Virus record (IMG/VR): IMGVR_UViG_3300021057_000002
Span: 1 to 58,767 of that record
Length of the DNA: 58,767 nt
DNA from: a virus
Direction: 5' to 3' (one strand)
Shown here: positions 1 through 58,767 of the stretch, piece by piece
Layout: every line of letters begins with the position of its first letter
Position numbering within the stretch: position 1 is the stretch's first letter
Program-made: the position numbers and the translations under genes
The notes under the pieces: model-generated
Seen by the model: only the letters and a program-made list of their open reading frames with translations
Databases searched by the model: none
What the model was told of the DNA's origin: nothing

Positions 1-111
1 GCAGTGCACTCGGCAGTGCGCTCGGCAGTGGACTCGGCAGTGCACTCGGCAGTGCGCTCGGCAGTGGACTCGGCAGTGGACTCGGCAGTGGACTCGGCAG
101 TGGACTCGGTG
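1..111 (+). repeat. 12-bp tandem repeat array (part after the junction)
   Basis: Units TCGGCAGTG-NN-C repeat head to tail and read in frame 1 as S-A-V-(H/R/D). The array continues from 58620..58767. Confidence 0.95.
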
Positions 112-429
112 CCGCCTCAAGATGCATTCCGTCAGGTCCTCAACTCGTGCGCGTACTCGTATTTCGGCGGTCAGTTCTGGCCAGCATGGTACTGGGGCGC
201 GGCGTATCAAACGTTCGCACTCGACGTGCTTCGGCTCGACATCGGCCGCGACATGGAGCTGCGCGCTCGTGCGTACGAAGCGACCGTACTGTCTGCATGT
301 TATTGGTGGCCCTCTCGTCAGTTCGTGATCGTCAGCGAGCGCCCGACCATGATCGATCCGGGTAAGCGCGCACGCTGGGAGTGGGTTTCGGACAGCGGAG
401 ACCGGTGCGTCTGGGAGGCCCCGTCGTGA
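1..429 (+). CDS. 3-prime part of the junction-spanning gene: SAVx repeats plus a W/Y-rich C-terminal domain (DUF6745-like architecture)
   Basis: Frame-1 continuation of CDS 58125..58767 (ORF track 4..429); stop TGA at 427-429. After the repeats comes GGQFWPAWYWGAAY...ACYWWPSRQFVIVSERP, which I recall from DUF6745-type proteins (not searched). Confidence 0.75.
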   Translation, partial: AVHSAVRSAVDSAVHSAVRSAVDSAVDSAVDSAVDSVPPQDAFRQVLNSCAYSYFGGQFWPAWYWGAAYQTFALDVLRLDIGRDMELRARAYEATVLSACYWWPSRQFVIVSERPTMIDPGKRARWEWVSDSGDRCVWEAPS

Positions 430-920
430 TGCCCAAACGAAAACCGAAACGCTGCGAGCGATGCGGGGCCGAGTATCAGCCCAACAAGGCTAAACAGTGC
501 GCGCTGGGTGGGCCGCAGACTTCGGGCACGCCGAGAGATCGCCCGCTGCCGACGTCCATTGCCGCGCATGGCTGCACTGCACGGCACTCGCGTGTTGCGA
601 GATCCGTTAGCGGTCAAGCGCAGGGAGATTCCTGTGGTCAAGGAGGCCCCGTGACCTATCAAGAGCAACTGGAGCGCTGGGCGGCAGGCGAATCAATTCA
701 TGCCGAGCAGTGCGTACCTGATTTCTCTTGCTGCAAGCCGGAGCTTCAAGCGCCCGAGCTGGTGCGCCGCGAGTTCCTGATGTCCGACGAGGAGCGCAGA
801 TTCGGATTTCTTGGACACTTCCTCGGCGCTGCGATGACGCTCTGGCAGTCAGAGCAGCAGAAGCGGCTAAACGTCCACATCGCTCCGCCGGGCGGAAACA
901 AGGAGACCTCCAATGGCTGA
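429..920 (+). CDS. Hypothetical protein with a basic CxxC N-terminus; possibly two genes
   Basis: ORF track 381..920 trimmed to ATG 429, which overlaps the upstream stop as TGATG. N-terminus is MPKRKPKRCERCG. An internal AAGGAGG (640-646) plus GTG 651 overlaps a frame-1 TGA (652-654), so 651..920 may be a separate gene. Confidence 0.45.
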   Translation: MPKRKPKRCERCGAEYQPNKAKQCALGGPQTSGTPRDRPLPTSIAAHGCTARHSRVARSVSGQAQGDSCGQGGPVTYQEQLERWAAGESIHAEQCVPDFSCCKPELQAPELVRREFLMSDEERRFGFLGHFLGAAMTLWQSEQQKRLNVHIAPPGGNKETSNG

Positions 921-1941
921 ATCCAACGGCGCCGCCCTGGTGCGGCAAGAGAACGGCGTCTCCGCATTGCAGGAGATGAGCGTGCAAGACGTCGTCGCCC
1001 GCAAACGGAAGATCTGCGAGGTGATGGATGCGGTCATGCGCGAGGGCGAGCACTACGGGAAGATTCCCGGGTGCGGCGATAAGCCGACGCTGCTCAAGCC
1101 AGGCGCCGAGGTTCTCGCGATGACCTTCGGGCTCGCGCCCGAGTTCAAGATCACGCACACGGATCTCCCCGGCGGACATCGCGAGTACGAGATCGTTTGC
1201 ACGCTGATCCACGCGCCCACCGGCCGATCGCTGGGACAGGGCGTTGGGCTGTGCTCCACGATGGAGAGCAAGTACCGCTGGCGCAAAGGCGAGCGCCGAT
1301 GCCCCGAGTGCGGCAAGGCCACAATCATCAAGGGCAAGGCCGAGTACGGCGGCGGGTGGTTGTGCTTTCGAAAGAAGGGCGGCTGTGACAAGAAGTGGCC
1401 CGACGGTGCACAGGAGATCGAGGGTCAATCGACAGACCGTGTCGAGAATCCAGACCTCGCCGATACCTACAACACTGTTCTGAAGATGGCCAAAAAGCGC
1501 GCGCAGGTGGACTGCACGCTCACGGCCACCGGGGCGTCCGACCTGCTGACACAGGACCTCGAAGATCTGCCGGTGTACGAGCGGCGCGAACAACCATCCG
1601 CCGAGGATGCCGAATGGCGCGACGTGCCGCGTACGTGGGAGCCGCCATCGCAGCGCGCGCCCGCAACCGAAGACGAGGACTTCGCGCGATTCGCCGACCC
1701 TCGCAGCGCTGAGTCCACGGTAACACGCCAACCGCCCAAAGCCGCCAAACCCCGCACACTGGACGAGATCGCCGATGCGCTGATCGTCGAGCTCAAAGCA
1801 GCACCGGACCGAGAGGCCGTGAATGCGCTGGCCCCACGGTTTGGCGAGTTGCCGAAGGGGACGAGTGCGAGAGACCGGGCGGCAAAGGTGTACACGGCAG
1901 AGCTGGCAAGGACGGCGTTGCCGAAAGCAGAGGCGCGGTGA
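913..1941 (+). CDS. Putative single-strand annealing recombinase with an inserted zinc ribbon
   Basis: ORF track 342 aa; AAGGAG at 900-905 precedes ATG 913. Core KPTLLKPGAEVLAMTFGL...YNTVLKMAKKRAQVDCTLTATGASDLLTQDLED resembles Erf/RecT-type annealases from memory. A CPECG...C...C ribbon is inserted, the C-tail is acidic, and the gene is paired with exonuclease 3306..4454. Confidence 0.6.
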   Translation: MAESNGAALVRQENGVSALQEMSVQDVVARKRKICEVMDAVMREGEHYGKIPGCGDKPTLLKPGAEVLAMTFGLAPEFKITHTDLPGGHREYEIVCTLIHAPTGRSLGQGVGLCSTMESKYRWRKGERRCPECGKATIIKGKAEYGGGWLCFRKKGGCDKKWPDGAQEIEGQSTDRVENPDLADTYNTVLKMAKKRAQVDCTLTATGASDLLTQDLEDLPVYERREQPSAEDAEWRDVPRTWEPPSQRAPATEDEDFARFADPRSAESTVTRQPPKAAKPRTLDEIADALIVELKAAPDREAVNALAPRFGELPKGTSARDRAAKVYTAELARTALPKAEAR

Positions 1942-2336
1942 TGCTCTCTCCGAACGTCTACCTGTGTGGCGGCATCAACGGTCTGTCCGATGCCGATGCC
2001 AACGGATGGCGCGAGCTCGCGAAACGAAGATTGCCGCGAACGCTCGATCCGATGCGCCGCGATTACCGCGGACGTGAAGCCGCCAACGTCAACGAGATCG
2101 TACACGGGGACCTCGACGACATCGACCAATGCGACTTCGTGCTGGCGATGTGCAATCGACCAAGTTGGGGGACGGCGATGGAAATTTTCTACGCGCATTC
2201 GCAAGGCAAGCGCGTGTTGGCCGTTGTCGAGGAGTACGGGGAGCGACGGCAAGTCTCGCCCTGGCTTGCATACCACTCAACCGTCTATCCAACGCTGGAT
2301 GCCGCTATCGATGCGATTGAGGAACTGTGCCGGTGA
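1938..2336 (+). CDS. Nucleoside 2-deoxyribosyltransferase-like protein
   Basis: ORF track 132 aa; GTGA overlap with the upstream stop. The pattern VYLCGGINGLS...W...DP...D..CDFVLA...WGTAMEIFYAHSQGKRVLAV fits the NDT/DUF4406-type Rossmann-like signature from memory. Confidence 0.55.
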   Translation: MMLSPNVYLCGGINGLSDADANGWRELAKRRLPRTLDPMRRDYRGREAANVNEIVHGDLDDIDQCDFVLAMCNRPSWGTAMEIFYAHSQGKRVLAVVEEYGERRQVSPWLAYHSTVYPTLDAAIDAIEELCR

Positions 2337-3100
2337 TTCACTACCACGGCGGCCCAGTGACTCCGGTGGACGCGGCTCGCGAGTTGTGGACGCGGCGGCA
2401 TGCGTTCGTCTCGTTCGCACATCCCTCGCAAGCGCCGCTCGCGGCGGAGGTCTGTCACTTCGCGCTTGATTGCGGCGCCTTCACAGTCTGGAAGGCTGGC
2501 GAGGGAACCGTTGACGTCACTGCTTATGCGACCTGGGTCCGCAAGTGGGAGCGCCACCCGGGGTTCGACTTCGCAATCATCCCAGACGTCATCGACGGCT
2601 CTGAATTCGACAACGATCAGATGCTCGCGAAGTGGATCACGGGCGAGCGCATGCGCTGCGCCAGTGTTCCGGTGTGGCACCTGCACGAGTCTTTTGAACG
2701 CCTAGAGCTCCTCGTTCGCGGCGTTCTGGGTGGCGTGTATGCGCGTGTTGCGCTGGGCTCGTCCGGCAAGTGGGCGACGCCAGGAACCGACGACTGGTGG
2801 GAGCGCATGGAGGAAGTGCGTCCGGCGCTCACCGACGAGGACGGGTGCCCGCTCGTGAAACTCCACGGGTTGCGCATGCTCAACCCAACAATCTTTGCGC
2901 ACATCCCATTCTCGTCCGCTGATAGCTGCAACGTTGCACTCAACATCGGCATGGATACGAAGTGGCCCAAGGGCCCGTACTCGCCGATGACAGCAAAGAC
3001 TCGCGCTCTCGTGTTGGCAGAGCGGATCGAGCTGCACGCCACCGCGAACCGCTGGAGCAAGCGCCGCGGCATCCAGCAAAACCTGGAACTCCTCGGATGA
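2333..3100 (+). CDS. TGT-fold guanine transglycosylase-like protein (DpdA-like candidate)
   Basis: ORF track 2327..3100; start moved to GTG 2333 (GAGGA at 2320-2324, GTGA overlap). Motifs HYHGGP, LDCGAFTVW, IPDVIDG, PVWH, LGSSG and PFSSADSCNV parallel the catalytic-Asp motifs of tRNA-guanine transglycosylases and phage DpdA. No CxCxxC zinc site. Confidence 0.5.
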   Translation: MIHYHGGPVTPVDAARELWTRRHAFVSFAHPSQAPLAAEVCHFALDCGAFTVWKAGEGTVDVTAYATWVRKWERHPGFDFAIIPDVIDGSEFDNDQMLAKWITGERMRCASVPVWHLHESFERLELLVRGVLGGVYARVALGSSGKWATPGTDDWWERMEEVRPALTDEDGCPLVKLHGLRMLNPTIFAHIPFSSADSCNVALNIGMDTKWPKGPYSPMTAKTRALVLAERIELHATANRWSKRRGIQQNLELLG

Positions 3101-3309
3101 CGCCTCGAAAGAGCAAGAGGCTGCGAACGACCACAGATCCGTTCGTTGGCGTGCTGATCATCGCGCCGAAGTCCGAACGCGATGAGTGGGCCCGCCTGGC
3201 AGCGCTATACGGCAAATCGCTCAGCGATTTCTGCCGCGCGTGGCTAAATCGCAGCTGCAAGGAAATCACTGCGGCACACATGGCGGCACTGGCGGAGGAC
3301 GACGAATGA
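3097..3309 (+). CDS. Ribbon-helix-helix (CopG/Arc-like) small DNA-binding protein
   Basis: ORF track 2962..3309 trimmed to ATG 3097 (ATGA overlap). It has a basic N-tail, a short strand VGVLIIAP, then helices EWARLAALYGKSLSDFCRAWL. Confidence 0.55.
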   Translation: MTPRKSKRLRTTTDPFVGVLIIAPKSERDEWARLAALYGKSLSDFCRAWLNRSCKEITAAHMAALAEDDE

Positions 3310-4454
3310 CCCGCCTCTCCATCAGCGGTTTGCCGCGTGCCGCCGCATGCCCGGGCTCGTTCGCGTTGCCTCAGGCATCCGTCCAATCGCAATTCGCCGA
3401 CGACGGCCACGCACGCCACTCGATCGCCGAGTCCGCGATCCTCGATCAGCAGCACGACAAACTCCCCGAAGAGATCCGCGCCCTGATCCCGGCTGGAGCC
3501 CTGGTCAAGACCGAGCTCGAGGTCGCCTACGACTGGCACGCGGACACCGGGCGAATCCTGCACGCCGGGGAGCGCGAGATAGGACTGGGTCCCACAGAGA
3601 TCGCTGGGCGGATCGACCTCGTGATCCTTGCCGACCGCATGACCGTGCTCGATTGGAAGGGCTACGAGTCCGTCGGCGAGCCGGACCAAAACCCGCAGCT
3701 CATGACGTACACGCTCGCGGCGGCCCGGATCTTCGAGGTGCAGGAGGCGAGGCTCGTTGTCGCGTATGTCGCCGAGGAGGAGGGCGCACTGGTGCTCAAT
3801 CGCCCGCTGGTAATCCGCGATGTCGACGGGCCCGATCTAGAACTGCACCGACAGCGGCTGATCCGGATCCTGCGCAGTATCGACGAGCAGAAAGCACGCG
3901 TGGCCAGTGGCCTGTTGCCGGACGTCCGCGAATCTCGGGCCTGTCGCTGGTGCGACGCGATCGCCTCGTGTCCGGCGAAAACCGCACTGATCAAGCGACT
4001 GGCAAATGCCGATATCACGGGGCTCGAGCTCGTGAAGCCGCTGGATCCCGCCCAAGCCGGACACGCCTACGAGCAGATCCTGCTGATGGAAGCCGTGCTC
4101 AAGCGGATCAAGAGCCAAGTTTTTGCGATCGCGTCCTACCAAGACGTGCCGCTGTCCAACGGCCGGGTATTGCGCAAGGTGATCAAAGACGGCAACGAGA
4201 GACTCGATGCTGACAAGGCGCATGCAGTGCTCACGGAGATGTTCGGCGCCTACGTGGCGGATCAAGCCATGAAGCGATCAACGTTCAAGAACGCGATCGA
4301 GCGGGCGCTCAAAGCGGGCGGGGTTCGCCCGGTGGCTCCAGCGATGAAAGCCGCGCTCGCTGAGATCAAGAAGCGCGGCGGAATCAGCAGCGAACAGAGA
4401 ACCGAGTTTGACGAGGTGCCCGTGCAACCCCAATTGCGAGCCGTCAATGAATGA
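3306..4454 (+). CDS. PD-(D/E)XK exonuclease, Cas4/DUF2800-like, with Fe-S cysteines
   Basis: ORF track 3186..4454 trimmed to ATG 3306 (ATGA overlap). It has an N-terminal Cys (AACPGSF), a nuclease core GRIDLV...VLDWKGYE, and CRWCDAIASCP. Together these give the C...CxxC-x5-C arrangement of Cas4/AddB-type nucleases. Confidence 0.7.
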   Translation: MTRLSISGLPRAAACPGSFALPQASVQSQFADDGHARHSIAESAILDQQHDKLPEEIRALIPAGALVKTELEVAYDWHADTGRILHAGEREIGLGPTEIAGRIDLVILADRMTVLDWKGYESVGEPDQNPQLMTYTLAAARIFEVQEARLVVAYVAEEEGALVLNRPLVIRDVDGPDLELHRQRLIRILRSIDEQKARVASGLLPDVRESRACRWCDAIASCPAKTALIKRLANADITGLELVKPLDPAQAGHAYEQILLMEAVLKRIKSQVFAIASYQDVPLSNGRVLRKVIKDGNERLDADKAHAVLTEMFGAYVADQAMKRSTFKNAIERALKAGGVRPVAPAMKAALAEIKKRGGISSEQRTEFDEVPVQPQLRAVNE

Positions 4455-5058
4455 CGAAGATGTGAGTTGGTGCTGGTACTGCAGAGAGGGACCGGCGGGC
4501 GCGGCGCGCGCTGCCCTGTATGACCGTGCTGTCAGCGCCGAGGCCGAGCGCGACGCACTGAAAGCCGAGGTGGCACGACTACGCGGGCTGTTCGGGGAGG
4601 CACGAGATCTCGCCATCACGATCGCAGAGCAGTCCACCGAAGTCGAACGCGCCCGAGACGAGGCGCTGGCCGAGGTCGAGCGGCTGCGCGGCTCGGTGCG
4701 GATGTGGCGCAACTGGAGCGACGAGATTGTGCCTCCGTGGGGATCAACTGGCGATCGCACGGATGACGGGCAGCGCGCCCGACTCGCGGCCATGCTGGCT
4801 GAGCGCGACGCCGCGATCCGCGAGCGGGACGAGGCGCGAGCGCAACGGGATGACGTCAACGCAATCGCCGACATTGCCGAGCGAGACCTGCGCGCACTCC
4901 GCGCCCGCCTCGCGCGCATGGAGCGGGTGGTCGAGGCGGCGCGCGACCTCAAGACAGCGTGGACCGCGACCGCAGGCGATTTCACAGTGGAGGTTGGTGT
5001 GAAAGTCGATGCGCTGTGGCGAGCAGTCGACGCTCTCGACAAAGAGGAGCAGGGGTAA
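4447..5058 (+). CDS. Coiled-coil protein, function unknown
   Basis: ORF track 4408..5058 trimmed to ATG 4447, just before the upstream stop. Contains WCWYC followed by long Ala/Arg/Glu heptad-like helices. Confidence 0.6.
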   Translation: MNDEDVSWCWYCREGPAGAARAALYDRAVSAEAERDALKAEVARLRGLFGEARDLAITIAEQSTEVERARDEALAEVERLRGSVRMWRNWSDEIVPPWGSTGDRTDDGQRARLAAMLAERDAAIRERDEARAQRDDVNAIADIAERDLRALRARLARMERVVEAARDLKTAWTATAGDFTVEVGVKVDALWRAVDALDKEEQG

Positions 5059-5348
5059 TGAGCGACGACATCTATCAGGCAAGACGATCGATCGGCGCTC
5101 TCGCACTGGAGTTGCCATCGTCCGTACACGAGTACGTGCGCGACCAATTCCGGCCGCTGCTCGACGAACTAGAACGCCTACGCGCCGCGCTACCTACGGC
5201 AGAGGAGCGCGAGGTGATCGAGTGGGCTCGCGATATCGCCGCACTCTATGCAATTGACACGTACGCCTACGAACCAGCGGACGCGGAGATCGGCGAACGA
5301 GCGCGCGCCTACCTCGATCGCCTGCTGGCGCTGGGAGGTGGCCGGTGA
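5058..5348 (+). CDS. Hypothetical protein
   Basis: ORF track 4959..5348 trimmed to ATG 5058 (TAATG overlap). Confidence 0.55.
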   Translation: MSDDIYQARRSIGALALELPSSVHEYVRDQFRPLLDELERLRAALPTAEEREVIEWARDIAALYAIDTYAYEPADAEIGERARAYLDRLLALGGGR

Positions 5349-5530
5349 TCACGATGGACGACTACGTGCTGGCAGAGGTTGCCTTGCTGTCATCGCAAAC
5401 CAAGAGCGACGCAATCCGCATGTTGCGCGACGAGTGCGGATGGACGATTCGACATGCAGCGAATGTGATCGAGCTGATCCTCGCCGAGCGCGGCGTGTTG
5501 CCAGCGCGGATGCTGGGAGGTGGCAAGTGA
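5345..5530 (+). CDS. Hypothetical small protein
   Basis: ORF track 61 aa; GGGAGGTGG followed by GTGA overlap at 5345. Confidence 0.55.
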   Translation: MITMDDYVLAEVALLSSQTKSDAIRMLRDECGWTIRHAANVIELILAERGVLPARMLGGGK

Positions 5531-5694
5531 CTCCGCTCGAAAAGGCGATACGAGCACGCCGAGAGGCTCGCAAGATGCGCCCCGGCAACCCGTTGGGATA
5601 CGCCGCCTACAGAAACGTCTCGTACTTCGAGAGCCAGCTGTCCGACGAGGACTTCGAGGCGTATCAGCGGTGGGCGAATGGAGGTGGCAAGTGA
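5527..5694 (+). CDS. Hypothetical small protein
   Basis: Tail of ORF 5248..5694 from GTG 5527. The junction GGAGGTGGCAAGTGAC repeats exactly at 5680-5695. Confidence 0.5.
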   Translation: MTPLEKAIRARREARKMRPGNPLGYAAYRNVSYFESQLSDEDFEAYQRWANGGGK

Positions 5695-5972
5695 CCGTTG
5701 ACGGCATCTTGGAACTCGCCGCGCAGGTCTCGCGCGAGGACAACCCGCTTGCACGCAACGAACTGAGCAAGACGCTCGCCCGCGCCGTCCTCGACCTGCT
5801 GTCCGCCCAGCCTCCGTGCGGGTGGCCAAAGCCGAGCTGCGAGCGCCCGCCACTCATCATGTGGGACGCCGTGCTCGGCGCTCAAGCGCTCTCGCCAGAC
5901 GAGGCCCGCGGGATCGCCGCAATGCTCTTGCGCGCCGCCGACGACGCCGAGCGGAAAGCGAGGGAGCGGTGA
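5691..5972 (+). CDS. Hypothetical protein
   Basis: Tail of ORF 5520..5972 from GTG 5691 (GGAGG plus GTGA overlap). Confidence 0.55.
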   Translation: MTVDGILELAAQVSREDNPLARNELSKTLARAVLDLLSAQPPCGWPKPSCERPPLIMWDAVLGAQALSPDEARGIAAMLLRAADDAERKARER

Positions 5973-6151
5973 CGTTCGCCCAACGTCAAGCCGAAGCGGC
6001 GACGCTCATCCGCTATCGCCGCACGTATGCGTATGGCCGGCAAGACATCCACGCCGAGCTGAATGACTCGGGTGGCGGCACGTTCGAGCCGTGGAGCAGG
6101 CGCCAACATCGCGCGGAGTCGGCGCGCGCCACGCATGGGAGGGAGCGGTGA
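5969..6151 (+). CDS. Hypothetical small protein
   Basis: Tail of ORF 5816..6151 from GTG 5969 (GGGAGCGGTGA junction). Confidence 0.45.
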   Translation: MTFAQRQAEAATLIRYRRTYAYGRQDIHAELNDSGGGTFEPWSRRQHRAESARATHGRER

Positions 6152-6726
6152 GCGAGCCCATCACGCACATGACGTTCGCGTGGACCGGCGACGGGCGGCT
6201 CACGATCTACGTGCACCGCTCGGCGCTGTCTCCTAGCGGCGGACCAGCGATGTCGGCAGAGGAGTACCGTGCGTTTCTGCCGGACCTTGAACGGCCGCGC
6301 CCAGAGGAGTCGAGCGACGAGCGTCTCCAACGCGTCGAGCGCGTGATGCTCGCTGCGACCGAGGAGTGGCTGCAGCTCTCGGGACAGAAGGAGCCGCCAC
6401 TGCCCGTCGACGTGGACCTGTCGACGGGCGACATGCAGGCGTTGCGCGAAACGAGGGCAGCGCTCGCGCGACTGACCGACACGCCGACACGCTGGCTCAA
6501 CGCGCTCGACCGCATCCTCAACGCCAAGCCGCCCGCCGTCACACCCGAGACGCTGACGCCTGAGGAGTGGCGGGCGTTGAAAGAGGTGCGGCAAATGGCG
6601 GCGCCCAACTCGTTCAACTCGCTTCTGTCGGAACGTGGCGACGCATTGCTCGTCAGCGCCATCGACAAGCTTCGCGAGCAAGCGCACGCCCCCGTCGAGC
6701 CGCGCACCCAGAGGTCGGGCGTATGA
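6148..6726 (+). CDS. Hypothetical protein
   Basis: Tail of ORF 6091..6726 from GTG 6148. The same GGGAGCGGTGA junction occurs at 5969. Confidence 0.6.
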   Translation: MSEPITHMTFAWTGDGRLTIYVHRSALSPSGGPAMSAEEYRAFLPDLERPRPEESSDERLQRVERVMLAATEEWLQLSGQKEPPLPVDVDLSTGDMQALRETRAALARLTDTPTRWLNALDRILNAKPPAVTPETLTPEEWRALKEVRQMAAPNSFNSLLSERGDALLVSAIDKLREQAHAPVEPRTQRSGV

Positions 6727-7208
6727 GCGGGTCATATGGGATGGACGGGTACTGCACCATCGGCGCCTGTGGTCAACCGGGCAACCGCGCCGTCGAGACA
6801 CACTGGCGAATCACGGACCGATCCGCCTACGTACACGTCGCGTGCATGTCTTGTGTCAGCCACTCGCGCCGCATGGACGAGCGCGAGCGAAAGCGCTGGA
6901 AGGGCGTTGCTCGCTATCTCTACCTCCCGATCGTCCAGCCTTTCGCCGATCCCACCGCTGACACCTGCGTCGAGATCGCCATGCACGCCATCGGCCGCCT
7001 CCTCCGGTGGGAGCCGGCAGACGTCGAACTCCTGCACGAAGGGCAGAAGCTGGCGAGGGAGAGGGCGCATGCGGAGGGCGAGATGTGTTGCGTGGAGTCG
7101 TGCGCGCGGTGCGCGAAGCTTCGGCGCATCGCGATGGTCAATGCTGACCTGGAGGCTAGGCGCCTCATCGTGCCGCGCACCGACACACCGGAGGTGCAGC
7201 GTGGCTAG
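6723..7208 (+). CDS. Cys-rich hypothetical protein
   Basis: Tail of ORF 6567..7208 from ATG 6723 (ATGA overlap). Several Cys pairs: CTIGAC, CMSC, CCVESCARC. Confidence 0.6.
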   Translation: MSGSYGMDGYCTIGACGQPGNRAVETHWRITDRSAYVHVACMSCVSHSRRMDERERKRWKGVARYLYLPIVQPFADPTADTCVEIAMHAIGRLLRWEPADVELLHEGQKLARERAHAEGEMCCVESCARCAKLRRIAMVNADLEARRLIVPRTDTPEVQRG

Positions 7209-7482
7209 GTCATTCGACCGCGGCGAGATCGTCGAGGTGCAACGCGAAGGTTCGTATAAGCCGTGGGAGCCGGCGACATATCTTGCTCGCTGCGCTGATT
7301 GGCGCGGCTGGCACAGGGTGGAGTTGCCGATCGGCGCCGAGCGCTTGGTCGATTCGATAACCGGATTTGAGATCGAACGATTCAGCAGCGATGAGGCGAG
7401 GGCTCGCGCATACACGACGCGCATCATGTTCGTCCCGTCGCGGCGGATCAGGAAGCGGCGCACACCGGAGGTGCAGCCGTGA
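7201..7482 (+). CDS. Hypothetical protein
   Basis: Tail of ORF 6736..7482 from GTG 7201, preceded by CACACCGGAGGTGCAGC. That 17-mer repeats at 7461-7477. Confidence 0.5.
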   Translation: MARSFDRGEIVEVQREGSYKPWEPATYLARCADWRGWHRVELPIGAERLVDSITGFEIERFSSDEARARAYTTRIMFVPSRRIRKRRTPEVQP

Positions 7483-7703
7483 GCCTCCACATCTACCGGG
7501 CCAAGGATCAGCCGGCCACGCGCTACGTCGTCGACTACGATCCAATCAAGCCGTTCACGATCCGCAATCCAAAGCGGCGGACGCTGCGCGCCCACTGCTG
7601 TCGCAAGCGTCGGATCGCCGCGAACCTGATCGCGCGCGTTTACTACGACGGGACGTACTTCTTCTGCCGCAAGGGCAAGGGGTGCAGGGAGTGGGCGCCG
7701 TGA
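7479..7703 (+). CDS. Hypothetical basic Cys-containing protein
   Basis: ORF track 74 aa; GTGA overlap at 7479. Confidence 0.55.
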   Translation: MSLHIYRAKDQPATRYVVDYDPIKPFTIRNPKRRTLRAHCCRKRRIAANLIARVYYDGTYFFCRKGKGCREWAP

Positions 7704-8278
7704 CACTCCGCGACTGGCTCCACTCGTACACGCACAACGGAGACGCGCAATTCGTCTGTGCGTGGCGCAAGCGTGCATGGCGAGCGATGCGGCCGGTCGT
7801 GGAGCGATTTGTCGCCGATCGCGATGCGGGTCTTCCTGTAACCGCGGGCGGACTGCTCGCCGAGCTCGACCGCGCCGCATACGACGCACGCATCAGCCCG
7901 GGCGGGAAGCGTTGGATCGAGGAGCGGCGCAAGCTACTCGAGATCGTTCGCAACCAGCGCGAGCTGTGGATCCTGCCGACCGCAGACGAACACGCGACCT
8001 GCCTTGTGGCTTTCGATCTCGTCGAGGAGCATCGCTACAGCGAGGCGGTGGCGCTAATCGGCGAACAGGCGCCGAACGCACTCGGTCGACCGTGCCCCGC
8101 GTGTGGGCGGAGTCCGGGCGAGCACTGCCTTGATCCAGCCGGCCTCAGCGAAACCATGCGACACGGCGGGGTGCCCGATGGGCTGTGGCCGCAGGCGCAG
8201 GCGCTGGCCGATGCTGGGATCGAAAACGTTCACCGACACGCCTTGATCGTGCCGCACTTCGCGAGGGTTGAGCCATGA
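7700..8278 (+). CDS. Hypothetical protein
   Basis: Tail of ORF 7367..8278 from GTG 7700 (GTGA overlap). Contains CPACGRSPGEHC. Confidence 0.6.
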   Translation: MTLRDWLHSYTHNGDAQFVCAWRKRAWRAMRPVVERFVADRDAGLPVTAGGLLAELDRAAYDARISPGGKRWIEERRKLLEIVRNQRELWILPTADEHATCLVAFDLVEEHRYSEAVALIGEQAPNALGRPCPACGRSPGEHCLDPAGLSETMRHGGVPDGLWPQAQALADAGIENVHRHALIVPHFARVEP

Positions 8279-8622
8279 GCTACCTGTCTTGCGGATGCTG
8301 GACGGGTCCGTGGTGGAGCGTCGATCCGCCTCCGACGTGCGACGCGCATCGCTTCGGGATCACGGCTGGCCGCTTCCCCGTCAACCAGCCGATCGACTAC
8401 GGCACGATCACGACCACAACGATCCCGATCGCTCAGTCTGCTACTACGCCCGAGTCTGCAATCGCCGACCTGATCCGCGCGATTGCAGCAGCTGCCGGTG
8501 AGGCCGACGCCGCTGGCGAGATCGCCCAGCACGACGCTTGGCAGATGGCGCTCAATGCGGCTCGCCGGGTGCGCGAGCTGATCGCAGACGCCCGCGCCGC
8601 CCAGAGCAAGGAGCGCGAGTGA
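8275..8622 (+). CDS. Hypothetical protein
   Basis: ORF track 115 aa; ATGA overlap at 8275. Confidence 0.55.
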   Translation: MSYLSCGCWTGPWWSVDPPPTCDAHRFGITAGRFPVNQPIDYGTITTTTIPIAQSATTPESAIADLIRAIAAAAGEADAAGEIAQHDAWQMALNAARRVRELIADARAAQSKERE

Positions 8623-8879
8623 GCGCCCGCCACCGCCAGGCCAAGCGCCGCATCCGCGAGCTCGAACAGGAGTTGCAAAGGCTCCGAGCGCTGATCGAGT
8701 CATACGATGTCGTCCTGGCGGACCTCATCGAACGCGGCGCCGATTCACTCTCGGTCGTGGTTCACAGCGTTACCTGCTACCGCTCGCTAGTAGTTGAACG
8801 ACTCGCGGACGTTAAGAAGCGGCTGCAGGTGGACATCGTCGAGCAGGCGCGGGCGGCGAGCAAGGAGCGCGAGGGGTGA
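8619..8879 (+). CDS. Hypothetical coiled-coil protein
   Basis: Tail of ORF 8538..8879 from GTG 8619. The junction GAGCAAGGAGCGCGAG repeats at 8858-8873. Confidence 0.5.
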   Translation: MSARHRQAKRRIRELEQELQRLRALIESYDVVLADLIERGADSLSVVVHSVTCYRSLVVERLADVKKRLQVDIVEQARAASKEREG

Positions 8880-9181
8880 GCGACCTCGAGCAGTTGATAC
8901 GCAAGCTCGTGACGGAAGCCGTGCGCGAGGAGTTGGCTCGCCAGCAGGAACCCGCCAACGATCAGACGACGTATGTCTCCACAGGTGAAGCCGCTCGCAT
9001 CGCTGGTGTCTCGATCTACACGATCCGCCGCTGGGTGCATGCCGGCGAGCTGACCAAGCACGTCACCAAAGGGCGCATGCGGATCAACCGCGCCGAGCTC
9101 GAGCGCTACCTGGCCTGCGAGGTCGTGCCGATCGATTCGAAGCTGAGCATGGAAGACAGGATCAAGAGGAGGTTTGGATAA
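8876..9181 (+). CDS. xis: Excisionase-type (MerR-like) HTH DNA-binding protein
   Basis: ORF track 101 aa; GTGA overlap. YVSTGEAARIAGVSIYTIRRWVHAGELTKHVTKGRMRINRAELERYL fits the excisionase-family HTH pattern. It lies two genes upstream of int. Confidence 0.7.
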   Translation: MSDLEQLIRKLVTEAVREELARQQEPANDQTTYVSTGEAARIAGVSIYTIRRWVHAGELTKHVTKGRMRINRAELERYLACEVVPIDSKLSMEDRIKRRFG

Positions 9182-9708
9182 TGGGACGAGAACTGCGACG
9201 AGTGCCGCCCAACTGGGATCATCCAAAGAGCGAGCGCGGAGAGTATCGGCCGCTGTATGACCAGACGTTCGCGGAAGCATTCTTGGAGTGGCTTGATGAT
9301 TTCGACCGCGTGCGATGCGGCGAGATGACCGACTTCGAGCGAGAGTGCTACCCGAGTTTTGGCGAGTGGTGCGCCGACCACCATCCGCCGGATCCGAAGT
9401 ACTACGTTCCGTACACCAGCGAGCAAGCAACCTGGTTCCAGATCTTCGAGACCGTATCCGAAGGTACGCCAGTAACGCCGCCGTTCGCGACCAAGGCTGA
9501 ACTCGTCGAGTATCTCGTGCGGCATGGAGACTTCTGGCAACAGAAGAGATGGAACGAAGGCAACCACTTCATGCAGCCAAATCCACCTGGCTACTCACGC
9601 GAATCCGCCGAAGCGTTTGTCGAACAGGGCTGGGCGCCATCGATGGTCATCAGTAACGGCAAGCTCGCCATGGGGATCGATGTTCCGCTCGCGCTGAAGT
9701 CAGAGTAG
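9181..9708 (+). CDS. Hypothetical protein (lower-GC insert between xis and int)
   Basis: ORF track 175 aa; TAATG overlap. My hand count of the first 120 nt gives 69 G+C (about 58 percent), visibly below the flanking genes. Confidence 0.65.
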   Translation: MGRELRRVPPNWDHPKSERGEYRPLYDQTFAEAFLEWLDDFDRVRCGEMTDFERECYPSFGEWCADHHPPDPKYYVPYTSEQATWFQIFETVSEGTPVTPPFATKAELVEYLVRHGDFWQQKRWNEGNHFMQPNPPGYSRESAEAFVEQGWAPSMVISNGKLAMGIDVPLALKSE

Positions 9709-9719
9709 CGTCCACCGCC

Positions 9720-11159
9720 ATGCCCTCCGTCTTCTGGAAGAACAGTCAATTCTACGCTCGCCTCAAAGGCGAGAAAGTTCCGGGCAAGTGGGGCAACGCG
9801 CCTACGGGCGAGACCGACCGCGCCAAGGCGGAGAGGTTCGCCGAGCTCGCACAGCAGGCGATCGACAAGCGCAACAAAGTCCGCGCGGCTGGCGCGCTGT
9901 CGCTGCGCGAATTCGTCCGCCAGTGGCTCGTGAAGCGCCAGGAGGCCGGACATGACTGGAAGAAAGATCGCGGGCGGCTCTCCAAGCACGTCCTACCCGT
10001 GCTCGGCGATCTACTGCTCGTGGACGTCACCACGGCGCACGTCGCTGACCTGGTGCACGATCTGCGGTTCAAGCACGACCTGGCCGCGCGCACCGTCCGC
10101 AACGTCTACAGCGTGCTCGCGGCCGTTCTGCGCGATGCTGCGATGGCGGGCAGGATCCCGTCGTCTCCCTGCATGCTCACCGAGGCGCAGCTCGGCCCAA
10201 AGCTCGACAAGGACCCCGAGTGGCGTGACGGCGCGTTGTTCACGCGCGAGGAAGCGCAGTCTCTGATCTCAGACGAGCGGATCCCGTTCGACCGGCGGAT
10301 CGTCTACGCGCTCGGCTTGCTCGCTGGTCTGCGTCCGGGCGAGGGAGCCGCTCTCAGGTGGCGTAACTACGACGCCACGTGCGAGCCGCTCGGCAAGCTG
10401 ACCGTGGCTTTGTCCTACTCCACCAGCAGATCGAAAACCAAGCGCACGAAGACCGAGGCCGTCCGCTACGTGCCGGTGCACCCGACGCTCGCGGCGATGC
10501 TGGCCGAGTGGCGGCTGTTTGGTTGGGCGCAGATGATGGGTCGCATGCCCGAAGCCGACGATCTGATTGTGCCGCTACCGCCGAACGTGAAGCGCACGAA
10601 GCGGACCGGCGAGCGGTTCCGCGGCTGGGACTACACCGGCCGGCGCTGGCGCGAGGTCGACTTGCCGGTGCTCGGTTGGCGTCATCGATCGGTCTACGAC
10701 ACGAAGGCCACGTTTATCACCCTCGTGCTGGAGGACGGCGCCGACCCGGCCATCATCCGCGAGCGCGTGACCCATACGAAGCCGCGCCGGGACGCGTTCG
10801 ACGGCTACGATCGCGGCATTCACTGGGCCGCCACATGTCGCGAGGTTGCCCGGTTGCGGTTGGAGCGGCTTGCACCCGCCGTGCACCCGGCAGATCAATC
10901 GTCGTCGGAAAACGTTGGCTCCGGAGGAGGGTTTCGAACCTACAATCCAGCTACTTACAGCTCGCCCGTGTTTCGCGTCTTCGACGGTGGAAGGCAGGAT
11001 CTGCGTACCGCATGTGACCACTCGCTAGCGTTGATGGGTGCAAGCGCTTGCACCCGGTCTCAGCAGGACGCCAGCGGGCCGATCGTCGACAGTTCCGCCA
11101 CCGCCGTCCCGATCGGCTGCCGGCCTACAAGCACAGCCAGGGCGAGAACGAACAGGTAG
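9720..11159 (+). CDS. int: Tyrosine recombinase (phage integrase) whose ORF extends through the putative attP
   Basis: ORF track 479 aa. It has an N-terminal SAM-like domain. Catalytic-type residues are GLRPGEG (Arg), WRHRSVYDTKAT (His/Arg), VTHTK (His) and DGYDR (Tyr-363, about nt 10806). Roughly 115 further codons follow the catalytic Tyr. Confidence 0.9.
   Translation: MPSVFWKNSQFYARLKGEKVPGKWGNAPTGETDRAKAERFAELAQQAIDKRNKVRAAGALSLREFVRQWLVKRQEAGHDWKKDRGRLSKHVLPVLGDLLLVDVTTAHVADLVHDLRFKHDLAARTVRNVYSVLAAVLRDAAMAGRIPSSPCMLTEAQLGPKLDKDPEWRDGALFTREEAQSLISDERIPFDRRIVYALGLLAGLRPGEGAALRWRNYDATCEPLGKLTVALSYSTSRSKTKRTKTEAVRYVPVHPTLAAMLAEWRLFGWAQMMGRMPEADDLIVPLPPNVKRTKRTGERFRGWDYTGRRWREVDLPVLGWRHRSVYDTKATFITLVLEDGADPAIIRERVTHTKPRRDAFDGYDRGIHWAATCREVARLRLERLAPAVHPADQSSSENVGSGGGFRTYNPATYSSPVFRVFDGGRQDLRTACDHSLALMGASACTRSQQDASGPIVDSSATAVPIGCRPTSTARARTNR
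10916..10940 (-). other. Putative attP core: 3-prime-terminal tRNA fragment (T-loop to CCA)
   Basis: The reverse complement reads GGTTCGAAACCCTCCTCCGGAGCCA. That parses as G53-TTCGAAA-C61, T-stem 3-prime strand CCCTC, acceptor strand CTCCGGA, discriminator G, and CCA. No matching 5-prime acceptor strand or anticodon stem lies upstream, so this is a fragment, not a gene. Confidence 0.55.
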
Positions 11160-11214
11160 GCGCGGTCTTGTGGGGACATGCGCGGGACATCGGCCAGGAG
11201 CGGCAGGAGTTGCT

Positions 11215-11394
11215 ATGAAACGACGATCCATGAGCGATAGAGGAAGGCTGACGTACACGCGATGGGCGACCTTAGAGCGACGCCACGGGCGAGACGCACA
11301 CGCCCTGGTCGCCTGGGGACACCCGGCAGATTTGCGCTGGGAGTCACGCCGAGCGCATCGCAGGCGCGCGATGTCAGAGAGGGCGCACGGATGA
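11215..11394 (+). CDS. Hypothetical small basic protein
   Basis: Tail of ORF 11038..11394 from ATG 11215 (AGGAG upstream). Its stop overlaps the next ATG as ATGA. Confidence 0.3.
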   Translation: MKRRSMSDRGRLTYTRWATLERRHGRDAHALVAWGHPADLRWESRRAHRRRAMSERAHG

Positions 11395-11639
11395 CAACCT
11401 ACTGGTACGTCTACCGCGCGGAGATGTCCGCCGACCGACGCGAGTTGCTGAGATCGCCCAGCCGGTGGCTGCTGCACGACCGCGAGGAGATCCGCCTCGC
11501 CCATTCGCTCACCGTGATCGGAGAGGACGCTTGCGCAAGCTTCGGTGCGTTTAACACGGAAGCCGAGGCGAAAGAACGGGCCGCACTCGCCGAGGAGCTG
11601 TACGGCAAGCGCTGCTACATCGTGCCGAGGGACGTCTAG
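11391..11639 (+). CDS. Hypothetical small protein
   Basis: Tail of ORF 11262..11639 from ATG 11391. Confidence 0.4.
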   Translation: MTTYWYVYRAEMSADRRELLRSPSRWLLHDREEIRLAHSLTVIGEDACASFGAFNTEAEAKERAALAEELYGKRCYIVPRDV

Positions 11640-11648
11640 TCCGCTGTA

Positions 11649-11667
11649 TCCGCGGGCCTACCGCGGA
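11649..11667. terminator. Hairpin between convergent genes (possible bidirectional terminator)
   Basis: TCCGCGG-gccta-CCGCGGA forms a 7-bp stem. It lies between the stop at 11637-11639 (+) and the stop at 11658-11660 (-). No clear U-tract. Confidence 0.35.
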
Positions 11668-11861
11668 ATTCGAATCTGCGGAGTCGCTTCGTCGGAGAAC
11701 TCGTAGTTCTTGAGGCACTTGGCGCACGTGACGGTACTCCACGCAACCTCGGGCGGGCCGACTTGCGAGAGGAGCCGGTCGCCGGTGAGCGAGACCTGCT
11801 GGGGGTGGTTGCAGCGTGGACAGCGGAGGGTGATTTTGCTGATTTTGCGGTAGGTGGACAC
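11658..11861 (-). CDS. Zinc-ribbon protein
   Basis: ORF track 67 aa with CPRC...CAKC. Separated by 44 nt from the upstream gene. Confidence 0.55.
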   Translation of the reverse strand: MSTYRKISKITLRCPRCNHPQQVSLTGDRLLSQVGPPEVAWSTVTCAKCLKNYEFSDEATPQIRIPR

Positions 11862-11905
11862 GCCGCGATATTGTCAGACGAGCCGCATCGACCGGACGGA
11901 TTAGG

Positions 11906-12166
11906 CTACTCGCCCACGCACTGAGCCACGGCCCGGGCCCATTCGCGGAGTCCAGCTAGCTCGCGCATGACGTCGGCCAGATCGGACTTGGTGACAACCA
12001 GCGTCAGATTGTTGGGCGCGAAGTACGGGAACCCGACGACGTAGGACGGCTCGGGCAACGCGGGCAGCGAGCACTTCATCGGTTCGACGGTGGTGGAGAT
12101 GTTTCGGATGACCGGCGCTGGCGGCTTCGCGCACCCAACGAGCACCACTATGACGAGCAGCCTCAT
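11906..12166 (-). CDS. Lipoprotein
   Basis: ORF 11906..12340 trimmed to ATG 12166 (4-nt overlap). MRLLVIVVLVGC is a signal peptide plus lipobox. Confidence 0.6.
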   Translation of the reverse strand: MRLLVIVVLVGCAKPPAPVIRNISTTVEPMKCSLPALPEPSYVVGFPYFAPNNLTLVVTKSDLADVMRELAGLREWARAVAQCVGE

Positions 12167-12498
12167 CGCGCACACCCGGCGATCGCTACGTCGAGTTTCC
12201 AGCGCAGATCGGCCGCGTAGCGCTCGAACAGCCGAGCAGTGCACAGGTACAGGTCGCCGAGCGCGACGTAGCCGAAGCATAAGACGTCGATGTCCGGCCG
12301 CGTCGGCAGCGTGCCGACGAAGTCGCGCAGGTTCGCGCACGTTGGTCGCGGTTTGCGGGCTTGAGATCGCGGTGGATGATCCGGATCCGCGTAGCCGGTC
12401 CAGCAGCCGACGCTGATGGCAAATAGCGTTGCCAGTGCGACCCGTCGCACGGAAAGAATACTTGCCAACATGAGTTTAGGCGGACGACTAAATTTCAT
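12163..12498 (-). CDS. Lipoprotein
   Basis: ORF 12163..12612 trimmed to ATG 12498 (4-nt overlap). A hydrophobic leader ends in the lipobox ISVGC. Confidence 0.55.
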   Translation of the reverse strand: MKFSRPPKLMLASILSVRRVALATLFAISVGCWTGYADPDHPPRSQARKPRPTCANLRDFVGTLPTRPDIDVLCFGYVALGDLYLCTARLFERYAADLRWKLDVAIAGCAR

Positions 12499-12776
12499 GC
12501 ACGACCTCGCTTCTTGCCAACGCCGCGCGACGCCTCGAGGAGCGCCGTTGACGCCATCGTGACGATCGATCGGCCCGTCGCGCACAGGGCCCGGGTCCGA
12601 CAGGTGGAACATTCGGTCTTGTGCGCTTCGAGATCGATCACCTCGGGTACCGGCGGCTGGACGACGAGCGACTCGGCGAGTTGCTTCAGGAGCCCCTGTG
12701 CCGTGCGGCAGATCTGCGACGGACCGCAGACCTTGCAGATATCTCGGTGAAGCTCGAGCTTCTGCACGATCGTCAT
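12495..12776 (-). CDS. Cys-rich small protein
   Basis: ORF 12495..12809 trimmed to ATG 12776 (ATGA overlap). Contains CKVCGPSQIC and CSTCRTRALC. Confidence 0.45.
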   Translation of the reverse strand: MTIVQKLELHRDICKVCGPSQICRTAQGLLKQLAESLVVQPPVPEVIDLEAHKTECSTCRTRALCATGRSIVTMASTALLEASRGVGKKRGRA

Positions 12777-12958
12777 CGCTGCGACCTCCGGGCGATCGCC
12801 TTGAGGCACGTCATGCAGTCGGGAACGTCGGCGGCGATCACGGCGCCATCGGCAGGACGACGGCAGAGCGTTGCCCGGGGTGATTCCGAGTCCTCCGTGA
12901 TCGCGTGGCGCTTGTGGCCTGACCGCAGGCGTACCGTGATTGTCCGAATCGAGATCAT
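12773..12958 (-). CDS. Hypothetical small protein
   Basis: Last 61 codons of ORF 12773..13318 from ATG 12958 (ATGA overlap with the phosphoesterase stop). Contains CMTC. Confidence 0.4.
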   Translation of the reverse strand: MISIRTITVRLRSGHKRHAITEDSESPRATLCRRPADGAVIAADVPDCMTCLKAIARRSQR

Positions 12959-14313
12959 GAAGTTCTCGATTCGCGAACTTTGGCTTCCTGCAACGCGCGG
13001 AGTTGGCGAATGCCGATGATCCGGCGGTTGATCCTCCCCCACTCGCGGTGGAATGTGTCGACGCACATCGTTTGCTGGGAGCGGTAGCCCTTGCCGTGGT
13101 GCCAGCGGTCCTTCGGTGCCAAGGTTGGGAAGGTCTCGACAGTGCAGCCGGGAAGCTCTTTGACCGACGAGTGATGAACGTGGCCGCACAGGATGTGGCG
13201 ATGCTCGGTCTCGCCCCAGTCCTTGGCGCGATCGCAGGCCATGACGCCCATCAGCCGCTCGGCTTTCGCTTCGTCGCCGTGCGTGGTCATGATCAGAACC
13301 TTGCCGAACCGAACCCACTTGAATGGATCGGGTGAGGTGTTGACGGTGACGCGAGGCTCGCGCTCGTAGAACTGCTCGATCGCGTGGGCCATCGCGGTCG
13401 AGGTGTGCCAGTCGTGGTTCCCGGGAACGACGATGTCCTCGACGAGCTCGTGCTTTTCCAGTGCCCGATCGGTGAGTCGCCGCATCGCGCGGATGCCGCT
13501 ACGAAACACCTTGCTCCAACGAGTGTCACCGTCTTGCCGCGTGCCTGCCGTCGTGGTGACGTTGCTGTTGTCGAAGTGAAAGAAGTCGCCGAGCGACAGG
13601 ATCACGGCTCGACGGGCCGGCTCGGCGACGCGGACGAGCTCGTCTACAGCATCGACAAGATCGCGCTCGGCGATCTCAAGGTCGAAGTTATCGCCCGTCT
13701 CCTCATGCCACGCGTGCATCCCCAGGTGCGGATCGCCCATAACGTAGACGGCGAGGAGGTCGTCGTCGGACACTTCGCGGCGCTTGACCGGCTCGGCGAA
13801 ACCACGAAACGGCTCCGTGATCGAAGGCAACGCCGCGAGCAGGCCTTCGAGCCGCTGCTGTTGCGAGACGTTGGTCTTGACCCACTTCAGTCGGACGTTG
13901 CCGTCCTCGTCGTAGAGCGTGGATTCGCCCTTGATGTAGTGGCCGGCCGGAACACTTGGATCGTGCTGCACGACTGCACTTGGTTCGTGTTCGATACCCG
14001 CATTGGGGATGTCGATACCCAGCCTGGGGATATTCGGCAGCGTCGGTTCTTCGCCGTCGAAGTCGTTGCCAAGTTGACCGGATTCTGTTGTCGCGAGGAT
14101 TCCATCAACCTTTTGTTGACCAAATCCCACCCCGTCCCAACGCCCACGCAACTCATCCCAGCCCGGGTAGTTGTAGCGCTGGGCGTTCTTGGTGTACGCC
14201 TCCCACGACGTGCCGAGCCGTTGCGCGAAGTCGTGGCGATCTGTGCTCTCGCGCGCGAGCCGGTGAAGCTCGCCCGACTCCAACAACACACGGAGTCGGT
14301 CTCTGACGGTCAC
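12955..14313 (-). CDS. Calcineurin-like metallophosphoesterase with an N-terminal extension of about 200 aa
   Basis: ORF 12955..14799 trimmed to GTG 14313 (GGAGG upstream, GTGA overlap). Motifs in canonical order: GDPHLG, GDFFHFD, GNHD, TTHGD, CGHVHH. Confidence 0.8.
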   Translation of the reverse strand: MTVRDRLRVLLESGELHRLARESTDRHDFAQRLGTSWEAYTKNAQRYNYPGWDELRGRWDGVGFGQQKVDGILATTESGQLGNDFDGEEPTLPNIPRLGIDIPNAGIEHEPSAVVQHDPSVPAGHYIKGESTLYDEDGNVRLKWVKTNVSQQQRLEGLLAALPSITEPFRGFAEPVKRREVSDDDLLAVYVMGDPHLGMHAWHEETGDNFDLEIAERDLVDAVDELVRVAEPARRAVILSLGDFFHFDNSNVTTTAGTRQDGDTRWSKVFRSGIRAMRRLTDRALEKHELVEDIVVPGNHDWHTSTAMAHAIEQFYEREPRVTVNTSPDPFKWVRFGKVLIMTTHGDEAKAERLMGVMACDRAKDWGETEHRHILCGHVHHSSVKELPGCTVETFPTLAPKDRWHHGKGYRSQQTMCVDTFHREWGRINRRIIGIRQLRALQEAKVRESRTS

Positions 14314-14486
14314 CGCTTGGCCACCTCCGCAGCGTGTGTGATCGCGTCGACGAACTTGGTAGCGTCGCCGATCGATCGAACTACAGCGACGACCACGACC
14401 TCGCCCGGTTGCACGGTCAGGGGTCCGTCGATGCCCAGCGCCGGCAGAACCCGCGCGGATCGCTCCTCCCAGATGCGGAACCTCAC
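14310..14486 (-). CDS. Hypothetical 58-aa protein
   Basis: Not in the ORF track (under 60 aa). I translated it by hand as VRFRIWEERSARVLPALGIDGPLTVQPGEVVVVAVVRSIGDATKFVDAITHAAEVAKR. It has GTGA overlaps at both ends. Confidence 0.35.
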   Translation of the reverse strand: MRFRIWEERSARVLPALGIDGPLTVQPGEVVVVAVVRSIGDATKFVDAITHAAEVAKR

Positions 14487-15364
14487 GGGTTACTCCACGC
14501 GAGCGCGGCAAACGTCTTGGGGCCGACGATCCGATCGGGCTTGAGCCCGTGGCAGCGCTGGAAGTCTTCGACGCAGATCGCCGTGACCTCGTCGAACAGG
14601 CCCGGCGTGCCCTCGCATTGGCCGAGACGGCGCTGGATCCACCGAACCTGGTCGCCCTTGGCTGGCTCGGAGATCGAGTGAAATCGATTGACGTCGACGG
14701 TCGAGGTGAAGCCCGGGAACCCGACCGCGTCACCCTGATACTGGTAGATCCAGTAGTTCGTCGCATCGCCCAGCGGCGGTGGAACGTTGGGGCGAACACC
14801 GACGGGCGGCATCATGCGAGCCTTGGTGCGGATCGGCCACGGCCACGGCTTGGCGAGCCACAGCGGGCTTTCGGTGAATATGGGGGCCGGAAGATCGTCG
14901 AGATCTTCTTTCCACACCCGCGCGCTCGTGTAGATACCCGGCGCGATCCCATAGTGGGCTTTGAGGACCTTCCACGCACGGTGCGTCCAATCGAGCGCCT
15001 CCTGCGCCGAGAACCCGGTGATCTGTCGGCCGCCCGGAAACTCGACATCGAGCATCGGCGGGAAGTCGCGATACCGCTCGAGCGGGACGTTTTTGCAGAA
15101 CACCTCGGCCTGTTGCTCGGGCGAAGGTGGTGGTGACCAGCCGATCTTCGGGTAGCAGAGAAACAGATAGGCCCCGTAGGTCATCCCTGCTTTGCGGATC
15201 GCGTCGCGATACTGGAGCGTTGGATCGACGTAGATCGATCCACCCTTTTGCAAGGGCCTGCCGTAGACACCGCGCACGATCACAAACGATGTCCCGACGT
15301 CCGTGGCCACGGACCAACTCGGCGGGCGGTTGCCGTCGATTGAGGCAAAGTCGATTCCGAGCAC
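14483..15364 (-). CDS. Endolysin: GH25-type muramidase plus C-terminal peptidoglycan-binding domain
   Basis: ORF 14483..15733 trimmed to GTG 15364 (TAGTG junction). LGIDFASIDGN opens the GH25-like domain. The C-terminus GDQVRWIQRRLG...GLKPDRIVGPKTFAAL fits the PG_binding_1 pattern. Confidence 0.85.
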   Translation of the reverse strand: MLGIDFASIDGNRPPSWSVATDVGTSFVIVRGVYGRPLQKGGSIYVDPTLQYRDAIRKAGMTYGAYLFLCYPKIGWSPPPSPEQQAEVFCKNVPLERYRDFPPMLDVEFPGGRQITGFSAQEALDWTHRAWKVLKAHYGIAPGIYTSARVWKEDLDDLPAPIFTESPLWLAKPWPWPIRTKARMMPPVGVRPNVPPPLGDATNYWIYQYQGDAVGFPGFTSTVDVNRFHSISEPAKGDQVRWIQRRLGQCEGTPGLFDEVTAICVEDFQRCHGLKPDRIVGPKTFAALAWSNP

Positions 15365-15765
15365 TAGATCGTTCCCGCCTCGGTCTTGAACTGGGCATCT
15401 CTCCACAGCACCTTGCGGAGAAACGCGAAGCCCTCTGACGCTTCGACCGGCGAGAACACGACGCCGCCGAACGGCTGTTTGCCCGCGAGCACTCCGGCGA
15501 CCAGATCGGCCACGACACAGGCGCCGGTGCGGATCCCGAAGTGCTTGAGCGATGCGCGGACCTGCGACCAGTCGATCTGTCCGTCCTGCCCGCGGGCCGC
15601 TTCGATCACTTCTGCCACCGTCGGCGAGAACTCGTCGATCAACTGCGCGGCCTGTGCCGTGGTGCAGTCCACCAGCGCCACACGCGCGTCCTTGGCCGCG
15701 TCCTTGAGGGCCCCACAGCCCACAACGCCGCACAGCACGAGCATCAGTCCCGTCTTCCCAGTCAT
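15364..15765 (-). CDS. Lipoprotein (lysis-cassette member)
   Basis: ORF 15364..16032 trimmed to ATG 15765. MTGKTGLMLVLCGVVGC is a signal peptide plus lipobox. Confidence 0.6.
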   Translation of the reverse strand: MTGKTGLMLVLCGVVGCGALKDAAKDARVALVDCTTAQAAQLIDEFSPTVAEVIEAARGQDGQIDWSQVRASLKHFGIRTGACVVADLVAGVLAGKQPFGGVVFSPVEASEGFAFLRKVLWRDAQFKTEAGTI

Positions 15766-15802
15766 TCGATCGTCTCTTTCTGCCGGTCGCGCCGGCGACA
15801 AA

Positions 15803-16465
15803 CTACAGAGGGCAGCGATCGGAGAGCCCGGTCCGCACGGCATCCGCGCGCTGTTCGGCGCTGCCGTGGTTCCATGTCTCCGGCGAGCTGCCGGGGAGCA
15901 GTCGATCGTCACCGACGGAAGCCGCGGTTTCGATCGCAGCGGACACGTCGCCCGCGTCGAGCGTTCCGGCTGTTTGCTCGTGCCGCATCCACATGCCGGC
16001 CAAGCAATCCGCTTCGAGCTCGGCCTCGGCAACCGGCCGCATGCCGGGGATCCGTCCGAGAATCTTCTGTACGTGGTGGCCCAACTCGTGGGCGATCACG
16101 TAAGCGCGCGCGAAGTCGGATCCGAACGCGCGGAGGAACGCGAGGTCGAGGTAGATCCGTTCGTCACCCGGGCAGTAGAACGGCCCCGAGGTGGCGATCC
16201 CTCGCCCGCATCGAGTCGACGTGCTCTTGGTGTAGAGCACGACCTTGGCGCGGCGGTAGTTGGGAATCCGCGTCTGCCAGAAGTCCTGGCCACGATCGAG
16301 TGCGGTCGACACCAGGTACACCAGATCCTCGTCGGGATCGGGCTCCTGCACCTGCTGACGGCCGAGCAGAAAGGCGACCACTGCCGCCAACACCGCGGCG
16401 ATGCCGCCGATCGTTCCGCGACGACGGTCGATCAGGTCGCGGCTCTTTTGCCAGACGATCTTCAT
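15803..16465 (-). CDS. YpfJ-like neutral zinc metallopeptidase with an N-terminal TM anchor
   Basis: ORF track 220 aa. TM segment IGGIAAVLAAVVAFLL. FYCPGDERIYLDLAFL, YVIAHELGHHVQ, EADCLAGMW and NHGSAEQR match the family signature from memory. Confidence 0.8.
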   Translation of the reverse strand: MKIVWQKSRDLIDRRRGTIGGIAAVLAAVVAFLLGRQQVQEPDPDEDLVYLVSTALDRGQDFWQTRIPNYRRAKVVLYTKSTSTRCGRGIATSGPFYCPGDERIYLDLAFLRAFGSDFARAYVIAHELGHHVQKILGRIPGMRPVAEAELEADCLAGMWMRHEQTAGTLDAGDVSAAIETAASVGDDRLLPGSSPETWNHGSAEQRADAVRTGLSDRCPL

Positions 16466-16539
16466 TCGTCCTTGCTGGGCCCCAAAAGCTTCACGAGGAG
16501 GTACGTGATGACGAATGTCCCGATGACGAGTGAGATCAC
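16462..16539 (-). CDS. 25-aa single-pass membrane peptide
   Basis: Last 25 codons of ORF 16462..17103, reading VISLVIGTFVITYLLVKLLGPSKDE. GTGA overlap upstream and ATGA overlap downstream. Confidence 0.35.
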   Translation of the reverse strand: MISLVIGTFVITYLLVKLLGPSKDE

Positions 16540-17003
16540 CGCTGGCTCGCTCCCTCGGGCGGCGTTGACGTATGAACCACGCGTGCCTTGGGCAGAACGG
16601 CCGCTGCGAACTTCTGTCCGCTCGCGACCTCGCCGGGTGCCCTCGGGTTGAACAGCATCGCGACCGTTGTCATGACCGCCGTCATCGTTAGGCCAAGTGT
16701 GGGCGTGGCTCCGCGACTCGCGGCCTCGGCCAAGATCGCGGCGCCGCCCAATAGGGCCGCGACGTAAACGCCGCGCTGTCCCTGTGCGAACCACGCGACC
16801 TTTTTGGCCAGTACGGAGAGCACCAGAAACGCGACGATGATCCCCGCCTGAAGCAACTGACCACCGCGCCACAGCCGCTCGACCAGACCGATCGACTCGA
16901 CTGGCTTGGTAAGCGGATCGGGAATGTCGGCGAACGCCGATCCCACCATCAACACCATGAGCACGAGGCCCGTTGCGATCACAGCGAACACCAGACGACG
17001 CAT
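16536..17003 (-). CDS. Multi-pass membrane protein (holin candidate)
   Basis: ORF track 155 aa with about four hydrophobic segments. It sits upstream of the peptidase and endolysin. Confidence 0.55.
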   Translation of the reverse strand: MRRLVFAVIATGLVLMVLMVGSAFADIPDPLTKPVESIGLVERLWRGGQLLQAGIIVAFLVLSVLAKKVAWFAQGQRGVYVAALLGGAAILAEAASRGATPTLGLTMTAVMTTVAMLFNPRAPGEVASGQKFAAAVLPKARVVHTSTPPEGASQR

Positions 17004-17012
17004 GACAGCCTC

Positions 17013-17780
17013 CTACTTGGCGAGCGACTCGACGACCGAGCCGCAGTGCGACGCGAGAAACGAGATCAGGGCGACCAGCGCCAGAATTCCGGCACGCCCC
17101 CACGACAAGAGCTTTGCTTGGCGTCGATCGCCCGCGTCCTGATCGGCGTTGCGACGCTCCAGTGCGGTGATTCGAACGTCGAGCGCGTTGTTGATTGCCT
17201 CAACCGACGTGACTCGAGCGGCGATCCCGCCGACGGATTGGTTCATTCGATCGGACGAATGCTCCAGGCGAGTGATCCGATCGGCGAGATCGTCGAGCCG
17301 CTTGTCGAGCTTTTCGATCCCCGCCATGATCCGCGGCCAGTCGTGATCCCAGAACTGGCCCGTGCGACCCCGATCGCGCTCGACCGTTGACGTCACGGTC
17401 TCGACCCGGGCCATCAGCGACTTGATCGCTGGCATCACGAACTCGCGCAGCTGGGCCGAACTCTCGATAATGTCGCGCCGATAGCCAGCAACCTCGGCCT
17501 CGAGCTTTTCGATCTGCGGTCCGACGTCGCGAACACCCCACACCCGCTCGATCGCCGCGGTGGTTTCACTCACCGAGTCGCGCAGCATCGCGAGCTGTGC
17601 TTTGATCGGCGGCGGGATCGAGTCGTAGCCCTCGATCGTCTCGGGCTTTGGCGGCTCTTGCGGTGGTGGAGTAGCCTCGGGATCGATGTGCACCGGAACG
17701 CGACGCTCGCGGCCGACGAGGGCACGATCGTCGTCGCCCATGACCGAGCGCGCGCGGCGAGTTCGACGCTCGTCGGTCAT
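17013..17780 (-). CDS. Coiled-coil protein with a C-terminal TM anchor
   Basis: ORF 17013..17876 trimmed to ATG 17780 (ATGA overlap). Long heptad-like helices end in the hydrophobic tail GILALVALISFLASHCGSVV. Confidence 0.6.
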   Translation of the reverse strand: MTDERRTRRARSVMGDDDRALVGRERRVPVHIDPEATPPPQEPPKPETIEGYDSIPPPIKAQLAMLRDSVSETTAAIERVWGVRDVGPQIEKLEAEVAGYRRDIIESSAQLREFVMPAIKSLMARVETVTSTVERDRGRTGQFWDHDWPRIMAGIEKLDKRLDDLADRITRLEHSSDRMNQSVGGIAARVTSVEAINNALDVRITALERRNADQDAGDRRQAKLLSWGRAGILALVALISFLASHCGSVVESLAK

Positions 17781-19306
17781 GGCGTCCACGCCACCGTGTA
17801 ACGAAGCTTCTCGAGGAAGGTCTTGAGTTGCGCGCGCGTGAGCTCGGCCGCGGCACCCTTCCATACGCCGCCCCACGCGAGGTGCGCGGTCGGCGTGGTG
17901 CCGATGATTTGCCCGAAGCCCTTCGTGCCGTCGACAACGCCGGCGTTGTAGGTCAGGTTGATCACCTCATCGGGCGTGATCACACGGGCGACGCCGTTGG
18001 TGCGGTCGTACTGCAGGATCGCAATGCCGGGCAGCACCGGCGCGACACCGCCGGCTGCGGCCGTCGCCATGACCTCGCCGCCCCATCGCGGCGTCGACGT
18101 GTACTGGAGCTGCAGGTCGGTTCCGGCTGCAGCGCCCGCGGCGTTGATGAGACAGCGCAGCGCGGCCGGCGTGCTGATCGATCCCCAGAAGCCAACCCAC
18201 ATGACCGACTCGCTCGCCGCATTCGGTCCGACACCACCCGCAAGACTCGCGGTGTCGGCCTGGCCGCCCGTAAAGACAACCGCACGGCGGTTGTAGTTGG
18301 TGATCGTCTGTCGATACCCGAGACCCGTCGCCGTGAGGGTCAGTCCCGACCCGGTGAGATCGGCGATGTTTCCGCTGGTCTCCTGGAATCCCCACAGCGC
18401 CTCTGCGCGGTCGATCGCGAGAAAGTCGGTGTGTTCGTCGGTCTCAGGAAAGTAGTAGTTATTCGGTCCCTCGAATGGACATGTCCACGGGCGGGCGAGA
18501 TTGAACGCGTCGAACAGCGTTTGGACTTCTGCCTTCGTGAGCTCGGCATCGGCGCCCTCCCAGATGCACGAGTAGAAGACATACATATCCGCCGCGAACG
18601 TTGGACCCGCAATGAAGTCGACATCGGATCCAACACCCCATCCGCCGTTGGTGAGCGTCGAGAAAAACGTTCCGGTGATCTGTTCCTTGTCGGTGTAGAC
18701 CACGTAGCTTGATGCCGTGCGGTCGTAGACCATGAGGATGGCGACGTCTTGGCCGCCGGTCTCGTTGTATGCACCGACAACGGTGCCCGTCGAGCAGCGC
18801 GCTCGCAGCTTGCCATCGCTTTGTGCGACCGTGACGATCGCCGCCTCGGTATCGCCGCCGGCGACGCCGTGGTTGCCGCAGATGTTCCGCTGCGTCGCCG
18901 CTACGCTGTTGATCCGGCAGTAGACGAGCGACGCCCACGACGTCGTCGACTGATCGGGGCCGGTGCCGTTGGCCGACTTGAATCCGTTGCCCGAGTCGCT
19001 GTCGATCAGCTTGACGGCCTTGCGCGTCCACCCTGAAACGGTCTGCTGATACGTCGGTGGCGTCGTCGAGAATCCAGGGACGAGCGCGAGCGCGTTGCCG
19101 GTGAGCGAGAGGATATTGCCACTCGCCTCCTGGTAGCCGTGGACATACTTCGGCTGCGCGACGCCGAGCTTGGTGAAGTGCGCCGACGTCGTCGGAACCT
19201 TCCAGCTGTCGGGGCCGTCGCTCGGAACGCTTTCGTCGACGTCAGCGTTCGGCCCCACCTTGGGACCGACCACGGGGCCAACGAGAGGACTGGTGCGAAT
19301 CGCCAT
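17777..19306 (-). CDS. Tail fibre/receptor-binding protein with two tandem LamG (concanavalin-like) modules
   Basis: ORF track 509 aa. Duplicated blocks: YVHGYQEASGNILSLTGNAL...WEGADAELTKAEVQTLFDAF and ALWGFQETSGNIADLTGSGL...WKGAAAELTRAQLKTFLEKL. Confidence 0.65.
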   Translation of the reverse strand: MAIRTSPLVGPVVGPKVGPNADVDESVPSDGPDSWKVPTTSAHFTKLGVAQPKYVHGYQEASGNILSLTGNALALVPGFSTTPPTYQQTVSGWTRKAVKLIDSDSGNGFKSANGTGPDQSTTSWASLVYCRINSVAATQRNICGNHGVAGGDTEAAIVTVAQSDGKLRARCSTGTVVGAYNETGGQDVAILMVYDRTASSYVVYTDKEQITGTFFSTLTNGGWGVGSDVDFIAGPTFAADMYVFYSCIWEGADAELTKAEVQTLFDAFNLARPWTCPFEGPNNYYFPETDEHTDFLAIDRAEALWGFQETSGNIADLTGSGLTLTATGLGYRQTITNYNRRAVVFTGGQADTASLAGGVGPNAASESVMWVGFWGSISTPAALRCLINAAGAAAGTDLQLQYTSTPRWGGEVMATAAAGGVAPVLPGIAILQYDRTNGVARVITPDEVINLTYNAGVVDGTKGFGQIIGTTPTAHLAWGGVWKGAAAELTRAQLKTFLEKLRYTVAWTP

Positions 19307-19309
19307 GGG

Positions 19310-19669
19310 CTACTCGGCAGTCGTCGACCCGTAGATCTCGAACGTGCTCTGCGCCGCCGTGACGATCTTCAGTCGCAGGCGGCACGGGCCCATGTTGGAG
19401 ACATGCAGCTTGGTCGATCCCGCGGCGGAGGCCGCCGGTCCGGTAATCGACACGCCGGTTTCCGTCTTCCACTCCCACGCATCGCCGGCTTCCTCGACCG
19501 GCGCAATCGTGTGTGGGCTTTGGGTGGATTCGAGCGTGATCGTCGCGCTGGACGTCGCATCCTTCCATTGGATGTCGAGCGAAAACCGCCCGGAGCTGCC
19601 GAGTGGAACTCCGATGTATTTCGTCGTCGCGTTTGCGATGACGCCTTGGAACAACAGGCTTCTTTGCAC
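19310..19669 (-). CDS. Small virion-associated protein
   Basis: ORF track 119 aa; GAGGAG lies 7 nt upstream of GTG 19669. Ser/Thr-rich with a beta-like composition. Confidence 0.5.
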   Translation of the reverse strand: MQRSLLFQGVIANATTKYIGVPLGSSGRFSLDIQWKDATSSATITLESTQSPHTIAPVEEAGDAWEWKTETGVSITGPAASAAGSTKLHVSNMGPCRLRLKIVTAAQSTFEIYGSTTAE

Positions 19670-19723
19670 AGGCGGTCTCCTCAGCAGAGCCGGCCACTGT
19701 GCTATCGGCCGTTGTTTTGTGGG

Positions 19724-22700
19724 CTAACGTCGCAAAGCGCGGCGATCAGCAGGAGTCTGGTAGAGCGCGGTCAGGTTCACATTGGAGGCCACAGACGGCA
19801 TCGGTTGTGGACCTGGCTGTGGAGGCGCCTCGTTGCTATTGGACGCAAACGCAGCCTGTATGGAGGCGATTCTCGCAGGATCAAGCGAGTCGTCAAGCGG
19901 GACATCGAAAAGAAGCGACATCCGCACGCGCTGGGAGTAGGGAATCGCGGCCTTGACGTCACTGGCACGCTGCAACAGTCGCTCTTGGGCAAATACAAAC
20001 AACTTGGGGGACGTCTCGCGGATGGCTTCTGCCGAGTCACGCGAGAGCCGTGCTTCGGCGACATCCTGAAGCACCGAGATGGGATCGAACACGGCCTGGA
20101 TACGACGTGCAAACGACATCGACTCTTGTTGGCTCGGTGTCCATGTGCGGAACGCCAGCGGATTCGGCGGCGGCTCCTTAGGGGCATGCTTGGCGAGATA
20201 CTGAAACTGCCGTATCGCGTGCTGCTCGGCGGCGGCAATCAGATCCGGGTCCGATACGTCGGCGAGTTGCTTGCGCACCCTGGCGATGATCAGCCGCGGA
20301 TTTGCCGCGGCATACGTGACCTCGCGTGCACGTGCAGCGGCGAGCTCGGGGAGTGACGAGCCTTGTGTGGGCTCGTTCTCGCCGTTGTCGAACAGTCGCT
20401 TTTCGAGGGCCGCCATCACCGGGATTCCACCGCGAACCGCAACCGTTCGGGTTTTGGGCGCCTTGCGCTCGACTAGACCCAGCATCCGATCGATCGACGC
20501 GTGGACCTTCGCTTGGGTCTTGGCCGCAAGCGTTGCCGCTTTGGCTTCCCCCGTCGCTGGGACCCGCCCCATCATCCTGCCGGCAACGGCCTTGAGTGCG
20601 CGGAACTTGAGATACATCCCGAGCAGAGGGCCGATGATCGGCAGATCGCCCGGCTTGGGGAGACCGGGGATTCCGACGGTGTCGGCGACCTCGAGGACGG
20701 CGCCCATGTTGGCGAGCGTCGAGAGTTGACCTGGTTGATCGGGGACCTTGGACGCTCCGCTCTTGGCAGGCTTGGGCATTTGCGCGCGGGCACCTTTGAG
20801 CTGGGCCTGCGCTTCTTTGTCGGCGATCCGCAATTCGGACTCACGCGATTTGGCCTTGGCGACGTCGACGTCAGCCGCGAGCTTTCGTTCGCGTGCCAAC
20901 GCGAGACGATCGGTTGGCGACTGCGTAGGCTCCGGCGCCGATCGCGTGGACTTTGGCAGCGGTGCGGTCTCGTCGATGGCGTCGTCGACCGCGCGCGCCT
21001 CGCGATCAAGAAAGCGGGCTTCATTCGCCGTTTCCGCCTTGCGAAGTCCGCCGGCGGCCTCTCGTGCGGCGGGATGGGCCAGATCACCGACGGCCTCCGT
21101 CAGCTTGGCCGCTGCCTGCTCGTAGTCGCCGACGATCTTGGCGCCCTGCGCGATCTCGTCGGTGATGTCGGTGCCGCGAGTGAATTGGCTGTACCAACCC
21201 AGATCGAGCGGGCCCTGGGGCTGTTCGCGAAACAGCCGATCCATCGCGACCTCGTCGGGCCGCGCCTTGGGCGGAACAAACGGCGTGGCGGCGGCCTCGC
21301 GCTCAGCGCGCTTGAGTGCCCGTTTTTCCGCGGCGTGATAGCCCGATGTCCCGGTCTGGGCCCGGATCTGTTCGATGCGATCGATCACCGCGGCGTTCTC
21401 GGGCTTGTGGGCACGCACGAAGTCGTGGATCTGCTGCTCGACGCGCTCGGCTTCGAGCAGGGCGAGGTGGCGATCTTCGGGGATCTCGGCGAGCCGCGCG
21501 AGCTCGAGCGCGTCGTCGTAGGCCTCGTCGAGCTGGGCACCTGCGTGGAAGTCGGGGCCGTTCGAGCGAGCAAGGATTCGCGTGTTGGGTGTGATCGAGT
21601 CGAGCGCGAATTCACCCTTGCCGATCGTCCGGATCTGCCCGCCGGACTGTTCGACGATCACGTCCTCGTCGAGCGCCTTGGTCGATCGCCCTCGAGCAAT
21701 CGCCGTGGCGCTACCGATGTCGTCGCCTTGGCTGTACTGGAGATCTAGCTTCGTGCGGGGATTCTTGAGGCGATCGATCCACGCGTGCACCGCGGCACGC
21801 CGAGACTCATACTCGGCGAGGTTCTGCGCGAGCTCCGCCTCATTGCCTGCCAGGGGTGGGGACTCGACAGTCGTAGGCGGAGGCTCGGGCGCCCTCGTTG
21901 GGGTGTCGAACGGTTGTGGTGCTCGGGGCTGAGATTCTGGTGTCGGTGCTTGCTTAGACTTGAACGCGTCGAGCTTGGCGACGGCCAGTTCCGCGTCGGC
22001 GTGTTGGCGGGCGAGCACGGCTTGCTGACGGGCGGCAACAGCTTCGTTGAGTAGCTCGCGTGCTTTGCCGGCCGTGATCTCGTGGGCGTCGAGGATCTCT
22101 TGGCCCTTGGTCGACCACACGTTCTCGGCCATCTCGGCGGCCTTGGTGGCCTCACCGCGACCCGTGCGCGAGAACATCCGACGCGCGGCGATCGTGCCTT
22201 TCTCGATGCCGAGCATGCCGCCGCCCGCGACCGATCCGAAAACAAAGCCAGTTCCTGCCGCACCAAACATCCCCTCGGCAGTGAGCTCGCGGTCCTCGAT
22301 CGCGACCTGCCCGAGATACGAGCCGGCATTCGCGATCGCGCCCTCGATGCCGCCCCACGCGATTGCTTGCGCGGCACCACGAGCACCACCAACGGTGCGC
22401 GCGGTTTCAACACCACGCATGGCCGTGTGTGACAGATATCCCGACGGAGTCTTGGCGAGCACCGACCCGGGTGCCGCAAACGCCGTGGCGAGTGAGCCGA
22501 CGATCTCGCCGCCCGCACGTGCCATCGGGTTCGACTGGATCTCGGCGGCTACTTGCTCGCGTTCGTTGTCGGTCCACGCGCTCGCGAGCGCGAGATCGGA
22601 CAACCCGAGCGTGGCGCCGCTCGCCAGTCCCGTCAGTGCGGATTGCACCGCACCGAGGGCGCCGCGTTCCTCGCCGCGGGCCTCGAGGGCGTTTTGCTGG

Positions 22701-22807
22701 AGTTGCTGATGGAGTTCGGTGGGCGTGTAGGGCGTGTATCCCTGTGCCTGCGCCCAGACATCATCGACCTCGACAACCTCTCCACGAAGGTTCTTATAGA
22801 GCCCCAC
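19724..22807 (-). CDS. Large internal virion/ejection protein (T7 gp16 position)
   Basis: ORF track 1027 aa. Ala-rich and helical. Call rests on position after two other internal-protein candidates. Confidence 0.55.
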   Translation of the reverse strand: MGLYKNLRGEVVEVDDVWAQAQGYTPYTPTELHQQLQQNALEARGEERGALGAVQSALTGLASGATLGLSDLALASAWTDNEREQVAAEIQSNPMARAGGEIVGSLATAFAAPGSVLAKTPSGYLSHTAMRGVETARTVGGARGAAQAIAWGGIEGAIANAGSYLGQVAIEDRELTAEGMFGAAGTGFVFGSVAGGGMLGIEKGTIAARRMFSRTGRGEATKAAEMAENVWSTKGQEILDAHEITAGKARELLNEAVAARQQAVLARQHADAELAVAKLDAFKSKQAPTPESQPRAPQPFDTPTRAPEPPPTTVESPPLAGNEAELAQNLAEYESRRAAVHAWIDRLKNPRTKLDLQYSQGDDIGSATAIARGRSTKALDEDVIVEQSGGQIRTIGKGEFALDSITPNTRILARSNGPDFHAGAQLDEAYDDALELARLAEIPEDRHLALLEAERVEQQIHDFVRAHKPENAAVIDRIEQIRAQTGTSGYHAAEKRALKRAEREAAATPFVPPKARPDEVAMDRLFREQPQGPLDLGWYSQFTRGTDITDEIAQGAKIVGDYEQAAAKLTEAVGDLAHPAAREAAGGLRKAETANEARFLDREARAVDDAIDETAPLPKSTRSAPEPTQSPTDRLALARERKLAADVDVAKAKSRESELRIADKEAQAQLKGARAQMPKPAKSGASKVPDQPGQLSTLANMGAVLEVADTVGIPGLPKPGDLPIIGPLLGMYLKFRALKAVAGRMMGRVPATGEAKAATLAAKTQAKVHASIDRMLGLVERKAPKTRTVAVRGGIPVMAALEKRLFDNGENEPTQGSSLPELAAARAREVTYAAANPRLIIARVRKQLADVSDPDLIAAAEQHAIRQFQYLAKHAPKEPPPNPLAFRTWTPSQQESMSFARRIQAVFDPISVLQDVAEARLSRDSAEAIRETSPKLFVFAQERLLQRASDVKAAIPYSQRVRMSLLFDVPLDDSLDPARIASIQAAFASNSNEAPPQPGPQPMPSVASNVNLTALYQTPADRRALRR

Positions 22808-25410
22808 TAGCGCCGGCCTCTTCGGTCGAGATGTTGGTTGACGCCGGAGAACAGCGACTTCGCCTGGGGGTCTCCGGTCGCCGCGCGCCGCTCGAGCTCG
22901 GCATATGCCGCGTGATCGACCACGGCGCGCTTGGCGAGGGAAACAAGTTCCTTCGTGTCTGCGTCCGGGCGGCGCTCCATCGGCGCCTCGTACTTCATCT
23001 GCTCGGCGACGGCGCCCTTGAGCTGGGGGAGTGCGCGCTGGGCCAGATCAGGCGCCTCTCGCTTGAGATTCTGCATGATCGCGATGCCGAGCGATTCGCG
23101 GCCGGACTTCGCCAATTCGACGAGTTGTTCTCCGGCCTGTGCGTTGCCGTTGCGATACGCCTGCAGCAACTCGCCCACCCGATCGCCCTGCTGTTTGGAA
23201 AGCCCGAGGTAGCGTGGGTGACCGGAGTTCTCGGCGTTCGCCGTGCGATTGTCTTGTGCGGACGCGTAGTCGTCGCCCGAAATCGCCGAGTCGACCGAGC
23301 GCACGACGTTGATCGGCAGGTCGATGATGTTTTTGCGAACGACGCCGCCTTCGGACCCCTCGACGCGCTCGGTGACGGTTTTGTCCTGCAGGATCGCTTG
23401 CGTGGCCTTGGTGACTTCGGTCTGTGCGAGCGGCCTCTCGCGCTTGAATAGATCGGTCACGTTGCCCTGATAACCACCTGCGTGCAGCGCGTTGAACGTC
23501 TTTTTTTGCAGTCCCTCGGCGAGCGAGTCGAGGCGCGCGATCACGCCTTCTGGATCCTTGCCGATGTCGAGGCCCATGGCGTGCGCGATCGATCCGGCAT
23601 CCCACTTGGTAGGGTCGCCGCCGGTGGCCTGGTTAATCAAACGTTCGTCCTGCTGGCTCAACACGCCGAGCTGCCACGCCTCTTTCATGTTCATCAGAAG
23701 CTCGGTCGCCTTCGCCTGAAGTGCAGCCTGACCGACCGTCGTACTGAAATACGACTTGCCGTGTTGCGCATAGAGTCGTGTGATGTCGTCGATCAGCGAG
23801 AGCGTGTGTTGTGCACCGGCGTATTGCTCCGAGAGCTTGCCGGCTTGGGTGGCGTCTCGCGCACGGAACACGTGGACGGTGTTCGCCTCGGTGCGTAGCT
23901 CGGTGGCTTTCTGGTCGAGCAGTGTCGCCTTGTCCTTGAGCGCTTTGACGTGCGCCATCTGCTTTTCGTCGAGCTTGCCCATGCCCTCGATCTTGGCCGC
24001 GTCGGCAAACAGCTTCTGAGCTTCGGTGGCGTGGGTCGACGCTTCGGCCAGGAGTTTCTTGCCCTGTGCATTCATCAGGCGCTCGCCAGTTGCGACATTG
24101 CCGACGCCGCGTTTTTCGTTCTCTTCTTGAAGCTTGGTGAGTTGCTCGACGCGAGATTTGTTTCCGGCGGCCTGCGCGGCGGCGACTGTCTTTTGAAAAT
24201 CGAGCGCCATCTGCTCGCGCTCGAGCGCCATGCGATCGCCGTGATGACGATCGGCCTGACGCAGGCCCGCATAGCCCAGGCCGATCTGCGCCTTCGCGCG
24301 TTGATCCTGCCGCTGAGCTTCCTTGTCGCGAAACTCGACGTCGCTCTGCCTGGTGACAGCAGCGCCCAGCGCTTCGGCCTTGCGCCCTCGCAACTGTGCT
24401 GCAACCTCTGCGCCCTGCGCTTTGACGATCGCGCTGTTCGACCGTGCGACTATCTCCTCGACGTACCGTGCGGCACGCTCGACCTCGCCCGCGATCGCGA
24501 GGTTCTGGAGGGCAAGACGATCGCTCGCGCGCTCGCGCAGCATCGAGATGCCCTCTTTCTTCATGCCAAGGACGTCGCGTTGCTTGTCGAGCGCCTGCAT
24601 CTGCGCCGCGACCTTGCGATCGATGTTGTTCATGATCATGCCCATCACGTCGACCTGCTTGCCGGCGAGCGCCTGACCGAGGCCCGTCAGTGCCGCCGAG
24701 ATCATCGTCAGCACCGGCCGATCCATCGATCGGTCGATCTTCGTGTTGGCGTACTTGTCGACGGCTGCGGTGTAGTCGACTTGCTTGCGCTCGATCTCGC
24801 GCTGCGCGGCTTCAGCTTCGGCAGCGCGCTGGGCAAAGAGGACGTCCAGTTCCTCGTTGCGAAGAGCGTACGCCTTGCCGATGTCCTCGTGCTGTTTGGC
24901 CTGAGCGTCGGCAATAGCAATGCCGGCCCGAGCCTGATCATCGAGCGCCGCGCTTTGCGCCTCGAAGACGCCGGCCGGGCCGATCTTGCCAAGGTCGGCA
25001 TTCGTGATCGGCCTGCGCGGTTGATCCTGCGGCGGCGGAGTGGCCTGCCGTTGCTTCTCTTCGGCACGGTACTGCGCCCACTCGTCGGCGGTAGGGAGAT
25101 CGCTCGTCGTGGCCGCGCCCATTCCGCGCGCCGGTGTTTCTTCGACGGGTATTGCCGAGACCGGACCGATCTTCTGCGTGCCCTTTGTCGTCCCCTTTTT
25201 GGGATCGTCTTTCTTCGGCGGCGGCGGTGGTGGCGGAGGTTGAGGGAGGTGATTGCCCGCGGGAAGCTCGTACGGAACGACACCACGCAGCGGCTCGGGC
25301 ACGGGCGCCAGATCAGGAAACTGCATCGCCACGGCGCGCGGAACCCGGACCGTGCGACCGTCGGGGGTCTGCACGTCGACGAGATCCGGGTTGTCGCCGA
25401 ACATGGCCAT
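22807..25410 (-). CDS. Large coiled-coil internal virion/ejection protein (T7 gp15 position)
   Basis: ORF track 867 aa. Contains a P8 run followed by KKDDPKKG, then long Ala/Gln/Lys/Glu helices. Confidence 0.55.
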   Translation of the reverse strand: MAMFGDNPDLVDVQTPDGRTVRVPRAVAMQFPDLAPVPEPLRGVVPYELPAGNHLPQPPPPPPPPKKDDPKKGTTKGTQKIGPVSAIPVEETPARGMGAATTSDLPTADEWAQYRAEEKQRQATPPPQDQPRRPITNADLGKIGPAGVFEAQSAALDDQARAGIAIADAQAKQHEDIGKAYALRNEELDVLFAQRAAEAEAAQREIERKQVDYTAAVDKYANTKIDRSMDRPVLTMISAALTGLGQALAGKQVDVMGMIMNNIDRKVAAQMQALDKQRDVLGMKKEGISMLRERASDRLALQNLAIAGEVERAARYVEEIVARSNSAIVKAQGAEVAAQLRGRKAEALGAAVTRQSDVEFRDKEAQRQDQRAKAQIGLGYAGLRQADRHHGDRMALEREQMALDFQKTVAAAQAAGNKSRVEQLTKLQEENEKRGVGNVATGERLMNAQGKKLLAEASTHATEAQKLFADAAKIEGMGKLDEKQMAHVKALKDKATLLDQKATELRTEANTVHVFRARDATQAGKLSEQYAGAQHTLSLIDDITRLYAQHGKSYFSTTVGQAALQAKATELLMNMKEAWQLGVLSQQDERLINQATGGDPTKWDAGSIAHAMGLDIGKDPEGVIARLDSLAEGLQKKTFNALHAGGYQGNVTDLFKRERPLAQTEVTKATQAILQDKTVTERVEGSEGGVVRKNIIDLPINVVRSVDSAISGDDYASAQDNRTANAENSGHPRYLGLSKQQGDRVGELLQAYRNGNAQAGEQLVELAKSGRESLGIAIMQNLKREAPDLAQRALPQLKGAVAEQMKYEAPMERRPDADTKELVSLAKRAVVDHAAYAELERRAATGDPQAKSLFSGVNQHLDRRGRR

Positions 25411-25413
25411 CGG

Positions 25414-26415
25414 TTACGCGGCCCACGGATTCCACGACTCGTACGGCAGTCCGTTCGTCGTTGCTTGGGGTTGTGGAGTGGGTGCCGCAGCCATCATCGG
25501 CGCCGCTGCACCAGAAGCGCCACCCGTCGCGTACGCCGCACCGAGCTGGCCGCCGAGCTGGAGCAGCGCCGGGAACATGCCCTTGTCTGACATCTGCATT
25601 CCGCGCTTGGCCATCTCGTTCGCGAACGTCTGCTGATCGAGGCCCATCAGTGCCGCGAGGACGCGCGACGACTGGGCATCGTTGAGCCCCATCTGCTGGA
25701 GCTGCGCCGCTTGGTTCGCCAAGTTCGCCTGCTGACCGAACTGACCCTGCAACAGATCGCGCTGCTGCAGGAGATTCGCGTTCTGTCCGGCGAAGTCGAT
25801 GTCCTGCGAGCGCATTCCACCGAGCAGTCCCGCGAGTTGCTGGTTGGCCGACGCCTGATCGTTGAGCTGGGCGATGTGGGCCTGTCCGGCACCGGCCACG
25901 CCGAGATCGGCACTCGTGCGTGCGGCCTGACGAGCTGCGAGGGCCGCGTTGGCGCCACGCGCCGAGCGAGCGAGCGCCTGCTGGGCCGCTTGTGCTTGGC
26001 CGATCTGACGATTGACAGCGAGCTCGCCCGCGCCGGCTTGGTCGCCGGTCGCGATTGCACCCAGTCGATTCGCAACGCCCTGCATCTGTCCGCGGGCGTC
26101 GCCCTGCATACTGCCGTCGAGTTGTGCGGCACGACCGAGTTGATACGCTTGGGTCTGCGGAGCCTGGCGATTGCCAATCGAGCCCAGTTGACCAGAGAGG
26201 TAGTTGGAGAGCTGGTCGTAATGCGCACCACGAGAGTCGAGGCCCTGGGTGGCGTTGCCGCCAAACAGCCAGTTTTTGAGACCGGACCACGCGCCGCTGT
26301 TGCCGCCGATCTGGCTACCGGCCGCGCCGCCCGCGATGGCCCCTGCGGGTCCGAGACCGAGACCACCACCGACGCCAGCGCCAATGAGTCCGCCGAGAGT
26401 GCTTCCGAACCCCAT
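25414..26415 (-). CDS. Gly/Gln/Ala-rich internal virion protein
   Basis: ORF track 333 aa. Gly-rich hydrophobic N-terminus and Q/A/N low-complexity core. Confidence 0.55.
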   Translation of the reverse strand: MGFGSTLGGLIGAGVGGGLGLGPAGAIAGGAAGSQIGGNSGAWSGLKNWLFGGNATQGLDSRGAHYDQLSNYLSGQLGSIGNRQAPQTQAYQLGRAAQLDGSMQGDARGQMQGVANRLGAIATGDQAGAGELAVNRQIGQAQAAQQALARSARGANAALAARQAARTSADLGVAGAGQAHIAQLNDQASANQQLAGLLGGMRSQDIDFAGQNANLLQQRDLLQGQFGQQANLANQAAQLQQMGLNDAQSSRVLAALMGLDQQTFANEMAKRGMQMSDKGMFPALLQLGGQLGAAYATGGASGAAAPMMAAAPTPQPQATTNGLPYESWNPWAA

Positions 26416-26417
26416 GG

Positions 26418-29400
26418 TTACACGCTTCTTCCTGCCGACATCGGCTTGTAGACACTGCCCTTCACACCACCGGTGAGGACAAGCTCCGTCAATTCAAAGG
26501 ACGCACCGGCCAACCCGGCCTTTTGGTAGTCCTCGAAGCGGAACTGGATCGACTGACCCCGAGAACCAATATGCATGCGCCACTGGTAAAGTCCAGGGCC
26601 GGTTCCGCCGAAGACCCCATCGCCGTAGTTACCGTCTCCGTAGTTGGACCCGAGAATCGAGTCCTCGCCGCTGCCGATCCAGTTGACGTTGGCCCCCGAG
26701 ATCCAGCCGGTCTGCGACGAGTCCCCAGTCGCATCGGCGTACCACGGCTCGCTCCACTGATTCGAATAGTCGGTTCGATACTGCATCTTGAGCTGGTGCG
26801 CACTCTTGCGGTCCCCCAAGAGCAGCATGTGCCAGAACATCTGGAATCCCTGCAAATGCTCCTGCAGGTGGAGCCAGGCGGTCTCCATCACGAATGTGAT
26901 TGGCACTCCGGCATCGGAGTACTCGTTCACGGTCTCGCGTAACACCCGATCGTCGGTTCGTAGGTAGTGGTAGACGCCCTCGACAATGACCGAATCCCGG
27001 CCCTCATGATTGGTGAACGTCGACCATTGGCCGAACAAGTAGTCGTAGTAGAGCGTCTTGCCGGAGTCGGTCAGAAACACTACCGCGGTCCGATCGGGCA
27101 ATACCGTGGCCCGTCGAACCGATTGGCTGTTGTAAGTCTCGACCGGTGCGCCGACGTAGGTAACCGATCGCCCGCGATCGAGCAGATAGATTCCCTTACT
27201 GCTCTTGAACACCAGCCCAACGGGCGTCAGCGCGATCGACGCTGGATCGGTGCAGCCAACGTCACTCGTCACGAGTTGGGGAAGTGAAAACCCGTCGGCC
27301 GAGATGTCCCCGGCGGCACTCGGGCCGTTGCCGCCGAACACAAAGATCGCCCGCTCCTTGAACAGGAACACCAGGTCATCCATGACGGCGATCGCGGAGA
27401 TCGATCCGCCGAACGGATCGCATCGGACGAACAACTCGGGCGGAAACTCCACCCCGTAGCCGTCCTCGAGCTCTTGACTGAACCGCACCAAATTTCCGTC
27501 ACTCGGGTCGACAAAGAACAGCCGGTTCTTGCCGCCGGCGATCACGTGGCCCAACGGCGATGGATCGTTCGAGAGGATCCCACCGTTGGTGTAGAGCGGC
27601 TCTTGCGTGGCCAGGGTCGTGTCGGACATCCGATCGACCAAGGTCACGGTGTCTACCGTCGTATCGTTGGCGACGTAGCCATTAACCGCACCGGCCGTTG
27701 ACGGATCGGCGCTGGTGATCCGGAACAGCTTGACCTCGCTGTTGGCCTCCGAGCGCGCGACGCAGATCCGGACGTTGGACTTCTTGGTGACCCGCAGCGT
27801 GGGGAGCGTCAGCGTCACTTGGGTCTCGCCAACGCCGAGCACCACAACGGTATCGACACTCGTTGGGCCGCGATGCACTTCGCCGAGCGTGTCGGTCCAC
27901 TCATACCAAGCGACGTAGCGGTAGGTCTTCTCCGCGGTCAGAGAGCCACCCCCTGCTTTTGCCGCGGTGATGAGCTCGGGCCCGAAGTGAAATCCCTGCT
28001 CCGTCCATGTGCTGCCGTCGTAGTGGAGCGGGCAGCCGCCCATGTAGAGACCGCGGCCCAGCTGCGCCGTTTGATGCGTGTCCTCGTTGTCGAAATCAAG
28101 CCCGGCGAGCCGGATCCCGGTCTCGGTGAACTGGTCGTTGTTCTCCGACAGCAGCCGCTCTTTGTAGGGCAGTGCGATCGAAACGACGCTATCGGCTACG
28201 TAGACCGAGGGCAGTTGTTTCCGCGTCGGCGCTCCACCGGCCAACCCGGGAAGCATACGACCCACCGGCGACCAGTCCGAGAGCCCGCCGGAGCCGCTGA
28301 TGCGCAGAGTCACGTAGGTGTTGAAATACGTCGTGTCGTGCACGAAGGTGGCAAACACATCCGAGGTGACGCCGACCTGAAACGCACGCGACGCCAGGCC
28401 CACGCTTCGTAGGACCGAGGTGTCTTCTTGTGAGCCGTCGACATTCGAAAACGTCCGCACGAACCGATTACTGGGTTGGGCCGCTGCCTCCTCGTAGGCG
28501 CCCCATAGCGTCTTGGTTCCGTCGGTCGTGTATGCGATTGCAATCCGCTGGACGTCGACCGCGGCCACATCGCATTCGCCGGCGGTTACGTTCGTGAACG
28601 CGACCAGCGATGTCCCGCCGTTGTACGCGAGCAGCGAAACCTTCGAGGTGACGGAGTTGACCGCGCACAGCGCGAGACGATCCCCATTGCCGCCGTCGAC
28701 ATTGAGAAACGCAATCCCGAGCGGCGTCGTCGCGTGCATCGTGAGCAGACTGGACTCGCGATACACCGACGGATGACCCGAGGCCGGCGAGCCCAGAAAC
28801 CCACCGCCGTCGACGTAGCCGAACCGGATGTTCGTCGTGGCGTGCTCGTGCCACGCGATCGCGGCCGGGCTTCCGGTGCGGGTGGTCGGGACCACGTCGT
28901 ATGACGGGTTCGTGCTGCTGATGTCATCGACCAGGATCGTGATCGAGGACGCGATCGACGCGCTGGGCGTGACCGGGTTGCAGATCGCGACCTTGATGGT
29001 CTGGCCGTTCACCCAGTAGATGTGCAGCACATTGCCGACGGGACAGCATCGAGGACGAGTGCCCGAGGCGTCGAGTTGCTCGGGGCCTCGGCAGATGCGA
29101 CCCGAATCGGCATCGACCGCTGCCCACCACACACCGCCGCGACTATCTTCCCAGGCGACTGCCGAGATCCCGCCGCTGGTCGCGTGGTCCGGACAGGTCT
29201 GCTGGGTGCCAGTGCGAACGAGCGGGCGATCCGATGGAACGACCGAGAAACACGCGCCCGCGTCACTGTTCGTATCGCTGTCGGCCTGGTAGCTGTAACA
29301 GCGATTCGACGTGAACACGAGTAGCTCGTTGTCGCGAACGCCAAGCCGCTTGGTGCTGGAGATGAGCGATGTCGAGCCGTCGATCGCGCGCGATCGGGCG

Positions 29401-29552
29401 GAGTAGCCATTGCGCTTGACGATCGAGATCGCCTTGGTGAACACGCCGTTCTCGAGCGCGAGCAAGCGAACAGAAGGCACGCTCTTGGCGTCTGCCTTGG
29501 TCTCGATGCCGCCCTGAAACAGCACCCGGAGCGTGCGTTCCGCGAGCGCCAC
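26418..29552 (-). CDS. Large tail protein (nozzle / tubular-B position)
   Basis: ORF 26418..29894 trimmed to GTG 29552, just after the upstream TAG. About 1044 aa with beta-rich composition. Confidence 0.6.
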   Translation of the reverse strand: MALAERTLRVLFQGGIETKADAKSVPSVRLLALENGVFTKAISIVKRNGYSARSRAIDGSTSLISSTKRLGVRDNELLVFTSNRCYSYQADSDTNSDAGACFSVVPSDRPLVRTGTQQTCPDHATSGGISAVAWEDSRGGVWWAAVDADSGRICRGPEQLDASGTRPRCCPVGNVLHIYWVNGQTIKVAICNPVTPSASIASSITILVDDISSTNPSYDVVPTTRTGSPAAIAWHEHATTNIRFGYVDGGGFLGSPASGHPSVYRESSLLTMHATTPLGIAFLNVDGGNGDRLALCAVNSVTSKVSLLAYNGGTSLVAFTNVTAGECDVAAVDVQRIAIAYTTDGTKTLWGAYEEAAAQPSNRFVRTFSNVDGSQEDTSVLRSVGLASRAFQVGVTSDVFATFVHDTTYFNTYVTLRISGSGGLSDWSPVGRMLPGLAGGAPTRKQLPSVYVADSVVSIALPYKERLLSENNDQFTETGIRLAGLDFDNEDTHQTAQLGRGLYMGGCPLHYDGSTWTEQGFHFGPELITAAKAGGGSLTAEKTYRYVAWYEWTDTLGEVHRGPTSVDTVVVLGVGETQVTLTLPTLRVTKKSNVRICVARSEANSEVKLFRITSADPSTAGAVNGYVANDTTVDTVTLVDRMSDTTLATQEPLYTNGGILSNDPSPLGHVIAGGKNRLFFVDPSDGNLVRFSQELEDGYGVEFPPELFVRCDPFGGSISAIAVMDDLVFLFKERAIFVFGGNGPSAAGDISADGFSLPQLVTSDVGCTDPASIALTPVGLVFKSSKGIYLLDRGRSVTYVGAPVETYNSQSVRRATVLPDRTAVVFLTDSGKTLYYDYLFGQWSTFTNHEGRDSVIVEGVYHYLRTDDRVLRETVNEYSDAGVPITFVMETAWLHLQEHLQGFQMFWHMLLLGDRKSAHQLKMQYRTDYSNQWSEPWYADATGDSSQTGWISGANVNWIGSGEDSILGSNYGDGNYGDGVFGGTGPGLYQWRMHIGSRGQSIQFRFEDYQKAGLAGASFELTELVLTGGVKGSVYKPMSAGRSV

Positions 29553-29554
29553 CG

Positions 29555-30736
29555 CTAGGGCCTCGTGTATGCGACTTCGACGCCGCGAACCGTGTCGCCG
29601 GTGACGCCACCACCCGTGAACACCAAGTAGTACTGCTTGGTCGAGGTGATATCGATCGCGAGGCTCGACTTCAGAAGCTCGACATCGCCAGGCGACGCCG
29701 CCGAGTTGGTGGCCGACGTTCCCTCGGCGGCCTCCACACCGGCCGTGGTCATGCTGTAGAGCTGCCCGGTGATCGTTCCAGAGCCCGATGCCTTGTTGCA
29801 GAAGATCGACCAGCGGGTGATGCGGTCGTTCGCATTCAGATTGATCGGAAAGGCGAGCCGCCCAGTCGTCGTTCCGACGGCCCACGATCCACAACTGCTG
29901 TTGATTGTCGGCCCCGTGGATGACGCCACTGCAGTCGCCGCGGATACTTGCAGGAAGCGGTTGTCGCTGTGCTTGAGATCGCTGCCCTTGACGGTCCCCA
30001 ACGCAACCAGCGTGCTCGCCATCGTGACTGCGCCCGTGAAGTTCGGCGTGCCCGCGATCGTGGGCGTCGAGATCGACGTCGAGAACGTAATTGCGTTGGG
30101 GACCGTGTTGGTCACCGTCAACACACCCGAGGAATCCATCAGCACGAACGAGGTCGAGCCCGGAGCCGCGAGTGGCAATGTGATGTCATAGGCCGCGGCC
30201 AGGGCCGTCGGTGCATTCAGCCCGACATACACCGTCTCGACGGTGTTGAACTCGAAGATCCGAACGGGTCCCGATGCAAGGCGCGCCCACGGCTTGGGCG
30301 AACCCTGCATCTTGAACGTGTAGCGATCGTTCGCGTCGTCAAACGCGACCTCGGCACCGACCGACGAGTAATCGCCGACAATGCCGCCCACTAGCGTCGT
30401 GTTGATCGACGTGCCGCTGGTAAGCTTGACGTTGGTTCCTGCGTTGGTGCGCCAGTAGAGCTCGTTGTCGGCGCTGCTGACGAACAGTGCTTTCGATCCT
30501 GAAGCCAGCGCGGTCACCGCGTTGAACAGCACCTTGCCGAGCCCCGTCGCGCCGTTGCCGGCAAACGCGAGATCGGCATTGATGTTGAGCCCGCTCGGCG
30601 TGACTTTGACGCCCTTGCCGCTCGAGTGATCGTGCGCGTCGACGAGCCCAAACGCGTCGTTGATTTTGTCGTCCCACGTCCCGGAGTCGCCTCCGAGCGT
30701 GGGAGTCACGATAGACATGTTCGGAAGGGTCGGCAT
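29555..30736 (-). CDS. Tail fibre-like protein
   Basis: ORF track 393 aa. The N-terminus LGGDSGTWDDKINDAFGLVDAHDHSSGKGVKV resembles N-termini common in podophage fibre proteins, from memory. Confidence 0.6.
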   Translation of the reverse strand: MPTLPNMSIVTPTLGGDSGTWDDKINDAFGLVDAHDHSSGKGVKVTPSGLNINADLAFAGNGATGLGKVLFNAVTALASGSKALFVSSADNELYWRTNAGTNVKLTSGTSINTTLVGGIVGDYSSVGAEVAFDDANDRYTFKMQGSPKPWARLASGPVRIFEFNTVETVYVGLNAPTALAAAYDITLPLAAPGSTSFVLMDSSGVLTVTNTVPNAITFSTSISTPTIAGTPNFTGAVTMASTLVALGTVKGSDLKHSDNRFLQVSAATAVASSTGPTINSSCGSWAVGTTTGRLAFPINLNANDRITRWSIFCNKASGSGTITGQLYSMTTAGVEAAEGTSATNSAASPGDVELLKSSLAIDITSTKQYYLVFTGGGVTGDTVRGVEVAYTRP

Positions 30737-31090
30737 CTATTCGACCCTCACGGCCGCGTTGGGCTGGGCCACGCCGGAAATCTCGATCAGTACCTGGCGA
30801 TCGAGATGCGGTTGGTTGGTGTCGTGACGCCACGCGAACGACGCATCGAGCACCGTCGGCATGACGTCGACAAACTTGGGAGCGCGTCCGAGGCCGTGGC
30901 GGACCACGTTGGTGCCGATCACGAGATCGACATCCGTAATGACCTGCGAGGTCGGGCGCTCTTGCAGCTTGCCCATCGCCGCCGCGAGTTCGTCGAGCGC
31001 GCGCGACGTCTCCGGATCATCCACGCTCGTGGAGACGACCCGCTCGACACTACGCGGACGAACTGGCTTGCGACCGGGCATTAGTCCCAC
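30737..31090 (-). CDS. Hypothetical virion protein
   Basis: ORF track 117 aa within the structural block. Confidence 0.5.
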   Translation of the reverse strand: MGLMPGRKPVRPRSVERVVSTSVDDPETSRALDELAAAMGKLQERPTSQVITDVDLVIGTNVVRHGLGRAPKFVDVMPTVLDASFAWRHDTNQPHLDRQVLIEISGVAQPNAAVRVE

Positions 31091-31734
31091 TCCTCTCCAG
31101 CAAACGAGTGGACCTCGCGAAGCTGGAGATACTCGGGTTCTTGCTGGCGACGCCGCGATGCCCCGGTGCGGATCCGTGCGGCGATGCGATCGAGCAAGGC
31201 GACATGCGTGGACACATCGCGCTGCTCGCGCTCGCCGAGCTTCACCAGCGTCGAGGCAACGATGTAGTCGTGCCAGTCGTTGTACATCTGGGTCGTGTTG
31301 CTCTCGTGCAGCGCCGTGACAATTGGCGTGTACGTGACCCGGATGGTGTAGATAGCGTCGGGGGTTGGATACAGCTCGATTCCGCGCGCGCTGGTGCGGA
31401 ATGCAGATGGCCTGTCCTTTTCGGAACCGTACTTGTTACGGTCTCCGATGCCGACCTGATCGAGCTCGTCGTACTCGCTGCCGTCGAGAACATCGACTGC
31501 CTTGACCTTCCAGCAGTCCGCCGGCAGCGCGACATAGGCTTGATTCGCAACCGTCGATACCGTCGAATCCTTGTCCCACCAGCCCTCGTTGACCTCCTCG
31601 ATCAACTCATAGAGCTCGGACCACGAGGTTTGAATCTCGGTATTGACGTTCGCGTTGCTGAACTTGGTCCCGACCGGATAGTCTCCACGAAACCGCACGA
31701 TGTCGCGAATCGTCGCGAGGTTGACGGCGCCCAC
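31081..31734 (-). CDS. Head-tail adaptor / tubular-A-position protein
   Basis: ORF track 217 aa. Call is based on position only. Confidence 0.45.
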   Translation of the reverse strand: MGAVNLATIRDIVRFRGDYPVGTKFSNANVNTEIQTSWSELYELIEEVNEGWWDKDSTVSTVANQAYVALPADCWKVKAVDVLDGSEYDELDQVGIGDRNKYGSEKDRPSAFRTSARGIELYPTPDAIYTIRVTYTPIVTALHESNTTQMYNDWHDYIVASTLVKLGEREQRDVSTHVALLDRIAARIRTGASRRRQQEPEYLQLREVHSFAGEEWD

Positions 31735-31749
31735 GACTCAGGGCTCCGA

Positions 31750-32451
31750 CTAGGCCTTGGTGATGCCGGTCGAATAGAGCTCCTGCCACTTGGTGCCGTC
31801 CCACTCGAAGACCGCGGTATCCGTGGTTGCACCGATCGCCTGGAGATCGGCGATGGCGCCGCCGACGATCGATCGGCCCGCGATCGTGATCGAGCCAACC
31901 GGCGTCGACGCTGCCGTCGAGCAGCCAATGACGATCCGCTCGCCCGGTGCCGATCCGTCGGGAATGCCCTTGGTCGAGTTGGACACGACTGTGCCGGTGA
32001 CCGAGAGCGCGTAGAGCTGCCAGAGGTTCTTGCCGGTCAGCACCGTGGTACCGACCACGACGTTGTCGGCCGTTCCGCCAGCGCGCTGGACGCGAAGGGC
32101 GCGCCACTTCGATCCCGTCCAGACGAAGTCAATCGCCTGGCCGACGGTGTCGAAAAAGAACGTCGACGCGCACGCCAGGCCCGCCGTGGTCTCCGGCGTG
32201 GTTACCGTGAGCGTGCCTGCGGGCGTGGATGCCGCGACGGTGCAGACGACGCGCTTGGTCTGGCCCGCCTTGGTACCGTCGGGCAGCGTGTACGATTTGG
32301 TGCCGGTCACCGAAAGGTGGGTAACCGTCTTGGAGACACTGAGGTCGCCCGTCGTGACGGTCTCGACCGAGTGCATCGAGTTGAGCAGGGCATCGCGGTG
32401 CGTGGAATCCAGTCCTGCGATGACTGCAGCTTCGGAATCAGTGAGTGCCAT
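31750..32451 (-). CDS. Virion surface protein with an internal duplication
   Basis: ORF track 233 aa. Two similar halves: LPDGTKAGQTKRVVCTVAASTPAGTLTV...FVWTGSKW and IPDGSAPGERIVIGCSTAASTPVGSITI...FEWDGTKW. Confidence 0.5.
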   Translation of the reverse strand: MALTDSEAAVIAGLDSTHRDALLNSMHSVETVTTGDLSVSKTVTHLSVTGTKSYTLPDGTKAGQTKRVVCTVAASTPAGTLTVTTPETTAGLACASTFFFDTVGQAIDFVWTGSKWRALRVQRAGGTADNVVVGTTVLTGKNLWQLYALSVTGTVVSNSTKGIPDGSAPGERIVIGCSTAASTPVGSITIAGRSIVGGAIADLQAIGATTDTAVFEWDGTKWQELYSTGITKA

Positions 32452-32637
32452 GAAAATGCTCCTAAGGGGTGGTGGTCAGTCGGCCGTCATGGCCTCGTCC
32501 GGCTGCCTGGTCTCGCGCCGTGGTTGCGGTGTCTCGAATCGAACGGAAGTGCCGTCGGGCATGAGCCGCGGCCGAGTACCAACTCTCACCGCACAAACCG
32601 CCCGCACGACGTTGCCGTGTCGAGCAGTGGAGTCACG

Positions 32638-33027
32638 TTAGGTGTTGCGTCCGCTGTTGCGGGCAATCAGACAGAGGTAGATCGTGTCCGTGCTCGCGGG
32701 GTCCGTCGGCGTCGAGCCGACGTAGGTCTCCAGCGCGGCAGTACCAGCGGACAGATCGATCGAGGCGAACTGAGCGACCAGTCCGTCCGTCGTTCCGACC
32801 ACGAGCGGCGCCATGCCGGCCTTGAGCTGCGGATACTTCTTGCGAAACGTCAGCGTGAACTTGCCTGCTCCGGTACGCGTGGCCGCAGACACCTCGCCAC
32901 CGCCGAAGTCCGCAGACTCGGCGTTGGTCATGTCCGCGGCACCTGCGCCCGTGAGCTCGGCGGTGATCAGCACCAACTGATCCTTGAGAACCTGGAGGTG
33001 CTGGTAGTGGGCTCGATTTGCTCCCAT
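32638..33027 (-). CDS. Small capsid-associated protein (decoration position)
   Basis: ORF track 129 aa; GAAGGAG upstream. It directly follows the capsid gene. Confidence 0.45.
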   Translation of the reverse strand: MGANRAHYQHLQVLKDQLVLITAELTGAGAADMTNAESADFGGGEVSAATRTGAGKFTLTFRKKYPQLKAGMAPLVVGTTDGLVAQFASIDLSAGTAALETYVGSTPTDPASTDTIYLCLIARNSGRNT

Positions 33028-33060
33028 GAGGGTGCTCCTTCAGATGGCCAAGGCCATCGG

Positions 33061-34314
33061 TTACGCAGCCACCGGGATCGACGCGACGCCGTTCCAGCCG
33101 GGCGCCGAGCAGCCGATGTTGCAGTACGTACCCACGCGGCCTTCGAGCGAGTCCTCGTTCTCGGCGAGCTTCAGGATCTTCCCGGTGAACTTTTCGCCGA
33201 GGAACCCGAACAACTCGCCCGAGTGCCAGAACCGCCACGTATTCATCTGCAGCGCGTAGATGCGGTTCGACGGGCAATTGCGGTCGCCGTAGATCCGCAC
33301 CTGCATGCCGCCGACGTTCACGCGGAAGCCGGGGAACCCGATGTCGAGCATCTGGCCACCGTCGGACTTCACCCGCGTGTAGATGTCGGTGCAGACCATC
33401 GAGCGCCCGTGCATCAGGAGCTGCAGGTCGGTCATCGACTCGGGGTTCATGAACACGTGCGAGGTGCGCCCGCCGTGCTTGCCGATCTTTCCGATCAGCT
33501 TGATCAGGATCTCGTCGATCCCGCCGAGCGTCGTGCCGTCGAGGTAGATGCCACCGAGGCGATCGACATCGACGTTGCGAGTGACGCCGTTGAACGCCGA
33601 GCTGAGCTTGGTCGAGCGATCGGTGACCGGCAGCCAGTCCTCGACGCCGTTCAGGCACTGATCATAGTCGCCCTTGGGGACCACGAAATCGTTCGCCGAT
33701 ACACCCGAGAGCGTGTTGGGCGCCGCCGAGAACGTGATCTTGCCTTCCTCGCGGTTGATGTTCGTGACCGTCAGGGTGGCGCCCGATGCGCGCAGCGAGC
33801 CGCCCGAGACCGCCGTAGCGAACTGGACGACCTGATCAATCTGGAAGTTGAACGCGTCGGCCTTGTCCTCGAGGGGACACTCGGCCGCGGTGACCGTGGT
33901 TAGTTTGCCGATCGTGCCGCCACTGGTGCGGAACATCCGGCGCGCGAGCTTTTCGCCCAGCGAGCGATAGCCGCGATCGAACTCGTCGAACGCCGGCTGA
34001 AACGCCTCGTCGGGCTTTTCGCTGGACAGCAGCAACTCGTGGTCGACGAGGACCCGCTGGTACTGCTTCTTGCGCGTGATGACGAAGTCGTCGTACTTCG
34101 AGCGCGACGCATTGGTCATCGCGTCGACGAAGTTGGCGGACGCGTTGCCCGGGTTTCCGAACTCGACCGCCTGGATGTATCGACGACCGCCGGCGCGCTT
34201 GCGCGGCATCATCGCGAGCAGAGGGTTCTCGTAGTAGCTCTGCTCCTTGATTTTCTCTTCGGTGTAGTAGTCCTTGAGGACCGCGTCGTACGCGGTCAGG
34301 TCCATGGTTGCCAC
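33061..34314 (-). CDS. Major capsid protein
   Basis: ORF track 417 aa. Position is immediately after the scaffold gene. Size and composition fit an HK97-fold capsid protein. Start is GTG 34314, or ATG 34305. Confidence 0.8.
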   Translation of the reverse strand: MATMDLTAYDAVLKDYYTEEKIKEQSYYENPLLAMMPRKRAGGRRYIQAVEFGNPGNASANFVDAMTNASRSKYDDFVITRKKQYQRVLVDHELLLSSEKPDEAFQPAFDEFDRGYRSLGEKLARRMFRTSGGTIGKLTTVTAAECPLEDKADAFNFQIDQVVQFATAVSGGSLRASGATLTVTNINREEGKITFSAAPNTLSGVSANDFVVPKGDYDQCLNGVEDWLPVTDRSTKLSSAFNGVTRNVDVDRLGGIYLDGTTLGGIDEILIKLIGKIGKHGGRTSHVFMNPESMTDLQLLMHGRSMVCTDIYTRVKSDGGQMLDIGFPGFRVNVGGMQVRIYGDRNCPSNRIYALQMNTWRFWHSGELFGFLGEKFTGKILKLAENEDSLEGRVGTYCNIGCSAPGWNGVASIPVAA

Positions 34315-34320
34315 GGTGGT

Positions 34321-34338
34321 TGCTCCTGGGGAGGAGCA
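34321..34338 (-). promoter_or_regulatory. Hairpin that pairs the capsid-gene Shine-Dalgarno
   Basis: The mRNA reads UGCUCCU-CCCC-AGGAGCA (7-bp stem), then ACCACC, then GUG. AGGAG is the only SD-like element for the capsid gene. Confidence 0.4.
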
Positions 34339-34370
34339 CCGGGGCCGTTACCGTCGAGGGCTTGTCCGGC

Positions 34371-35612
34371 TCAGGACTTCTTGCGCAGGTGGCGAAGTGC
34401 CCAATCTCTGCGCTCGTCGTCGTTCTTGAACTTGGGGGGCTCGTCCGTCTTCGGCTTGGGCTTTTTGGCCGGCGGTGTTGCGGGGGCAACACTGGCGTCC
34501 GCGGCGGTGAGGGTTCGGGCTCCGTGGCTTTGGCCCGCGTCTTTGCTCGCACTCGTTGCTGCGGCCGATGGCTTGAGACCATTCGGCGGTTCGGTGCTCG
34601 GTTTGGGTTTCGGGATTGCCTGGTTCGCTTTGGCGATCAGGGCTTGGTAACGAGTTTCGATTTCTTTCGCGGCTGCGTCGATCAGCGCGTCATCGTCTGA
34701 CTTCGCGTCGAGGCGGCCGGTCTGGATTCCGCTCTGGATCACTCGCCAGAGCAGGACTTCGGGCTTTTGGCCGTGAAGATCCTCGGAGAGTGACGTCAGG
34801 AGTGGATACCTCTCCGTCGCCTTGATCGTCGTCAGCCGATTGCCAATGAACGCCGCCGCCTGGGTTGCCTTTTCGGTCTCGTCGGAGACCTTGGGGACTT
34901 CCTGCTTGTCGGCCGTTCGCTGTCGTTTCTCGCGAGCCCACAGTTGGCGGGCTCGAGCGGCTTCACGTGTGGCCTGAGCGGTTGCATCAGGTGTAACCCC
35001 AAGCTCTTTCGCGGTCAAGTCCGTGTAGAGGAGTGCGAGTTCGGTGTCGACTTCCTTACTGTCGGTTGCGACTCCCAACTGGTGAGCGAGGTACTCGCGG
35101 AGATTGGCCAACGAATCATCGAGATAGTCCGCCTTGGGGACAAATCCAGTCGATGGTGCTGGCTGCTTTTTGGTCGACTCCAGTTCTGCCAGCAGCCGCG
35201 CATTCGCCTCGTCACGCCGGGCGATTTCGCTGCGCAGCTGGGCGACAGGATCCGGCTCGGCCGGAGTCTCGGCCTTGGTCTCGGGCTTGGCTTCGACGTC
35301 CGCAGGCTTCGGCTCGCCGGGTGGCGCATCGGGGTCGTCCTTGTCTTCCTCGTCGGCGCCGGTCTCCGCGGGCTCGTCCGGATCGGCCGCGACGGGTTTC
35401 TGGCCCTTGACGATCGCGGCGATCTTCTCTTTGACCGAGTCGGGGATCAGGCGTCCGCCATCGACCACGGCATCGTCGGCGACTCCTCCACCCGACAGTG
35501 GTGCGATCCGGCCATTGCCCTCGATCGCGACCTCTTCCTCGGGCGCGCGCAAGAGAGCAGTTCCAGGGGTGGGTCTGGGATTCGCGACCTCTTCGACAAA
35601 CGTGTCAGCCAT
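34371..35612 (-). CDS. Scaffolding protein
   Basis: ORF track 413 aa. Acidic, Pro/Ala/Lys-rich low complexity plus helices. Lies between the portal and capsid genes. Confidence 0.7.
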   Translation of the reverse strand: MADTFVEEVANPRPTPGTALLRAPEEEVAIEGNGRIAPLSGGGVADDAVVDGGRLIPDSVKEKIAAIVKGQKPVAADPDEPAETGADEEDKDDPDAPPGEPKPADVEAKPETKAETPAEPDPVAQLRSEIARRDEANARLLAELESTKKQPAPSTGFVPKADYLDDSLANLREYLAHQLGVATDSKEVDTELALLYTDLTAKELGVTPDATAQATREAARARQLWAREKRQRTADKQEVPKVSDETEKATQAAAFIGNRLTTIKATERYPLLTSLSEDLHGQKPEVLLWRVIQSGIQTGRLDAKSDDDALIDAAAKEIETRYQALIAKANQAIPKPKPSTEPPNGLKPSAAATSASKDAGQSHGARTLTAADASVAPATPPAKKPKPKTDEPPKFKNDDERRDWALRHLRKKS

Positions 35613-35622
35613 TCAATCCTCG

Positions 35623-37548
35623 CTAGGCCATCGGGCCGGGCAACATGGGTGGAGCAGGAGGGCCCGGCGGCCCCATCGGCGGCGCGCCCATCGGCGGTAT
35701 CGCGTCGGGCGGCATTCCGGGCGGCATGCCAGGTGGAGCGATCGGAGGCGCCAGCGCCGCCTCGCCTGCCTTGCGCTTCTTGATCAGCTCCTCGACAAGA
35801 TCGACGTAGCGCTTGTAGCGCTCTTGGATCTCGATGGGCGCTTTCTCGTACTGGACGCGGTTGTAGTATGCCGTCGAGATCTTCAGCTCCAGTTCGAGCT
35901 CGTTGTAAGGCTCGGGCACTGGCTCGGGGAGATCCTCGTCGGCGAGCTCGTCCATCTTCCGCATCGCGTTGTGAAACGGCGCGAGTTGGATCGCGTTGGC
36001 CTGCTGGATGTCGGGCTCGTCGAACAGTGTGGCGACCAGCCACTGGGGAATCACACCGGCCTTGGTGAGTTGCTCGACGACCGAGAGCTTTCCTGCGCGC
36101 GTGTCCGGCAAGAAGTTGACGGCCTCGAGGCGGAGTCGATACTCCCCATCTTCGATGGCGACTTTGTCGTAGTCGAGCTTTTGGATCGCGTCCTGGTTGC
36201 GCCACACCGCGACCCAGGGCCGTTTTTTGCCCTTGTCCTTTGCGCGCGCGCGCGCCACGCGCTTCGAGGCATCGAGATACAGTTGGGCCGCGTCGAGCGA
36301 GTAGCGTGCGTAGTTCGCCTGCACCATCGCGAAGCGCTCGCTGTCGATGTCGTACTGAACTTCCCGGGCGACGCCCGAGGCCGACAGACCGGTCTGCGAC
36401 TGCTGGCTAGCTGCAGCCATCGAGACGCCCGATAGCTGATACATCTGCTCGATGAACAGCATCAGCATCTCGACCTGCGCGCGGTTGACCGGTGTGGGGA
36501 CCGTGAACTCCGGCGGTTGGTTGCCTTTGTACTTCATCTTGAACGGCGCCCATCCGGTGAGCATCTCCGTCGGAACGTCGGCCGCTTCGTTGACTGCGTA
36601 GTAGCCGCGACCCGTCGCAGCTAGGTTCAACTGCATGTCGCGCACGATGCAGTTCACGCGGTGCTGCAGATCGGCAATCCCCTGGATGATCCCGCGACCC
36701 CAGATTCCGCGACGGGGCTTGGTGTGGCGGAACATCGCGTAGGGCAGTCGGCACTCGTGCCACCGCTCGCTGACCAGGGTGGCGCCGTCGATACACAGGA
36801 CTCGTCGACCATCCTCGGTTTGATCGTTGGTCGGCAGGTGATGGGCCTCGAAGACGTCGGTGTAGTCCTCGAGCCCCTCGATCGTGACGTCGTCGTCGTT
36901 CTCGTCTTGCGGGCGCTTCTGCGACGCCTGCGCCTGCATGATCTGGGCTTTGAAGCTGGGAAACAACTCGGCCAGGTGCCACTTGGCGACTCGGTGCACG
37001 AGCACGCTGGTGCGCGGATTGCCTTTCTTGCACTCCCTCGGATCGAACAGCAGCTCCTCGCGGAGGATGCGCTCGGCAAACACGTCGTCATCCTTGTCGT
37101 CGATCCGCGTGATGCCCGTGCCGATGATCGAACCGTCGTGCAGCGCTTCGCGGCGGAGATCGTCGAACTCGGTCTCCAGCATCTTGCCGACGATGAATTT
37201 CCGGTACTCCTTGGCCTTGCGCTTGAGCCTCCAGTCCGAGTCGACGGTGTCGAACGCCGGCATCGGCCGCTCTTTGCTCTGCCGCGAGACGAACGTGTCG
37301 ACGATCGCCTTGGCGACGTTGAGCCGTGCGGCATTGAGACCGTGGCGATCGAGGGCGGCCAACGCGAGTTGATACGTGCGCAGCCGCGGAGATTCGTAGA
37401 TCCGCTCGAGCACGCGATCGAACTGGTGCGCCGAGCGATAGAGGCCTTGCAGGTGGCGGCCAAACGGAACGAGCCGTGCGTGCACGGGCTCTCCGACATT
37501 GGCTCTCCACCAAAAGGCGTCAGCGTGTTCGCTGGGCGTCGCGGCCAT
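35623..37548 (-). CDS. Portal protein
   Basis: ORF track 641 aa; AAGGAG upstream. Size and position fit a portal. The C-tail is Pro/Gly/Met-rich (PPGMPPGMPPDAIPPMGAPPMGPPGPP). Confidence 0.8.
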   Translation of the reverse strand: MAATPSEHADAFWWRANVGEPVHARLVPFGRHLQGLYRSAHQFDRVLERIYESPRLRTYQLALAALDRHGLNAARLNVAKAIVDTFVSRQSKERPMPAFDTVDSDWRLKRKAKEYRKFIVGKMLETEFDDLRREALHDGSIIGTGITRIDDKDDDVFAERILREELLFDPRECKKGNPRTSVLVHRVAKWHLAELFPSFKAQIMQAQASQKRPQDENDDDVTIEGLEDYTDVFEAHHLPTNDQTEDGRRVLCIDGATLVSERWHECRLPYAMFRHTKPRRGIWGRGIIQGIADLQHRVNCIVRDMQLNLAATGRGYYAVNEAADVPTEMLTGWAPFKMKYKGNQPPEFTVPTPVNRAQVEMLMLFIEQMYQLSGVSMAAASQQSQTGLSASGVAREVQYDIDSERFAMVQANYARYSLDAAQLYLDASKRVARARAKDKGKKRPWVAVWRNQDAIQKLDYDKVAIEDGEYRLRLEAVNFLPDTRAGKLSVVEQLTKAGVIPQWLVATLFDEPDIQQANAIQLAPFHNAMRKMDELADEDLPEPVPEPYNELELELKISTAYYNRVQYEKAPIEIQERYKRYVDLVEELIKKRKAGEAALAPPIAPPGMPPGMPPDAIPPMGAPPMGPPGPPAPPMLPGPMA

Positions 37549-37637
37549 TGGCTCCTTGCAGGGCCGGCCGCGGGACTGGTGGCCAACGTGAGTTAGGTGT
37601 CTAAGAGGTACAGCGAATCAGGGATTCGGTCCAGAGG

Positions 37638-37940
37638 CTATCCGACAGTGCCGTCTACGGGCTCGTCGTCGTCGTCGAGCCCGTGCTCTTGGTAGATCGT
37701 GCGCTCGGGCTGGCGCCCCTTCTCACCGCGCAATGCTTCACGCCGAGCCAGCCGGAGATCCTGGACGTTCATGATCACATCTCCCACTTGCACGGTCGGG
37801 CCGATCGCGTAGCCGCCCTTGCGCGCCCACTCGAGGAGTCGGATGACCCGCTCGACGCTGTCGGTGCACGACAAGTCCTTTGGTTTGGCGTCCGCCTCGT
37901 CGTCGAGATCCGGGAGAACGGGTGCGCGGCGCCTACCCAT
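37638..37940 (-). CDS. Hypothetical protein (TerL-portal insert)
   Basis: Last 100 codons of ORF 37638..38699, from ATG 37940. Confidence 0.45.
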   Translation of the reverse strand: MGRRRAPVLPDLDDEADAKPKDLSCTDSVERVIRLLEWARKGGYAIGPTVQVGDVIMNVQDLRLARREALRGEKGRQPERTIYQEHGLDDDDEPVDGTVG

Positions 37941-38409
37941 TGTCGGGGATCCTTTCCATCGACATGGTGACCGTGCCGGTCTCTTCGTCGATATCCTTGA
38001 CCGACGCTCGGCCCGGCTTGTGCTTCGCGAGAAACTCCTGCTGCGCCTGCTGGTTCCTGCGCTCGGCTTCGATCGCCTCGACGATCCAGGCAGGCGCCAC
38101 AACCTCGTAGCGATCGTGACTGCACACAACATCGTCGTCCGGCATCTCGCCCAGCGCGCGCTGAAAGAACAGGTGGCGATTGCAGTCACAGGCGTAGTTT
38201 CCGGCAGACCACATGAAGCGCGGCCCAGAGACGTCGCCTTCGTGGTCGGCTGGATGCGGAACACTGTCATCCACCTCGATCTCGCGTCCATCGCTGACGC
38301 GACGCAGCCGCACCTTGACGTAGACCTTCCACTCGTAGGGCTCTCCGCCGTACATGGAATAGTGTGGGTTGATTTCGTGCGCGAACCGCGTGCGTTCGAT
38401 GTTAGCCAT
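37933..38409 (-). CDS. Hypothetical protein (TerL-portal insert)
   Basis: ORF 37933..38529 trimmed to ATG 38409. Confidence 0.5.
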   Translation of the reverse strand: MANIERTRFAHEINPHYSMYGGEPYEWKVYVKVRLRRVSDGREIEVDDSVPHPADHEGDVSGPRFMWSAGNYACDCNRHLFFQRALGEMPDDDVVCSHDRYEVVAPAWIVEAIEAERRNQQAQQEFLAKHKPGRASVKDIDEETGTVTMSMERIPDNG

Positions 38410-38614
38410 TGCTGGCCGCCTGCGGTGGCGACTGCATGACGATGTAGCCGTGCTCGTCGACCACATACAAATCCTTGTCGAGAGGAAACGCGCACTCGTT
38501 GAGCGCATGCAGCGCCGCTTCGGCCGCACACTGCCAGCGTTTCTCGACGCTTTCCGCGCCTTGATACGCCTCGAAGATGGTCTGTGCGAGATCGGTAATC
38601 GTGAGCCTGGTCAT
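38402..38614 (-). CDS. Hypothetical small protein (TerL-portal insert)
   Basis: ORF 38402..38764 trimmed to ATG 38614 (ATGA overlap). Confidence 0.45.
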   Translation of the reverse strand: MTRLTITDLAQTIFEAYQGAESVEKRWQCAAEAALHALNECAFPLDKDLYVVDEHGYIVMQSPPQAASNG

Positions 38615-38913
38615 TTGGTCTCCGGGGTTCGGTGCCAGTCTTGGTTCGCGCGCGCTTCGGCGGCCTGGGTCTCGGCGAGCTGGATCGTGTCGAACGCAAT
38701 CCGCCATGCGTCCATCCCAGCCACGTCGCCGCGCATCTTGGCCATGCGGAGCTGAGACAGACACGAGTTGGCCGCGTAGGACAGAAACTCGTTGACGCGA
38801 TGTGATTCGGTCTTGGCGACGGGATCAGCGAGGTCTCCGGGCTGTAGGTCGACGGTCTCCACGGGGATGCCTTCCTGCTCGAACGATGGGTAGCGAGGAC
38901 GCGGTGTGTACAT
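38611..38913 (-). CDS. Hypothetical protein (TerL-portal insert)
   Basis: ORF 38611..39114 trimmed to ATG 38913. Confidence 0.45.
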   Translation of the reverse strand: MYTPRPRYPSFEQEGIPVETVDLQPGDLADPVAKTESHRVNEFLSYAANSCLSQLRMAKMRGDVAGMDAWRIAFDTIQLAETQAAEARANQDWHRTPETK

Positions 38914-38927
38914 GGCGCGGATGAGAC

Positions 38928-39314
38928 TCACTTGAACGACTCCGCGTAATTCATGAACTCCTCCGCAAGCTCGATGTAGCGGATTCGCGATGTCTCGCGG
39001 TTTTTCGGCACGACGCCTGATTGACGGAGCACGTCGCGATACAGCCGCGCGCGCTGTAGCAACACGCGAACGCGATCCTCGTACTCGGAGACGTTCGCGA
39101 GCAAGCCATCGCAATCAAAGCGCCGGAGTTGGTGGAGCCCGACGCTGGTACCGCTCAGAACCAACTCGGTGTCGGCACGGTAGATTGCCGTCTGGCCGTG
39201 ACAGCGAACTCCGATGACGATTCGGTCGTCCCACTCGCACCGCTCAACACAAAGTACTTCAACGACTGCCGGGCAATCGTGGCACACGATCTCGGGCAGA
39301 GTGATCGCGCTCAT
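38928..39314 (-). CDS. Cys-rich hypothetical protein (TerL-portal insert)
   Basis: ORF 38928..39350 trimmed to ATG 39314 (ATGA overlap with the TerL stop). Confidence 0.5.
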   Translation of the reverse strand: MSAITLPEIVCHDCPAVVEVLCVERCEWDDRIVIGVRCHGQTAIYRADTELVLSGTSVGLHQLRRFDCDGLLANVSEYEDRVRVLLQRARLYRDVLRQSGVVPKNRETSRIRYIELAEEFMNYAESFK

Positions 39315-41200
39315 CCCCATCCGTAGCCTCCATCGCCAATCTGTTCCCAACCGTCATCGCCGTCGTCCTTGGCCTGCTTGCGCTGTTGCTCGATGTCGTC
39401 GATCCGCTGCTCGAGCTCGCGCTCCTCGGCCGCCATGGCTTCCGGCGATCCGGGCTTGGGCTTGTCCTCGGGTGCGCGATGGAGGTAGTGGCAGAGGTGA
39501 CGGAACGAATAGAGCCCTGCGTCCGAGCAGTCGTTGCCCGGAATTCGGCCGTCGGCGAGTTTGCGGTGCTTGTGCTCCTCGCGCTTCTTTCCGGGCTTCA
39601 CTGGCAAGTAGACCAGGTGGCGATGCTCGTCGAGCAGCGGCGACTCGTGCCGGATGATCACATCGCCAGTGCGCTCGACGTGGCCGCGGTAGTGGACGCG
39701 ATACTTGCGGATATCGCCCGCCATGAACTCGCGCCAGGTGTCTTTCGAGGTCTTGTCGGCATCGTCGATCGGAAGGCCCGTGCGCTCGCGCCAGCCCTGG
39801 AGATTCGCCCCTGCCTGCCCGCCCGGATCGCCGACAAACACAGCGACTGCGTCGATCGCGTCCCACAAAGCCTTGCAGTAGTCGCGTTGGTCATCCGGCA
39901 ACACGCGCGTCTGTTTCCAGCTGAACATCTCGTAGATGTCTGGGAGATCCGGTGTGAAGGCCCACACGACCACCGCGAACGGATCGGGCATGTACCCGAA
40001 GTCGGCGCCGATGGCGTAGAGCCAGTGATACGGACGTCGGCGACGGCTGCGCGGCAGATCCTCGACGGCGCGCTCGTGATCGTACCAAGGTGGATGCTCG
40101 GGGTTGATCGGGTTGGGCCGAAGCCGCTGGGGCGCAAAGATCAGCGCGTGCTCGGGCACGACGTGCACCGGGTAGACGTGGCTTGAGTCGCCCTTGACCC
40201 ACTTGGCGAACCACTCGCGCAAGAGATCCGGATCGTCCGGCTTGAGATTGTTCTCGCGGATGTGCTTGCCCGCGGTGTTCTCCCACCGGATCTCGACCGC
40301 AGCCTGCTGGGCAGTTTCGAGGTCGGCGTACGGCCCGTGCTCGATCTTCAGGTTGTCGACGACGACGATCTGACCGTCCTTGGTCACCACGTGGCCAAAG
40401 AACGGGTTATCGACGACAGCAAACGCGTGGATCTCCCAGCCGGCGAGCGGCTCCTCTTCGTTGGAGATCTCGTAGAACATGCCCGAGCAATCGCGACCGG
40501 GCGTTCCGCTGATCCAGACCTCACCGTCGAAGTCGGTGATCGAACCAAGCACGACGGCCTTGTAGAAAGCCCAGAGCTCCTTGAAGTCCTGGGCCTCGTC
40601 GACCCAGAACACGTGCTTGGCATTGCCGCGCTTCTTGCGGTGGTCGTTGACGTTATCCGCGCCGAACAACTCGATTTGCGAGTTGTTCGAGAAATTGAGC
40701 GCGTGATCGGCTTCGCGCACCTCGACCAACACGCCACCGAGATCCCAGGTGTCTACACCCGGACCTGGAACATACGTCCCGAATTGCTCGATGACGTCGA
40801 CGATGCCGGTCTGCGTATCGTTGCGCCATGCTCGTGCTCGTGCCTCCACCAGCGTCGAGTGCGCGATCGTCGAGCGAAACCCGGGCGTCTCGATCGCACG
40901 TGCCAGTAGCTCGCGGCACCCGCCGACCGTGGCACCCGCGCGGCGAGTCTTGAGCGTCACGCGGCGCTTGTGCTTGCTCGTGCAGAACGCGCCCTGCTTT
41001 GGGTGGTCGTCGAAGATCGCGCGCAACTTGACGGCCATCGCTCGCGCCTCGTCGATCTTCGCGGCTACGACCTCATCGGGTGGTCGGCGACGCGCGAGCT
41101 CGGCAAGAAACGAGGCGACCGCTTCGGGACCTGCGCGCATGACGGCTAGGACGGGCAGAACCGCAAGCGCGAGCGCCAGTGTGCTCGCGGCACGTATCAC
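39311..41200 (-). CDS. terL: Terminase large subunit
   Basis: ORF track 629 aa. It has Walker-A-like KTRRAGATVGG, Walker-B HVFWVDEAQD, and nuclease-domain acidic motifs YAIGADFGY and VFVGDPGG. The GTG 41200 start (GTGA overlap) gives an oddly hydrophobic first 20 aa; ATG 41140 is the alternative. Confidence 0.9.
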   Translation of the reverse strand: MIRAASTLALALAVLPVLAVMRAGPEAVASFLAELARRRPPDEVVAAKIDEARAMAVKLRAIFDDHPKQGAFCTSKHKRRVTLKTRRAGATVGGCRELLARAIETPGFRSTIAHSTLVEARARAWRNDTQTGIVDVIEQFGTYVPGPGVDTWDLGGVLVEVREADHALNFSNNSQIELFGADNVNDHRKKRGNAKHVFWVDEAQDFKELWAFYKAVVLGSITDFDGEVWISGTPGRDCSGMFYEISNEEEPLAGWEIHAFAVVDNPFFGHVVTKDGQIVVVDNLKIEHGPYADLETAQQAAVEIRWENTAGKHIRENNLKPDDPDLLREWFAKWVKGDSSHVYPVHVVPEHALIFAPQRLRPNPINPEHPPWYDHERAVEDLPRSRRRRPYHWLYAIGADFGYMPDPFAVVVWAFTPDLPDIYEMFSWKQTRVLPDDQRDYCKALWDAIDAVAVFVGDPGGQAGANLQGWRERTGLPIDDADKTSKDTWREFMAGDIRKYRVHYRGHVERTGDVIIRHESPLLDEHRHLVYLPVKPGKKREEHKHRKLADGRIPGNDCSDAGLYSFRHLCHYLHRAPEDKPKPGSPEAMAAEERELEQRIDDIEQQRKQAKDDGDDGWEQIGDGGYGWG

Positions 41201-41394
41201 CCGTTCTCCTCGCTATCGTCAGCGACCGAGACGATGTAGCAGGATCCCTCGGCAGCAATGTCACGATAGCCGCCGTACTGGCCCGCCTCTTCCATGTAAC
41301 GCGTGAGTCGACGCGTCGCATACCGGCCGGCCGCATCTGCGGAATCGCGAATCGCAAGCGGCTCGTGCTTGCTGTTCATGATGACGAATTTCAC
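41197..41394 (-). CDS. Hypothetical small protein
   Basis: ORF 41197..41676 trimmed to GTG 41394 (GTGA overlap). Confidence 0.45.
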   Translation of the reverse strand: MKFVIMNSKHEPLAIRDSADAAGRYATRRLTRYMEEAGQYGGYRDIAAEGSCYIVSVADDSEENG

Positions 41395-41630
41395 AGCATG
41401 GTCTTTCGCAGCTTGTCCTCGGCCTCGAGTACCGCCACGTCCGCGTCTTCGACCTTGTGGCGACAGTCCCGCTCGCGTTGCTGCGCGATGCGTAGTTCCT
41501 CGAAGGCCTTCCGGTGATCGGCCTTTGCGTTCAACTGAGCGACCAGTGCTGCTCGGTACGCAATGAATGCCTCCGAGTCGAGATCGGTCAGTACGATCGA
41601 CTTGTCTTGTGGCTTGATCAGGATGCTCAC
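41391..41630 (-). CDS. Hypothetical coiled-coil protein
   Basis: ORF track 79 aa; GTGA overlap. Confidence 0.55.
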   Translation of the reverse strand: MSILIKPQDKSIVLTDLDSEAFIAYRAALVAQLNAKADHRKAFEELRIAQQRERDCRHKVEDADVAVLEAEDKLRKTML

Positions 41631-42097
41631 CCACGCCCCTTTCGCTTGCGAACCACCGGCAGGCCGTCCGGATCATCGGGATCGGCCATCTCCGGTTCGT
41701 CGTCGGGGATAGTGGGTTGAGACACCGCAGGGGCGGGAACCGCCGGAGCTACGGTCTGCACAGCGGGGGAGGATTCCTGCGGTGTCTCTTCCCGAACGAT
41801 GGGTGGTGGCGGGCTGTACTTCGTGAAGTCAGAGCCCGTAAACGTCTCGGTGCCGTCGAGGCACCAGCGGAGCAGGACCTGCGCGCGCGGGATCTCGTAG
41901 ACCACGCGATCGGCGCCTGACCGGACATTGCTGCCGGGGTTCCATCCCGGTGGCGACTCGAGGAAGACGGCCGGGCCGCGCACGTGGACGTTCCACTCGT
42001 GGTAGGCGCCCTTGCCGATCTCAAGCGTCGCGAGATGCGCAGCGGAGAGCCCGGGTAGGCCGATGCCTTGGCGTGAGACGACGGCGACGAGCCTCAT
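41627..42097 (-). CDS. Hypothetical protein with a Pro-rich acidic tail
   Basis: ORF 41627..42334 trimmed to ATG 42097 (ATGA overlap). Confidence 0.5.
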   Translation of the reverse strand: MRLVAVVSRQGIGLPGLSAAHLATLEIGKGAYHEWNVHVRGPAVFLESPPGWNPGSNVRSGADRVVYEIPRAQVLLRWCLDGTETFTGSDFTKYSPPPPIVREETPQESSPAVQTVAPAVPAPAVSQPTIPDDEPEMADPDDPDGLPVVRKRKGRG

Positions 42098-42261
42098 CGG
42101 GATGGTGCTCCGTGCGGAATGCGCTGCGGGTGACGCTGCGGCATGTCGAAGTAGGTCAGCAGCGACGCCATTACGCGCTTGCGCTCGTCCTCGTCGAGTG
42201 CTCCGAGGATGCGAAGGCACTGCGCCATCGCGTCGGCTGCGGTCTTGTCTGGTTCGCTCAC
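42094..42261 (-). CDS. Hypothetical small protein
   Basis: ORF 42094..42315 trimmed to GTG 42261 (GTGA overlap). Confidence 0.4.
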   Translation of the reverse strand: MSEPDKTAADAMAQCLRILGALDEDERKRVMASLLTYFDMPQRHPQRIPHGAPSR

Positions 42262-42788
42262 TTGAGAAACTCCTCCACGCTGACGTGCGTTGCGGTGACG
42301 CCGCGCGATCGACACCAGTCGACCAGCGTCTCATCCATTGGCACGGAGCGTTGCCGCTTGGGCCCCTTGTGCGTGTAGACGATCCGCTTGCCGAGCTGCG
42401 CTGCGTCCCACAGATCCGTCATGATGCCTCGCCGACGCAACAGCGCGCCGTCGAGCTCGTGCCGCGTGTAGACCCAATGCACCGTCGACACCGCGCGACC
42501 CGGGGTCCACGCGATCCATCCCAGCACGCGACCACCAAGCCCGAAGGCGCCGAGCAACTGGACGTCTTCGCGGCCCACCAGATGATCGATGATTCGCCCT
42601 GCGGTCTGCTTGTAGAGCGACCACGTCAGCTTGTCGACCTTGGGGGCTTTCTTGTAGCTCTCGCGCCAGGTGTGGCGGACGAACGGCAGATCATCGGCGG
42701 CGAGCCCGTGGATGTCGATCACAAGCGGCGGCTGTGCCGACGCCTCGACCGTGCGCAACTCGGCGTTGCGGTTACCGGGTGTGCTCAT
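42258..42788 (-). CDS. GNAT-like acetyltransferase candidate
   Basis: ORF track 176 aa. GWIAW...VHWVYTRHELDGALLRRRGIMTDLW resembles the GNAT beta4-alpha3 (R/Q-x-x-G-x-G/A) region. The assignment is weak. Confidence 0.4.
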   Translation of the reverse strand: MSTPGNRNAELRTVEASAQPPLVIDIHGLAADDLPFVRHTWRESYKKAPKVDKLTWSLYKQTAGRIIDHLVGREDVQLLGAFGLGGRVLGWIAWTPGRAVSTVHWVYTRHELDGALLRRRGIMTDLWDAAQLGKRIVYTHKGPKRQRSVPMDETLVDWCRSRGVTATHVSVEEFLK

Positions 42789-43068
42789 GCGTTCTTTCCT
42801 CGTCCTCGAACTCGGCGATCTGATCGGAGTCGGCCCGACGCGGATCGTCCATGCGCCACACCTCGTGCACGAAGCCGTGAACGTCGACGCAGTCGTACTT
42901 CCAGGCCCAGCCCGGCGGATCGTCCGCCGCCTCGTAGCGCTTGATCACGCGGACGGTCGTTCGGTTGCCGTCGATCAGCGGCTCGCAGTAGTCACCGATC
43001 TTGAGCACGCTGCGGCTCTCGAGCAGACCGACTACGTCGGCGCTCGTCATCATACGGAGGCTAGCCAT
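42772..43068 (-). CDS. Hypothetical protein
   Basis: ORF track 98 aa. Confidence 0.5.
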   Translation of the reverse strand: MASLRMMTSADVVGLLESRSVLKIGDYCEPLIDGNRTTVRVIKRYEAADDPPGWAWKYDCVDVHGFVHEVWRMDDPRRADSDQIAEFEDEERTHEHTR

Positions 43069-43231
43069 GGTCCCTCCGATCGTTCTGCTTGGCGTGCAGC
43101 GCGTTCCACTCCTCGCGCAGCTTCTTGTGGTGCCGCGCGTAGCGGTGTTCGCGAATCACGAAGCCGATGAAGTCCGCGATCAGCACGACCACGAAGATCG
43201 CGACCACGAACAGAACCTCTCCCCACATCAT
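43061..43231 (-). CDS. Small single-pass membrane protein
   Basis: ORF 43061..43330 trimmed to ATG 43231 (ATGA overlap). TM segment VLFVVAIFVVVLIADFIGFVI. Confidence 0.45.
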   Translation of the reverse strand: MMWGEVLFVVAIFVVVLIADFIGFVIREHRYARHHKKLREEWNALHAKQNDRRDHG

Positions 43232-43551
43232 CTGGGTCGACTCCGATCTCGTGCTCGGCGCTTGTCGAGACACGGTTGGCAGTGGCGCGTCCCGGGAACG
43301 AGTGCTCCATGCGCAGCACCGTCGGAGCACAACCCTTGGCGCACTAGGTTGTCGCGATGCTCGCGGATCTTCCAGCCGCGCTCGTTCGTCGGCTCGCGGC
43401 GAAACGCAAGTGGCTTGTCATCCTTGGGGACAACCGATTCCGTGCTGCAGCGGTGGCAGACCGGGATCAGGGCGTCATCGCGACCGATCGGCTCGTAGTG
43501 GATCGGGCGGCCGATGTCGCCGATGCAGACACCGCAGGTGGAGGGGGTCAT
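43228..43551 (-). CDS. Cys-rich (zinc-binding-like) protein
   Basis: ORF track 107 aa with CGVC...CHRC...CQPC. Confidence 0.55.
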   Translation of the reverse strand: MTPSTCGVCIGDIGRPIHYEPIGRDDALIPVCHRCSTESVVPKDDKPLAFRREPTNERGWKIREHRDNLVRQGLCSDGAAHGALVPGTRHCQPCLDKRRARDRSRPR

Positions 43552-43775
43552 TCGTCCTCCATTGCCCAGTCGAGGCGGGCCGTCGCGGCGTTTAGCGGCG
43601 CGCTGTTGGTCAGTTGGATGTCTTGATAGAACAACTCACCGTCGCGATGAGTGAGCACGTCCTGCTCGCGAATGAACACACTGGGTCGCGATTGCAGAGC
43701 GAGCGATTTCATCATCGTCTCTCGCAACTGCTCCACTCGTGCTCTCTGCGCCTGAAGCGCCGACTCCGATGCCAT
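43548..43775 (-). CDS. Hypothetical small protein
   Basis: ORF track 75 aa. Alternative start ATG 43715 exists; see the rejected list. Confidence 0.45.
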   Translation of the reverse strand: MASESALQAQRARVEQLRETMMKSLALQSRPSVFIREQDVLTHRDGELFYQDIQLTNSAPLNAATARLDWAMEDE

Positions 43776-43851
43776 CTCGTCTGCCGGCCCACGCGTGGGA
43801 CATAATTGTCTGCCAGATTCAGCAGCTGTGAACGAGTGAACTTGAGACGGG

Positions 43852-44028
43852 TCATCGCCGGTTCACCTCGATCAGCTTCTGGCGAATCGCTGGCCAGCCC
43901 ACCAAGAGCGCGTAGTCGTCCTGCATGGCGAGCAATTCGCGCAGAGTCACGCGCGGTCGATGCACGGGCGTCGGGCGCAACGGCGGGCGCCTGGCTACTT
44001 CGAGCATGAGGTCGAGTAACGTGCTCAT
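43852..44028 (-). CDS. Hypothetical 58-aa protein
   Basis: Hand-translated as MSTLLDLMLEVARRPPLRPTPVHRPRVTLRELLAMQDDYALLVGWPAIRQKLIEVNRR. ATGA overlap with the upstream stop. Confidence 0.35.
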   Translation of the reverse strand: MSTLLDLMLEVARRPPLRPTPVHRPRVTLRELLAMQDDYALLVGWPAIRQKLIEVNRR

Positions 44029-44600
44029 CCGCGCCTCTCCTTGTCCGGCTGGCGGTCCTCGGAGAACTGGGTCGGCTTACGGGCTGCCCGGTACGACGCC
44101 TGGCGCTCGCGAAACACGGTCAGGGCTGCCTCGGCGATGTCCTCGCCCATCCCGATCGACAACAGGACGCGCCAGTCTTCCTCGTCGAGCTTGGTGGCGA
44201 TCCGGCGGAGCTCGGTCTTCCACACCGCCTCGAGTTGCTCCTCGGAGAGGCCTTGGCGGGCTTTCATCTCCTGCTCGCGGCCCAACCGGATCGAACGGTC
44301 GAGCTTGGTGATCGAGTCGGTGACGACCTTGAACGTCTCCATGAATCCCTCGTCGGGGATCCAGTTCTCGTCGGCGCGCTTGGCCAACGTCAGGACCTTG
44401 TCGAGCTGCTTGCGGAGCTGCTCGGCCATCTTGAAGTGCTTGACCAGCAGATCGCCCAAAAGCTTCTTGGGACGGCCCACGATCTTCTTCCTGGAGGCCA
44501 ATGCGCCGCGGGCTCGCGTCTCTTCGATCGTGTCGATGAAGAGGCGGAAACCATTTGTGCCCGCGTTGTGGCCCGGGCCTCGCTCGGTCACGTCACCCAA
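44025..44600 (-). CDS. First gene of the late operon: basic helical protein (small terminase or late-regulator candidate)
   Basis: ORF track 191 aa with a TTG start (GTG three codons later is the alternative). Contains GRPKK. No family was recognised. Confidence 0.5.
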   Translation of the reverse strand: MGDVTERGPGHNAGTNGFRLFIDTIEETRARGALASRKKIVGRPKKLLGDLLVKHFKMAEQLRKQLDKVLTLAKRADENWIPDEGFMETFKVVTDSITKLDRSIRLGREQEMKARQGLSEEQLEAVWKTELRRIATKLDEEDWRVLLSIGMGEDIAEAALTVFRERQASYRAARKPTQFSEDRQPDKERRG

Positions 44601-44653
44601 CGTGATCCTACTGACAAGAGTGTCTACACAGATGTATGGTCACGGTCAAGTAT

Positions 44654-44673
44654 GAGCACTAGGGGTAGTGCTC
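44654..44673. promoter_or_regulatory. Perfect 8-bp inverted repeat in the divergent intergenic region
   Basis: GAGCACTA-GGGG-TAGTGCTC sits in the low-GC gap 44601-44694, between the late-operon start and the + strand gene 44695. Confidence 0.4.
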
Positions 44674-44694
44674 GAAAAATGAAGGGTGGACCGA

Positions 44695-44913
44695 ATGGCT
44701 CAGATCACGCCGGAGACGCCTGTCACGTTTGGAAACCTCTTGGCTGCACTCTCGCTGGTGCTCCAGCAGGCTAATGCCGAGCTACTGGGATGGCGGCAGT
44801 TCCGAGAGGAGCTCGAGGCGTGGTTTGGAGAGAACCCGAAGATCAGCGAGGCCTTCGGCGCCTTCCAGGAGAAGCGGCGTGGGAGAGCTCCGAAGAGGGC
44901 GAGGCGGAAGTAG
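44695..44913 (+). CDS. Hypothetical protein, lone + strand gene between the two leftward operons
   Basis: ORF 44686..44913 trimmed to ATG 44695. The C-tail is basic (KRRGRAPKRARRK). Confidence 0.5.
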   Translation: MAQITPETPVTFGNLLAALSLVLQQANAELLGWRQFREELEAWFGENPKISEAFGAFQEKRRGRAPKRARRK

Positions 44914-44987
44914 CACCCGTCATCCATCGAGCAAGTGCCATGCGTACACGGTGACTGCGGCCTGAGGACGCGCATTGGTAACAGGCA

Positions 44988-45158
44988 CTAGTGGCTCACT
45001 TGGGTGGTGGCTGGTTGATGGCACCATTCGCAGTACCGAGCGGGATGGTTTGTCGTGCTTGAGGTTGGATACTCCCGATCGGGATTGGCTCCATACCATG
45101 CCACCTGCCGCCGCTCGTGTTGAAGCTCGGTGGCAAGCATGACTGCGCGGCGCTTCAT
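44988..45158 (-). CDS. Hypothetical 56-aa protein
   Basis: Hand-translated, beginning MKRRAVMLATELQHERRQVAWYG and containing CEWC. ATGA overlap with the upstream stop. Lower GC than neighbours. Confidence 0.35.
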   Translation of the reverse strand: MKRRAVMLATELQHERRQVAWYGANPDREYPTSSTTNHPARYCEWCHQPATTQVSH

Positions 45159-45688
45159 GCGGTCTCCGGTTCTGGCCAGCGGCGCAGCAACTCGTCTACG
45201 CGAAACTCCACTAGCACACCGAATTCTCCAGACTCGCGCGCCACCTCAATCAGGCCAGCGCGGCCAGTGCCGGACATGTGCGCGTCGAACAGGACGTCTA
45301 CGAGCGCGCGCTCAGACTCATCCGTGGCGAACACCAGCAGCTCGCGCTTGTTCTCTGGGATCGCGCGCAATGCAACCACCGGATCGAGCGCCACCATGAC
45401 CTCCTGATCGCCGCCGTATGCGTCGCTGTGAAACCCTGAACCCGTCGGCCCCCACCACGATTCCCATGCGAGGTATTGGCCCCACCTAAGAAGCGCGAGC
45501 CCCGCCACGCTGCCATCCCATCCAGCGCCCGAATCGCCGTACGCCAGAACTCGCTCAACATCCAACGCGGAGAAATTGCGGACCCGCGAACCATCTAGCG
45601 AGTGCACCGTGCCGATCGTTGCGAAGTCGCCCCACGGGACCTCGTCGAGCTTGGCCGGATCGTAGGAGATCGGGACCCACGGCTTCAC
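45155..45688 (-). CDS. Hypothetical protein
   Basis: ORF track 177 aa; 4-nt overlap upstream. Confidence 0.6.
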   Translation of the reverse strand: MKPWVPISYDPAKLDEVPWGDFATIGTVHSLDGSRVRNFSALDVERVLAYGDSGAGWDGSVAGLALLRWGQYLAWESWWGPTGSGFHSDAYGGDQEVMVALDPVVALRAIPENKRELLVFATDESERALVDVLFDAHMSGTGRAGLIEVARESGEFGVLVEFRVDELLRRWPEPETA

Positions 45689-46224
45689 GGCTTCTCTCCT
45701 CTGTCGGCGATGGCGCGGAGACGTTCGACGTCCTCGTGCTCACCATGGCGTCGTCTCATGCTTTCAACGCTCCATCCGTAGTTCGAGAAGAACGCTGTCT
45801 CCCACCCATCGCAGGCCTCGCGGAGTGCGGCTTCTAGCTCGGCGATGCGAGCCTTGTCTCTGTTAACCTCCTGCGCTCGACGGATGGCGTCCGCGTACAC
45901 CTCCAGCTCCCCGATCCTGTCGAGCAGCGCGAGGACGGCTTGGGGATTCGCGGCGGCGATGTACTGCGCGTCACGCAACTCTTGGCTTGAGCGCGCAAAG
46001 CGCCAGTACTCATCGCGACGCTTGGTGTCTTCCTCGGTCCATGTCTCGCCGCGCTGCTTGATCACTACGTCTGTAGCAAGCGACGCGAACAGCCTGTACT
46101 CACCATCGAACACCAGAGCAACGATGCCTTCCTCAGAGTCGCAGATGTCGAGGTCTGACTCCCACGGTCCCGGCGTAGCCGCACTCGCGAGCGCACGGAG
46201 GTGGGCGAGTTGTTCGGGGGTCAT
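45685..46224 (-). CDS. Ead/Ea22-like protein
   Basis: ORF track 179 aa. PGPWES and QYIAAANPQAVLALLDRIGELE are typical of lambdoid Ead/Ea22-like proteins, from memory. Confidence 0.55.
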   Translation of the reverse strand: MTPEQLAHLRALASAATPGPWESDLDICDSEEGIVALVFDGEYRLFASLATDVVIKQRGETWTEEDTKRRDEYWRFARSSQELRDAQYIAAANPQAVLALLDRIGELEVYADAIRRAQEVNRDKARIAELEAALREACDGWETAFFSNYGWSVESMRRRHGEHEDVERLRAIADRGEKP

Positions 46225-46358
46225 GCGTACTCCTCAAGAGCGCGGTTGCAAGCGTTGATAGCGGCACCCGTCTTCGCATCACGGGCCAGCCACTCGCAGT
46301 ACGCTGCATAGGCGATCGCGTGGATCACGTAGTATCGGATCCATTCCAGTACGCTCAT
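46221..46358 (-). CDS. Hypothetical 45-aa protein
   Basis: Last 45 codons of ORF 46221..46607, with ATGA overlaps at both ends. Confidence 0.4.
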   Translation of the reverse strand: MSVLEWIRYYVIHAIAYAAYCEWLARDAKTGAAINACNRALEEYA

Positions 46359-46756
46359 GGCTCTTGTCCGTTTCTCTCTGCAAACAAGGTCTGCGCGCGG
46401 AGTATCGCCCTCTCCCTCCACGCCCGAACCTCGGCCTTCGTGCAGAACTTGAAGCTGCCCGTGTGGTCGGTGCGCTCGCGGTGATGCTTGGTGCATAGGG
46501 CCGCACAGGTGCGATCGTCCGCCTTGTGCGATAGCCCGCGTGGCCCCATGTGGTCGGCCTCGATCGGTCCCTCGCAGGGCGTGGGCTCGTAGTCGACACA
46601 GGGCCACTCTTCCAGCACCGAGCAGAGCAACTCCGAGCGCACGAAGTTCATGAACTCGAGGTCACGCTCTCGGCGGCTGTACTTGGTGGAGCCCTTGCGG
46701 CGCTTCATGGGGGAGCGCTGGAGGGGTGTCTTGCGGGTGAGCGGAGAGCGCTTCAT
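46355..46756 (-). CDS. Cys/His nuclease candidate (YbcO/DUF1364-like)
   Basis: ORF track 133 aa. It has a basic N-terminus (KRSPLTRKTPLQRSPMKRRKG), then C...C...C-x-G-x4-DH...HKADDRTCAALCTKHH. Confidence 0.45.
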   Translation of the reverse strand: MKRSPLTRKTPLQRSPMKRRKGSTKYSRRERDLEFMNFVRSELLCSVLEEWPCVDYEPTPCEGPIEADHMGPRGLSHKADDRTCAALCTKHHRERTDHTGSFKFCTKAEVRAWRERAILRAQTLFAERNGQEP

Positions 46757-47115
46757 GGCAACTCGACCACCTCGCGCGTGTCGCCGAATACGAGGCTGAT
46801 GACCGACGAGGCTTCGCGCATTTCTGTCGATGCCCGCTGCCTCGCCTCATTCTCTGCAACTCGTCGTGCGTATTCCGGATCGCAGTCGTCGACTCGCCGC
46901 ACGTGAACCACGAGGTCGCTCAGTTCGCCGTCTAGATGGCTCGGCTCCCATCTCTGCGAGAGCTGCGCGCCGAATCCGCGCGCGTGAGCGTCCTCGGTGA
47001 TTGCAGCGTAGATTGCAGCACGAATGCCGCGATGCCGCCCTCGGTGCACGCGGCCCTCGATATTCACTTCGTACATCGGCCATGCCGCGCGTTGCTGTGC
47101 ATTCTTACTCGCCAT
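46753..47115 (-). CDS. Hypothetical protein
   Basis: ORF 46753..47352 trimmed to ATG 47115. Confidence 0.5.
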   Translation of the reverse strand: MASKNAQQRAAWPMYEVNIEGRVHRGRHRGIRAAIYAAITEDAHARGFGAQLSQRWEPSHLDGELSDLVVHVRRVDDCDPEYARRVAENEARQRASTEMREASSVISLVFGDTREVVELP

Positions 47116-47479
47116 TGCGCTGCTCCGGCGCCATGTACGCAGGCGCGAAATCCTCCACTCGGATCTCCTGCACCCGCAGCGTCCACAGTTTTCGCTTCCC
47201 ACGTGGCCCACGCTTGGACCACGACCACACCTCGAATCGTGCGCCGGCTTGGAGCCACTGGAGGGCGCGGGGCTCGGCGAGGATCTTGGCCCTACGTGCA
47301 GCGTGGTTGGTGCCGCTCGTAGCCTGAATGCCGAGGATCGCGTGATCGGCAATGGCCACGATGTCGATGCAGTTGAACAGGTCCCTTGTGATGAACACGC
47401 GGGGGACGCGCTGCTCCACCACGTTGGCGGGCCAGCCTCGGCGCTTGCACTCGGCCAGGGTGCGCTGGGTGGGGCTCAT
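47105..47479 (-). CDS. PD-(D/E)XK Holliday-junction-resolvase-like nuclease
   Basis: ORF track 124 aa. RGWPANVVEQR (Glu), DLFNCIDIVAI (Asp) and LGIQATSGTNHAARRAK fit small phage resolvase-type nucleases, from memory. Confidence 0.55.
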   Translation of the reverse strand: MSPTQRTLAECKRRGWPANVVEQRVPRVFITRDLFNCIDIVAIADHAILGIQATSGTNHAARRAKILAEPRALQWLQAGARFEVWSWSKRGPRGKRKLWTLRVQEIRVEDFAPAYMAPEQRNGE

Positions 47480-47697
47480 GGAGTTAACTCAAGGCTAGCG
47501 AGCCACGCCTTCGCCTCCTCGCGCGCCTCGCCCCCGTAGCGCGACGAGAGATACTTGCAATCCTTTTCAGCGACTGGAGATATCCAGTTGAGCGGACCAC
47601 ACCACTCAATCACCACGACGTTCTCGCCGGTTTCGCAACTCTGCACGACTCGGCGCACTGTTCCGAACGTTCCGTATTTGCTGACTACATATCCCAT
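47476..47697 (-). CDS. Hypothetical small protein
   Basis: ORF 47476..47748 trimmed to ATG 47697 (GAGAGGAGGA upstream). Confidence 0.5.
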   Translation of the reverse strand: MGYVVSKYGTFGTVRRVVQSCETGENVVVIEWCGPLNWISPVAEKDCKYLSSRYGGEAREEAKAWLASLELTP

Positions 47698-47710
47698 TGC
47701 AATCCTCCTC

Positions 47711-48220
47711 TCATCCCCATCCCATCCTCCGCTTGGGCCCGAGGTCATTAACCGGGTACTCCCTTGCTGGCGGACCGTCGCAATCCCCTTGGTGGGAATC
47801 CTCGCGAGTACACCAGCGGCCGGATGCGAAGCGACGCAGGCATGCCTTCGGAGGGCGGGTGTCGCGATCGGCGCCGAGATCGCGGCCTTCGGGGCAAAAC
47901 GCCTGACGCAACAACTCGCGCTGCTCTGCGCGTTGTTCCTCCGTGAAACCCTCTCGGCCCATGCACGGCTTGCACTCGCCGCCCGGACAATCAGGTCGAC
48001 ACGTGCACGGCGTCAGTTCGCCGCCGCACGCGTAACAGCGGTGCGCCCATTCGGCCTCATCCTTGGCGAGGACCTCAGCCCAGTACGCGTCGCCCTCGAC
48101 TACGAGCGCTTGCTCTGCGATCGCGCAGGGCGTGGTGCCAGTTTGCTCGGCACGCTCGGTGAGCTTGTCGTGTAGTTCCTCGGAGATCTCGATCTCGACA
48201 GTGTCTAGGAAGTCGTTCAT
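47711..48220 (-). CDS. Cys-rich protein with an RHH-like N-terminus
   Basis: ORF track 169 aa with many Cys (CYACGGELTPCTCRPDCPGGECKPC). Confidence 0.55.
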   Translation of the reverse strand: MNDFLDTVEIEISEELHDKLTERAEQTGTTPCAIAEQALVVEGDAYWAEVLAKDEAEWAHRCYACGGELTPCTCRPDCPGGECKPCMGREGFTEEQRAEQRELLRQAFCPEGRDLGADRDTRPPKACLRRFASGRWCTREDSHQGDCDGPPAREYPVNDLGPKRRMGWG

Positions 48221-49029
48221 CGCGTGCCTCCGAATAGGGATGGCTGGTGGGTTTTGGGTTTGGCCTCGTCGCCACAGAGCCGGCGGGTAGCGATCGCGTG
48301 GTACTCGGCGTTGAGTTCAAAGCCGAGGAAGCGGCGGCCGAGCATGCGGCAGGCGACCCCTGTGGTGCCCGAGCCGGCGAAGGGATCGAGAACGAGATCG
48401 TCGGGTTCGCTGAAGTCGGCGACCAGTTCCTGCATCAGCGAAAGTGGCTTTTGCGTCGTGTGCAGCCGTTCGTTCTCGCCTCCACGGTTGAGCACGATCG
48501 GATGCGCGTAGTAGCCGTGCTTGCCGCCGCCATTCCAACGCTTGCGGCCGGGACGATGCGCGACAACGATTGCTTCGACGGCCTGTGCTGGTCGATCCCC
48601 GGTGAACTGAGGTGTCGCGCCGATCTTGTGCCAAACACAGGTTCGTATGTATTGGAGCCCGGCGCGTTCGAGGTGACCTCGCCATCCACTGCCGTCGGGA
48701 TCTCCGATCATTTCGACGGTGCAAAAGATCACTGTCCAGCGCCGAGCGACACGCGCGCACTGATTGGCGACCTCTGCCATTTGCTGTTGCGAGATGGGAG
48801 CAAAGCCGAGTTCGCGAACGCGATTGAATTCAGCACGCTGTGATACACGCGGATTGGCGGCTCGCTTGCGCTCGTCGTATCCCGTGGCGCCGCGACGCCC
48901 TGCGTTGTGCGTGTGCTCGTCGTACGGCGGATCAGTGATGACGACGTCAACACTGTCTTCGTCGAGCGCGCGCAGTCCCTCGATGCAGTCCCCGAGGTTC
49001 AGTTGCCAGTCACCGTTCGCGAGGATCAC
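48217..49029 (-). CDS. DNA methyltransferase, beta class (N6-adenine or N4-cytosine); no partner endonuclease seen
   Basis: ORF 48217..49878 trimmed to GTG 49029 (GTGA overlap). VVITDPPYD (motif IV) precedes TTQKP and the C-terminal LVLDPFAGSGTTGVA (motif I). Confidence 0.85.
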   Translation of the reverse strand: MILANGDWQLNLGDCIEGLRALDEDSVDVVITDPPYDEHTHNAGRRGATGYDERKRAANPRVSQRAEFNRVRELGFAPISQQQMAEVANQCARVARRWTVIFCTVEMIGDPDGSGWRGHLERAGLQYIRTCVWHKIGATPQFTGDRPAQAVEAIVVAHRPGRKRWNGGGKHGYYAHPIVLNRGGENERLHTTQKPLSLMQELVADFSEPDDLVLDPFAGSGTTGVACRMLGRRFLGFELNAEYHAIATRRLCGDEAKPKTHQPSLFGGTR

Positions 49030-49844
49030 GCCGCCCTCCGAATGGGCAGCACTTCGCCGTTGCGCAGCCGATCCGACAGCGCCCGGCCTTCGGCGGTCAG
49101 CCTGAACTCCTGTATCTCGCCCGACGACACTCCGCGAAACACACCGCGCACCGTGCGGACGTCTACCTGACCCGCCTTGCGCAGTCGCCGCATGATGTGG
49201 GCAACGTGGTTTCTGTCCAGCTCGTCGAGCTCGAGGATGTCGCCGATCTCGCGTGTTGCGATCCAGTCGTGCCACCGCATCACGAGCAGGATCTTGACCC
49301 GCAGCCGATCTTCCGACTCGTCGAGCGGCCGATACGCGTGGAGTTGTTTGGTCGTCGGCGGCTTCTCTACGTTCGGCGGCGTCAGTTCGCCCGTGCGCAT
49401 CTTGGGCGGGACTTCCAGGCCGCCATTCGCGGCGATCTTGCGCTTTGACCAGTTCTTCTTGCGCCAGTTGTTCTTTGTGTTGATCCGCGCAGCTTCGCGA
49501 TGAAGCGCGCAGTAAACGTTGTCTTCGAGCGACGGGTTTTTGCACAACTGGCAGAGGCCCGCGATCTTGTGCGCCAGCCGCCGGGCCCGTTGTTTCGCGT
49601 TCTCCTCGGCAGCGTGTGTTGCACGGCGCTTGCGATGCCACTCGCGAGCCCGGGCGTTCACGCGTTTCTGATTGCGCACACGGTAGCGGTAGCTCGCGAG
49701 CAGGATCTTGTCGTAGCACTCGACACAGCGGACTCCGTCGTCCTCTTGGAGACCGGCCGCGCAGTCGATACAGAGTCGGTTCGCCTTGCGCTGTGCGCGC
49801 CGTTCTCGCGCTTGCTGTTTGTTTTTCTCGGGGTCGCGCGGCAT
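49026..49844 (-). CDS. DNA-binding protein: duplicated zinc-ribbon/basic modules plus a C-terminal winged helix
   Basis: ORF 49026..49910 trimmed to ATG 49844 (TAATG junction). CIDC...CVEC plus a basic stretch repeats as CQLC...C. The C-terminus IATREIGDILELDELDRNHVAHIMRRLRKAGQVDV is MarR-like. Confidence 0.6.
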   Translation of the reverse strand: MPRDPEKNKQQARERRAQRKANRLCIDCAAGLQEDDGVRCVECYDKILLASYRYRVRNQKRVNARAREWHRKRRATHAAEENAKQRARRLAHKIAGLCQLCKNPSLEDNVYCALHREAARINTKNNWRKKNWSKRKIAANGGLEVPPKMRTGELTPPNVEKPPTTKQLHAYRPLDESEDRLRVKILLVMRWHDWIATREIGDILELDELDRNHVAHIMRRLRKAGQVDVRTVRGVFRGVSSGEIQEFRLTAEGRALSDRLRNGEVLPIRRAA

Positions 49845-49981
49845 TACCGCTTCCCTTTCTGGAGCAACGAACGGACACGCTTGCCGATCACGACCGCACA
49901 CGGGATACACACGTCCTCATCAGTTCGATACGTCGTCGCCTGACACGCCACGCACCAGGCGCTCTTGGGTTGTGTCTGCAT
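49844..49981 (-). CDS. 45-aa zinc-ribbon protein
   Basis: Last 45 codons of ORF 49844..50557. GAGAGGAG upstream. Contains CVAC...CIPC. Confidence 0.5.
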   Translation of the reverse strand: MQTQPKSAWCVACQATTYRTDEDVCIPCAVVIGKRVRSLLQKGKR

Positions 49982-50055
49982 GGGACTGCTCCTCTCTTCG
50001 AGCGTTCGCCAGACGTCGCAATGGCGACATCGCGCGCCGCAACAGGTTTCTGGTG

Positions 50056-50199
50056 TCACCGCACTCTCCGCGTGCGATGCGCATGGTCCGTAATCACGAT
50101 CTGCGCGGCGAGGTAGAGTCTCGCTCTGACTTCGTGCTGTGTGCCGCGCAGTAGCGCCAACATCTGGACTGCCTGATTCATGATCTCGGCAGGCGTCAT
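50056..50199 (-). CDS. Hypothetical 47-aa protein
   Basis: ORF 50056..50253 trimmed to ATG 50199 (ATGA overlap). Confidence 0.35.
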   Translation of the reverse strand: MTPAEIMNQAVQMLALLRGTQHEVRARLYLAAQIVITDHAHRTRRVR

Positions 50200-50339
50200 C
50201 GCGTCCTCGCATAGCGACCGTAGATCTCGCGAGCTCGCTCGACGCTGGGGCACGACTCGACCATCCAGCCGATGTGGTGCTTGGGGACTCGGGCGGCGAC
50301 CAGGATCGCACGCACCATCGCTTTCTCCGACGCACCCAT
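50196..50339 (-). CDS. Hypothetical 47-aa protein
   Basis: Hand-translated as MGASEKAMVRAILVAARVPKHHIGWMVESCPSVERAREIYGRYARTR. It starts 3 nt after the dnaB stop. Confidence 0.35.
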   Translation of the reverse strand: MGASEKAMVRAILVAARVPKHHIGWMVESCPSVERAREIYGRYARTR

Positions 50340-50342
50340 TGC

Positions 50343-51689
50343 CTACTCCATGCGTGTGGTTGGACCCCAGAAGTCAGCTCGCACTGCTCCGGTCCGCCCG
50401 TTGGAATTCTTGAGGACGAGCAACTGCACCATTCGTGCAAACTCGCTGTTGCTGGGGCGCGGCTCGTTCTCCTCGTAGTCGACGCCCTTTTGCGGGTTGT
50501 TCGGCGAGTAGTAGTGGCCGCGGTAGATCCCCACGACGCACTTGGACCGCTCCTCAAGGGACCCGGACTCGCGCAGATCGGCCAGCATGGGCCGCTTGTC
50601 GCCGCGCTTCTCCACGTCGCGATTGAGTTGGCTCATCACGACGTAGGCCACGTCATCGGCTTTGGCGGCGTCGGCCAGGGTCGTGATGATTCCGGTGAGA
50701 TCGTCGTGCCGGTTCTGCCGGCGCTCGCTGCGCGACGGTTTGACCAACTGCACGTAGTCGACGATCGCAACCTTCGTGTTGTTGCTCCGGCGATGCTTGC
50801 GAACCGAGCGCACGATCTCGTCGGCGGTGATTCCCGACCGTCCGTCGACCAACCAGCGCCGCCCTTGGATCTTGGGCAGCACGTTGGCGACGTCGCGCAT
50901 CTGCACGTTGCTTAGGCTGACGTTGCGCAGCGACTCGGCCGGGACTTGCGAGATCCGGCTCATCACGCGATCGCTGTAGGCCTCCTCGGTGTCCTCGAGC
51001 GAGAACAGGTGAACGCCGAATCCCGCCTCGGTGCAGGCATCAGCCGTGGCGAGACCGAGGCTCGACTTGCCCATCGCCGGACGGGCACAGACGATGCTGA
51101 CGATCTTCGGCTGCCACCCGCCGAGCAGTTGATCCAACCGAGCGATCCCGGTCGGGTAACCGGTCATCGTTCGCTCGCCGTTCGCTCGCTCGTGCGCGAT
51201 CTGCTCGAGCTGTTTCATTCGGCGCTTGACGGCTTCCGAGACCGTGGGTGTTTGCTCCGGGGTCCCGACGTCGAGACGGGTGATCGCAGCAAGGGCCATC
51301 GAGAGCAGTTCCTCGCCGCTGGTCGCGGGCGCATTGGCCACCCGTTCGAGCTCGATGCGAACCATCCGCGCGATCGCGGCGTCGCGAACCTGCTCGGCGT
51401 ACTCGACCGCGCACGATGCGTCGGGAACTGTCCGCAGGCACTCGCCGAGATACTCCTCGGCGCGATCGCGAGCCCCTTCCCCGCGGCGCTGCATCTCGGC
51501 CAGCACCGTCACGAAGTCGACCGGGCTCCCCGCGGCTTCGACGTTGCGGATCGCCTGCCACGCGTGAACGGCTGGCGGGTGCGCGAAATGATCGGCCGCG
51601 AGGAAGTCTAGTTCTGCGAGTGACTCTGCGTTGAGCAGAACGGCGCCGATGACGGCAGACTCCAGCGCCGTTGGGATCTCGACCTTCAC
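50343..51689 (-). CDS. dnaB: Replicative DNA helicase (DnaB family)
   Basis: ORF track 448 aa. It has a DnaB N-terminal domain, GYPTGIARLDQLLGG, Walker A CARPAMGKSSLGL, Walker B AIVDYVQL, and SQLNRDVEKR. Confidence 0.9.
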   Translation of the reverse strand: MKVEIPTALESAVIGAVLLNAESLAELDFLAADHFAHPPAVHAWQAIRNVEAAGSPVDFVTVLAEMQRRGEGARDRAEEYLGECLRTVPDASCAVEYAEQVRDAAIARMVRIELERVANAPATSGEELLSMALAAITRLDVGTPEQTPTVSEAVKRRMKQLEQIAHERANGERTMTGYPTGIARLDQLLGGWQPKIVSIVCARPAMGKSSLGLATADACTEAGFGVHLFSLEDTEEAYSDRVMSRISQVPAESLRNVSLSNVQMRDVANVLPKIQGRRWLVDGRSGITADEIVRSVRKHRRSNNTKVAIVDYVQLVKPSRSERRQNRHDDLTGIITTLADAAKADDVAYVVMSQLNRDVEKRGDKRPMLADLRESGSLEERSKCVVGIYRGHYYSPNNPQKGVDYEENEPRPSNSEFARMVQLLVLKNSNGRTGAVRADFWGPTTRME

Positions 51690-52558
51690 GGCAGACCTCC
51701 GTCGAGCCGCTCGATGTGGCGGATTTGCGTGGACTGCTGGGCTCCGCGGCGCGACCGGTGATCGTCAATCGCCTTGCGTAGCCAGTTGCGCCAACGCGAG
51801 TTCCAGTCTTTTGCGGTCTTCCCCCCGGCCTTTTCCCAGTCGCGCATCCGGTCGAGCTCGCGAGCTGGACTAATCCCGACGTCGATGGCTTCCTGCTCGA
51901 TGGCGCGGTTCACCTCCGAGCGCTCGGGCTTCCAATCGTCCGGGAGCCTCTGCGCTCGTGCTCGCTGTTTCCCGACGTCTCCAGCGTACCTGTCGCACTT
52001 TTCTCGAAGTTCCGCCGAATGTTTCGGGTCAGCTTTCGGCAAATCTCCCCCCGAAAGGGGGGATAAAGGGGGGATCTCTGATCTCTTCTCTTCTGATCTA
52101 ATCTGATCTAATGCGTCACGGTCCGTCACCGTGACGTTTGGTGACGTTTGTGACGTCACGCTGTCGTCACTCGTTATCGGAGTGACGTCCTGTGACGTTG
52201 GTTTTGGCGATAGACCTTCTCGCCACTTACGAGTCCGCTCGGCGCCGGTTGCAGGTCGCTTGCCCCATTCGTCCTCCCAGCCAATGATTCGCCATCCACG
52301 GCCTTCGCGAGCTATTAGCTGCGCGGATTCGGCCCTTGCGATGCCGTCGGCTGCTTCGGCCTCGGTCATCATGAGCTGGTCGGCAATGAACCACGGGTCA
52401 AGGATCCCTTCAGGCAAGTAGCCCGGGACGGGATTGGTAGGATCTGCATTGCGCCGTAACGCGAACAAAAACACTTCGCGAGCGTTCCGCCCTCCTTTGC
52501 GGATCTTTGGGTGGCTGTCGAGATTCGACGCCACTTTGCACCAGTGGCCCTGTGTCAC
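51686..52558 (-). CDS. Replication initiator / replisome organiser carrying the origin iterons
   Basis: ORF track 290 aa. It lies upstream of and overlaps dnaB. The iteron cluster sits in its central linker. The C-terminus LPDDWKP...DWNSRWRNWLRKA is a motif I recall from phage replication proteins. Confidence 0.65.
   Translation of the reverse strand: MTQGHWCKVASNLDSHPKIRKGGRNAREVFLFALRRNADPTNPVPGYLPEGILDPWFIADQLMMTEAEAADGIARAESAQLIAREGRGWRIIGWEDEWGKRPATGAERTRKWREGLSPKPTSQDVTPITSDDSVTSQTSPNVTVTDRDALDQIRSEEKRSEIPPLSPLSGGDLPKADPKHSAELREKCDRYAGDVGKQRARAQRLPDDWKPERSEVNRAIEQEAIDVGISPARELDRMRDWEKAGGKTAKDWNSRWRNWLRKAIDDHRSRRGAQQSTQIRHIERLDGGLP
52046..52198. other. Putative origin of replication (iterons inside the initiator gene)
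   Basis: Hairpin TCCCCCC-GAAA-GGGGGGA at 52046-52063 and a second GGGGGGA at 52068-52074. TCTGATCT occurs three times (52077, 52092, 52102). Nine GTGACG/CGTCAC hexamers lie in 52114-52197, many 10 bp apart. There is a local GC dip. Confidence 0.65.
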
Positions 52559-53232
52559 CGATTGGCCTCTCGAGCGCGCACAAGAACGCCGGCGACATCA
52601 GGCCGTCGGTAGTTGGGGCCCTTCTGAACTTTTCCATCCGCCCGCCGCCCACCTCCAGACTTGGTCATATTCGAGCGATGCACTTCGTCGAACACCTCGG
52701 CCAGCGGGATCCCCCACGTGATCGCCGCGCCGATGATGACGTAGGTCAGATCCGCGAGCGCATCGGCCACGCCAACCGCGGAGCCAGCGGACAGCGCCTC
52801 GCGCAACTCGTCGAGCTCTTCCTCGATCAGCGCGACCCGAAGTTGTGGCTCGCGACTGATGTCCAGCGTCGACGAGTCGACGATCCCCATCGCCGCGTGG
52901 AACGCGCGTACCTGGGCGATCGCACCAGCGAGCGGCAACTCGCCTTGAAGGCGCGCCACCTCGGCTCGTAGCCGACGAATATCGTAGAGCAGGTACCAGG
53001 TTTGATCCTGGCTCTCCTGCAGCGCCTCTACGATGAAGTCGCGCGGGTCGGTCGCGAGATCGAGTCGGCCGTGTTTTTGATGCCCGCCCTCGGCCTTGGT
53101 GACGAGTTCGAGCAAGGAATCGCGGACGTCGGGTCCGAGCGCGTAGAGGCGCCTGGCGAGATCTTGCTCGCGATCGGGCTCGCTGGCCGGTTCGGATGCA
53201 CGTTTCGTGTGCACGTCGTTTTGTCTCGACAT
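52555..53232 (-). CDS. MazG-like nucleoside triphosphate pyrophosphohydrolase
   Basis: ORF track 225 aa. The C-terminal half LIEEELDELREA...VADALADLTYVIIGAAITWGIPL...VHRSNMTK...DGKVQKGPNYRRPD matches the phage MazG-like signature from memory. Confidence 0.7.
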   Translation of the reverse strand: MSRQNDVHTKRASEPASEPDREQDLARRLYALGPDVRDSLLELVTKAEGGHQKHGRLDLATDPRDFIVEALQESQDQTWYLLYDIRRLRAEVARLQGELPLAGAIAQVRAFHAAMGIVDSSTLDISREPQLRVALIEEELDELREALSAGSAVGVADALADLTYVIIGAAITWGIPLAEVFDEVHRSNMTKSGGGRRADGKVQKGPNYRRPDVAGVLVRAREANR

Positions 53233-53390
53233 GTGATTCCACCCAAAGTTGTACAGACGGACTTGTCAGGCGAGAAACGTGGTGGACTCGGCGCGAGTTG
53301 CACGCGCAGCGCTCGGATGCGATGCGAACGTAGGTCAGGGGATTAGCCTGGAGACCGAGCGCGTCTCTGTGCGAGTCCGTAAAGCGGTGG

Positions 53391-53777
53391 CTAGCGGGGG
53401 ACCTCCTGTAGGAACTCGCGGCCTGCGTCGCCGAAGCGGTCGGCGAGCCGACGCTCGATCTCCGCGAGTCGCTCCTCAGCAGAGCGCGTCTTGACCGGCT
53501 GCGGTGGCTCGAATCCCACGCTTGGGCATGTGATCGAGAACCACTCGCGACGCATCGCTTCGCCCACCATCAAGAGCAGCGTTGCGATCCACTCGGCCTT
53601 CACGCTCTTGCGCTCACGCTCGAGGAGCGCGTCGGTCAATGTACTGGGCGCGATGTCGAGCTCGCCTGCAACGTGTTTGTGACCGAGCACGTCAACGGCT
53701 CGTCGAACCCACGCGAGTTGGCGTTGCCATAGGTCTCTGCCGGCATGGGCCGGGCTGTAGGTCAACGCTAACTGCAT
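53391..53777 (-). CDS. HTH regulator, first gene of the leftward early block
   Basis: ORF 53391..53906 trimmed to ATG 53777. HTH-like segment HVAGELDIAPSTLTDAL. Confidence 0.5.
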   Translation of the reverse strand: MQLALTYSPAHAGRDLWQRQLAWVRRAVDVLGHKHVAGELDIAPSTLTDALLERERKSVKAEWIATLLLMVGEAMRREWFSITCPSVGFEPPQPVKTRSAEERLAEIERRLADRFGDAGREFLQEVPR

Positions 53778-53860
53778 GGAATCTCCGTGCGGTTCGTTGC
53801 GCGACCGTGTTCCGCACCATTCCGCAGGCAATTCAGCGGGCGCGGATTTACGATCTCGAC

Positions 53861-54286
53861 ATGCGATGGGTGATTGCAGCGGCGCTGGCAGTTGGCTTCT
53901 TGCCAAGCGCCGAAGCGGAGCGGATGAAATCGCCGACCGGCGAGATCAAGGACGTGCCGGCGGAGAGCGTCGAGTTCGCTCGACGGGAGGGGTGGTCCAG
54001 CGTTCCAGTAGTGCTGTTCCGCCGACCGGACGGCGATGTGATTCAGGTGTACGAAGACGACCAGGCGTACGCGCTCAATATGGGCTACTGGAAAATGACG
54101 GACGCCGAGGTCTCCGCTTTTTGGAGCAAGCGCGCGCAACGCGATGTTGCGGAGGTCGCCGCCGAAGTTGAAGCCCAAAAGGCGGCCGACCAGCGAACGC
54201 TCATCTACTGGGCGATCGGTATCGCGCTCGCAGGTGTCGCCGCCTGGATCGTGTGGCAGACGATAAACCTCCGGCGGGCGAAGTGA
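53861..54286 (+). CDS. Signal-peptide protein with a C-terminal TM anchor (superinfection-exclusion candidate)
   Basis: ORF 53582..54286 trimmed to ATG 53861. Leader MRWVIAAALAVGFLPSAEA and C-terminal TM LIYWAIGIALAGVAAWIVW. Confidence 0.55.
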   Translation: MRWVIAAALAVGFLPSAEAERMKSPTGEIKDVPAESVEFARREGWSSVPVVLFRRPDGDVIQVYEDDQAYALNMGYWKMTDAEVSAFWSKRAQRDVAEVAAEVEAQKAADQRTLIYWAIGIALAGVAAWIVWQTINLRRAK

Positions 54287-54288
54287 CG

Positions 54289-54558
54289 TCACGCGGCCAC
54301 CTCTTGTTTTTGCGGCGGCAGGTGCCAACTCGACGCCGGCACGGCGCCGTTGGTGAGCATCTCGATGCGGACCATCCAGCGTCCGCCAGGCGTTCGCTTG
54401 CCATTCTCGAACTTTCCGTACGTCGACGGATCTAGATTGAACAGCCTGGACGCCTCGACCTGGTGCATCTCGCCGCGCCACTGGCGGAGAAGCTGCGCGC
54501 CGCGGCTCGTGGCTTTCCTGCGTACAGGCACGAGTCTTTCGTTACCACCGCTCGACAA
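54289..54558 (-). CDS. Cro/YdaS-like HTH protein
   Basis: ORF track 89 aa with a TTG start (GTG 54531 is the alternative). QVEASRLFNLDPSTYGKFENGKRTP...IEMLTNGAV fits the Cro/YdaS-type HTH pattern. Confidence 0.6.
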   Translation of the reverse strand: MSSGGNERLVPVRRKATSRGAQLLRQWRGEMHQVEASRLFNLDPSTYGKFENGKRTPGGRWMVRIEMLTNGAVPASSWHLPPQKQEVAA

Positions 54559-54622
54559 ATTTGTCTAGCGGGTTGCGCTTTACTGACAGGCGTTGCGCGT
54601 TGCGCAACCATGCAAGTTGCGA
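54554..54622. promoter_or_regulatory. Divergent operator/promoter region of the immunity switch
   Basis: Palindrome GACAAATTTGTC at 54554-54565. GTTGCGC occurs at 54572, 54592 and 54599; the last forms the palindrome GTTGCGCAAC. GTTGCGA occurs at 54616. Confidence 0.5.
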
Positions 54623-55002
54623 TGGCGACAACAAATACAACCGAACAAATTCTTGTACAAAACCTCGTTCGCTTCCGTAAGGAGGCGGGCATGAGCCAAG
54701 AGCAGGCGTCCGACCTGAGTGGCATCCCGGTGGCGAACATCAGCCGCTATGAACGAGGTGAGAGCGGCGTTCCTGCCGACGTTCTGGCGCAACTCGCTCC
54801 AGTCTACGGGCACGATCCGGGCGACTTCTTCAAGAAAGATCCGCCGCCACGGAAGGTGGCCAACGTGGACATGGTCTTTCTCAAGATGCACCCGGACGTC
54901 GAGGACCTGCCCGAGGACGCCGTCAACGAGATCCTCAAACCGGTGCGGCGTGCGATCGAAAACGCCAGCACACAGATCCGCGACCTGAAGAAGCGCAAGT
55001 AG
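54610..55002 (+). CDS. XRE-family repressor (CI/ImmR-like)
   Basis: ORF 54463..55002 trimmed to ATG 54610 (or ATG 54622). LVRFRKEAGMSQEQASDLSGIPVANISRYERGESGVP is a classic XRE HTH. Confidence 0.75.
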   Translation: MQVAMATTNTTEQILVQNLVRFRKEAGMSQEQASDLSGIPVANISRYERGESGVPADVLAQLAPVYGHDPGDFFKKDPPPRKVANVDMVFLKMHPDVEDLPEDAVNEILKPVRRAIENASTQIRDLKKRK

Positions 55003-55069
55003 GCTCCGCGGCTTCGCTCCGGATCCGGATTAACCCAAGAGATCAGACTGGTTAGATAAGCTCTTATGC

Positions 55070-55567
55070 ATGCAAGCTTCCCTAGCCGACGTAGCGAGGC
55101 GACTGCGAAGCCAGGCTGCCCTGACTGAGCCGCCCTACTCAACACACGCAATCATCGAACACGCGTTCCCCGATGCGCTGGTCACCGGCGCGGACCTACC
55201 AATGCAGGTACACGAGGCCGTGTCGCGAACCGAGACGGGCGTCGTCCTGATCTATCGACGTTCGCTGACCATCCCAGAACAGCGGGTGGCGATCGCGCAT
55301 GGCGTTGGTCACCTCGTCTTCGACATGCACCAGCACGTCACTGGGTTCGTCCGCGAGGCGTTCCGAGAGCGCCGCGCTGATGCGGTGGCGGCCGAGCTCT
55401 TGGTGCCGCTCGACGACCTAGCGCCGCGCCTCCGATGCCTGCCCTCGCGCGTTGCCCAGGAGCAGCAGATCTACCTCGACCACGTGGATGAGCTAGCCGG
55501 GCTGTTCGCGGTGCCAGCACGGCTGATTCGCGACAGAATTCGCCTCCTTATAACTTCGGCGCATTAA
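55070..55567 (+). CDS. ImmA/IrrE-family protein with a degenerate metal motif (HGVGH in place of HExxH)
   Basis: ORF track 165 aa directly downstream of the XRE repressor. VAIAHGVGHLVFD and ADAVAAELLVPLDDL match the family layout, except that the catalytic Glu is Gly. Confidence 0.65.
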   Translation: MQASLADVARRLRSQAALTEPPYSTHAIIEHAFPDALVTGADLPMQVHEAVSRTETGVVLIYRRSLTIPEQRVAIAHGVGHLVFDMHQHVTGFVREAFRERRADAVAAELLVPLDDLAPRLRCLPSRVAQEQQIYLDHVDELAGLFAVPARLIRDRIRLLITSAH

Positions 55568-55571
55568 TTAC

Positions 55572-55600
55572 TAGACAAAACTGTCGAGCGCCCTTAAAAC
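55572..55600 (+). promoter_or_regulatory. Candidate sigma70-like promoter of the rightward early operon
   Basis: TAGACA, a 17-nt spacer, then TAAAAC, in an AT-rich gap. The -10 element ends 6 nt before ATG 55607, which suggests a leaderless or near-leaderless transcript. Confidence 0.3.
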
Positions 55601-55606
55601 GGGTGC

Positions 55607-55837
55607 ATGACGATTCGCGAGCACGCACGAATCACCACCACGAAGTTCCAGGCGATCGCAGCCCCCAAGGGCCATCGGAGCTGCCAGGTCGCCACCATCC
55701 GGCCGATCGCCGTCCTCCCCGAGTACACGGTCGCGCAGTACGCCTGCGAGTGCGGGTTCCCGGCCGCGAGCCGGGTGCAACTGACGCAGCACCACGAGAT
55801 CGTCCGACTGATCACGGGCCTCGCGGAGGCAGCGTAG
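55607..55837 (+). CDS. Hypothetical protein
   Basis: ORF track 76 aa; first gene after the AT-rich gap. Confidence 0.55.
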   Translation: MTIREHARITTTKFQAIAAPKGHRSCQVATIRPIAVLPEYTVAQYACECGFPAASRVQLTQHHEIVRLITGLAEAA

Positions 55838-56185
55838 ATGCCGACCCTCAAGGTGTGGATCACCAAGAATCCGACGGCGCTCCAGGATCTCGCCGAGTAC
55901 CTGGCGGCCGAGGGCTCGGATCACTGGGCAGTCAGCGACATCGACGTCCGTGATCTGGCGCGCGCCTACCTCCAGTGCATGGACGAGGCCCAGCACGAGC
56001 GCGAGCGACGGATCCGGGCCGAGCAGGATCTTCAGGCGATGGTGCTACAGGCGGCGTTCAATCGGGCAGCCGCGTGCTGCGACGAGCTCGCCTCGGTCAT
56101 GGGGCACACCGACCTGGTCGACGACGACGCGACCGGACCGACTCCGTCCAGCATCCTCGACCGACTGCGCGCGGAGGGCCTCTAG
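55838..56185 (+). CDS. Hypothetical protein
   Basis: ORF track 115 aa; TAGATG junction. Confidence 0.6.
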   Translation: MPTLKVWITKNPTALQDLAEYLAAEGSDHWAVSDIDVRDLARAYLQCMDEAQHERERRIRAEQDLQAMVLQAAFNRAAACCDELASVMGHTDLVDDDATGPTPSSILDRLRAEGL

Positions 56186-56437
56186 ATGCGCACCGTCTCC
56201 CAAGCCGTTCACGACGCAGTGCTGGTCCAGAAGGATCTCGAGGATCGCCCGGCACTGACGAGTGAGGACTGGTCGCTCTTGGGCGATCGCTGCATCCACG
56301 ACGCAATTCAGCCCTGTACAAGCGAGGAGCGCTACGCCGACTCCATCCGGCTCGCCGCCCTCTGCTACCGGAACGCGATCGACGGCTCGCTGGGACTCCG
56401 CAACATCGAATCCACACTCAAGAGCGAGGGGCTGTAG
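56186..56437 (+). CDS. Hypothetical protein
   Basis: ORF track 83 aa; TAGATG junction. Confidence 0.55.
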   Translation: MRTVSQAVHDAVLVQKDLEDRPALTSEDWSLLGDRCIHDAIQPCTSEERYADSIRLAALCYRNAIDGSLGLRNIESTLKSEGL

Positions 56438-56440
56438 CCA

Positions 56441-56830
56441 ATGCAGAAACTCACTGCAGAGACGATTACGGATGCCGACTTGCGCGCGATGATCGATGCG
56501 GCAACGGTTCGGCATCCACCCGATGACGGCGAGCGCGACGCAGCATGGGTTTGCTCGCGATGCGGCGAGCACTGCGGGTACCGCCGGAAGCGTCCACTCT
56601 ACGGCTATGACATGGCAGACGCGCACTGCTTTACCGAGAACTGTGCGGGAGGCTCGTTCTGTGCGCGAGAGGCGTTCTCGATGCGCACGCGCGACGGACG
56701 CCGGTCCGACGAAGATCGCCTGAACCGCAACGCAGCCGTGCAACTGGCAACTCGCGCGCTTGCCGGGGAGCCGTTCGCACGTTCGCTCTGTGCCGAGATC
56801 CTCAATGCCCGCGCCGAAGGGAGCCGCTAG
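56441..56830 (+). CDS. Cys-rich hypothetical protein
   Basis: ORF track 129 aa with CSRCGEHC...C...C. Confidence 0.55.
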   Translation: MQKLTAETITDADLRAMIDAATVRHPPDDGERDAAWVCSRCGEHCGYRRKRPLYGYDMADAHCFTENCAGGSFCAREAFSMRTRDGRRSDEDRLNRNAAVQLATRALAGEPFARSLCAEILNARAEGSR

Positions 56831-56832
56831 CC

Positions 56833-57192
56833 ATGGTCACCGCCCTCAAGCCCCAGCCGGCGATCCGCTTCGAGTATCAGCGCCACCTCTCGCTCTCCGA
56901 GAACGTCTGGCTGCACCGCTGGACCTGCGGATCCTGCGGCCGAGTGTCGGTCTACGTCTCCTCGCGTGAGGCGGCGGAGCGGACCGCGCGGCTTCACGAG
57001 CGGTACTGCGAGCGCCCGTTCGATCGTCCGCCGCCGAAGATCTCCCCGGTTGCCAGTAAGCCGCGCTGCCGGTTCTGCGGACTTCGCCAGGTGGGCCACT
57101 ACGGGGAGGCGTTTACGACAACGTGTGGACACAGCGAGTGCCTGTGCAGCGAGCACATGCACGAGCACATGCACGCAGGAGATCAGCGATGA
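56833..57192 (+). CDS. Cys/His-rich hypothetical protein
   Basis: ORF track 119 aa with CGSC...CRFC...CGHSECLC and HMHEHMH. Confidence 0.55.
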   Translation: MVTALKPQPAIRFEYQRHLSLSENVWLHRWTCGSCGRVSVYVSSREAAERTARLHERYCERPFDRPPPKISPVASKPRCRFCGLRQVGHYGEAFTTTCGHSECLCSEHMHEHMHAGDQR

Positions 57193-57533
57193 GCAACAAA
57201 GACATCAGTATCAACGAGGCGATTGCCAACCTCGCCGAGGCGCTGAGTGTATCCAATGTCAAAGACCTCCCCGGCTGCTGGGAGTGTAAGGTTGACGATC
57301 GCTGGTGGTTCGCGATCAACGCGCACACCACGCCGAAGGCCGTCAAGCTGTCGCCGAGCGGCGTTGCGCACAAGGTCGACCCGTTCCACTGCTACGTGGA
57401 GTTCAACGGCTGGCCTGCGGGCGTCTTCCATCTCGCGGGCGGCGGCGAATTCGCACAGGGCACCGAGGCGAACGAGGACGCGTTCATTGATGCGCTCGTG
57501 GCCGCGGCCGAACGAGCACGGAGAAAATCGTGA
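57189..57533 (+). CDS. Hypothetical protein
   Basis: ORF 57123..57533 trimmed to ATG 57189 (ATGA overlap). Confidence 0.55.
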   Translation: MSNKDISINEAIANLAEALSVSNVKDLPGCWECKVDDRWWFAINAHTTPKAVKLSPSGVAHKVDPFHCYVEFNGWPAGVFHLAGGGEFAQGTEANEDAFIDALVAAAERARRKS

Positions 57534-57727
57534 ACGTCGACGACATCATGCGCATCGTCTACGCGCCCGGCTTCGATCCATGGGATCTCGACGCGCCGAT
57601 GTGCCGCGCGCTGGTCGACGAGATCATCCGGCTGCAAGGCGCCTTGGAGCAAGAGCGGGCGCTCAACGCGATGCCGGTGGAGAGCAGGGTGTCGCTCGAC
57701 ATCTTGCGCAGCGCAGGACTCCTCTAG
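57530..57727 (+). CDS. Hypothetical small protein
   Basis: ORF track 65 aa; GTGA overlap. Confidence 0.5.
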   Translation: MNVDDIMRIVYAPGFDPWDLDAPMCRALVDEIIRLQGALEQERALNAMPVESRVSLDILRSAGLL

Positions 57728-57729
57728 TC

Positions 57730-58128
57730 ATGACTACCAAACAACGACTGGCCCACTTGGAGCGCGAGCTCAAGCTCGCACAGGAAGAGGCCCAGCGGCT
57801 GCGCGCAGCGCTCGACCAAGAGGTTCAACGCAGAAAGCGCGACGCGGAGACGTATCACGCGGCCGCGCAGCACGAGCGCAAGACCTACCGCAAGGCTCAG
57901 GAGAGACTCGTCGATCAGGCGAGGACTCTGCGCAAGATCATCGACGGACTGTTGGACCGGCTGGCGCCCTCCTCGCAGGAGAGCCCCTGGACTGTGCACG
58001 CAACCGCAGACGGTCCATGGCTCGCGCAGTACGCAGAGGAGTTCGGGCGCGACATCGCAGCGCAACGTCTGGCACGCGAGGCTTCGCAGACTGCGGCAAA
58101 GGCGTCAGCCAAGGAGAAAGCGCCTTGA
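57730..58128 (+). CDS. Coiled-coil hypothetical protein
   Basis: ORF 57247..58128 trimmed to ATG 57730. Confidence 0.55.
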   Translation: MTTKQRLAHLERELKLAQEEAQRLRAALDQEVQRRKRDAETYHAAAQHERKTYRKAQERLVDQARTLRKIIDGLLDRLAPSSQESPWTVHATADGPWLAQYAEEFGRDIAAQRLAREASQTAAKASAKEKAP

Positions 58129-58767
58129 TCGCGCTGGCTCGCTCCCTCGATCTCGCCGACCTGCAGCGGCAAGCGGCCGACGACGACTCCGCACGTCTCG
58201 TCCTCGCCGATATGCATGAGGAGCGCGACGAGCACGATGTCGCGGCGATCCTCCGCTCCGAGCTCGGCCACGGCTACGCACAACAGTACGTCCGCGACGA
58301 TGTCGCCCGACTGTGGCGTGACGAGTTGCCGACTCGCACGGGCAAGCTCCGCAAGCGCGTCGAGAAAATGACCAAGGCCGAAGAGGCGCGGATGTCCGAG
58401 TGGCGAGACAAGTGGATCGCGCACGCGCTCACCACGGGCAGAGCGGATCGTCCGTTGTTCGAGGCCGCAGTCTGCTCGATCTATCGCCTGCTGCACAAAG
58501 ACGGGAATGTCGACACACAAACGCCGCGCGTGATCTGGACGCCGTGTCCGCTGGTGCCAGTGTTCGCAGGGCCGATCGCGTCGCTGTTGATCGCGCAGGG
58601 CAATGTCGAGCGCGCCAAGCACTCGGCAGTGCACTCGGCAGTGCGCTCGGCAGTGGGCTCGGCAGTGGGCTCGGCAGTGCGCTCGGCAGTGGACTCGGCA
58701 GTGCACTCGGCAGTGCACTCGGCAGTGCACTCGGCAGTGCGCTCGGCAGTGGACTCGGCAGTGCACT
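58125..58767 (+). CDS. 5-prime part of the junction-spanning gene: TIGR02996-like N-terminus, DUF6745-like body, start of the SAVx repeats
   Basis: Not in the ORF track because it has no stop inside the window. AAGGAG at 58111-58116 precedes TTG 58125, which overlaps the upstream stop as TTGA. DDSARLVLADMHEERDEHDVAAILR resembles the TIGR02996 repeat-companion motif. The gene continues in frame into 1..429. Confidence 0.7.
   Translation, partial: MIALARSLDLADLQRQAADDDSARLVLADMHEERDEHDVAAILRSELGHGYAQQYVRDDVARLWRDELPTRTGKLRKRVEKMTKAEEARMSEWRDKWIAHALTTGRADRPLFEAAVCSIYRLLHKDGNVDTQTPRVIWTPCPLVPVFAGPIASLLIAQGNVERAKHSAVHSAVRSAVGSAVGSAVRSAVDSAVHSAVHSAVHSAVRSAVDSAVH
58620..58767 (+). repeat. 12-bp tandem repeat array (part before the junction)
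   Basis: Twelve head-to-tail units TCGGCAGTG-NN-C, read as S-A-V-(H/R/G/D). The last 46 nt are identical to nt 1-46. Confidence 0.95.

Follow-up and report, generated by a model that had tools for sequence, protein, structure and literature searches.

The gp48 protein of mycobacteriophage A10ZJ24, a calcineurin-like phosphoesterase, has phosphodiesterase activity and damages host DNA (PMC12287305). A phosphoesterase gene is also persistent in the virulent Drexlerviridae (PMC13164509). The PHROG 704 family, to which the enzyme described here was assigned, includes Tunavirus JMPW1 gp61, Dhillonvirus JLBYU60 gp62 and Rhodobacter phage RcMcLean gp50; no biochemical or genetic data on its members were found in the literature.

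The gene was located in a 58,767-nt stretch of viral DNA (IMG/VR record IMGVR_UViG_3300021057_000002, positions 1 to 58,767; the whole stretch is called the window), among the following features:

11658-14486, minus strand: the whole block, seven ORFs downstream of the endolysin gene
14483-15364, minus strand: endolysin, 293 aa according to the depositor, GH25 and PG_binding_1 (Pfam 1.5e-12 and 5.8e-8)
14310-14486, minus strand: g58, a 58-aa ORF with 4-nt overlaps at both ends, GC3 of 0.80 and homologues
12955-14313, minus strand: calcineurin-like metallophosphoesterase, 452 aa (PHROG 704 family, Pfam Metallophos, AF2 model)
12773-12958, minus strand: g61, a 61-aa His/Cys protein (CMTC); homologues rescue this ORF
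12495-12776, minus strand: g93, 93 aa, two HxxxCxxC(x5-6)C modules, with homologues
12163-12498, minus strand: lipo111, 111 aa, predicted lipoprotein or membrane-anchored periplasmic protein with lipobox SVGC and five Cys
11906-12166, minus strand: lipo86, an 86-aa Pro-rich lipoprotein with lipobox LVGC, of an o-spanin-like family
11658-11861, minus strand: 67-aa ORF with a four-Cys zinc ribbon (CPRC...CAKC), the last gene of the operon

Based on all analyses, it was concluded with moderate confidence that the block is an ordinary late-operon tail of a temperate phage and no new defence or cargo system, and that it forms the distal end of a long minus-strand array in which replication genes are followed by structural and then by lysis genes. 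As judged from gene position alone, the block would be expressed late. The ORF check found all eight minus-strand ORFs (the seven and the endolysin) where the first-pass annotation had drawn them, and its motifs, lipoboxes, Cys clusters and six 4-nt overlaps were likewise confirmed in the sequence. The depositor's gene caller had omitted the 61-aa and 67-aa ORFs; since GC3 of the eight proposed frames (0.70-0.85) was above the genome level (~0.64), all eight were considered plausibly coding. All six junctions from the endolysin through the 86-aa gene were 4-nt start/stop overlaps, and a 44-nt gap separated the 86-aa gene from the 67-aa ORF. The opposite-strand early operon has 4-nt overlaps at 12 of its 18 junctions; such overlaps are the norm across the genome, and a chain of them is no sign that genes work as a unit.

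The comparison set comprised eight related metagenomic temperate-phage contigs, namely the window, L017, L018, L020, L061, L062, L063 and L071. The block is flanked by the following features:

15364-17780, minus strand: upstream lysis region of four genes (Pfam, hydropathy, lipobox)
17013-17780, minus strand: XhlA-like coiled-coil protein with a C-terminal TM segment (XhlA 2e-4, sub-threshold)
16536-17003, minus strand: holin-like protein with four TM segments by hydropathy, conserved in L017 and L061
15803-16465, minus strand: TM-anchored Zn peptidase (Pfam Zn_peptidase 2e-40)
15364-15765, minus strand: lipoprotein with lipobox VVGC, conserved in L071 (2e-14)
11391-11639, plus strand: 82-aa ORF between integrase and block, depositor-called, GC3 0.84
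9720-11159, plus strand: 479-aa integrase-like ORF, convergent with the late operon

The integrase-like ORF resembled a Phage_integrase gene of L017 (tblastn 5e-7). An attP site had been proposed beside the block; however, the coding 82-aa ORF, for which no family match was obtained, intervenes, and the region between integrase and block gave neither a tRNA nor any Rfam signal.

The phosphoesterase was examined at the level of family, domains and fold. The phrog_704 profile ("DNA repair exonuclease") matched aa 19-436 at an E value of 7e-101, followed among annotated PHROGs by an 'exonuclease' family (phrog_284, 2e-18); a generic phosphoesterase PHROG family reached merely 1e-3 and Pfam Metallophos 3.8e-6. 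The motifs GDPHLG, GDFFHFD, GNHD, HGD and GHVHH were present, and the metal-binding residues D194, H196, D243, N299, H300, H345, H378 and H380 were invariant across 120 homologues. The domains were delimited as follows:

14143-14313, minus strand: N-terminal five-helix HTH-like domain, aa 1-57 (AF2 and weak Pfam HTH matches)
13012-13767, minus strand: catalytic metallophosphoesterase core, aa 183-434 (five metal-binding motifs, pLDDT mostly >90)

The AF2 helices span residues 3-13, 15-22, 26-32, 37-46 and 52-56, with a pLDDT of >90 for aa 1-50, 86 for aa 51-60 and 85.6 for the whole protein, and N-termini of homologues matched HTH_1, HTH_11, HTH_23, HTH_24, HTH_28, Sigma70_r4_2 and GerE of Pfam below threshold. 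In the model, an HTH-like domain is followed by a disordered linker, then by a beta-hairpin and finally by the complete binuclear-metal core. The N-terminal ~200 aa, previously left unassigned, are thus accounted for by these elements and by the extent of the PHROG 704 profile. Foldseek against the PDB gave Mre11 (1e-7) and PolD DP1 (4e-7) as the best folds, a likeness of generic kind (TM 0.35-0.5), and BFVD was rich in phage relatives.

Family and predicted fold point to an enzyme that is probably a DNA-directed phosphodiesterase or nuclease. The HTH-like domain would tether the enzyme to DNA, whose phosphodiester bonds the Mre11/DP1-like core would cut late in infection; host DNA or DNA left unpackaged could be processed or degraded in this way. 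An action on the envelope was considered unlikely because the protein carries no signal and has an HTH-like domain.

Further, the small partners of the enzyme were compared among the contigs. Homologues of g58 lie directly upstream of the phosphoesterase gene in L017, L018, L020, L062 and L063 (phmmer 1.5e-11 to 7e-3, jackhmmer <1e-18), and one gene intervenes in L071 (4e-13). Hence, g58 occurs in seven of the eight contigs, window included, and directly precedes the phosphoesterase in six, with an overlap of 4 nt in five of these and of 23 nt in L063. Three short strands followed by a C-terminal helix were predicted for g58; its single-sequence AF2 model was of low confidence (pLDDT 69), and it had no match in Pfam, PHROG, NCBIfam or PADLOC. 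Homologues of g61 were found in L017 (8.6e-18), in L062 and as an uncalled ORF of L061 (both phmmer 4-5e-3, jackhmmer <1e-20), that is, in four of the eight contigs, with a fifth recognized by eye. They share the pattern R.R.G..H...C...CxxC, and a 4-nt overlap of the g61 start with the phosphoesterase stop is seen wherever g61 is present. We proposed that g58, the phosphoesterase and g61 would constitute a translationally coupled core, in which g58 and g61 may modulate the enzyme.

The cysteine patterns suggest that g93 is a probable zinc binder, and its Pfam matches were sub-threshold only. It occurs in four of the eight contigs, namely the window, L061 (5e-11) and, at half size, L020 (jackhmmer 6e-20) and L071 (6e-13). 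In all of these but L020, the next gene encodes a lipoprotein. The 67-aa ORF is plausibly coding, by its GC3 (0.82) and by analogy only: its zinc-ribbon Pfam matches were sub-threshold, and zinc ribbons of similar size, though without significant similarity (E 0.45), occupy the same region of L018, L020, L061 and L062. A small cytoplasmic zinc-binding protein is predicted for g93 as well as for the terminal zinc ribbon, and both recur in this region.

The eight contigs share a shuffled version of the window's neighbourhood. Lipoproteins of the lipo86/111 type were present in six of them, and an independent search that took the nearest lipo86 homologue as its starting point arrived at a contig that likewise carries g58, g93 and the phosphoesterase. 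Co-occurrence in related phages, with homologues of g58, g61, g93 and lipo111/86 beside the same phosphoesterase, was established, and it would also be expected if the seven genes formed a single accessory system for defence, anti-defence or conversion, with the phosphoesterase as effector degrading, for instance, cyclic-nucleotide or NAD+ signals. Calcineurin-like effectors do exist in bacterial defence, such as the NAD+-cleaving Metis MisA, and cyclic-nucleotide phosphodiesterase folds were among the Foldseek matches. Rv0805, GpdQ and LpxH (cyclic-nucleotide/lipid phosphodiesterases) scored only about 50-fold worse than the best, which also weakens the DNA-directed reading of the enzyme. A mycobacteriophage phosphoesterase, too, reportedly acts against host defence, through disruption of the host's genomic DNA (PMC12287305). 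Nevertheless, we hold such a system to be highly improbable. None of the seven block proteins was matched by PADLOC, and both a PUA domain and a HAD partner were absent. The block had the GC content of the genome, with no compositional trace of a mobile insert. The phosphoesterase family is widespread (2,109 phage records with a tblastn relative, many of them from virulent phages) and includes virulent Drexlerviridae, where it is persistent, and Dhillonvirus. Moreover, every relative has its own set and order of small genes, with g58 alone near-constant, and the endolysin gene changes sides, preceding the phosphoesterase in some contigs and following it in others, which indicates a mosaic operon end and not one fixed system. 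The earlier proposals of prophage-end cargo and of an undescribed multi-gene accessory system were accordingly abandoned. We moderately favour a composite block that combines three parts: a phosphodiesterase core, probably directed at DNA, lipoproteins of lysis type, and small zinc proteins.

The endolysin on either side of the phosphoesterase in this clade also bears on whether the enzyme belongs to the lysis programme, for example as a late nuclease that clears host or unpackaged DNA at lysis or couples the end of DNA packaging to lysis timing; this would explain why its gene lies inside or beside lysis cassettes. Such adjacency was observed in several unrelated groups: in 508 of 522 Drexlerviridae, in Tunavirus (phosphoesterase, SH3, holin, endolysin, spanin), in Dhillonvirus (holins, lysozyme, small gene, phosphoesterase), in RcMcLean (holin, endolysin, three small genes, phosphoesterase; 4-nt overlap), and in Vibrio phage 49E34-1 and Aeromonas phage AsC4_1. 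The three small genes of RcMcLean were interpreted as encoding a TM protein, an i-spanin and an o-spanin. However, at 19 non-redundant distant loci the neighbours were mainly replication/nucleotide-metabolism genes and terminase, and lysis domains occurred at about the chance level (4 domain hits against ~2 loci expected). The gene lies away from lysis genes in Kagunavirus, Jerseyvirus and PBR31, and a Drexlerviridae study treats it as the end of the replication module (PMC13164509); adjacency may just reflect a module-boundary position. A role in lysis was hence judged improbable for the phosphoesterase.

The two lipoproteins are most likely o-spanin-like outer-membrane lipoproteins, as their sequences suggest. 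Lipo111 has a hydrophobic N-terminus with its lipobox and a homologue in L020 (9469-9813, phmmer 1.8e-4); of the window's 999 ORFs it is the one best matched by the lipoprotein HMM of the relatives (E 0.007), and it is linked weakly to the lipo86 family. Relatives of lipo86 numbered 24 in 1.84 billion representative proteins and share the motif lipobox-C..P.P..C.LP.LP.P..VGfP..vTKsD...L..LR.W...A..C. The nearest homologue sits in another phosphoesterase block, and in L071 the lipo86 homologue comes after an amidase gene, separated from it by the half-size g93 alone. The only annotated PHROG matches in the family were 'Rz-like spanin', and its HMM matched lipoproteins of L018 (7e-7) and L062 (5e-6) as well as, with weaker scores, true o-spanins of the overlapped kind. 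Five relatives possess an i-spanin gene with an o-spanin overlapped in the +1 frame; when the window was searched with their i-spanin family, no match was obtained. No i-spanin that could partner an o-spanin is recognisable in the window, which speaks against a spanin role. Even so, the two lipoproteins would most likely serve the last lysis step, in a phage without the classical i-/o-spanin pair that its relatives possess.

L018, L020 and L062 keep an extra lipo86/111-like lipoprotein despite a classical overlapped pair, hence the extra lipoprotein need not be a spanin. Lipoproteins of the Llp/Cor type are known for superinfection exclusion or receptor masking, and lipo86 and lipo111, small, Cys-containing, near the prophage end and present as two tandem paralogue-like copies, might benefit the lysogen in this way. 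We regard this as possible but rather unlikely, given the spanin-only annotated matches, an HMM reaching true o-spanins, genes that form part of the late operon's chain and have no detectable promoter of their own, and a window devoid of any other spanin candidate. Of the first-pass proposal of an extended lysis/envelope module, the part concerning the two o-spanin-like lipoproteins was retained, while that of an envelope-acting phosphoesterase was given up.

Among known systems, lambda NinI, a Ser/Thr protein phosphatase, belongs to the same superfamily as the window enzyme. PPP phosphatases carry the motifs GDxHG, GDxVDRG and GNHE, whereas the window protein has GDPHLG, GDFFHFD and GNHD, is twice the size and contains the HTH-like domain. 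The grouping with NinI-type phosphatases considered earlier was not borne out, the match being to PHROG 704, with no sequence match among PDB chains beyond chance level. A relative, PBR31 orf015, is annotated as 'protein phosphatase (phage lambda like)'.

The likeness to A10ZJ24 gp48 is at the superfamily level, and gp48 is the only functional precedent found for such a phage enzyme; unlike the gene described here, for which late expression is predicted, it was reported as an early gene (PMC12287305), and Mycobacterium is outside the ten genera most often matched in the phage search. Mre11/SbcD and PolD DP1 share the binuclear phosphoesterase core and the GNHD-type motif III, but at ~10-13% identity. 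The HTH-like N-terminal domain is foreign to those families, no Rad50/SbcC-type gene adjoins the window phosphoesterase, and sequence matches to PDB chains (E up to 1) were limited to two chance-level ones, to an unrelated anti-sigma factor.

As in two-component spanins (Rz/Rz1), lipo86 and lipo111 are small and Pro-rich with conserved Cys, are encoded in a lysis region and belong to a family with weak profile matches both to PHROGs of Rz-like spanins and to the overlapped o-spanins that sister phages carry. They differ in that the window holds tandem lipoproteins and no i/o pair, an i-spanin with N-terminal TM segment and coiled coil being absent, and in that sister phages carry such a lipoprotein besides the classical pair.

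The closest likeness is to PHROG 704 itself. Among 8,000 scored candidates (1,172 at E <= 1e-10), identity to the window protein reached 57% at ~96% coverage (metagenomic) and 60% at ~71% query coverage, and was at most 45% for any isolated phage's protein. The disordered linker is longer in the window protein, the g58/g61 partners are clade-specific (T1-like phages have an SH3/DUF7244 gene instead), and the window's phage is temperate. In common are the full-length profile match with the HTH-like N-terminus and five metal motifs, the hairpin PxGxxVKGxSTL..G....W.KT, a frequent position beside holin, endolysin and spanin genes, and a small gene often coupled directly upstream or downstream.

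We proposed that the seven minus-strand genes at 11658-14486, downstream of the endolysin gene, would make up a composite operon end with three elements. The first would be a core of g58 (58 aa), the 452-aa calcineurin-like phosphoesterase (12955-14313, minus strand) and g61 (61 aa), which, by inferred function, was probably directed at DNA. The second would be two o-spanin-like lipoproteins, lipo111 and lipo86 (111 and 86 aa), and the third small zinc-binding proteins. Nothing in the block suggested a new kind of system. The first-pass annotation, which regarded the block either as an extension of the lysis/envelope module or as a multi-gene accessory system of the cargo, defence or conversion type next to attP, was partly right: the neighbourhood was real and the lipoproteins were linked to lysis, but the cargo/defence reading was wrong.

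The window corresponded to the ENA metagenome contig k141_697991 (58.8 kb, about 64% GC) and looked like a complete temperate phage. Its minus strand carried a single long gene array, running from replication through structural genes and the lysis region to the block, and a tRNA-Met gene (32521-32593, minus strand) was located inside this array between the tail and head regions. The landmarks of the array and of the facing integrase side were as follows:
52558-53232, minus strand, MazG-like gene, among the replication genes
50343-51689, minus strand, DnaB gene, among the replication genes
48217-49878, minus strand, DNA methylase gene, among the replication genes
11391-11639, plus strand, 82-aa ORF that separates the integrase from the block, coding signal strong (GC3 0.84)
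9720-11159, plus strand, integrase-like gene, the last of the early operon, convergent with the minus-strand array

All ORFs proposed earlier for the block were recovered at their positions, the six junctions each being a 4-nt start/stop overlap and the last ORF set off by a 44-nt gap, and the motifs, Cys clusters and lipoboxes were present as described. The GC3 of the block ORFs was 0.70-0.85 in the proposed frames. The 61-aa and 67-aa ORFs were absent from the gene calls of the depositor. The chain of overlaps was rejected as a mark of a functional unit, because 4-nt overlaps also occurred at 12 of the 18 junctions of the plus-strand early operon. The GC content of the block equalled that of the remaining genome, the scan for promoters and terminators returned no promoters and terminators at chance level only, and the only blastn match of the region among phages was a trivial one of 77 nt. 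At the integrase side, the 82-aa ORF was convergent with the zinc-ribbon ORF at a distance of 18 nt and had no detectable relatives. No tRNA or Rfam feature was found in 11000-12000, where attP was sought. If attP adjoins the integrase, the 82-aa ORF, not the block, would be the outermost gene of the prophage arm.

The phosphoesterase matched PHROG 704 ("DNA repair exonuclease", a name from automated annotation) with an E-value of 7.2e-101. The match spanned aa 19-436 and profile positions 15-387 of 390, therefore the N-terminal 200 aa, previously described as unassigned, belong to the family. The second annotated PHROG was an "exonuclease" family (2e-18), and the generic phosphoesterase PHROG scored just 1e-3. 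Relatives were detected by tblastn in 2,109 phage records, including Tunavirus, Webervirus, Dhillonvirus, Kagunavirus and Jerseyvirus as well as Vibrio, Campylobacter, Rhodobacter and Lactobacillus phages. Among the 8,000 candidates scored from a metagenome protein collection, 1,172 were homologues with E <= 1e-10; identities reached 57% at about 96% query coverage and 60% for some homologues at about 71%. The five calcineurin-like motifs were intact and the metal ligands D194, H196, D243, N299, H300, H345, H378 and H380 were invariant in an alignment of 120 sequences. The AlphaFold model (pLDDT 85.6) was predicted to have four parts:
aa 1-57, N-terminal five-helix bundle
about aa 61-105, disordered linker
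aa 125-169, beta-hairpin plus helix
aa 183-434, phosphoesterase core

The N-termini of the homologues gave sub-threshold matches to several HTH families. The best solved structures retrieved by Foldseek were Mre11 (1e-7) and the PolD DP1 exonuclease (4e-7). The modelled fold was read as that of a phosphodiesterase, nuclease-like, and nothing more specific, because Rv0805, GpdQ and LpxH scored within about 50-fold of Mre11 and DP1 and the TM-scores were just 0.35-0.5. A sequence search of the PDB returned only two chance-level matches to one unrelated protein (E up to 1), and no experimental work on any PHROG 704 member was found in the literature.

The genomic contexts of the closest full-length homologues were obtained by exact-protein look-ups, which led to six metagenomic contigs of related temperate phages (L017, L018, L020, L061, L062 and L063). 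All six were alike, with tail genes and lysis genes followed by the phosphoesterase and its small flanking genes. The convergent integrase came next in L017, L018, L061 and L062; the L020 and L063 contigs stopped before that point. A seventh context, L071, was found independently of the phosphoesterase through the nearest lipo86 relative, and on one strand it carried, in succession, the upstream lipoprotein, then g58 and the phosphoesterase, followed by an amidase, a half-size g93 and lastly the lipo86 homologue. With the window included, the contigs totalled eight, and homologues of block genes recurred beside the phosphoesterase. Homologues in the look-up contigs were distributed as follows:
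g58: immediately preceding the phosphoesterase in L017, L018, L020, L062 and L063 (phmmer 1.5e-11 to 7e-3; jackhmmer below 1e-18)
g61: in L017 and L062, and in L061 as an ORF missed by gene calling, all three overlapping the stop of the phosphoesterase; by eye, L063 has a similar gene
g93 (93 aa): in L061, and half-size in L020, by homologue search
lipo111: in L020 (1.8e-4)

The neighbourhood was shuffled between the eight contigs and g58 alone was near-constant. In some relatives the small-gene places were taken by 56-aa, 89-aa and short MazG-like families, and the endolysin preceded the phosphoesterase in the window and L017 and followed it in L020, L062 and L071. The 67-aa zinc ribbon could not be shown to be homologous to the ribbons of the relatives. 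The word-indexed search with g58 returned the query alone for want of sensitivity, and its single-sequence AF2 model was too weak for a structure search. When viral, genome and metagenome contigs were scanned by pattern for the phosphoesterase, only relatives of at most 47% identity and one partial match (56% over 81 aa) emerged; the small genes of the block were absent from all of these contigs.

The MazG/PRA-PH-like pyrophosphohydrolase (HMM 5e-17) lay at the far end of the array of the window. Short homologues of it preceded the phosphoesterase by a few genes in L018 (8970-9284), L020 (9098-9472), L061 (7750-8004) and L062 (3477-3770), and a similar short gene was seen by eye in that position in L071 (2964-3215). 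dGTP_diPhyd_N domains adjoined the phosphoesterase in four distant loci. In other lineages an unrelated small neighbour was tightly linked to the phosphoesterase, a different one each time:
L064 (Tunavirus JMPW1), 5048-5224, SH3/DUF7244 protein, gp62, T1-like phages
L067 (Kagunavirus), 3960-4190, 76-aa protein
L016 (PBR31), 5044-5256, Cys-rich 70-aa protein
The layout of an enzyme plus a small partner may be general, despite the partners being non-homologous.

The phosphoesterase repeatedly adjoined lysis genes in unrelated groups. In Tunavirus JMPW1 the order was phosphoesterase, SH3/DUF7244, holin, endolysin and spanin, and in Drexlerviridae the order phosphoesterase-holin-endolysin-spanin has been reported for 508 of 522 (PMC13164509). 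Dhillonvirus carried holins, lysozyme, a small gene and then the phosphoesterase; in Rhodobacter phage RcMcLean the phosphoesterase came after holin, endolysin and three small genes, which we interpret as encoding a TM protein, an i-spanin and an o-spanin; and lysis genes were also adjacent in Vibrio and Aeromonas phages. However, in a set of 19 distant, non-redundant loci, genes for replication or nucleotide metabolism and terminase predominated within 3 kb of the phosphoesterase, with just four lysis-domain matches, approximately the chance expectation, and the gene was not adjacent to lysis genes in Kagunavirus, Jerseyvirus and PBR31. The simplest reading was that the phosphoesterase gene tends to occupy module boundaries, with a functional link to lysis as a less likely possibility. 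We regard as improbable the joint proposal that g58, the phosphoesterase and g61 form a late-acting, DNA-tethered nuclease module tied to lysis while lipo111 and lipo86 act as an i-spanin-independent outer-membrane disruptor replacing Rz/Rz1. Such a nuclease module could remove host or unpackaged DNA, or permit lysis at the end of packaging, and would explain the PHROG 704 genes in or beside the lysis cassettes of Drexlerviridae, Dhillonvirus, a Casjensviridae phage and the clade of the window.

Both lipoproteins had the features of Rz1-type o-spanins, namely a lipobox (LVGC in lipo86, SVGC in lipo111) and a short Pro-rich mature part with Cys; the full-length proteins contained nine Pro each and three and five Cys, respectively. 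An Rz1-type gene sits in, overlaps or follows an i-spanin gene, whereas lipo86 and lipo111 were not accompanied by one. An exhaustive HMMER search identified 24 lipo86 relatives, hence the word-indexed search, which returned the query alone, was a sensitivity failure. Two distant relatives were left out of the context comparison as their flanks were too short, and no significant tblastn match to the lipoproteins was obtained among isolated phages. Four elements made up the family pattern: the Cys of the lipobox, a stretch rich in Pro, the motif C.LP.LP and a C-terminal helix that ends in W......C. Annotated PHROG matches in the family were confined to "Rz-like spanin" (phrog_812/phrog_456; 4 of 29 members, best E 1.6e-4), and lipo86 itself matched only phrog_19655, which carries no annotated function. 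A family HMM built with the sequences of the phage relatives left out matched the L018 and L062 lipoproteins (7e-7 and 5e-6) and, with weaker scores, +1-frame ORFs of L020 (0.009) and L018 (0.29). These ORFs were classical overlapped o-spanins within i-spanin genes encoding an N-terminal TM segment and a coiled coil. Such overlapped pairs were present in L017, L018, L020, L062 and L063, with the o-spanins missed by their gene callers. An HMM of the i-spanins of the relatives found no match in the window (E above 1). On sequence grounds, lipo111 and lipo86 are the sole spanin-like candidates of the window. These lipoproteins may alternatively serve in exclusion, because three relatives carry a lipo86/111-like lipoprotein besides the classical pair.

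In the lysis region of the window (15364-17780), the spanin pair of the relatives had no counterpart, and the corresponding position was occupied by a TM-anchored Zn peptidase and a lipoprotein. The region contained:
17013-17780, minus strand, coiled-coil protein with a C-terminal TM segment, first gene of the region, weak XhlA/"hemolysin" matches
15803-16465, minus strand, TM-anchored Zn peptidase, PF04228
15364-15765, minus strand, lipoprotein
A YpfJ-type peptidase is unusual in a lysis cassette. In every relative examined, a protein similar to the 17013-17780 product occupied that position; XhlA-type proteins are more familiar from the lysis modules of Gram-positive phages.

The g93 protein contained the HxxxCxxC motif twice, and the motif was kept in its homologues. 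This motif is that of the zinc-binding anti-sigma (ZAS) type, although no Pfam zf-HC2 match was obtained at E <= 0.1. In three phages g93 or its half-size version lay directly upstream of a lipoprotein gene (12495-12776 with 11906-12498 in the window, 9558-10111 in L061 and 5834-6267 in L071). This pairing is conserved and combines a probable zinc-binding protein lacking a signal peptide with a lipoprotein that is exported.

PHROG 704 is among the commonest phage enzymes, occurring in over 2,000 sequenced phages, some of them candidates for therapy against Klebsiella, E. coli and Salmonella. The window adds a clade of temperate phages whose phosphoesterase gene is tightly coupled to small, conserved partners and interleaved among the genes for lysis. 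It also adds a clear predicted domain model, consisting of an HTH-like part, linker, hairpin and phosphoesterase core, which suggests concrete assays. A small lead for lysis biology is that this phage has two o-spanin-like lipoproteins but not the classical spanin pair seen in its relatives.

Finally, the block was compared with named systems. None of the seven proteins matched a PADLOC-DB v2 family at E <= 0.1, which did not favor a defence system, and NCBIfam gave nothing useful for any of them. The phosphoesterase was not a PPP phosphatase of the NinI/lambda type, and this part of the refuting outcome named beforehand did not apply: GDxHG, GDxVDRG and GNHE were lacking, there was no lambda-phosphatase similarity, its sequence matches in the PDB were chance-level only, and the best PHROGs were exonuclease families. 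For its catalytic core the top Foldseek matches were of the Mre11/SbcD type, but at TM-scores of just 0.35-0.48 and with other phosphoesterase classes close behind; Mre11/SbcD has a Rad50/SbcC partner, whereas the flanking genes within the block all encoded proteins of at most 111 aa. The bacterial Metis system uses calcineurin-like domains as NADase effectors, together with an N-terminal PUA-like sensor and an HAD phosphatase encoded by a neighbouring gene. A Metis/PUA-Cal-HAD-like NADase reading was rejected: the N-terminus was a predicted helical HTH-like bundle with no PUA, and no HAD domain was found among the neighbours. Set beside the window protein by description alone, gp48 of mycobacteriophage A10ZJ24, an early-expressed phosphoesterase with phosphodiesterase activity that disrupts host genomic DNA (PMC12287305), would be the closest functional precedent found.

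What the first reader, a model, noticed from the sequence alone, without database searches (positions are those of the whole stretch)
14483..17780. Atypical lysis cassette: membrane-anchored YpfJ-like zinc peptidase and a 25-aa TM peptide between holin candidate and endolysin, with no canonical spanin pair
Seen, in transcription order:
- a 255-aa coiled-coil protein with only a C-terminal TM anchor (17013..17780);
- a 155-aa protein with about four TM segments (16536..17003);
- a 25-aa TM peptide coupled at both ends (16462..16539);
- a TM-anchored protein with FYCPGDERIYLD and HELGHH (15803..16465);
- a lipoprotein (15364..15765);
- a GH25 plus PG-binding endolysin (14483..15364).
Established: Gram-negative phage lysis normally uses a holin, an endolysin and an i-spanin/o-spanin pair or a u-spanin. 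YpfJ-family proteins are cellular zinc peptidases of unclear function. Inference: a phage-borne, membrane-tethered YpfJ-like peptidase inside a lysis cassette is unusual. It may be a second cell-wall or lipoprotein-link hydrolase, or a processing enzyme. The tail-anchored coiled coil plus the lipoprotein could be a spanin-like pair with reversed membrane topology. The 25-aa peptide may modulate the holin.
Basis: partly seen in the sequence, partly recalled or inferred. Interest (0 to 1): 0.65.

Follow-up and report, generated by a model that had tools for sequence, protein, structure and literature searches.

The report
Phage lysis cassette carrying membrane peptidase
An uncultured soil phage carries, inside its cell-bursting gene cluster, a membrane-anchored zinc protease and a previously unnamed lipoprotein that other phages fuse directly to their holins; this arrangement recurs in related phages, but the claim that the phage lacks the usual outer-membrane-breaking gene pair (spanins) is probably wrong.

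Summary
All six ORFs are real, with the stated features (PF04228 peptidase E 2e-40; GH25+PG_binding_1 endolysin; lipobox Cys17; tail-anchored coiled coil; 25-aa TM micro-ORF). The window is a complete-looking 58.8-kb metagenomic phage with no cultured relatives.

The peptidase belongs to a phage-only clade of compact (about 210-230 aa) YpfJ-like enzymes. They keep HExxH, the Glu ligand and four invariant Cys.

- In 5 of 12 sampled loci the same module recurs (coiled coil, holin-like protein, peptidase, lipoprotein), with at least two verified endolysin types.
- In 6 of 12 the peptidase lies in the tail module, upstream of large exported lipoproteins.
- The lipoprotein defines an unnamed family (188 clusters). 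More than half of its top hits sit C-terminal to multi-TM extensions, many of them holin-like, so it is a holin partner, not an o-spanin.
- The coiled coil is XhlA-like and cytoplasmic, not a reversed spanin.
- A probable i/o-spanin pair lies at 11906-12498.

Verdict: a genuine lysis cassette, a new variant of a known kind. The peptidase's substrate and its need for lysis are unproven.

The parts
17013..17780 (-). cc255: 255-aa tail-anchored coiled-coil protein, XhlA-like. Charged, Pro-rich N-terminus, long helices, single C-terminal TM; predicted cytoplasmic.
   Evidence: Searches give the ORF and the TM at residues 223-254. Pfam XhlA matches at E 2e-4, below its cut-off. The homolog L088_6720 hits phrog_1193 'hemolysin' at 5.6e-5. 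Homologs occupy the same position in L172 (33% identity, E 1e-32), L090 and L088.
16536..17003 (-). tm155: holin-like membrane protein with a cleavable-looking signal and about three TM segments.
   Evidence: One search gives the hydropathy. A homolog lies in L087 (44% identity). Eight representative proteins fuse a tm155-type N-terminal part to the lipo133 domain. It has no Pfam or PHROG family.
16462..16539 (-). pep25: 25-aa single-TM micro-ORF, coupled to both neighbours by 4-nt overlaps.
   Evidence: Searches give the overlaps, the RBS, GC3 of 0.81, and a hydrophobicity found in only 0.1% of six-frame windows. An analogous uncalled 30-aa TM ORF lies at the same position in L090. No sequence homolog was found.
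15803..16465 (-). zn220: N-terminally membrane-anchored, extracytoplasmic zinc metallopeptidase of the YpfJ family (PF04228), compact phage clade.
   Evidence: Pfam matches at 2.1e-40. NCBIfam NF050010 scores 175 bits, below its equivalog cut-off of 250. H126, E127, H130, E149 and C86/C98/C154/C218 are invariant. The AF2 model has pLDDT 91.6. The fold is M48-like with only weak matches.
15364..15765 (-). lipo133: lipoprotein (Cys17) with a helical extracytoplasmic domain of a new, unnamed holin-associated family.
   Evidence: One search gives the lipobox. The family has 188 clusters. Conserved motifs are the lipobox Cys, VVDCT, DGxxDW and GxCVLA. 87 of the top 150 hits are longer than 170 aa, with the domain C-terminal to TM-containing extensions; at least 34 of these extensions are homologous to holin-like genes of these loci. 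AF2 pLDDT is 86, and no PDB fold match was found.
14483..15364 (-). lys293: cytoplasmic endolysin, a GH25 muramidase with a C-terminal PG_binding_1 domain. It has no signal or SAR segment.
12163..12498 (-). g111: candidate i-spanin. It has an N-terminal TM (residues 9-32) and an 80-aa Cys-rich periplasmic part. It is atypical, with no clear coiled coil.
11906..12166 (-). g86: candidate o-spanin. Signal MRLLVIVVLVGC, a Pro-rich mature N-terminus and two periplasmic Cys. Its start overlaps g111's stop (ATGA).
   Evidence: A homolog in L006 (36% identity, E 2e-5) begins inside the 3' part of an N-terminal-TM helical 153-aa gene, 0.7 kb upstream of a GH25 gene.

Best explanation
The region is a genuine late-operon lysis cassette of an uncultured soil phage whose host probably has two membranes.

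Shown:
- cc255 is an XhlA-like, tail-anchored cytoplasmic coiled coil.
- tm155 is a holin-like membrane protein.
- lipo133 belongs to a lipoprotein family that many phages fuse to, or place next to, their holins. Its domain therefore works at the outer face of the cytoplasmic membrane together with the holin.
- lys293 is a signal-less GH25 endolysin, so it needs a membrane lesion to reach the wall.
- zn220 keeps every catalytic residue and four invariant cysteines. This fits an active, disulfide-stabilised protease anchored N-in with its catalytic domain outside the cytoplasm.

Inferred:
- The holin-like protein, modulated by cc255, pep25 and lipo133, releases the endolysin.
- g111/g86 at 11906-12498 then break the outer membrane.
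- The peptidase is an accessory lysis enzyme that cuts a protein, not peptidoglycan, at the periplasmic face of the inner membrane.

My preferred substrate is the membrane-anchored protein encoded right after it: lipo133 here, and large lipoproteins in the tail-module relatives. Cutting it would free or remove it near the time of lysis. A host envelope tether is the next candidate.
For: - The module coiled coil, holin-like protein, peptidase, lipo133-type lipoprotein recurs in L087, L088, L090 and L172.
- The gene at the endolysin position changes between these loci: GH25+PGB in the window, Amidase_2 in L172, and unannotated Cys/His proteins in L087, L088 and L090.
- The holin-like gene also changes: tm155-type, phrog_9987-type, or L172_719-type.
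- In L006 the peptidase abuts a short tail-anchored coiled coil and a holin-like gene, upstream of a GH25 gene.
- An unrelated cultured phage, Rhodococcus phage Weasels2, has a PF04228-like, N-terminally anchored peptidase two genes upstream of LysA.
- Catalytic and Cys residues are invariant.
- Klebsiella YpfJ is a DTT-sensitive caseinolytic zinc protease (PMC3269727).
- In 11 of 12 loci the gene directly after the peptidase encodes a lipoprotein or signal-anchored protein. It overlaps the peptidase's stop in 7 of these 11.
- Fusions link lipo133 to holins with consistent topology.
Against: - No experiment exists, and no substrate is known for any YpfJ-family enzyme.
- Half of the sampled phage-clade peptidases (6 of 12) lie in tail or baseplate modules, not beside lysis genes. 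The gene therefore behaves partly as a mobile unit.
- No sampled lipo133-family member is fused to the peptidase, and in L089 the lipoprotein lies in a separate cassette from it.
- These phages encode many anchored proteins in this region, so adjacency to one is weaker evidence than it looks.
- The three ~200-aa proteins at the endolysin position in L087, L088 and L090 have no family or PDB match.
- Host identity is inferred only from the nearest cellular homologs (Acidobacteriota, Gemmatimonadota, Myxococcota), one Kofleriaceae-labelled TerL homolog, and the spanin-like pair.
Confidence: 0.5

Rival explanations
1. The peptidase is a mobile, late-expressed accessory gene that is not needed for lysis. 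It would remodel or protect the envelope, for example by destroying a receptor or entry factor so that progeny are not lost on debris, or by excluding superinfecting phages. On this reading it merely sits at permissive module boundaries (tail/lysis).
For: - Six of 12 loci carry it inside tail or baseplate modules: after the tape measure in L173, after Baseplate_J in L089, and before fibre-like genes in L002-L004 and L174.
- The phage clade is monophyletic but occupies different genomic contexts.
- Known exclusion lipoproteins such as T5 Llp and Cor lie beside receptor-binding genes (own knowledge).
Against: - In the window it is wedged by 4-nt overlaps (via pep25) between a holin-like gene and that gene family's partner lipoprotein.
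- This interleaved order persists at 55-59% peptidase identity and 28-43% identity of the neighbours.
- There is an independent adjacency to LysA in Rhodococcus phages.
- There is no match to PADLOC defence models.
- Expression appears tied to the late operon, which is poor timing for exclusion in a lysogen.
Confidence: 0.28
2. The peptidase is a second cell-wall hydrolase or a cleaver of the Lpp-peptidoglycan link. The tail-anchored coiled coil plus the lipoprotein form a spanin-like pair of reversed topology that replaces missing spanins.
For: - The peptidase faces the periplasm, and lysis cassettes of other phages do carry second envelope enzymes, such as LysB and LysZ (bioRxiv 10.1101/2025.06.24.661397).
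- No spanin pair lies inside 14483-17780.
Against: - cc255 lacks any export signal, and the charges flanking its TM put the coiled coil in the cytoplasm. It resembles XhlA.
- lipo133 is a globular helical domain that other phages fuse to holins. It is not a Pro-rich o-spanin.
- A better spanin pair exists at 11906-12498.
- The peptidase fold matches M48-like protein-cleaving zincins only, and no known peptidoglycan peptidase.
- Relatives degrade casein and elastin.
Confidence: 0.07
3. The peptidase is a timing device. lipo133 acts as an antiholin-like brake bound to the holin-like protein's periplasmic face, and zn220 degrades it to set the moment of triggering. pep25 may tether or tune this.
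For: - The gene order is holin-like, pep25, peptidase, lipo133, with coupling.
- lipo133-holin fusions prove a functional link.
- T4 antiholin RI is controlled by periplasmic proteolysis (own knowledge).
- A second micro-TM ORF lies at the same place in L090.
Against: - No sampled lipo133 homolog is fused to the peptidase.
- Fused versions cannot be simple diffusible inhibitors.
- The tail-module peptidases pair with quite different lipoproteins.
Confidence: 0.15

Closest known systems
YpfJ / KPN_02809 family neutral zinc metallopeptidases (Pfam PF04228, NCBIfam NF050010)
   Same: Both have the N-terminal SxxV/IxDRR motif, one TM segment and an extracytoplasmic HExGHH...ExxADC catalytic domain with four conserved Cys. 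The Klebsiella enzyme is an active zinc protease inhibited by DTT.
   Different: The phage clade is 60-80 residues shorter: it lacks the Gly-rich linker and has shortened loops. It is 39-50% identical to the nearest cellular proteins and scores below the NCBIfam equivalog cut-off (175 against 250 bits). It is phage-borne in late operons, whereas a crude scan found no conserved lipoprotein gene downstream of the cellular genes.
PBSX-type lysis cassette xhlA-xhlB-xlyA of Bacillus subtilis (own knowledge of the system; PF10779 XhlA)
   Same: A coiled-coil protein with a C-terminal membrane anchor is encoded just upstream of the holin and endolysin genes. There are weak matches to XhlA/hemolysin models.
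   Different: cc255 is three times longer and has a Pro-rich N-terminal extension. The matches are below family thresholds. The host is probably a diderm, and extra genes (pep25, peptidase, lipoprotein) sit between the holin and the endolysin.
Two-component spanins (Rz/Rz1 type; Kongari et al. 2018, PMC6139136)
   Same: In g111/g86, an N-terminal-TM protein gene is followed, with a 4-nt overlap, by a small Pro-rich lipoprotein gene carrying periplasmic Cys. The o-spanin-like homolog in L006 has the overlapped architecture. That paper records o-spanin families that span the overlapped and separated architectures.
   Different: The pair lies 2.3 kb from the endolysin, behind an SbcD-like nuclease gene. 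g111 lacks an obvious periplasmic coiled coil. Neither gene matches any spanin family model.
Extra lysis-cassette envelope factors of actinophages: LysB esterase and LysZ/LysY (McKitterick et al., bioRxiv 10.1101/2025.06.24.661397)
   Same: These set a precedent for additional membrane or envelope proteins in lysis cassettes beyond holin, endolysin and spanin. LysY is a multi-TM protein encoded next to a helical partner.
   Different: LysZ has an N-proximal TM and no enzymatic motif. None of these factors is a protease. There is no sequence relationship to them.
M48 peptidases (BepA, HtpX, Ste24; PDB 3c37, 6ait)
   Same: These are the best structural neighbours of the zn220 model. BepA is a periplasmic protease acting on envelope proteins.
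   Different: The similarity is weak (E 5e-3 at best, TM-score at most 0.48). There is no TPR domain and no multi-pass membrane domain.

Membership tests
PF04228 / YpfJ-family zinc metallopeptidase | Significant match to the family model above Pfam's gathering score | tested here: met
   139.5 bits against a cut-off of 23.2, E 2.1e-40, covering profile positions 82-280 of 290.
PF04228 / YpfJ-family zinc metallopeptidase | HExxH zinc motif plus a downstream Glu ligand and conserved Cys pairs | tested here: met
   H126, E127, H130, E149, C86, C98, C154 and C218 are invariant in 34 phage and cellular sequences.
PF04228 / YpfJ-family zinc metallopeptidase | Equivalog of KPN_02809/YpfJ (NCBIfam NF050010 cut-off) | tested here: not met
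   175.4 bits against a cut-off of 250. It is a relative forming a separate compact phage clade.
PF04228 / YpfJ-family zinc metallopeptidase | Proteolytic activity | not testable with these tools
   Activity is shown only for Klebsiella YpfJ, on casein (PMC3269727).
Holin | Small membrane protein with at least one TM, encoded next to the endolysin | tested here: met
   tm155 has about three TM segments after a signal-like segment and lies in the cassette.
Holin | Match to a known holin family | tested here: not met
   tm155 has no Pfam, PHROG or NCBIfam hit. The positional equivalents in L088 and L089 do hit holin PHROGs: phrog_9987 at 1.5e-8 for L089_13947.
Holin | Lethal membrane permeabilisation that releases the endolysin | not testable with these tools
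   Needs expression experiments.
XhlA (PF10779) | Match above the family's gathering score | tested here: not met
   cc255 scores 21.9 bits against 34.7 (E 2e-4). The homolog L088_6720 hits phrog_1193 'hemolysin' at E 5.6e-5.
XhlA (PF10779) | Coiled coil followed by a C-terminal TM, encoded upstream of the holin and endolysin | tested here: met
   (alignment of five homologs), and the gene order.
Two-component spanin: o-spanin (g86) | Lipoprotein signal with a lipobox, a small mature protein, and periplasmic Cys | tested here: met
   The signal is MRLLVIVVLVGC. The mature protein is 74 aa with 9 Pro and carries Cys32 and Cys83.
Two-component spanin: o-spanin (g86) | Gene embedded in, overlapping or directly following an i-spanin gene | tested here: met
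   There is an ATGA overlap with g111. The L006 homolog starts 120-155 nt inside L006_8651.
Two-component spanin: i-spanin (g111) | N-terminal TM with a periplasmic coiled-coil domain | tested here: inconclusive
   A TM lies at residues 9-32, but the 80-aa periplasmic part is Cys-rich without an evident coiled coil, and the SVGC motif could make it a lipoprotein. L006_8651 is a typical N-terminal-TM, charged helical protein.
   cc255 has no N-terminal signal or TM, and positive charges precede its C-terminal TM.
GH25 endolysin | GH25 catalytic domain and a wall-binding domain above the Pfam cut-offs | tested here: met
   GH25 scores 50.1 bits against 27, and PG_binding_1 scores 33.9 against 23. 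Endolysin PHROGs also match.

The most novel reading that the evidence does not exclude
Lysis timing in this phage group is set by a phage-encoded protease. On this reading the lipo133 domain is a brake, or a co-factor, bound to the holin's periplasmic face, and the membrane-anchored YpfJ-like peptidase cuts it or its anchor to fire or complete lysis. This would be a protease-gated holin system. It would also give the first physiological substrate for the widespread YpfJ family.
Probability: 0.15. Interest if true: 0.8.

Novelty: new variant of a known kind. Interest (0 to 1): 0.55.

Why it matters
- YpfJ-family peptidases are widespread in bacteria, and no substrate is known for them. A phage clade that keeps one in a four-to-six-gene module offers a small, testable system for finding what these enzymes cut.
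- The lipo133 family (188 clusters, no Pfam entry, no structural neighbour) appears to be an unrecognised holin partner domain. It is often fused to holin-like proteins. This widens the parts list of phage lysis beyond holin, endolysin and spanin, in hosts (probably Acidobacteriota, Gemmatimonadota or Myxococcota) whose phage biology is almost unknown.
- The work also shows that a 'spaninless' call made from the lysis cassette alone can be wrong.

Tried and rejected
- Nucleotide search against 50,697 phage genomes found no match. TerL and portal protein searches found no useful cultured relative.
- The IMG/VR scan for the peptidase clade confirmed no relative. The metagenome and genome scans returned only cellular 270-295-aa YpfJ proteins at 39-50% identity, with no prophage copies.
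- The word-index homolog search for lipo133 found only the protein itself. The exhaustive HMMER search was needed.
- PDB sequence searches for the peptidase family and for the ~200-aa proteins at the endolysin position in L088 and L090 found nothing. Those proteins stay unverified.
- Foldseek with the lipo133 model found no credible neighbour. Foldseek with the peptidase found only weak M48, SprT or IrrE-like zincins.
- PADLOC defence models gave no hit for any cassette protein.
- The promoter and terminator scan gave nothing above shuffles.
- g86 has no cultured-phage homolog.
- A crude scan of 80 cellular loci found no conserved downstream lipoprotein next to cellular ypfJ.
- I rejected the 'Acinetobacter phage MD-2021a' hit as bacterial chromosome.
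- I rejected lipo133 as the o-spanin and cc255 as an i-spanin, for the reasons given in the full report.

Full report
**What the window is**

The window matches ENA metagenome contig ERZ27252493:k141_697991, which is 58,855 bp. GC content is 64%. It encodes a large terminase and a portal protein. It has no nucleotide match among 50,697 phage genomes and essentially no protein-level cultured relative.

TerL has hundreds of metagenomic relatives on contigs of 55-63 kb. One of them is labelled Kofleriaceae. From about 54 kb down to 11.9 kb the genes run on the minus strand: packaging, head, tail, and then the region of interest.

All six ORFs exist as described. The assembly's own gene caller found five of them.

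- The peptidase matches PF04228 at E 2e-40.
- The last gene is GH25 plus PG_binding_1.
- The lipoprotein has lipobox VVGC with Cys17.
- The coiled-coil protein has a single C-terminal TM.
- tm155 has a signal-like N-terminus and about three TM segments.
- The uncalled 25-aa ORF is bracketed exactly by GTGA and ATGA overlaps and has a GGGAG motif 11 nt upstream. Its GC3 is 0.81. Its hydrophobicity is reached by only 0.1% of 25-aa windows in all six frames of this window.

**The peptidase belongs to a phage-specific clade**

The homolog search found about 57 clusters of 208-233-aa proteins. They are 47-59% identical to zn220 over their full length and lie on phage-sized contigs. Behind them come thousands of 270-295-aa cellular proteins.

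The nearest cellular proteins are 39-50% identical. They come from Acidobacteriota, Gemmatimonadota and Myxococcota.

The alignments show invariant H126, E127, H130 and E149 and four invariant Cys. They also show a family-wide N-terminal SxxV/IxDRR motif before the TM.

NCBIfam's YpfJ equivalog model scores 175 bits against a cut-off of 250. The protein is therefore a relative, not an equivalog.

The AF2 model is confident (pLDDT 91.6). Its only structural neighbours are weak M48-type zincins: PDB 3c37, BepA, and viral M48 or IrrE-like proteins. No family member has a solved structure.

The characterised relatives cleave proteins:
- Klebsiella YpfJ cleaves casein and is DTT-sensitive (PMC3269727).
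- A remote Flavobacterium homolog degrades elastin (PMC6414381).

A peptidoglycan-cutting role is therefore unlikely.

**Genomic context across twelve loci**

I recovered the neighbourhoods of eleven other clade members and analysed them with scripts.

| Loci | Arrangement |
|---|---|
| Window, L087, L088, L090, L172 | Tail-anchored coiled coil, holin-like protein, peptidase, lipo133-type lipoprotein, then the gene at the endolysin position |
| L006 | Peptidase abuts a short tail-anchored coiled coil and a holin-like gene; a GH25 gene lies 3.3 kb downstream |
| L002, L003, L004, L089, L173, L174 | Peptidase sits in the tail or baseplate module |

In the first group the gene at the endolysin position differs. 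It is GH25+PGB in the window and Amidase_2 in L172. In L087, L088 and L090 it is an unannotated ~200-aa Cys/His protein, which I could not verify as an endolysin. The holin-like gene also differs in type. This kind of replacement is what a real lysis cassette looks like.

In the tail-module group the peptidase's stop overlaps the start of a large Gly-rich protein. These proteins carry textbook lipoprotein signals (LFAC, AAGC, LTAC, LAAC) or a signal anchor. They share a DQARGF/GGGP motif after the anchor.

In an NJ tree without bootstraps, five of the six tail-type loci form one subclade. The lysis-linked loci form two others, and tail-type L089 groups with the window.

There is also an independent case. 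The only cultured phages with such a gene, Rhodococcus cluster CB, place it two genes upstream of LysA. The paper describing those phages does not comment on this (PMC13313380).

**The lipoprotein is a holin partner**

An exhaustive HMMER search found 188 clusters of lipo133 relatives. The family has no Pfam entry. It has a nearly invariant lipobox Cys and the motifs VVDCT, DGxxDW and GxCVLA.

Of the top 150 hits, 87 are longer than 170 aa. In those I inspected, the domain sits C-terminal to a multi-TM part. At least 34 of these N-terminal parts are homologous to the holin-like genes of our loci:
- tm155 type: 8.
- phrog_9987 holin type: about 23. L089_13947 hits that PHROG at 1.5e-8.
- L172_719/L006_7410 type: 3.

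The topology is self-consistent. In the fusions, the lipoprotein's signal segment becomes the last TM and places the domain outside the cytoplasm. None of the 150 is fused to the peptidase.

The domain model is confident (pLDDT above 90 for residues 30-133) and has no PDB neighbour.

In L089 a marginal homolog (E 6e-4) sits in a separate cassette of holin, lipoprotein, a 243-aa protein and an M23 peptidase, away from the YpfJ-like peptidase.

**The coiled coil is not a spanin**

cc255 has no export signal, and positive charges precede its C-terminal TM. The helical part is therefore cytoplasmic. It matches Pfam XhlA weakly (E 2e-4), and its homolog matches phrog_1193 'hemolysin' (5.6e-5). Five homologs align with shared motifs. 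This resembles the PBSX xhlA-holin-endolysin layout.

**A spanin pair probably exists elsewhere in the window**

A window-wide lipobox scan found g86 at 11906-12166. Its signal is MRLLVIVVLVGC, followed by AKPPAP.... It is coupled by ATGA to g111, which has an N-terminal TM.

A g86 homolog in L006 begins inside the 3' part of a typical N-terminal-TM, charged-helix protein. That gene lies 0.7 kb upstream of the GH25 gene. This is the overlapped spanin architecture. Kongari et al. document o-spanin families that span both the overlapped and the separated forms (PMC6139136).

g111 itself is atypical, so the pair is 'probable', not proven. Its presence supports a diderm host.

**The micro-ORF**

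L090 has an uncalled 30-aa single-TM ORF (GC3 0.87). It lies in the same slot, between the holin-like gene and the peptidase, and is coupled at both ends. It shares no sequence similarity with pep25. The gene class seems real, but its role is unknown.

**Mechanism**

Shown: the parts, their predicted topology, conservation of the module, and the holin-lipoprotein link.

Inferred: the canonical release of the endolysin by a holin, followed by spanin action, with the peptidase as an accessory protease at the periplasmic face.

I put about 0.5 on a lysis role. The preferred substrate is the anchored protein encoded downstream, and a host envelope protein is second. I put about 0.28 on a non-lysis accessory role, because half of the clade sits in tail modules.

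**Novelty**

I found no paper that links YpfJ-like or PF04228 peptidases to phage lysis. This is a new variant of a known kind of system. It comes with a new holin-associated domain family as a by-product.

Noticed in passing
window 11906-12498 (-): g111 (N-terminal TM, Cys-rich) and g86 (lipobox LVGC, Pro-rich lipoprotein) are coupled by ATGA at the far end of the late gene block. They are a probable separated i/o-spanin pair. The g86 homolog in L006 (about 8958-9278) starts inside an i-spanin-like gene.
   Followed up: partly
L002:6651-8549, L003:6654-7814, L004:6633-12636, L089:8657-9613, L173:7615-8988, L174:7642-9207: In relatives where the peptidase is in the tail module, its stop overlaps the start of large Gly/Thr-rich, fibre-like proteins. 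These carry textbook lipoprotein signals or signal anchors and a shared DQARGF/GGGP motif after the anchor. L173:9241-12072, a pectate-lyase-like protein, is also N-anchored. Exported 'fibres' in a tail module are unexplained.
   Followed up: partly
L090:7909-8001: An uncalled 30-aa single-TM ORF (MRSIARHVVALVVLVLFLVWLVRKPRARRS) lies between the holin-like gene and the peptidase. It is coupled at both ends and mirrors pep25 in position but not in sequence.
   Followed up: partly
window 15803-16465 (-), residues 1-14 of zn220: In the AF2 model the first 10 residues have pLDDT 97, and residues 11-13 form a strand. These belong to the family-wide SxxV/IxDRR motif. The model suggests the N-terminus docks on the catalytic domain although a TM helix lies between them. 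This could reflect autoinhibition or a topology puzzle.
   Followed up: no
window 12955-14486 (-): An SbcD-like DNA repair exonuclease (phrog_704, E 7e-101) and a 58-aa ORF are translationally coupled to the endolysin gene. They separate the lysis cassette from the spanin-like pair.
   Followed up: partly
window 39311-41200 (-) and its homologs P0321, P0362, P0367: TerL defines a large uncultured phage group with many 55-63 kb contigs; one homolog is labelled Kofleriaceae. Three homologs of 741-927 aa carry Hint/intein Pfam domains.
   Followed up: no
window 32521-32593 (-): A single tRNA-Met (CAT) gene lies inside the structural gene block.
   Followed up: no
L176 (CAKLQH020000002.1 245953-254532): The INPHARED record 'Acinetobacter phage MD-2021a' carries sucCD, trpS and a cellular ypfJ-like gene. 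This stretch is bacterial chromosome, not phage.
   Followed up: yes
P0124 and P0025 (both list a 30,669-bp JGI contig): A tm155-lipo133 fusion protein and a phage-clade peptidase appear to lie on the same contig. If so, the peptidase and the holin-lipoprotein unit co-occur there without being interleaved. I could not inspect the contig because the look-ups were exhausted.
   Followed up: no
L175 (Rhodococcus phage Weasels2, NC_041887: 26729-29557): The zinc metallopeptidase gp65 (N-terminal TM, PF04228-like) lies two genes upstream of LysA gp67, and an esterase (LysB-like) gp71 lies nearby. The describing paper does not discuss this adjacency.
   Followed up: partly

Follow-up and report, generated by a model that had tools for sequence, protein, structure and literature searches.

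The 58,767-nt stretch of DNA analyzed here (IMG/VR record IMGVR_UViG_3300021057_000002, hereafter the window) carries, split across its two ends, a genuine early gene of a temperate phage, with a cytoplasmic product. Judged from alignments and profile searches, the encoded protein is a derived short-form member of the DUF6745 family (PHROG 31813), which bears a TIGR02996-like tip and has lost approximately the last two thirds of the domain. Both the gene and its tripartite structure are borne out: as originally predicted, joining 58125..58721 to 1..429 yields a single 1026-nt open frame of 341 amino acids, in which an N-terminal motif is followed by 17 xSAV units, a degenerate DSV, and a Trp/Tyr-rich end.

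Gene layout and the array at the window ends

The gene starts with TTG, which overlaps the TGA stop codon of the 132-aa gene upstream (57730..58128) in the sequence TTGA, and this start is supported by the homologue P0238, the N-terminus of which reads MIALAL.... Both ends of the window lie within one 12-nt tandem array, as identified by TRF (Table 1). A plain end-to-end join of these ends results in a frameshift, and the 46-nt overlap between them must be removed to obtain the open frame. The joined frame aligns over its full length with contiguous homologues and, because homologues such as P0003 and P0004 have both halves in one contiguous protein, the gene can be considered continuous across the window ends.

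Table 1. Features of the DUF6745-like gene and its array in the window
Feature	Position	Strand	Evidence
Shine-Dalgarno AAGGAG	58111..58116	+	Direct sequence reading; 8 nt 5' of the TTG start
5' part of CDS (TTG start, N-terminal extension, N-lobe, left array part)	58125..58767	+	Read from sequence
TIGR02996-like helical segment, aa 16-46 (...DDDSARLVLADMHEERDEHDVAAILR)	58170..58262	+	hmmscan E 0.004, sub-cut-off; profile search
Conserved N-lobe, aa ~60-165 (RKRVxKMT...W..KWI..L.T..ADRP.FEAAV..YR...P...AGPIA)	58302..58618	+	Alignment; AlphaFold pLDDT >90 over most
Left array part, x series H H R G G R D H H H R D H, runs off window end	58619..58767	+	TRF, 12.4 copies, 92% matches
46-nt stretch identical to window 1..46	58722..58767		End overlap wholly within array
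Right array part, x series H R D H R D D D D, from the window's first base	1..109	+	TRF, 9.1 copies
C-lobe: N-terminal third of DUF6745 (GGQFW...LDVLRLDIGR...CYWWP...VSERP), then short subfamily-specific tail (RWEW...W.V.P); TGA stop at 427-429	110..429	+	Pfam match; alignment; pLDDT 86-98 over ~aa 251-340

The 12-nt units are nearly identical at the DNA level, as had been claimed. Ten of the 12 positions are invariant among the units of the window, wobble positions included, and all mismatches (13 of 13) fall on the first two nucleotides of the x codon, which reads CAC, CGC, GGC, or GAC. The right part of the array additionally displays a 36-nt super-period with 95% matches. Because any copy number of a 12-nt unit stays in frame, the array can vary in length and sequence but cannot switch the gene on or off, and we therefore rejected a phase-variation contingency locus as an explanation.

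The same phage is publicly available in a second assembly (ENA ERZ27252493, k141_697991; 58,855 bp), which matches the window perfectly over 6038 nt on one side, and over 6941 nt with three mismatches on the other. All three mismatches lie within the first 31 nt of the array, and outside the array the two sequences are identical. Like the window, the ENA sequence terminates within the array at either end; it has 17 units at one terminus and 13 at the opposite one, lacks a terminal overlap, and shows a unit order that conflicts with the joined model of the window. Since the join runs through the array overlap and the ENA assembly differs inside the array, the originally proposed count of 17 units is not established: the joined frame does hold this number of xSAV units next to the degenerate DSV, but the copy number is at least 18 from the window and at least 30 in the ENA assembly, which contains different units. 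The 46-nt end overlap itself consists of array sequence and is hence unreliable as a genome terminus or circular junction.

Eleven IMG/VR contigs are split like the window, six of them without an end overlap and five with overlaps of 8, 11, 24, 36, and 124 nt. Among 56 confirmed IMG/VR family genes, half (28) are interrupted within the array by the end of their contig, and the other 28 are intact. Arrays of this type thus systematically end short-read contigs, and short terminal overlaps can mimic direct terminal repeats. Completeness, circularization, and end gene calls consequently need care in such contigs, of which the window is an example.

Relationship to DUF6745, TIGR02996, and phage early regions

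The window protein itself matches DUF6745 (PF20530) with 17.1 bits (E 0.0034), which does not reach the gathering threshold of 27 bits; the match covers residues 290-323 (window 271-372) and positions 31-64 of the 206-position profile. Of its phmmer homologues (E 1e-30 to 1e-81), almost all have precomputed PF20530 matches, 16 of 20 close relatives match the profile (best E 1.3e-45), and the alignment with relatives spans GGQFW...WWP...SERP. The proposed DUF6745-like body therefore stands as a relationship via these homologues, but not as a full domain. The complete domain of ~206 residues is absent from the window protein, which is without profile positions ~65-206, the C-terminal two thirds, including the conserved GRLH / DGWG / HG..VP / N.E.RR region and invariant His and Gly motifs. 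The protein stops 27 residues past SERP, and the whole subfamily has the short RWEW...W.V.P tail in place of the remainder.

In the general plan of the family, a conserved N-lobe and a C-lobe flank a tetrapeptide array (usually x-S-A-V) in which every fourth residue is hydrophobic. DUF6745/PHROG 31813 proteins are homologous to the window protein in the N-lobe, the array, and the first third of DUF6745, and examples include the 'DUF6745 domain-containing protein' of the Microcystis phage Ma-LMM01 (fold match in BFVD, E 1.7e-3), gp38 of the Mycobacterium phage prophiGD102-1, and copies on plasmids of Nocardia, Streptomyces, Mycolicibacterium, and Nostoc. These relatives share the early-operon position of the window gene, whereas the window protein differs from them in its extra N-terminal TIGR02996-like segment, in its truncated profile match, and in the absence of a neighboring phrog_27831 gene. 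The latter is a small His-rich gene (..QGDV..GE.TGH.H..HEEH..) that adjoins full-length DUF6745 genes on the same strand; it is found beside 17 of 17 full-length genes with adequate flanks versus none of five short forms. A partner HMM gave no match at E<=10 in the whole window, and the partner protein has no PDB or Pfam match. On this comparative evidence, the window short form has lost the partner gene along with the C-terminal part of DUF6745.

The N-terminus of the window protein had been likened to TIGR02996 (rpt_mate_G_obs), and this relationship is supported by profile retrieval, although the single sequence, aligned to positions 11-41 of the 45-position profile, scores 16.9 bits against an NCBIfam cut-off of 29.05. 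The TIGR02996 model matches none of the 19 remaining subfamily members at E<=0.01. A profile built from 10 N-termini, searched against 5.8 billion sequences, retrieves three proteins named 'TIGR02996 family' by JGI (E 5.4e-5, 1.9e-4, and 5.8e-4), which share the motif (A/P)RLVLADWYEE.G with the N-termini. Profile-level homology to recognized members thus coincides with an N-terminal position before repeats. TIGR02996, a 'repeat-companion' domain, usually precedes repeats, and the TIGR02996 proteins of Planctomycetes and Myxococcota carry, like the window protein, the N-terminal motif D..ARLVLADWYEE.G....A...R, followed by repeats. These repeats are long in classic members, being leucine-rich or of another kind, whereas in the window protein they are tetrapeptides, and the protein is encoded by a phage. 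The short form represents a clean domain swap (C-terminal module and partner lost, tip gained), which provides a first functional handle on TIGR02996, and its TIGR02996-like tip may take the place of the partner-dependent C-terminal module.

The original prediction knew of no phage context for this architecture, which our searches do not bear out: within the data covered, most members are carried by phages, and the family is common in phage early regions. The window phage, from soil and with 64% GC, encodes terminase, portal, integrase, DnaB, and exonucleases. An HTH and M78 switch lies upstream of the window gene with no plus-strand terminator between. The recombination module originally placed after the gene is partly supported: a PDDEXK nuclease gene is present downstream, but the 342-aa neighbor is assigned only to phrog_10048. 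Relatives adjoin cro/cI-type HTH pairs and ERF, PDDEXK, AAA_24, YqaJ, DnaB, RepA, Gam, and integrase genes. The family comprises 260 hits in the word-indexed search and 1024 clusters at E<=1e-3 (approximately 1000 at 50% identity), with genes confirmed on at least 56 IMG/VR contigs and also in a Mycobacterium abscessus prophage. The curated prophage prophiGD102-1 (gp37, the partner, and gp38) of the cultivable M. abscessus makes the family amenable to testing.

GenBank phages gave no match by tblastn with the window protein or by megablast with 12 kb of the window, exact flank patterns were absent from IMG/VR, and exact-protein look-ups of window 429-920 and 1-429 returned no record; locus scans yielded one locus with P0062 as the query and none with P0019. 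Neither the precomputed Pfam matches of the phmmer hits nor a Pfam scan of ten long members revealed an informative fusion. The long members have no extra domains and only longer arrays, and the one C5-methylase fusion among family members may be a gene-calling artefact. We rejected a fungal cell-wall protein among the ten as a false positive via its repeat, and weak DUF637, DUF826, MSCRAMM, GvpQ, perilipin, and tape-measure matches were treated as repeat-composition artefacts. No anti-defence homology emerged in the scans performed.

Predicted structure and evolution of the array

The repeat region, originally spoken of as a solenoid, is predicted by AlphaFold to form an antiparallel alpha-helical hairpin between the two lobes, with low confidence (pLDDT 50-70) in the window protein (overall pLDDT 82, pTM 0.68; lobes >90) and with pLDDT 83-94 in the full-length relative P0062 (overall pLDDT 93, pTM 0.87). 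The high pTM suggests that the lobes jointly form a single head, in which case the array would form a variable-length stalk. Opposite charges are enriched between successive units (i, i+4; z=4.6), which fits a helix. Cross-hairpin charge complementarity, considered because of the basic N-half and acidic C-half of the window array, is absent across 157 arrays. The variable x residue is predicted to lie on the stalk surface, as reasoned from helical geometry rather than read from a model. A Foldseek search of the PDB gave no match below E 1 for either the window-protein or the P0062 model, and PDB sequence and profile searches returned repeat-composition matches only (Pfs230, DevS). With ~1000 clusters, a confident model (pLDDT 93), no PDB relative, and a conserved two-gene module, these proteins make up a large, structurally orphan phage family.

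Essentially every member of the family, over a very wide phylogenetic range, contains the array. It comprises between 3 and 67 units, with only 5-7 in the short-form relatives P0003, P0004, and P0014, and its type differs by lineage (xSAV, xASV, or xxQL), with a strict period of 4 and V at the hydrophobic position in 90% of units. Across 59 homogeneous arrays, 158 extra base states occur at the two x-codon sites versus 19 at the four wobble sites, such that per-site variation is ~17-fold denser at the two x-codon nucleotides. The second x-codon base is a purine in 1244 of 1248 units, T in the remaining four, and never C; the third is fixed as C/T, and the set of x residues is narrow (D, G, R, Y, H). 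Between arrays, wobble bases differ freely while the S-A-V peptide is kept (GTGGACTCGGCG, GTTCGTTCTGCC, GTTGATTCAGCC).

The locus had also been described as slippage-prone, for which there is now indirect support: the two assemblies of the window phage disagree only in the array, near-identical phages differ there, and the units show no synonymous divergence. In short-read assemblies, a 3-unit indel separates L137 from L124, and identical flanks enclose different arrays in L004 versus L080 and in L085 versus L082, L109, and L136. The array is thus, on indirect grounds, probably unstable and variable in both length and sequence, and the differences observed could partly represent short-read mis-assembly. 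Its evolution would proceed through in-frame insertion and deletion of single 12-nt units or of blocks of them (e.g., of 36 nt), with units kept identical even at wobble positions and variation held at two nucleotides, equivalent to one residue per unit.

Possible roles of the array and alternative explanations

We give about even credence to a reading in which the window gene encodes a short-form DUF6745 early phage protein whose helical stalk serves as a fast-evolving interaction surface or spacer. Such an early-expressed protein would use its stalk against a target in the host or in a competing phage, with counter-defence, exclusion, or control of recombination or replication as candidate roles; the host-takeover or anti-defence function raised originally is likewise putative. 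The excess of x-codon variation could, however, reflect selection for helix solubility or salt bridges and not target binding. The literature searched contained nothing relevant on DUF6745, TIGR02996, or phage tetrapeptide repeats, and no demonstrated function for any family member.

It is unlikely, though worth serious weight, that the array is a tolerated, selfish in-frame minisatellite that acts as a neutral spacer in a surface loop, with the head doing the work (e.g., as a recombination or replication accessory) and the variation being meaningless. The wide range in unit number without an apparent optimum, the very short arrays of P0003, P0004, and P0014, the lineage-specific array sequence, and the frequent proximity to ERF, PDDEXK, Gam, or RepA genes would all be compatible with such a spacer. 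Neutral drift, however, would not be expected to produce the ~17-fold concentration of variation on two nucleotides, and the near-universal presence of the array, its strict period with a largely invariant V, and the narrow, purine-restricted x set also argue against this reading.

Going beyond the interaction surface or spacer that we favor, the array might constitute an RT-independent phage diversification device, an idea that we regard as rather doubtful. Here, minisatellite turnover and selection would together keep one exposed residue per helical turn hypervariable, taken from a 'binding' alphabet of D/G/R/Y/H, and early-expressed intracellular proteins would thereby gain a recognition surface that can be quickly re-tuned against host defence or rival phages; the full-length protein would signal via phrog_27831 and the short form via its TIGR02996-like tip.

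Very little probability attaches to the array being a DNA-level element, such as origin iterons or protein-binding sites located in a gene, with the peptide as a by-product. The gene does lie within the early replication and recombination region, 10 of 12 nt are perfectly identical even at wobble positions, and the arrangement resembles the lambda origin inside gene O, where the iterons encode a linker joining two domains. Across phages, however, it is the S-A-V peptide that is conserved and not the DNA, and an array of 15-60 copies with a 12-bp period does not resemble iterons. The array has no AT-rich flank or skew feature, and a better origin or operator candidate with short repeats is present at 52054-52156, adjoining the DnaB operon.

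We consider it highly improbable that the whole feature is an assembly artefact, in which a false circular join created a chimeric ORF. The location of both window ends in the array, the array-derived overlap, and the conflicting ENA units are what such an artefact would leave, but contiguous homologues hold both halves in the same order on single contigs, 28 IMG/VR contigs have intact genes, and whole 12-nt units always keep the frame. Only copy number and unit order, and not the gene, are prone to artefact.

DGR-type targeted mutagenesis is scarcely credible as the source of the NNC codon variation: DGRs give first-two-base variation at AAY codons, and their variable proteins likewise have a D/G/R/Y/H-type repertoire at exposed positions, resembling the way in which array variation stays within the first two positions of a single codon whose third base is fixed as C/T, but TRF finds no template copy of the array in the window, a PHROGs scan of 20 larger ORFs gave no reverse transcriptase family match, the second base is G/A (T in 4 of 1248) unlike adenine-directed random substitution, and the variation is spread over tandem units rather than a variable/template repeat pair.

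The array can also be compared with the in-frame perfect tandem repeats of mobile elements and contingency loci, such as Borg amino-acid tandem repeats and simple-sequence contingency loci, with which it shares nucleotide-identical units inside ORFs, of a length divisible by three, and probably also fast turnover between close relatives. In contrast to these, the DUF6745 array is conserved and family-defining, is predicted to be helical rather than disordered, has two hypervariable nucleotides per unit, and cannot switch its gene off by frameshift. DNA-perfect repeats with two hypervariable bases represent an unusual pattern, in a family on which the literature searched was silent.

Gene model and family membership

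A single tandem array with a 12-nt period (TRF) spans both termini of the window, whose final 46 nt are identical to its first 46 nt; the sole other exact end overlap is 10 nt. With the 46-nt overlap taken out, the two gene segments form a 1026-nt open frame of 341 aa, and a plain end-to-end join of the window ends gives a frameshift. Every element quoted in the original prediction of a three-part gene is present in this joined frame. Its TTG start codon is supported by a 59-aa relative that starts MIALAL... The joined model holds 17 xSAV units (x being the variable first residue) and one degenerate DSV; 10 of the 12 nucleotides are invariant among units, and the 13 mismatches are all confined to the first two bases of the x codon, which reads CAC, CGC, GGC, or GAC (H, R, G, or D).

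Features of the window and their coordinates
Feature	Position	Strand	Remarks
Array gene	58125..58721 + 1..429	+	46-nt overlap taken out
12-nt-period array	58619..58767 and 1..109		TRF
AAGGAG	58111-58116	+	precedes TTG start
Start codon TTG	58125	+	overlaps stop of upstream 132-aa gene as TTGA
342-aa protein	913-1941	+	matches phrog_10048 only (unknown function)
Nucleoside 2-deoxyribosyltransferase gene	~1941-2336	+	PF05014 on ENA gene call; just before DpdA-like gene
DpdA/queuine tRNA-ribosyltransferase-like gene	2327-3100	+	phrog_887, E 1.6e-59
PD-(D/E)XK nuclease	3186-4454	+
Tyrosine integrase	9720-11159	+
SbcD-like exonuclease	12955-14799	-
Portal	35623-37548	-
Large terminase	39311-41200	-
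DnaB helicase	50343-51689	-
Short tandem repeat cluster	52054-52156		AAAGGGGGGAT x2, TCTGATCTAA x2, GTGACGTTTG x2.7 (TRF)
MazG/PRA-PH-type pyrophosphohydrolase gene	52555-53232	-
M78/IrrE-type peptidase gene, with HTH gene	55070-55567		upstream of array gene

The proposed resemblance to DUF6745 and TIGR02996 is upheld through relatives and profiles, but both models match the window protein itself below threshold. Against PF20530 (DUF6745) it scores 17.1 bits (cut-off 27; E 0.0034) over profile positions 31-64 of 206 only, with one third of the domain represented. A word-indexed search returned 260 relatives at E ≤ 1e-3, most with PF20530 precomputed. When 1.84 billion cluster representatives were searched exhaustively, 1024 passed E ≤ 1e-3, 70 of which also passed E ≤ 1e-30; PF20530 is matched by 16 of the 20 closest relatives (best 1.3e-45). 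The TIGR02996 model reaches 16.9 bits (cut-off 29.05; E 0.004), and among the 20 closest relatives the window protein alone gives any match to it, but a profile of ten N-termini run against 5.8 billion sequences retrieved three JGI-named "TIGR02996 family" proteins (E 5e-5 to 6e-4), which share the motif (A/P)RLVLADWYEE.G....A...R. The window gene is a real early phage gene, homologous to DUF6745 proteins and to TIGR02996-family N-termini.

The gene call of one 429-aa relative, P0094, takes in a C5 cytosine DNA methyltransferase (PF00145), joined right after the SERP-equivalent region; the fusion may be genuine or due to read-through in gene calling. Near the relative P0062, at locus L013, there is a DNA methylase gene too.

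A short architecture without the partner gene

Alignment separates two forms of the family. In the full-length form, N-lobe and array are followed by an entire DUF6745, whose GRLH, DGWG..HG..VP, and N.E.RR regions are conserved. The window protein is of the short form: a TIGR02996-like extension and a linker (RLWRDELP..RKRV) precede N-lobe and array, after which DUF6745 runs as far as SERP and gives way to a tail of about 25 residues (RWEW...W.V.P).

Clustering of neighboring ORFs identified one recurrent neighbor across family loci, a His-rich protein of ~100-150 aa encoded on the same strand immediately up- or downstream of the family gene (consensus ..RQGDV..LAEGEATGHAH...HEEH...G.Y.V..Q.EY.P...V.D). 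This partner matches phrog_27831 (unknown function), with no Pfam and no PDB sequence match. Of distinct full-length genes flanked by 1.5 kb or more, 17 of 17 adjoin it (28/31 overall; loci include L002, L003, L013, L014, L020, L036, L072, L132, and L142 at 4097-4492), and it is beside none of five short-form genes with such flank (0/6 overall); its HMM has no match anywhere in the window at E ≤ 10. The short architecture is a derived one. In it, loss of the C-terminal DUF6745 module coincides with loss of the partner gene, which suggests that the two work together.

The genes around relatives were phage-like in all cases examined. An HTH pair lies upstream of P0005, which has PDDEXK, AAA_24, and integrase genes for neighbors; P0008 stands between an HTH pair and DnaB, on a contig of 53 kb assigned to a Kofleriaceae MAG; P0062 follows HNH, PDDEXK, and ERF genes; P0065 shares a contig with ERF, YqaJ, and portal genes; P0007 is beside integrase, amidase, and baseplate genes, and P0033 among RNR, ligase, and dCMP deaminase genes. 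Short-form P0012 occurs on ~127-kb contigs (L138 and L139; JGI 3300014969 and ENA ERZ27252491) with almost no Pfam-annotated genes, which may represent a large uncharacterized soil phage; one of the two sources is a sister sample to the ENA assembly of the window phage. Family copies are also found on large actinobacterial and cyanobacterial plasmids.

The original prediction knew of no phage context, a gap due to missing annotation and not to biology: deposited members are all annotated hypothetical, and they include a DUF6745 protein of Microcystis phage Ma-LMM01 (listed in BFVD) and gp38 of Mycobacterium phage prophiGD102-1 (L142, 4485-5930). The latter and its partner gp37 (E 2.8e-19 to the partner HMM) follow Gam-like, ERF, and RepA-like genes. 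Units of the gp38 array read x-x-Q-L, not x-S-A-V, the two variable positions being W/R/G and G/D; hence, the family keeps a period of four and one hydrophobic residue, not SAV itself.

Concerted evolution and assembly of the array

Over 237 family proteins, unit count ranges from 3 to 67 (median 21), and 90% of units have V in fourth place. Identity of units to the consensus of their own array reaches 90% or more in 23 of 32 intact arrays, and in 59 arrays with partial ones counted. Across these 59, extra base states number 158 at the two x-codon sites, 19 at four wobble sites, and 41 at six other sites, giving the x codon a per-site variability ~17 times that of wobble sites. Between phages, wobble bases vary freely and S-A-V is kept, so constraint acts on the peptide, and recent turnover of units accounts for the DNA identity inside an array. 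The array thus undergoes concerted evolution, with variation focused on one residue per unit; a 36-nt super-period in the window array (TRF) points to block duplications. That the array is a neutral minisatellite spacer is a rather doubtful rival reading. Still less probable, by a wide margin, is a DNA-level element: as a candidate origin or operator, the 12-nt array is surpassed by the repeat cluster directly upstream of the - strand operon holding DnaB.

Where 240-nt flanks are 98.8-100% identical, phages still differ in their arrays: a 3-unit indel sets L137 apart from L124, the array of L004 is unlike that of L080, and that of L085 is unlike those of L082, L109, and L136. Another case is the window phage itself, of which a second public assembly exists (ENA ERZ27252493, contig k141_697991, 58,855 bp). 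It shows 0 mismatches over 6038 nt on one side and 3 over 6941 nt on the other, all three within the array's first 31 nt, and identity is complete outside the array. This contig likewise terminates inside the array at both ends, with 17 units (HHRGGRDHHHRDH-HRDH) at one and 13 (RGHRGHHRDDDD) at the other, but has no terminal overlap, and its unit order conflicts with the window's joined model. Most simply, then, the 46-nt overlap is a coincidence inside a low-diversity array. The predicted count of about 17 units is not established; the true array has at least 18, and at least 30 going by k141_697991.

A degenerate DNA pattern for five S-A-V-x units matched at least 117 IMG/VR stretches, on whose ORFs we ran an HMM built from full-length relatives. 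Among the matches listed, the family gene is intact on 28 contigs and split between both contig ends on 11, and a further 17 contigs break off at one end within the array. Terminal overlaps of the 11 split contigs (none in six; 8, 11, 24, 36, and 124 nt in the rest) are set by the array, not the assembler. Two of four GTDB species-representative matches are also cut within the array. Frequent breakage here is an established family property. On one 150-kb viral contig, IMGVR_UViG_3300013121_000024 (L009, L050, L090, and L123), several separate stretches bear arrays. Besides one intact family gene (L090, 5861-7138), the contig has many short ORF pieces whose sole HMM match is to the repeat part; the arrays may be degenerate or frameshifted, or the gene may be present in several copies.

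Short-read mis-assembly may inflate array differences between near-identical phages, but cannot account for the missing wobble variation. An artefactual open frame is hardly credible, because many homologues hold both halves in one contiguous protein. A DGR-type mechanism is the least plausible of the rival readings. Of 1248 units, 1244 have G or A as the second base of the x codon, and the first is G, C, or T, rarely A. These codons give a repertoire of D, G, R, Y, and H, in which Cys is under-represented.

Predicted structure, early context, and possible function

AlphaFold2 (118-sequence alignment) models the window protein with mean pLDDT 82 and pTM 0.68, the two lobes at 86-98 and the array as two long helices (143-196 and 204-234; pLDDT 50-70). 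In the full-length P0062 model (pLDDT 93, pTM 0.87), the array is a helical hairpin too, at pLDDT 83-94. The array is therefore predicted to be a helical hairpin stalk between two lobes, which, from the high pTM, probably pack into one head. Successive units (i, i+4) are oppositely charged more often than in shuffles (z = 4.6, 157 arrays), which fits helix-stabilizing salt bridges. Charge pairing across the hairpin was rejected, giving no signal over the same arrays (z between -1.3 and +1.8). In Foldseek, neither model matches a PDB chain below E 1, and the BFVD matches are confined to the Ma-LMM01 protein (1.7e-3) and a fragment from an uncultured phage (5.9e-6).

In the window phage (GC 64%), HTH and M78/IrrE-type switch genes are followed by a series of small + strand genes up to the array gene, with no + strand terminator-like site in 54000-58767, which places the array gene in an early rightward operon, as predicted. 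The adjoining recombination module of the original prediction, resting on the 342-aa and PDDEXK nuclease genes, is plausible but only partly shown, because the nuclease is present but the 342-aa neighbor of the array gene matches a single phrog and no Pfam family. The 342-aa protein bears a zinc-ribbon-like insert (CPECG...C..KKGGC).

We have considerable confidence in the structural and evolutionary description of the gene and array. Its function at a conflict interface is a tentative and rather doubtful proposal, and the two taken jointly are evenly poised. The stalk would act early in infection as a rapidly evolving spacer or surface for interaction, and its target may be host defense, a rival phage, or the nearby recombination or replication machinery. 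The domain families are already catalogued, functionally blank, and not a new kind of object. The literature searched yielded nothing on a short form with a TIGR02996 tip, on the full-length form's obligate partner, or on repeats with two hypervariable nucleotides, nor on the phage-wide distribution or the assembly-breaking behavior.

Three nucleotide-metabolism genes lie in early regions of the window, at 1941-3100 (+) and 52555-53232 (-). The DpdA-like, deoxyribosyltransferase, and MazG-type genes together suggest DNA base modification by this phage, possibly in a 7-deazaguanine style.
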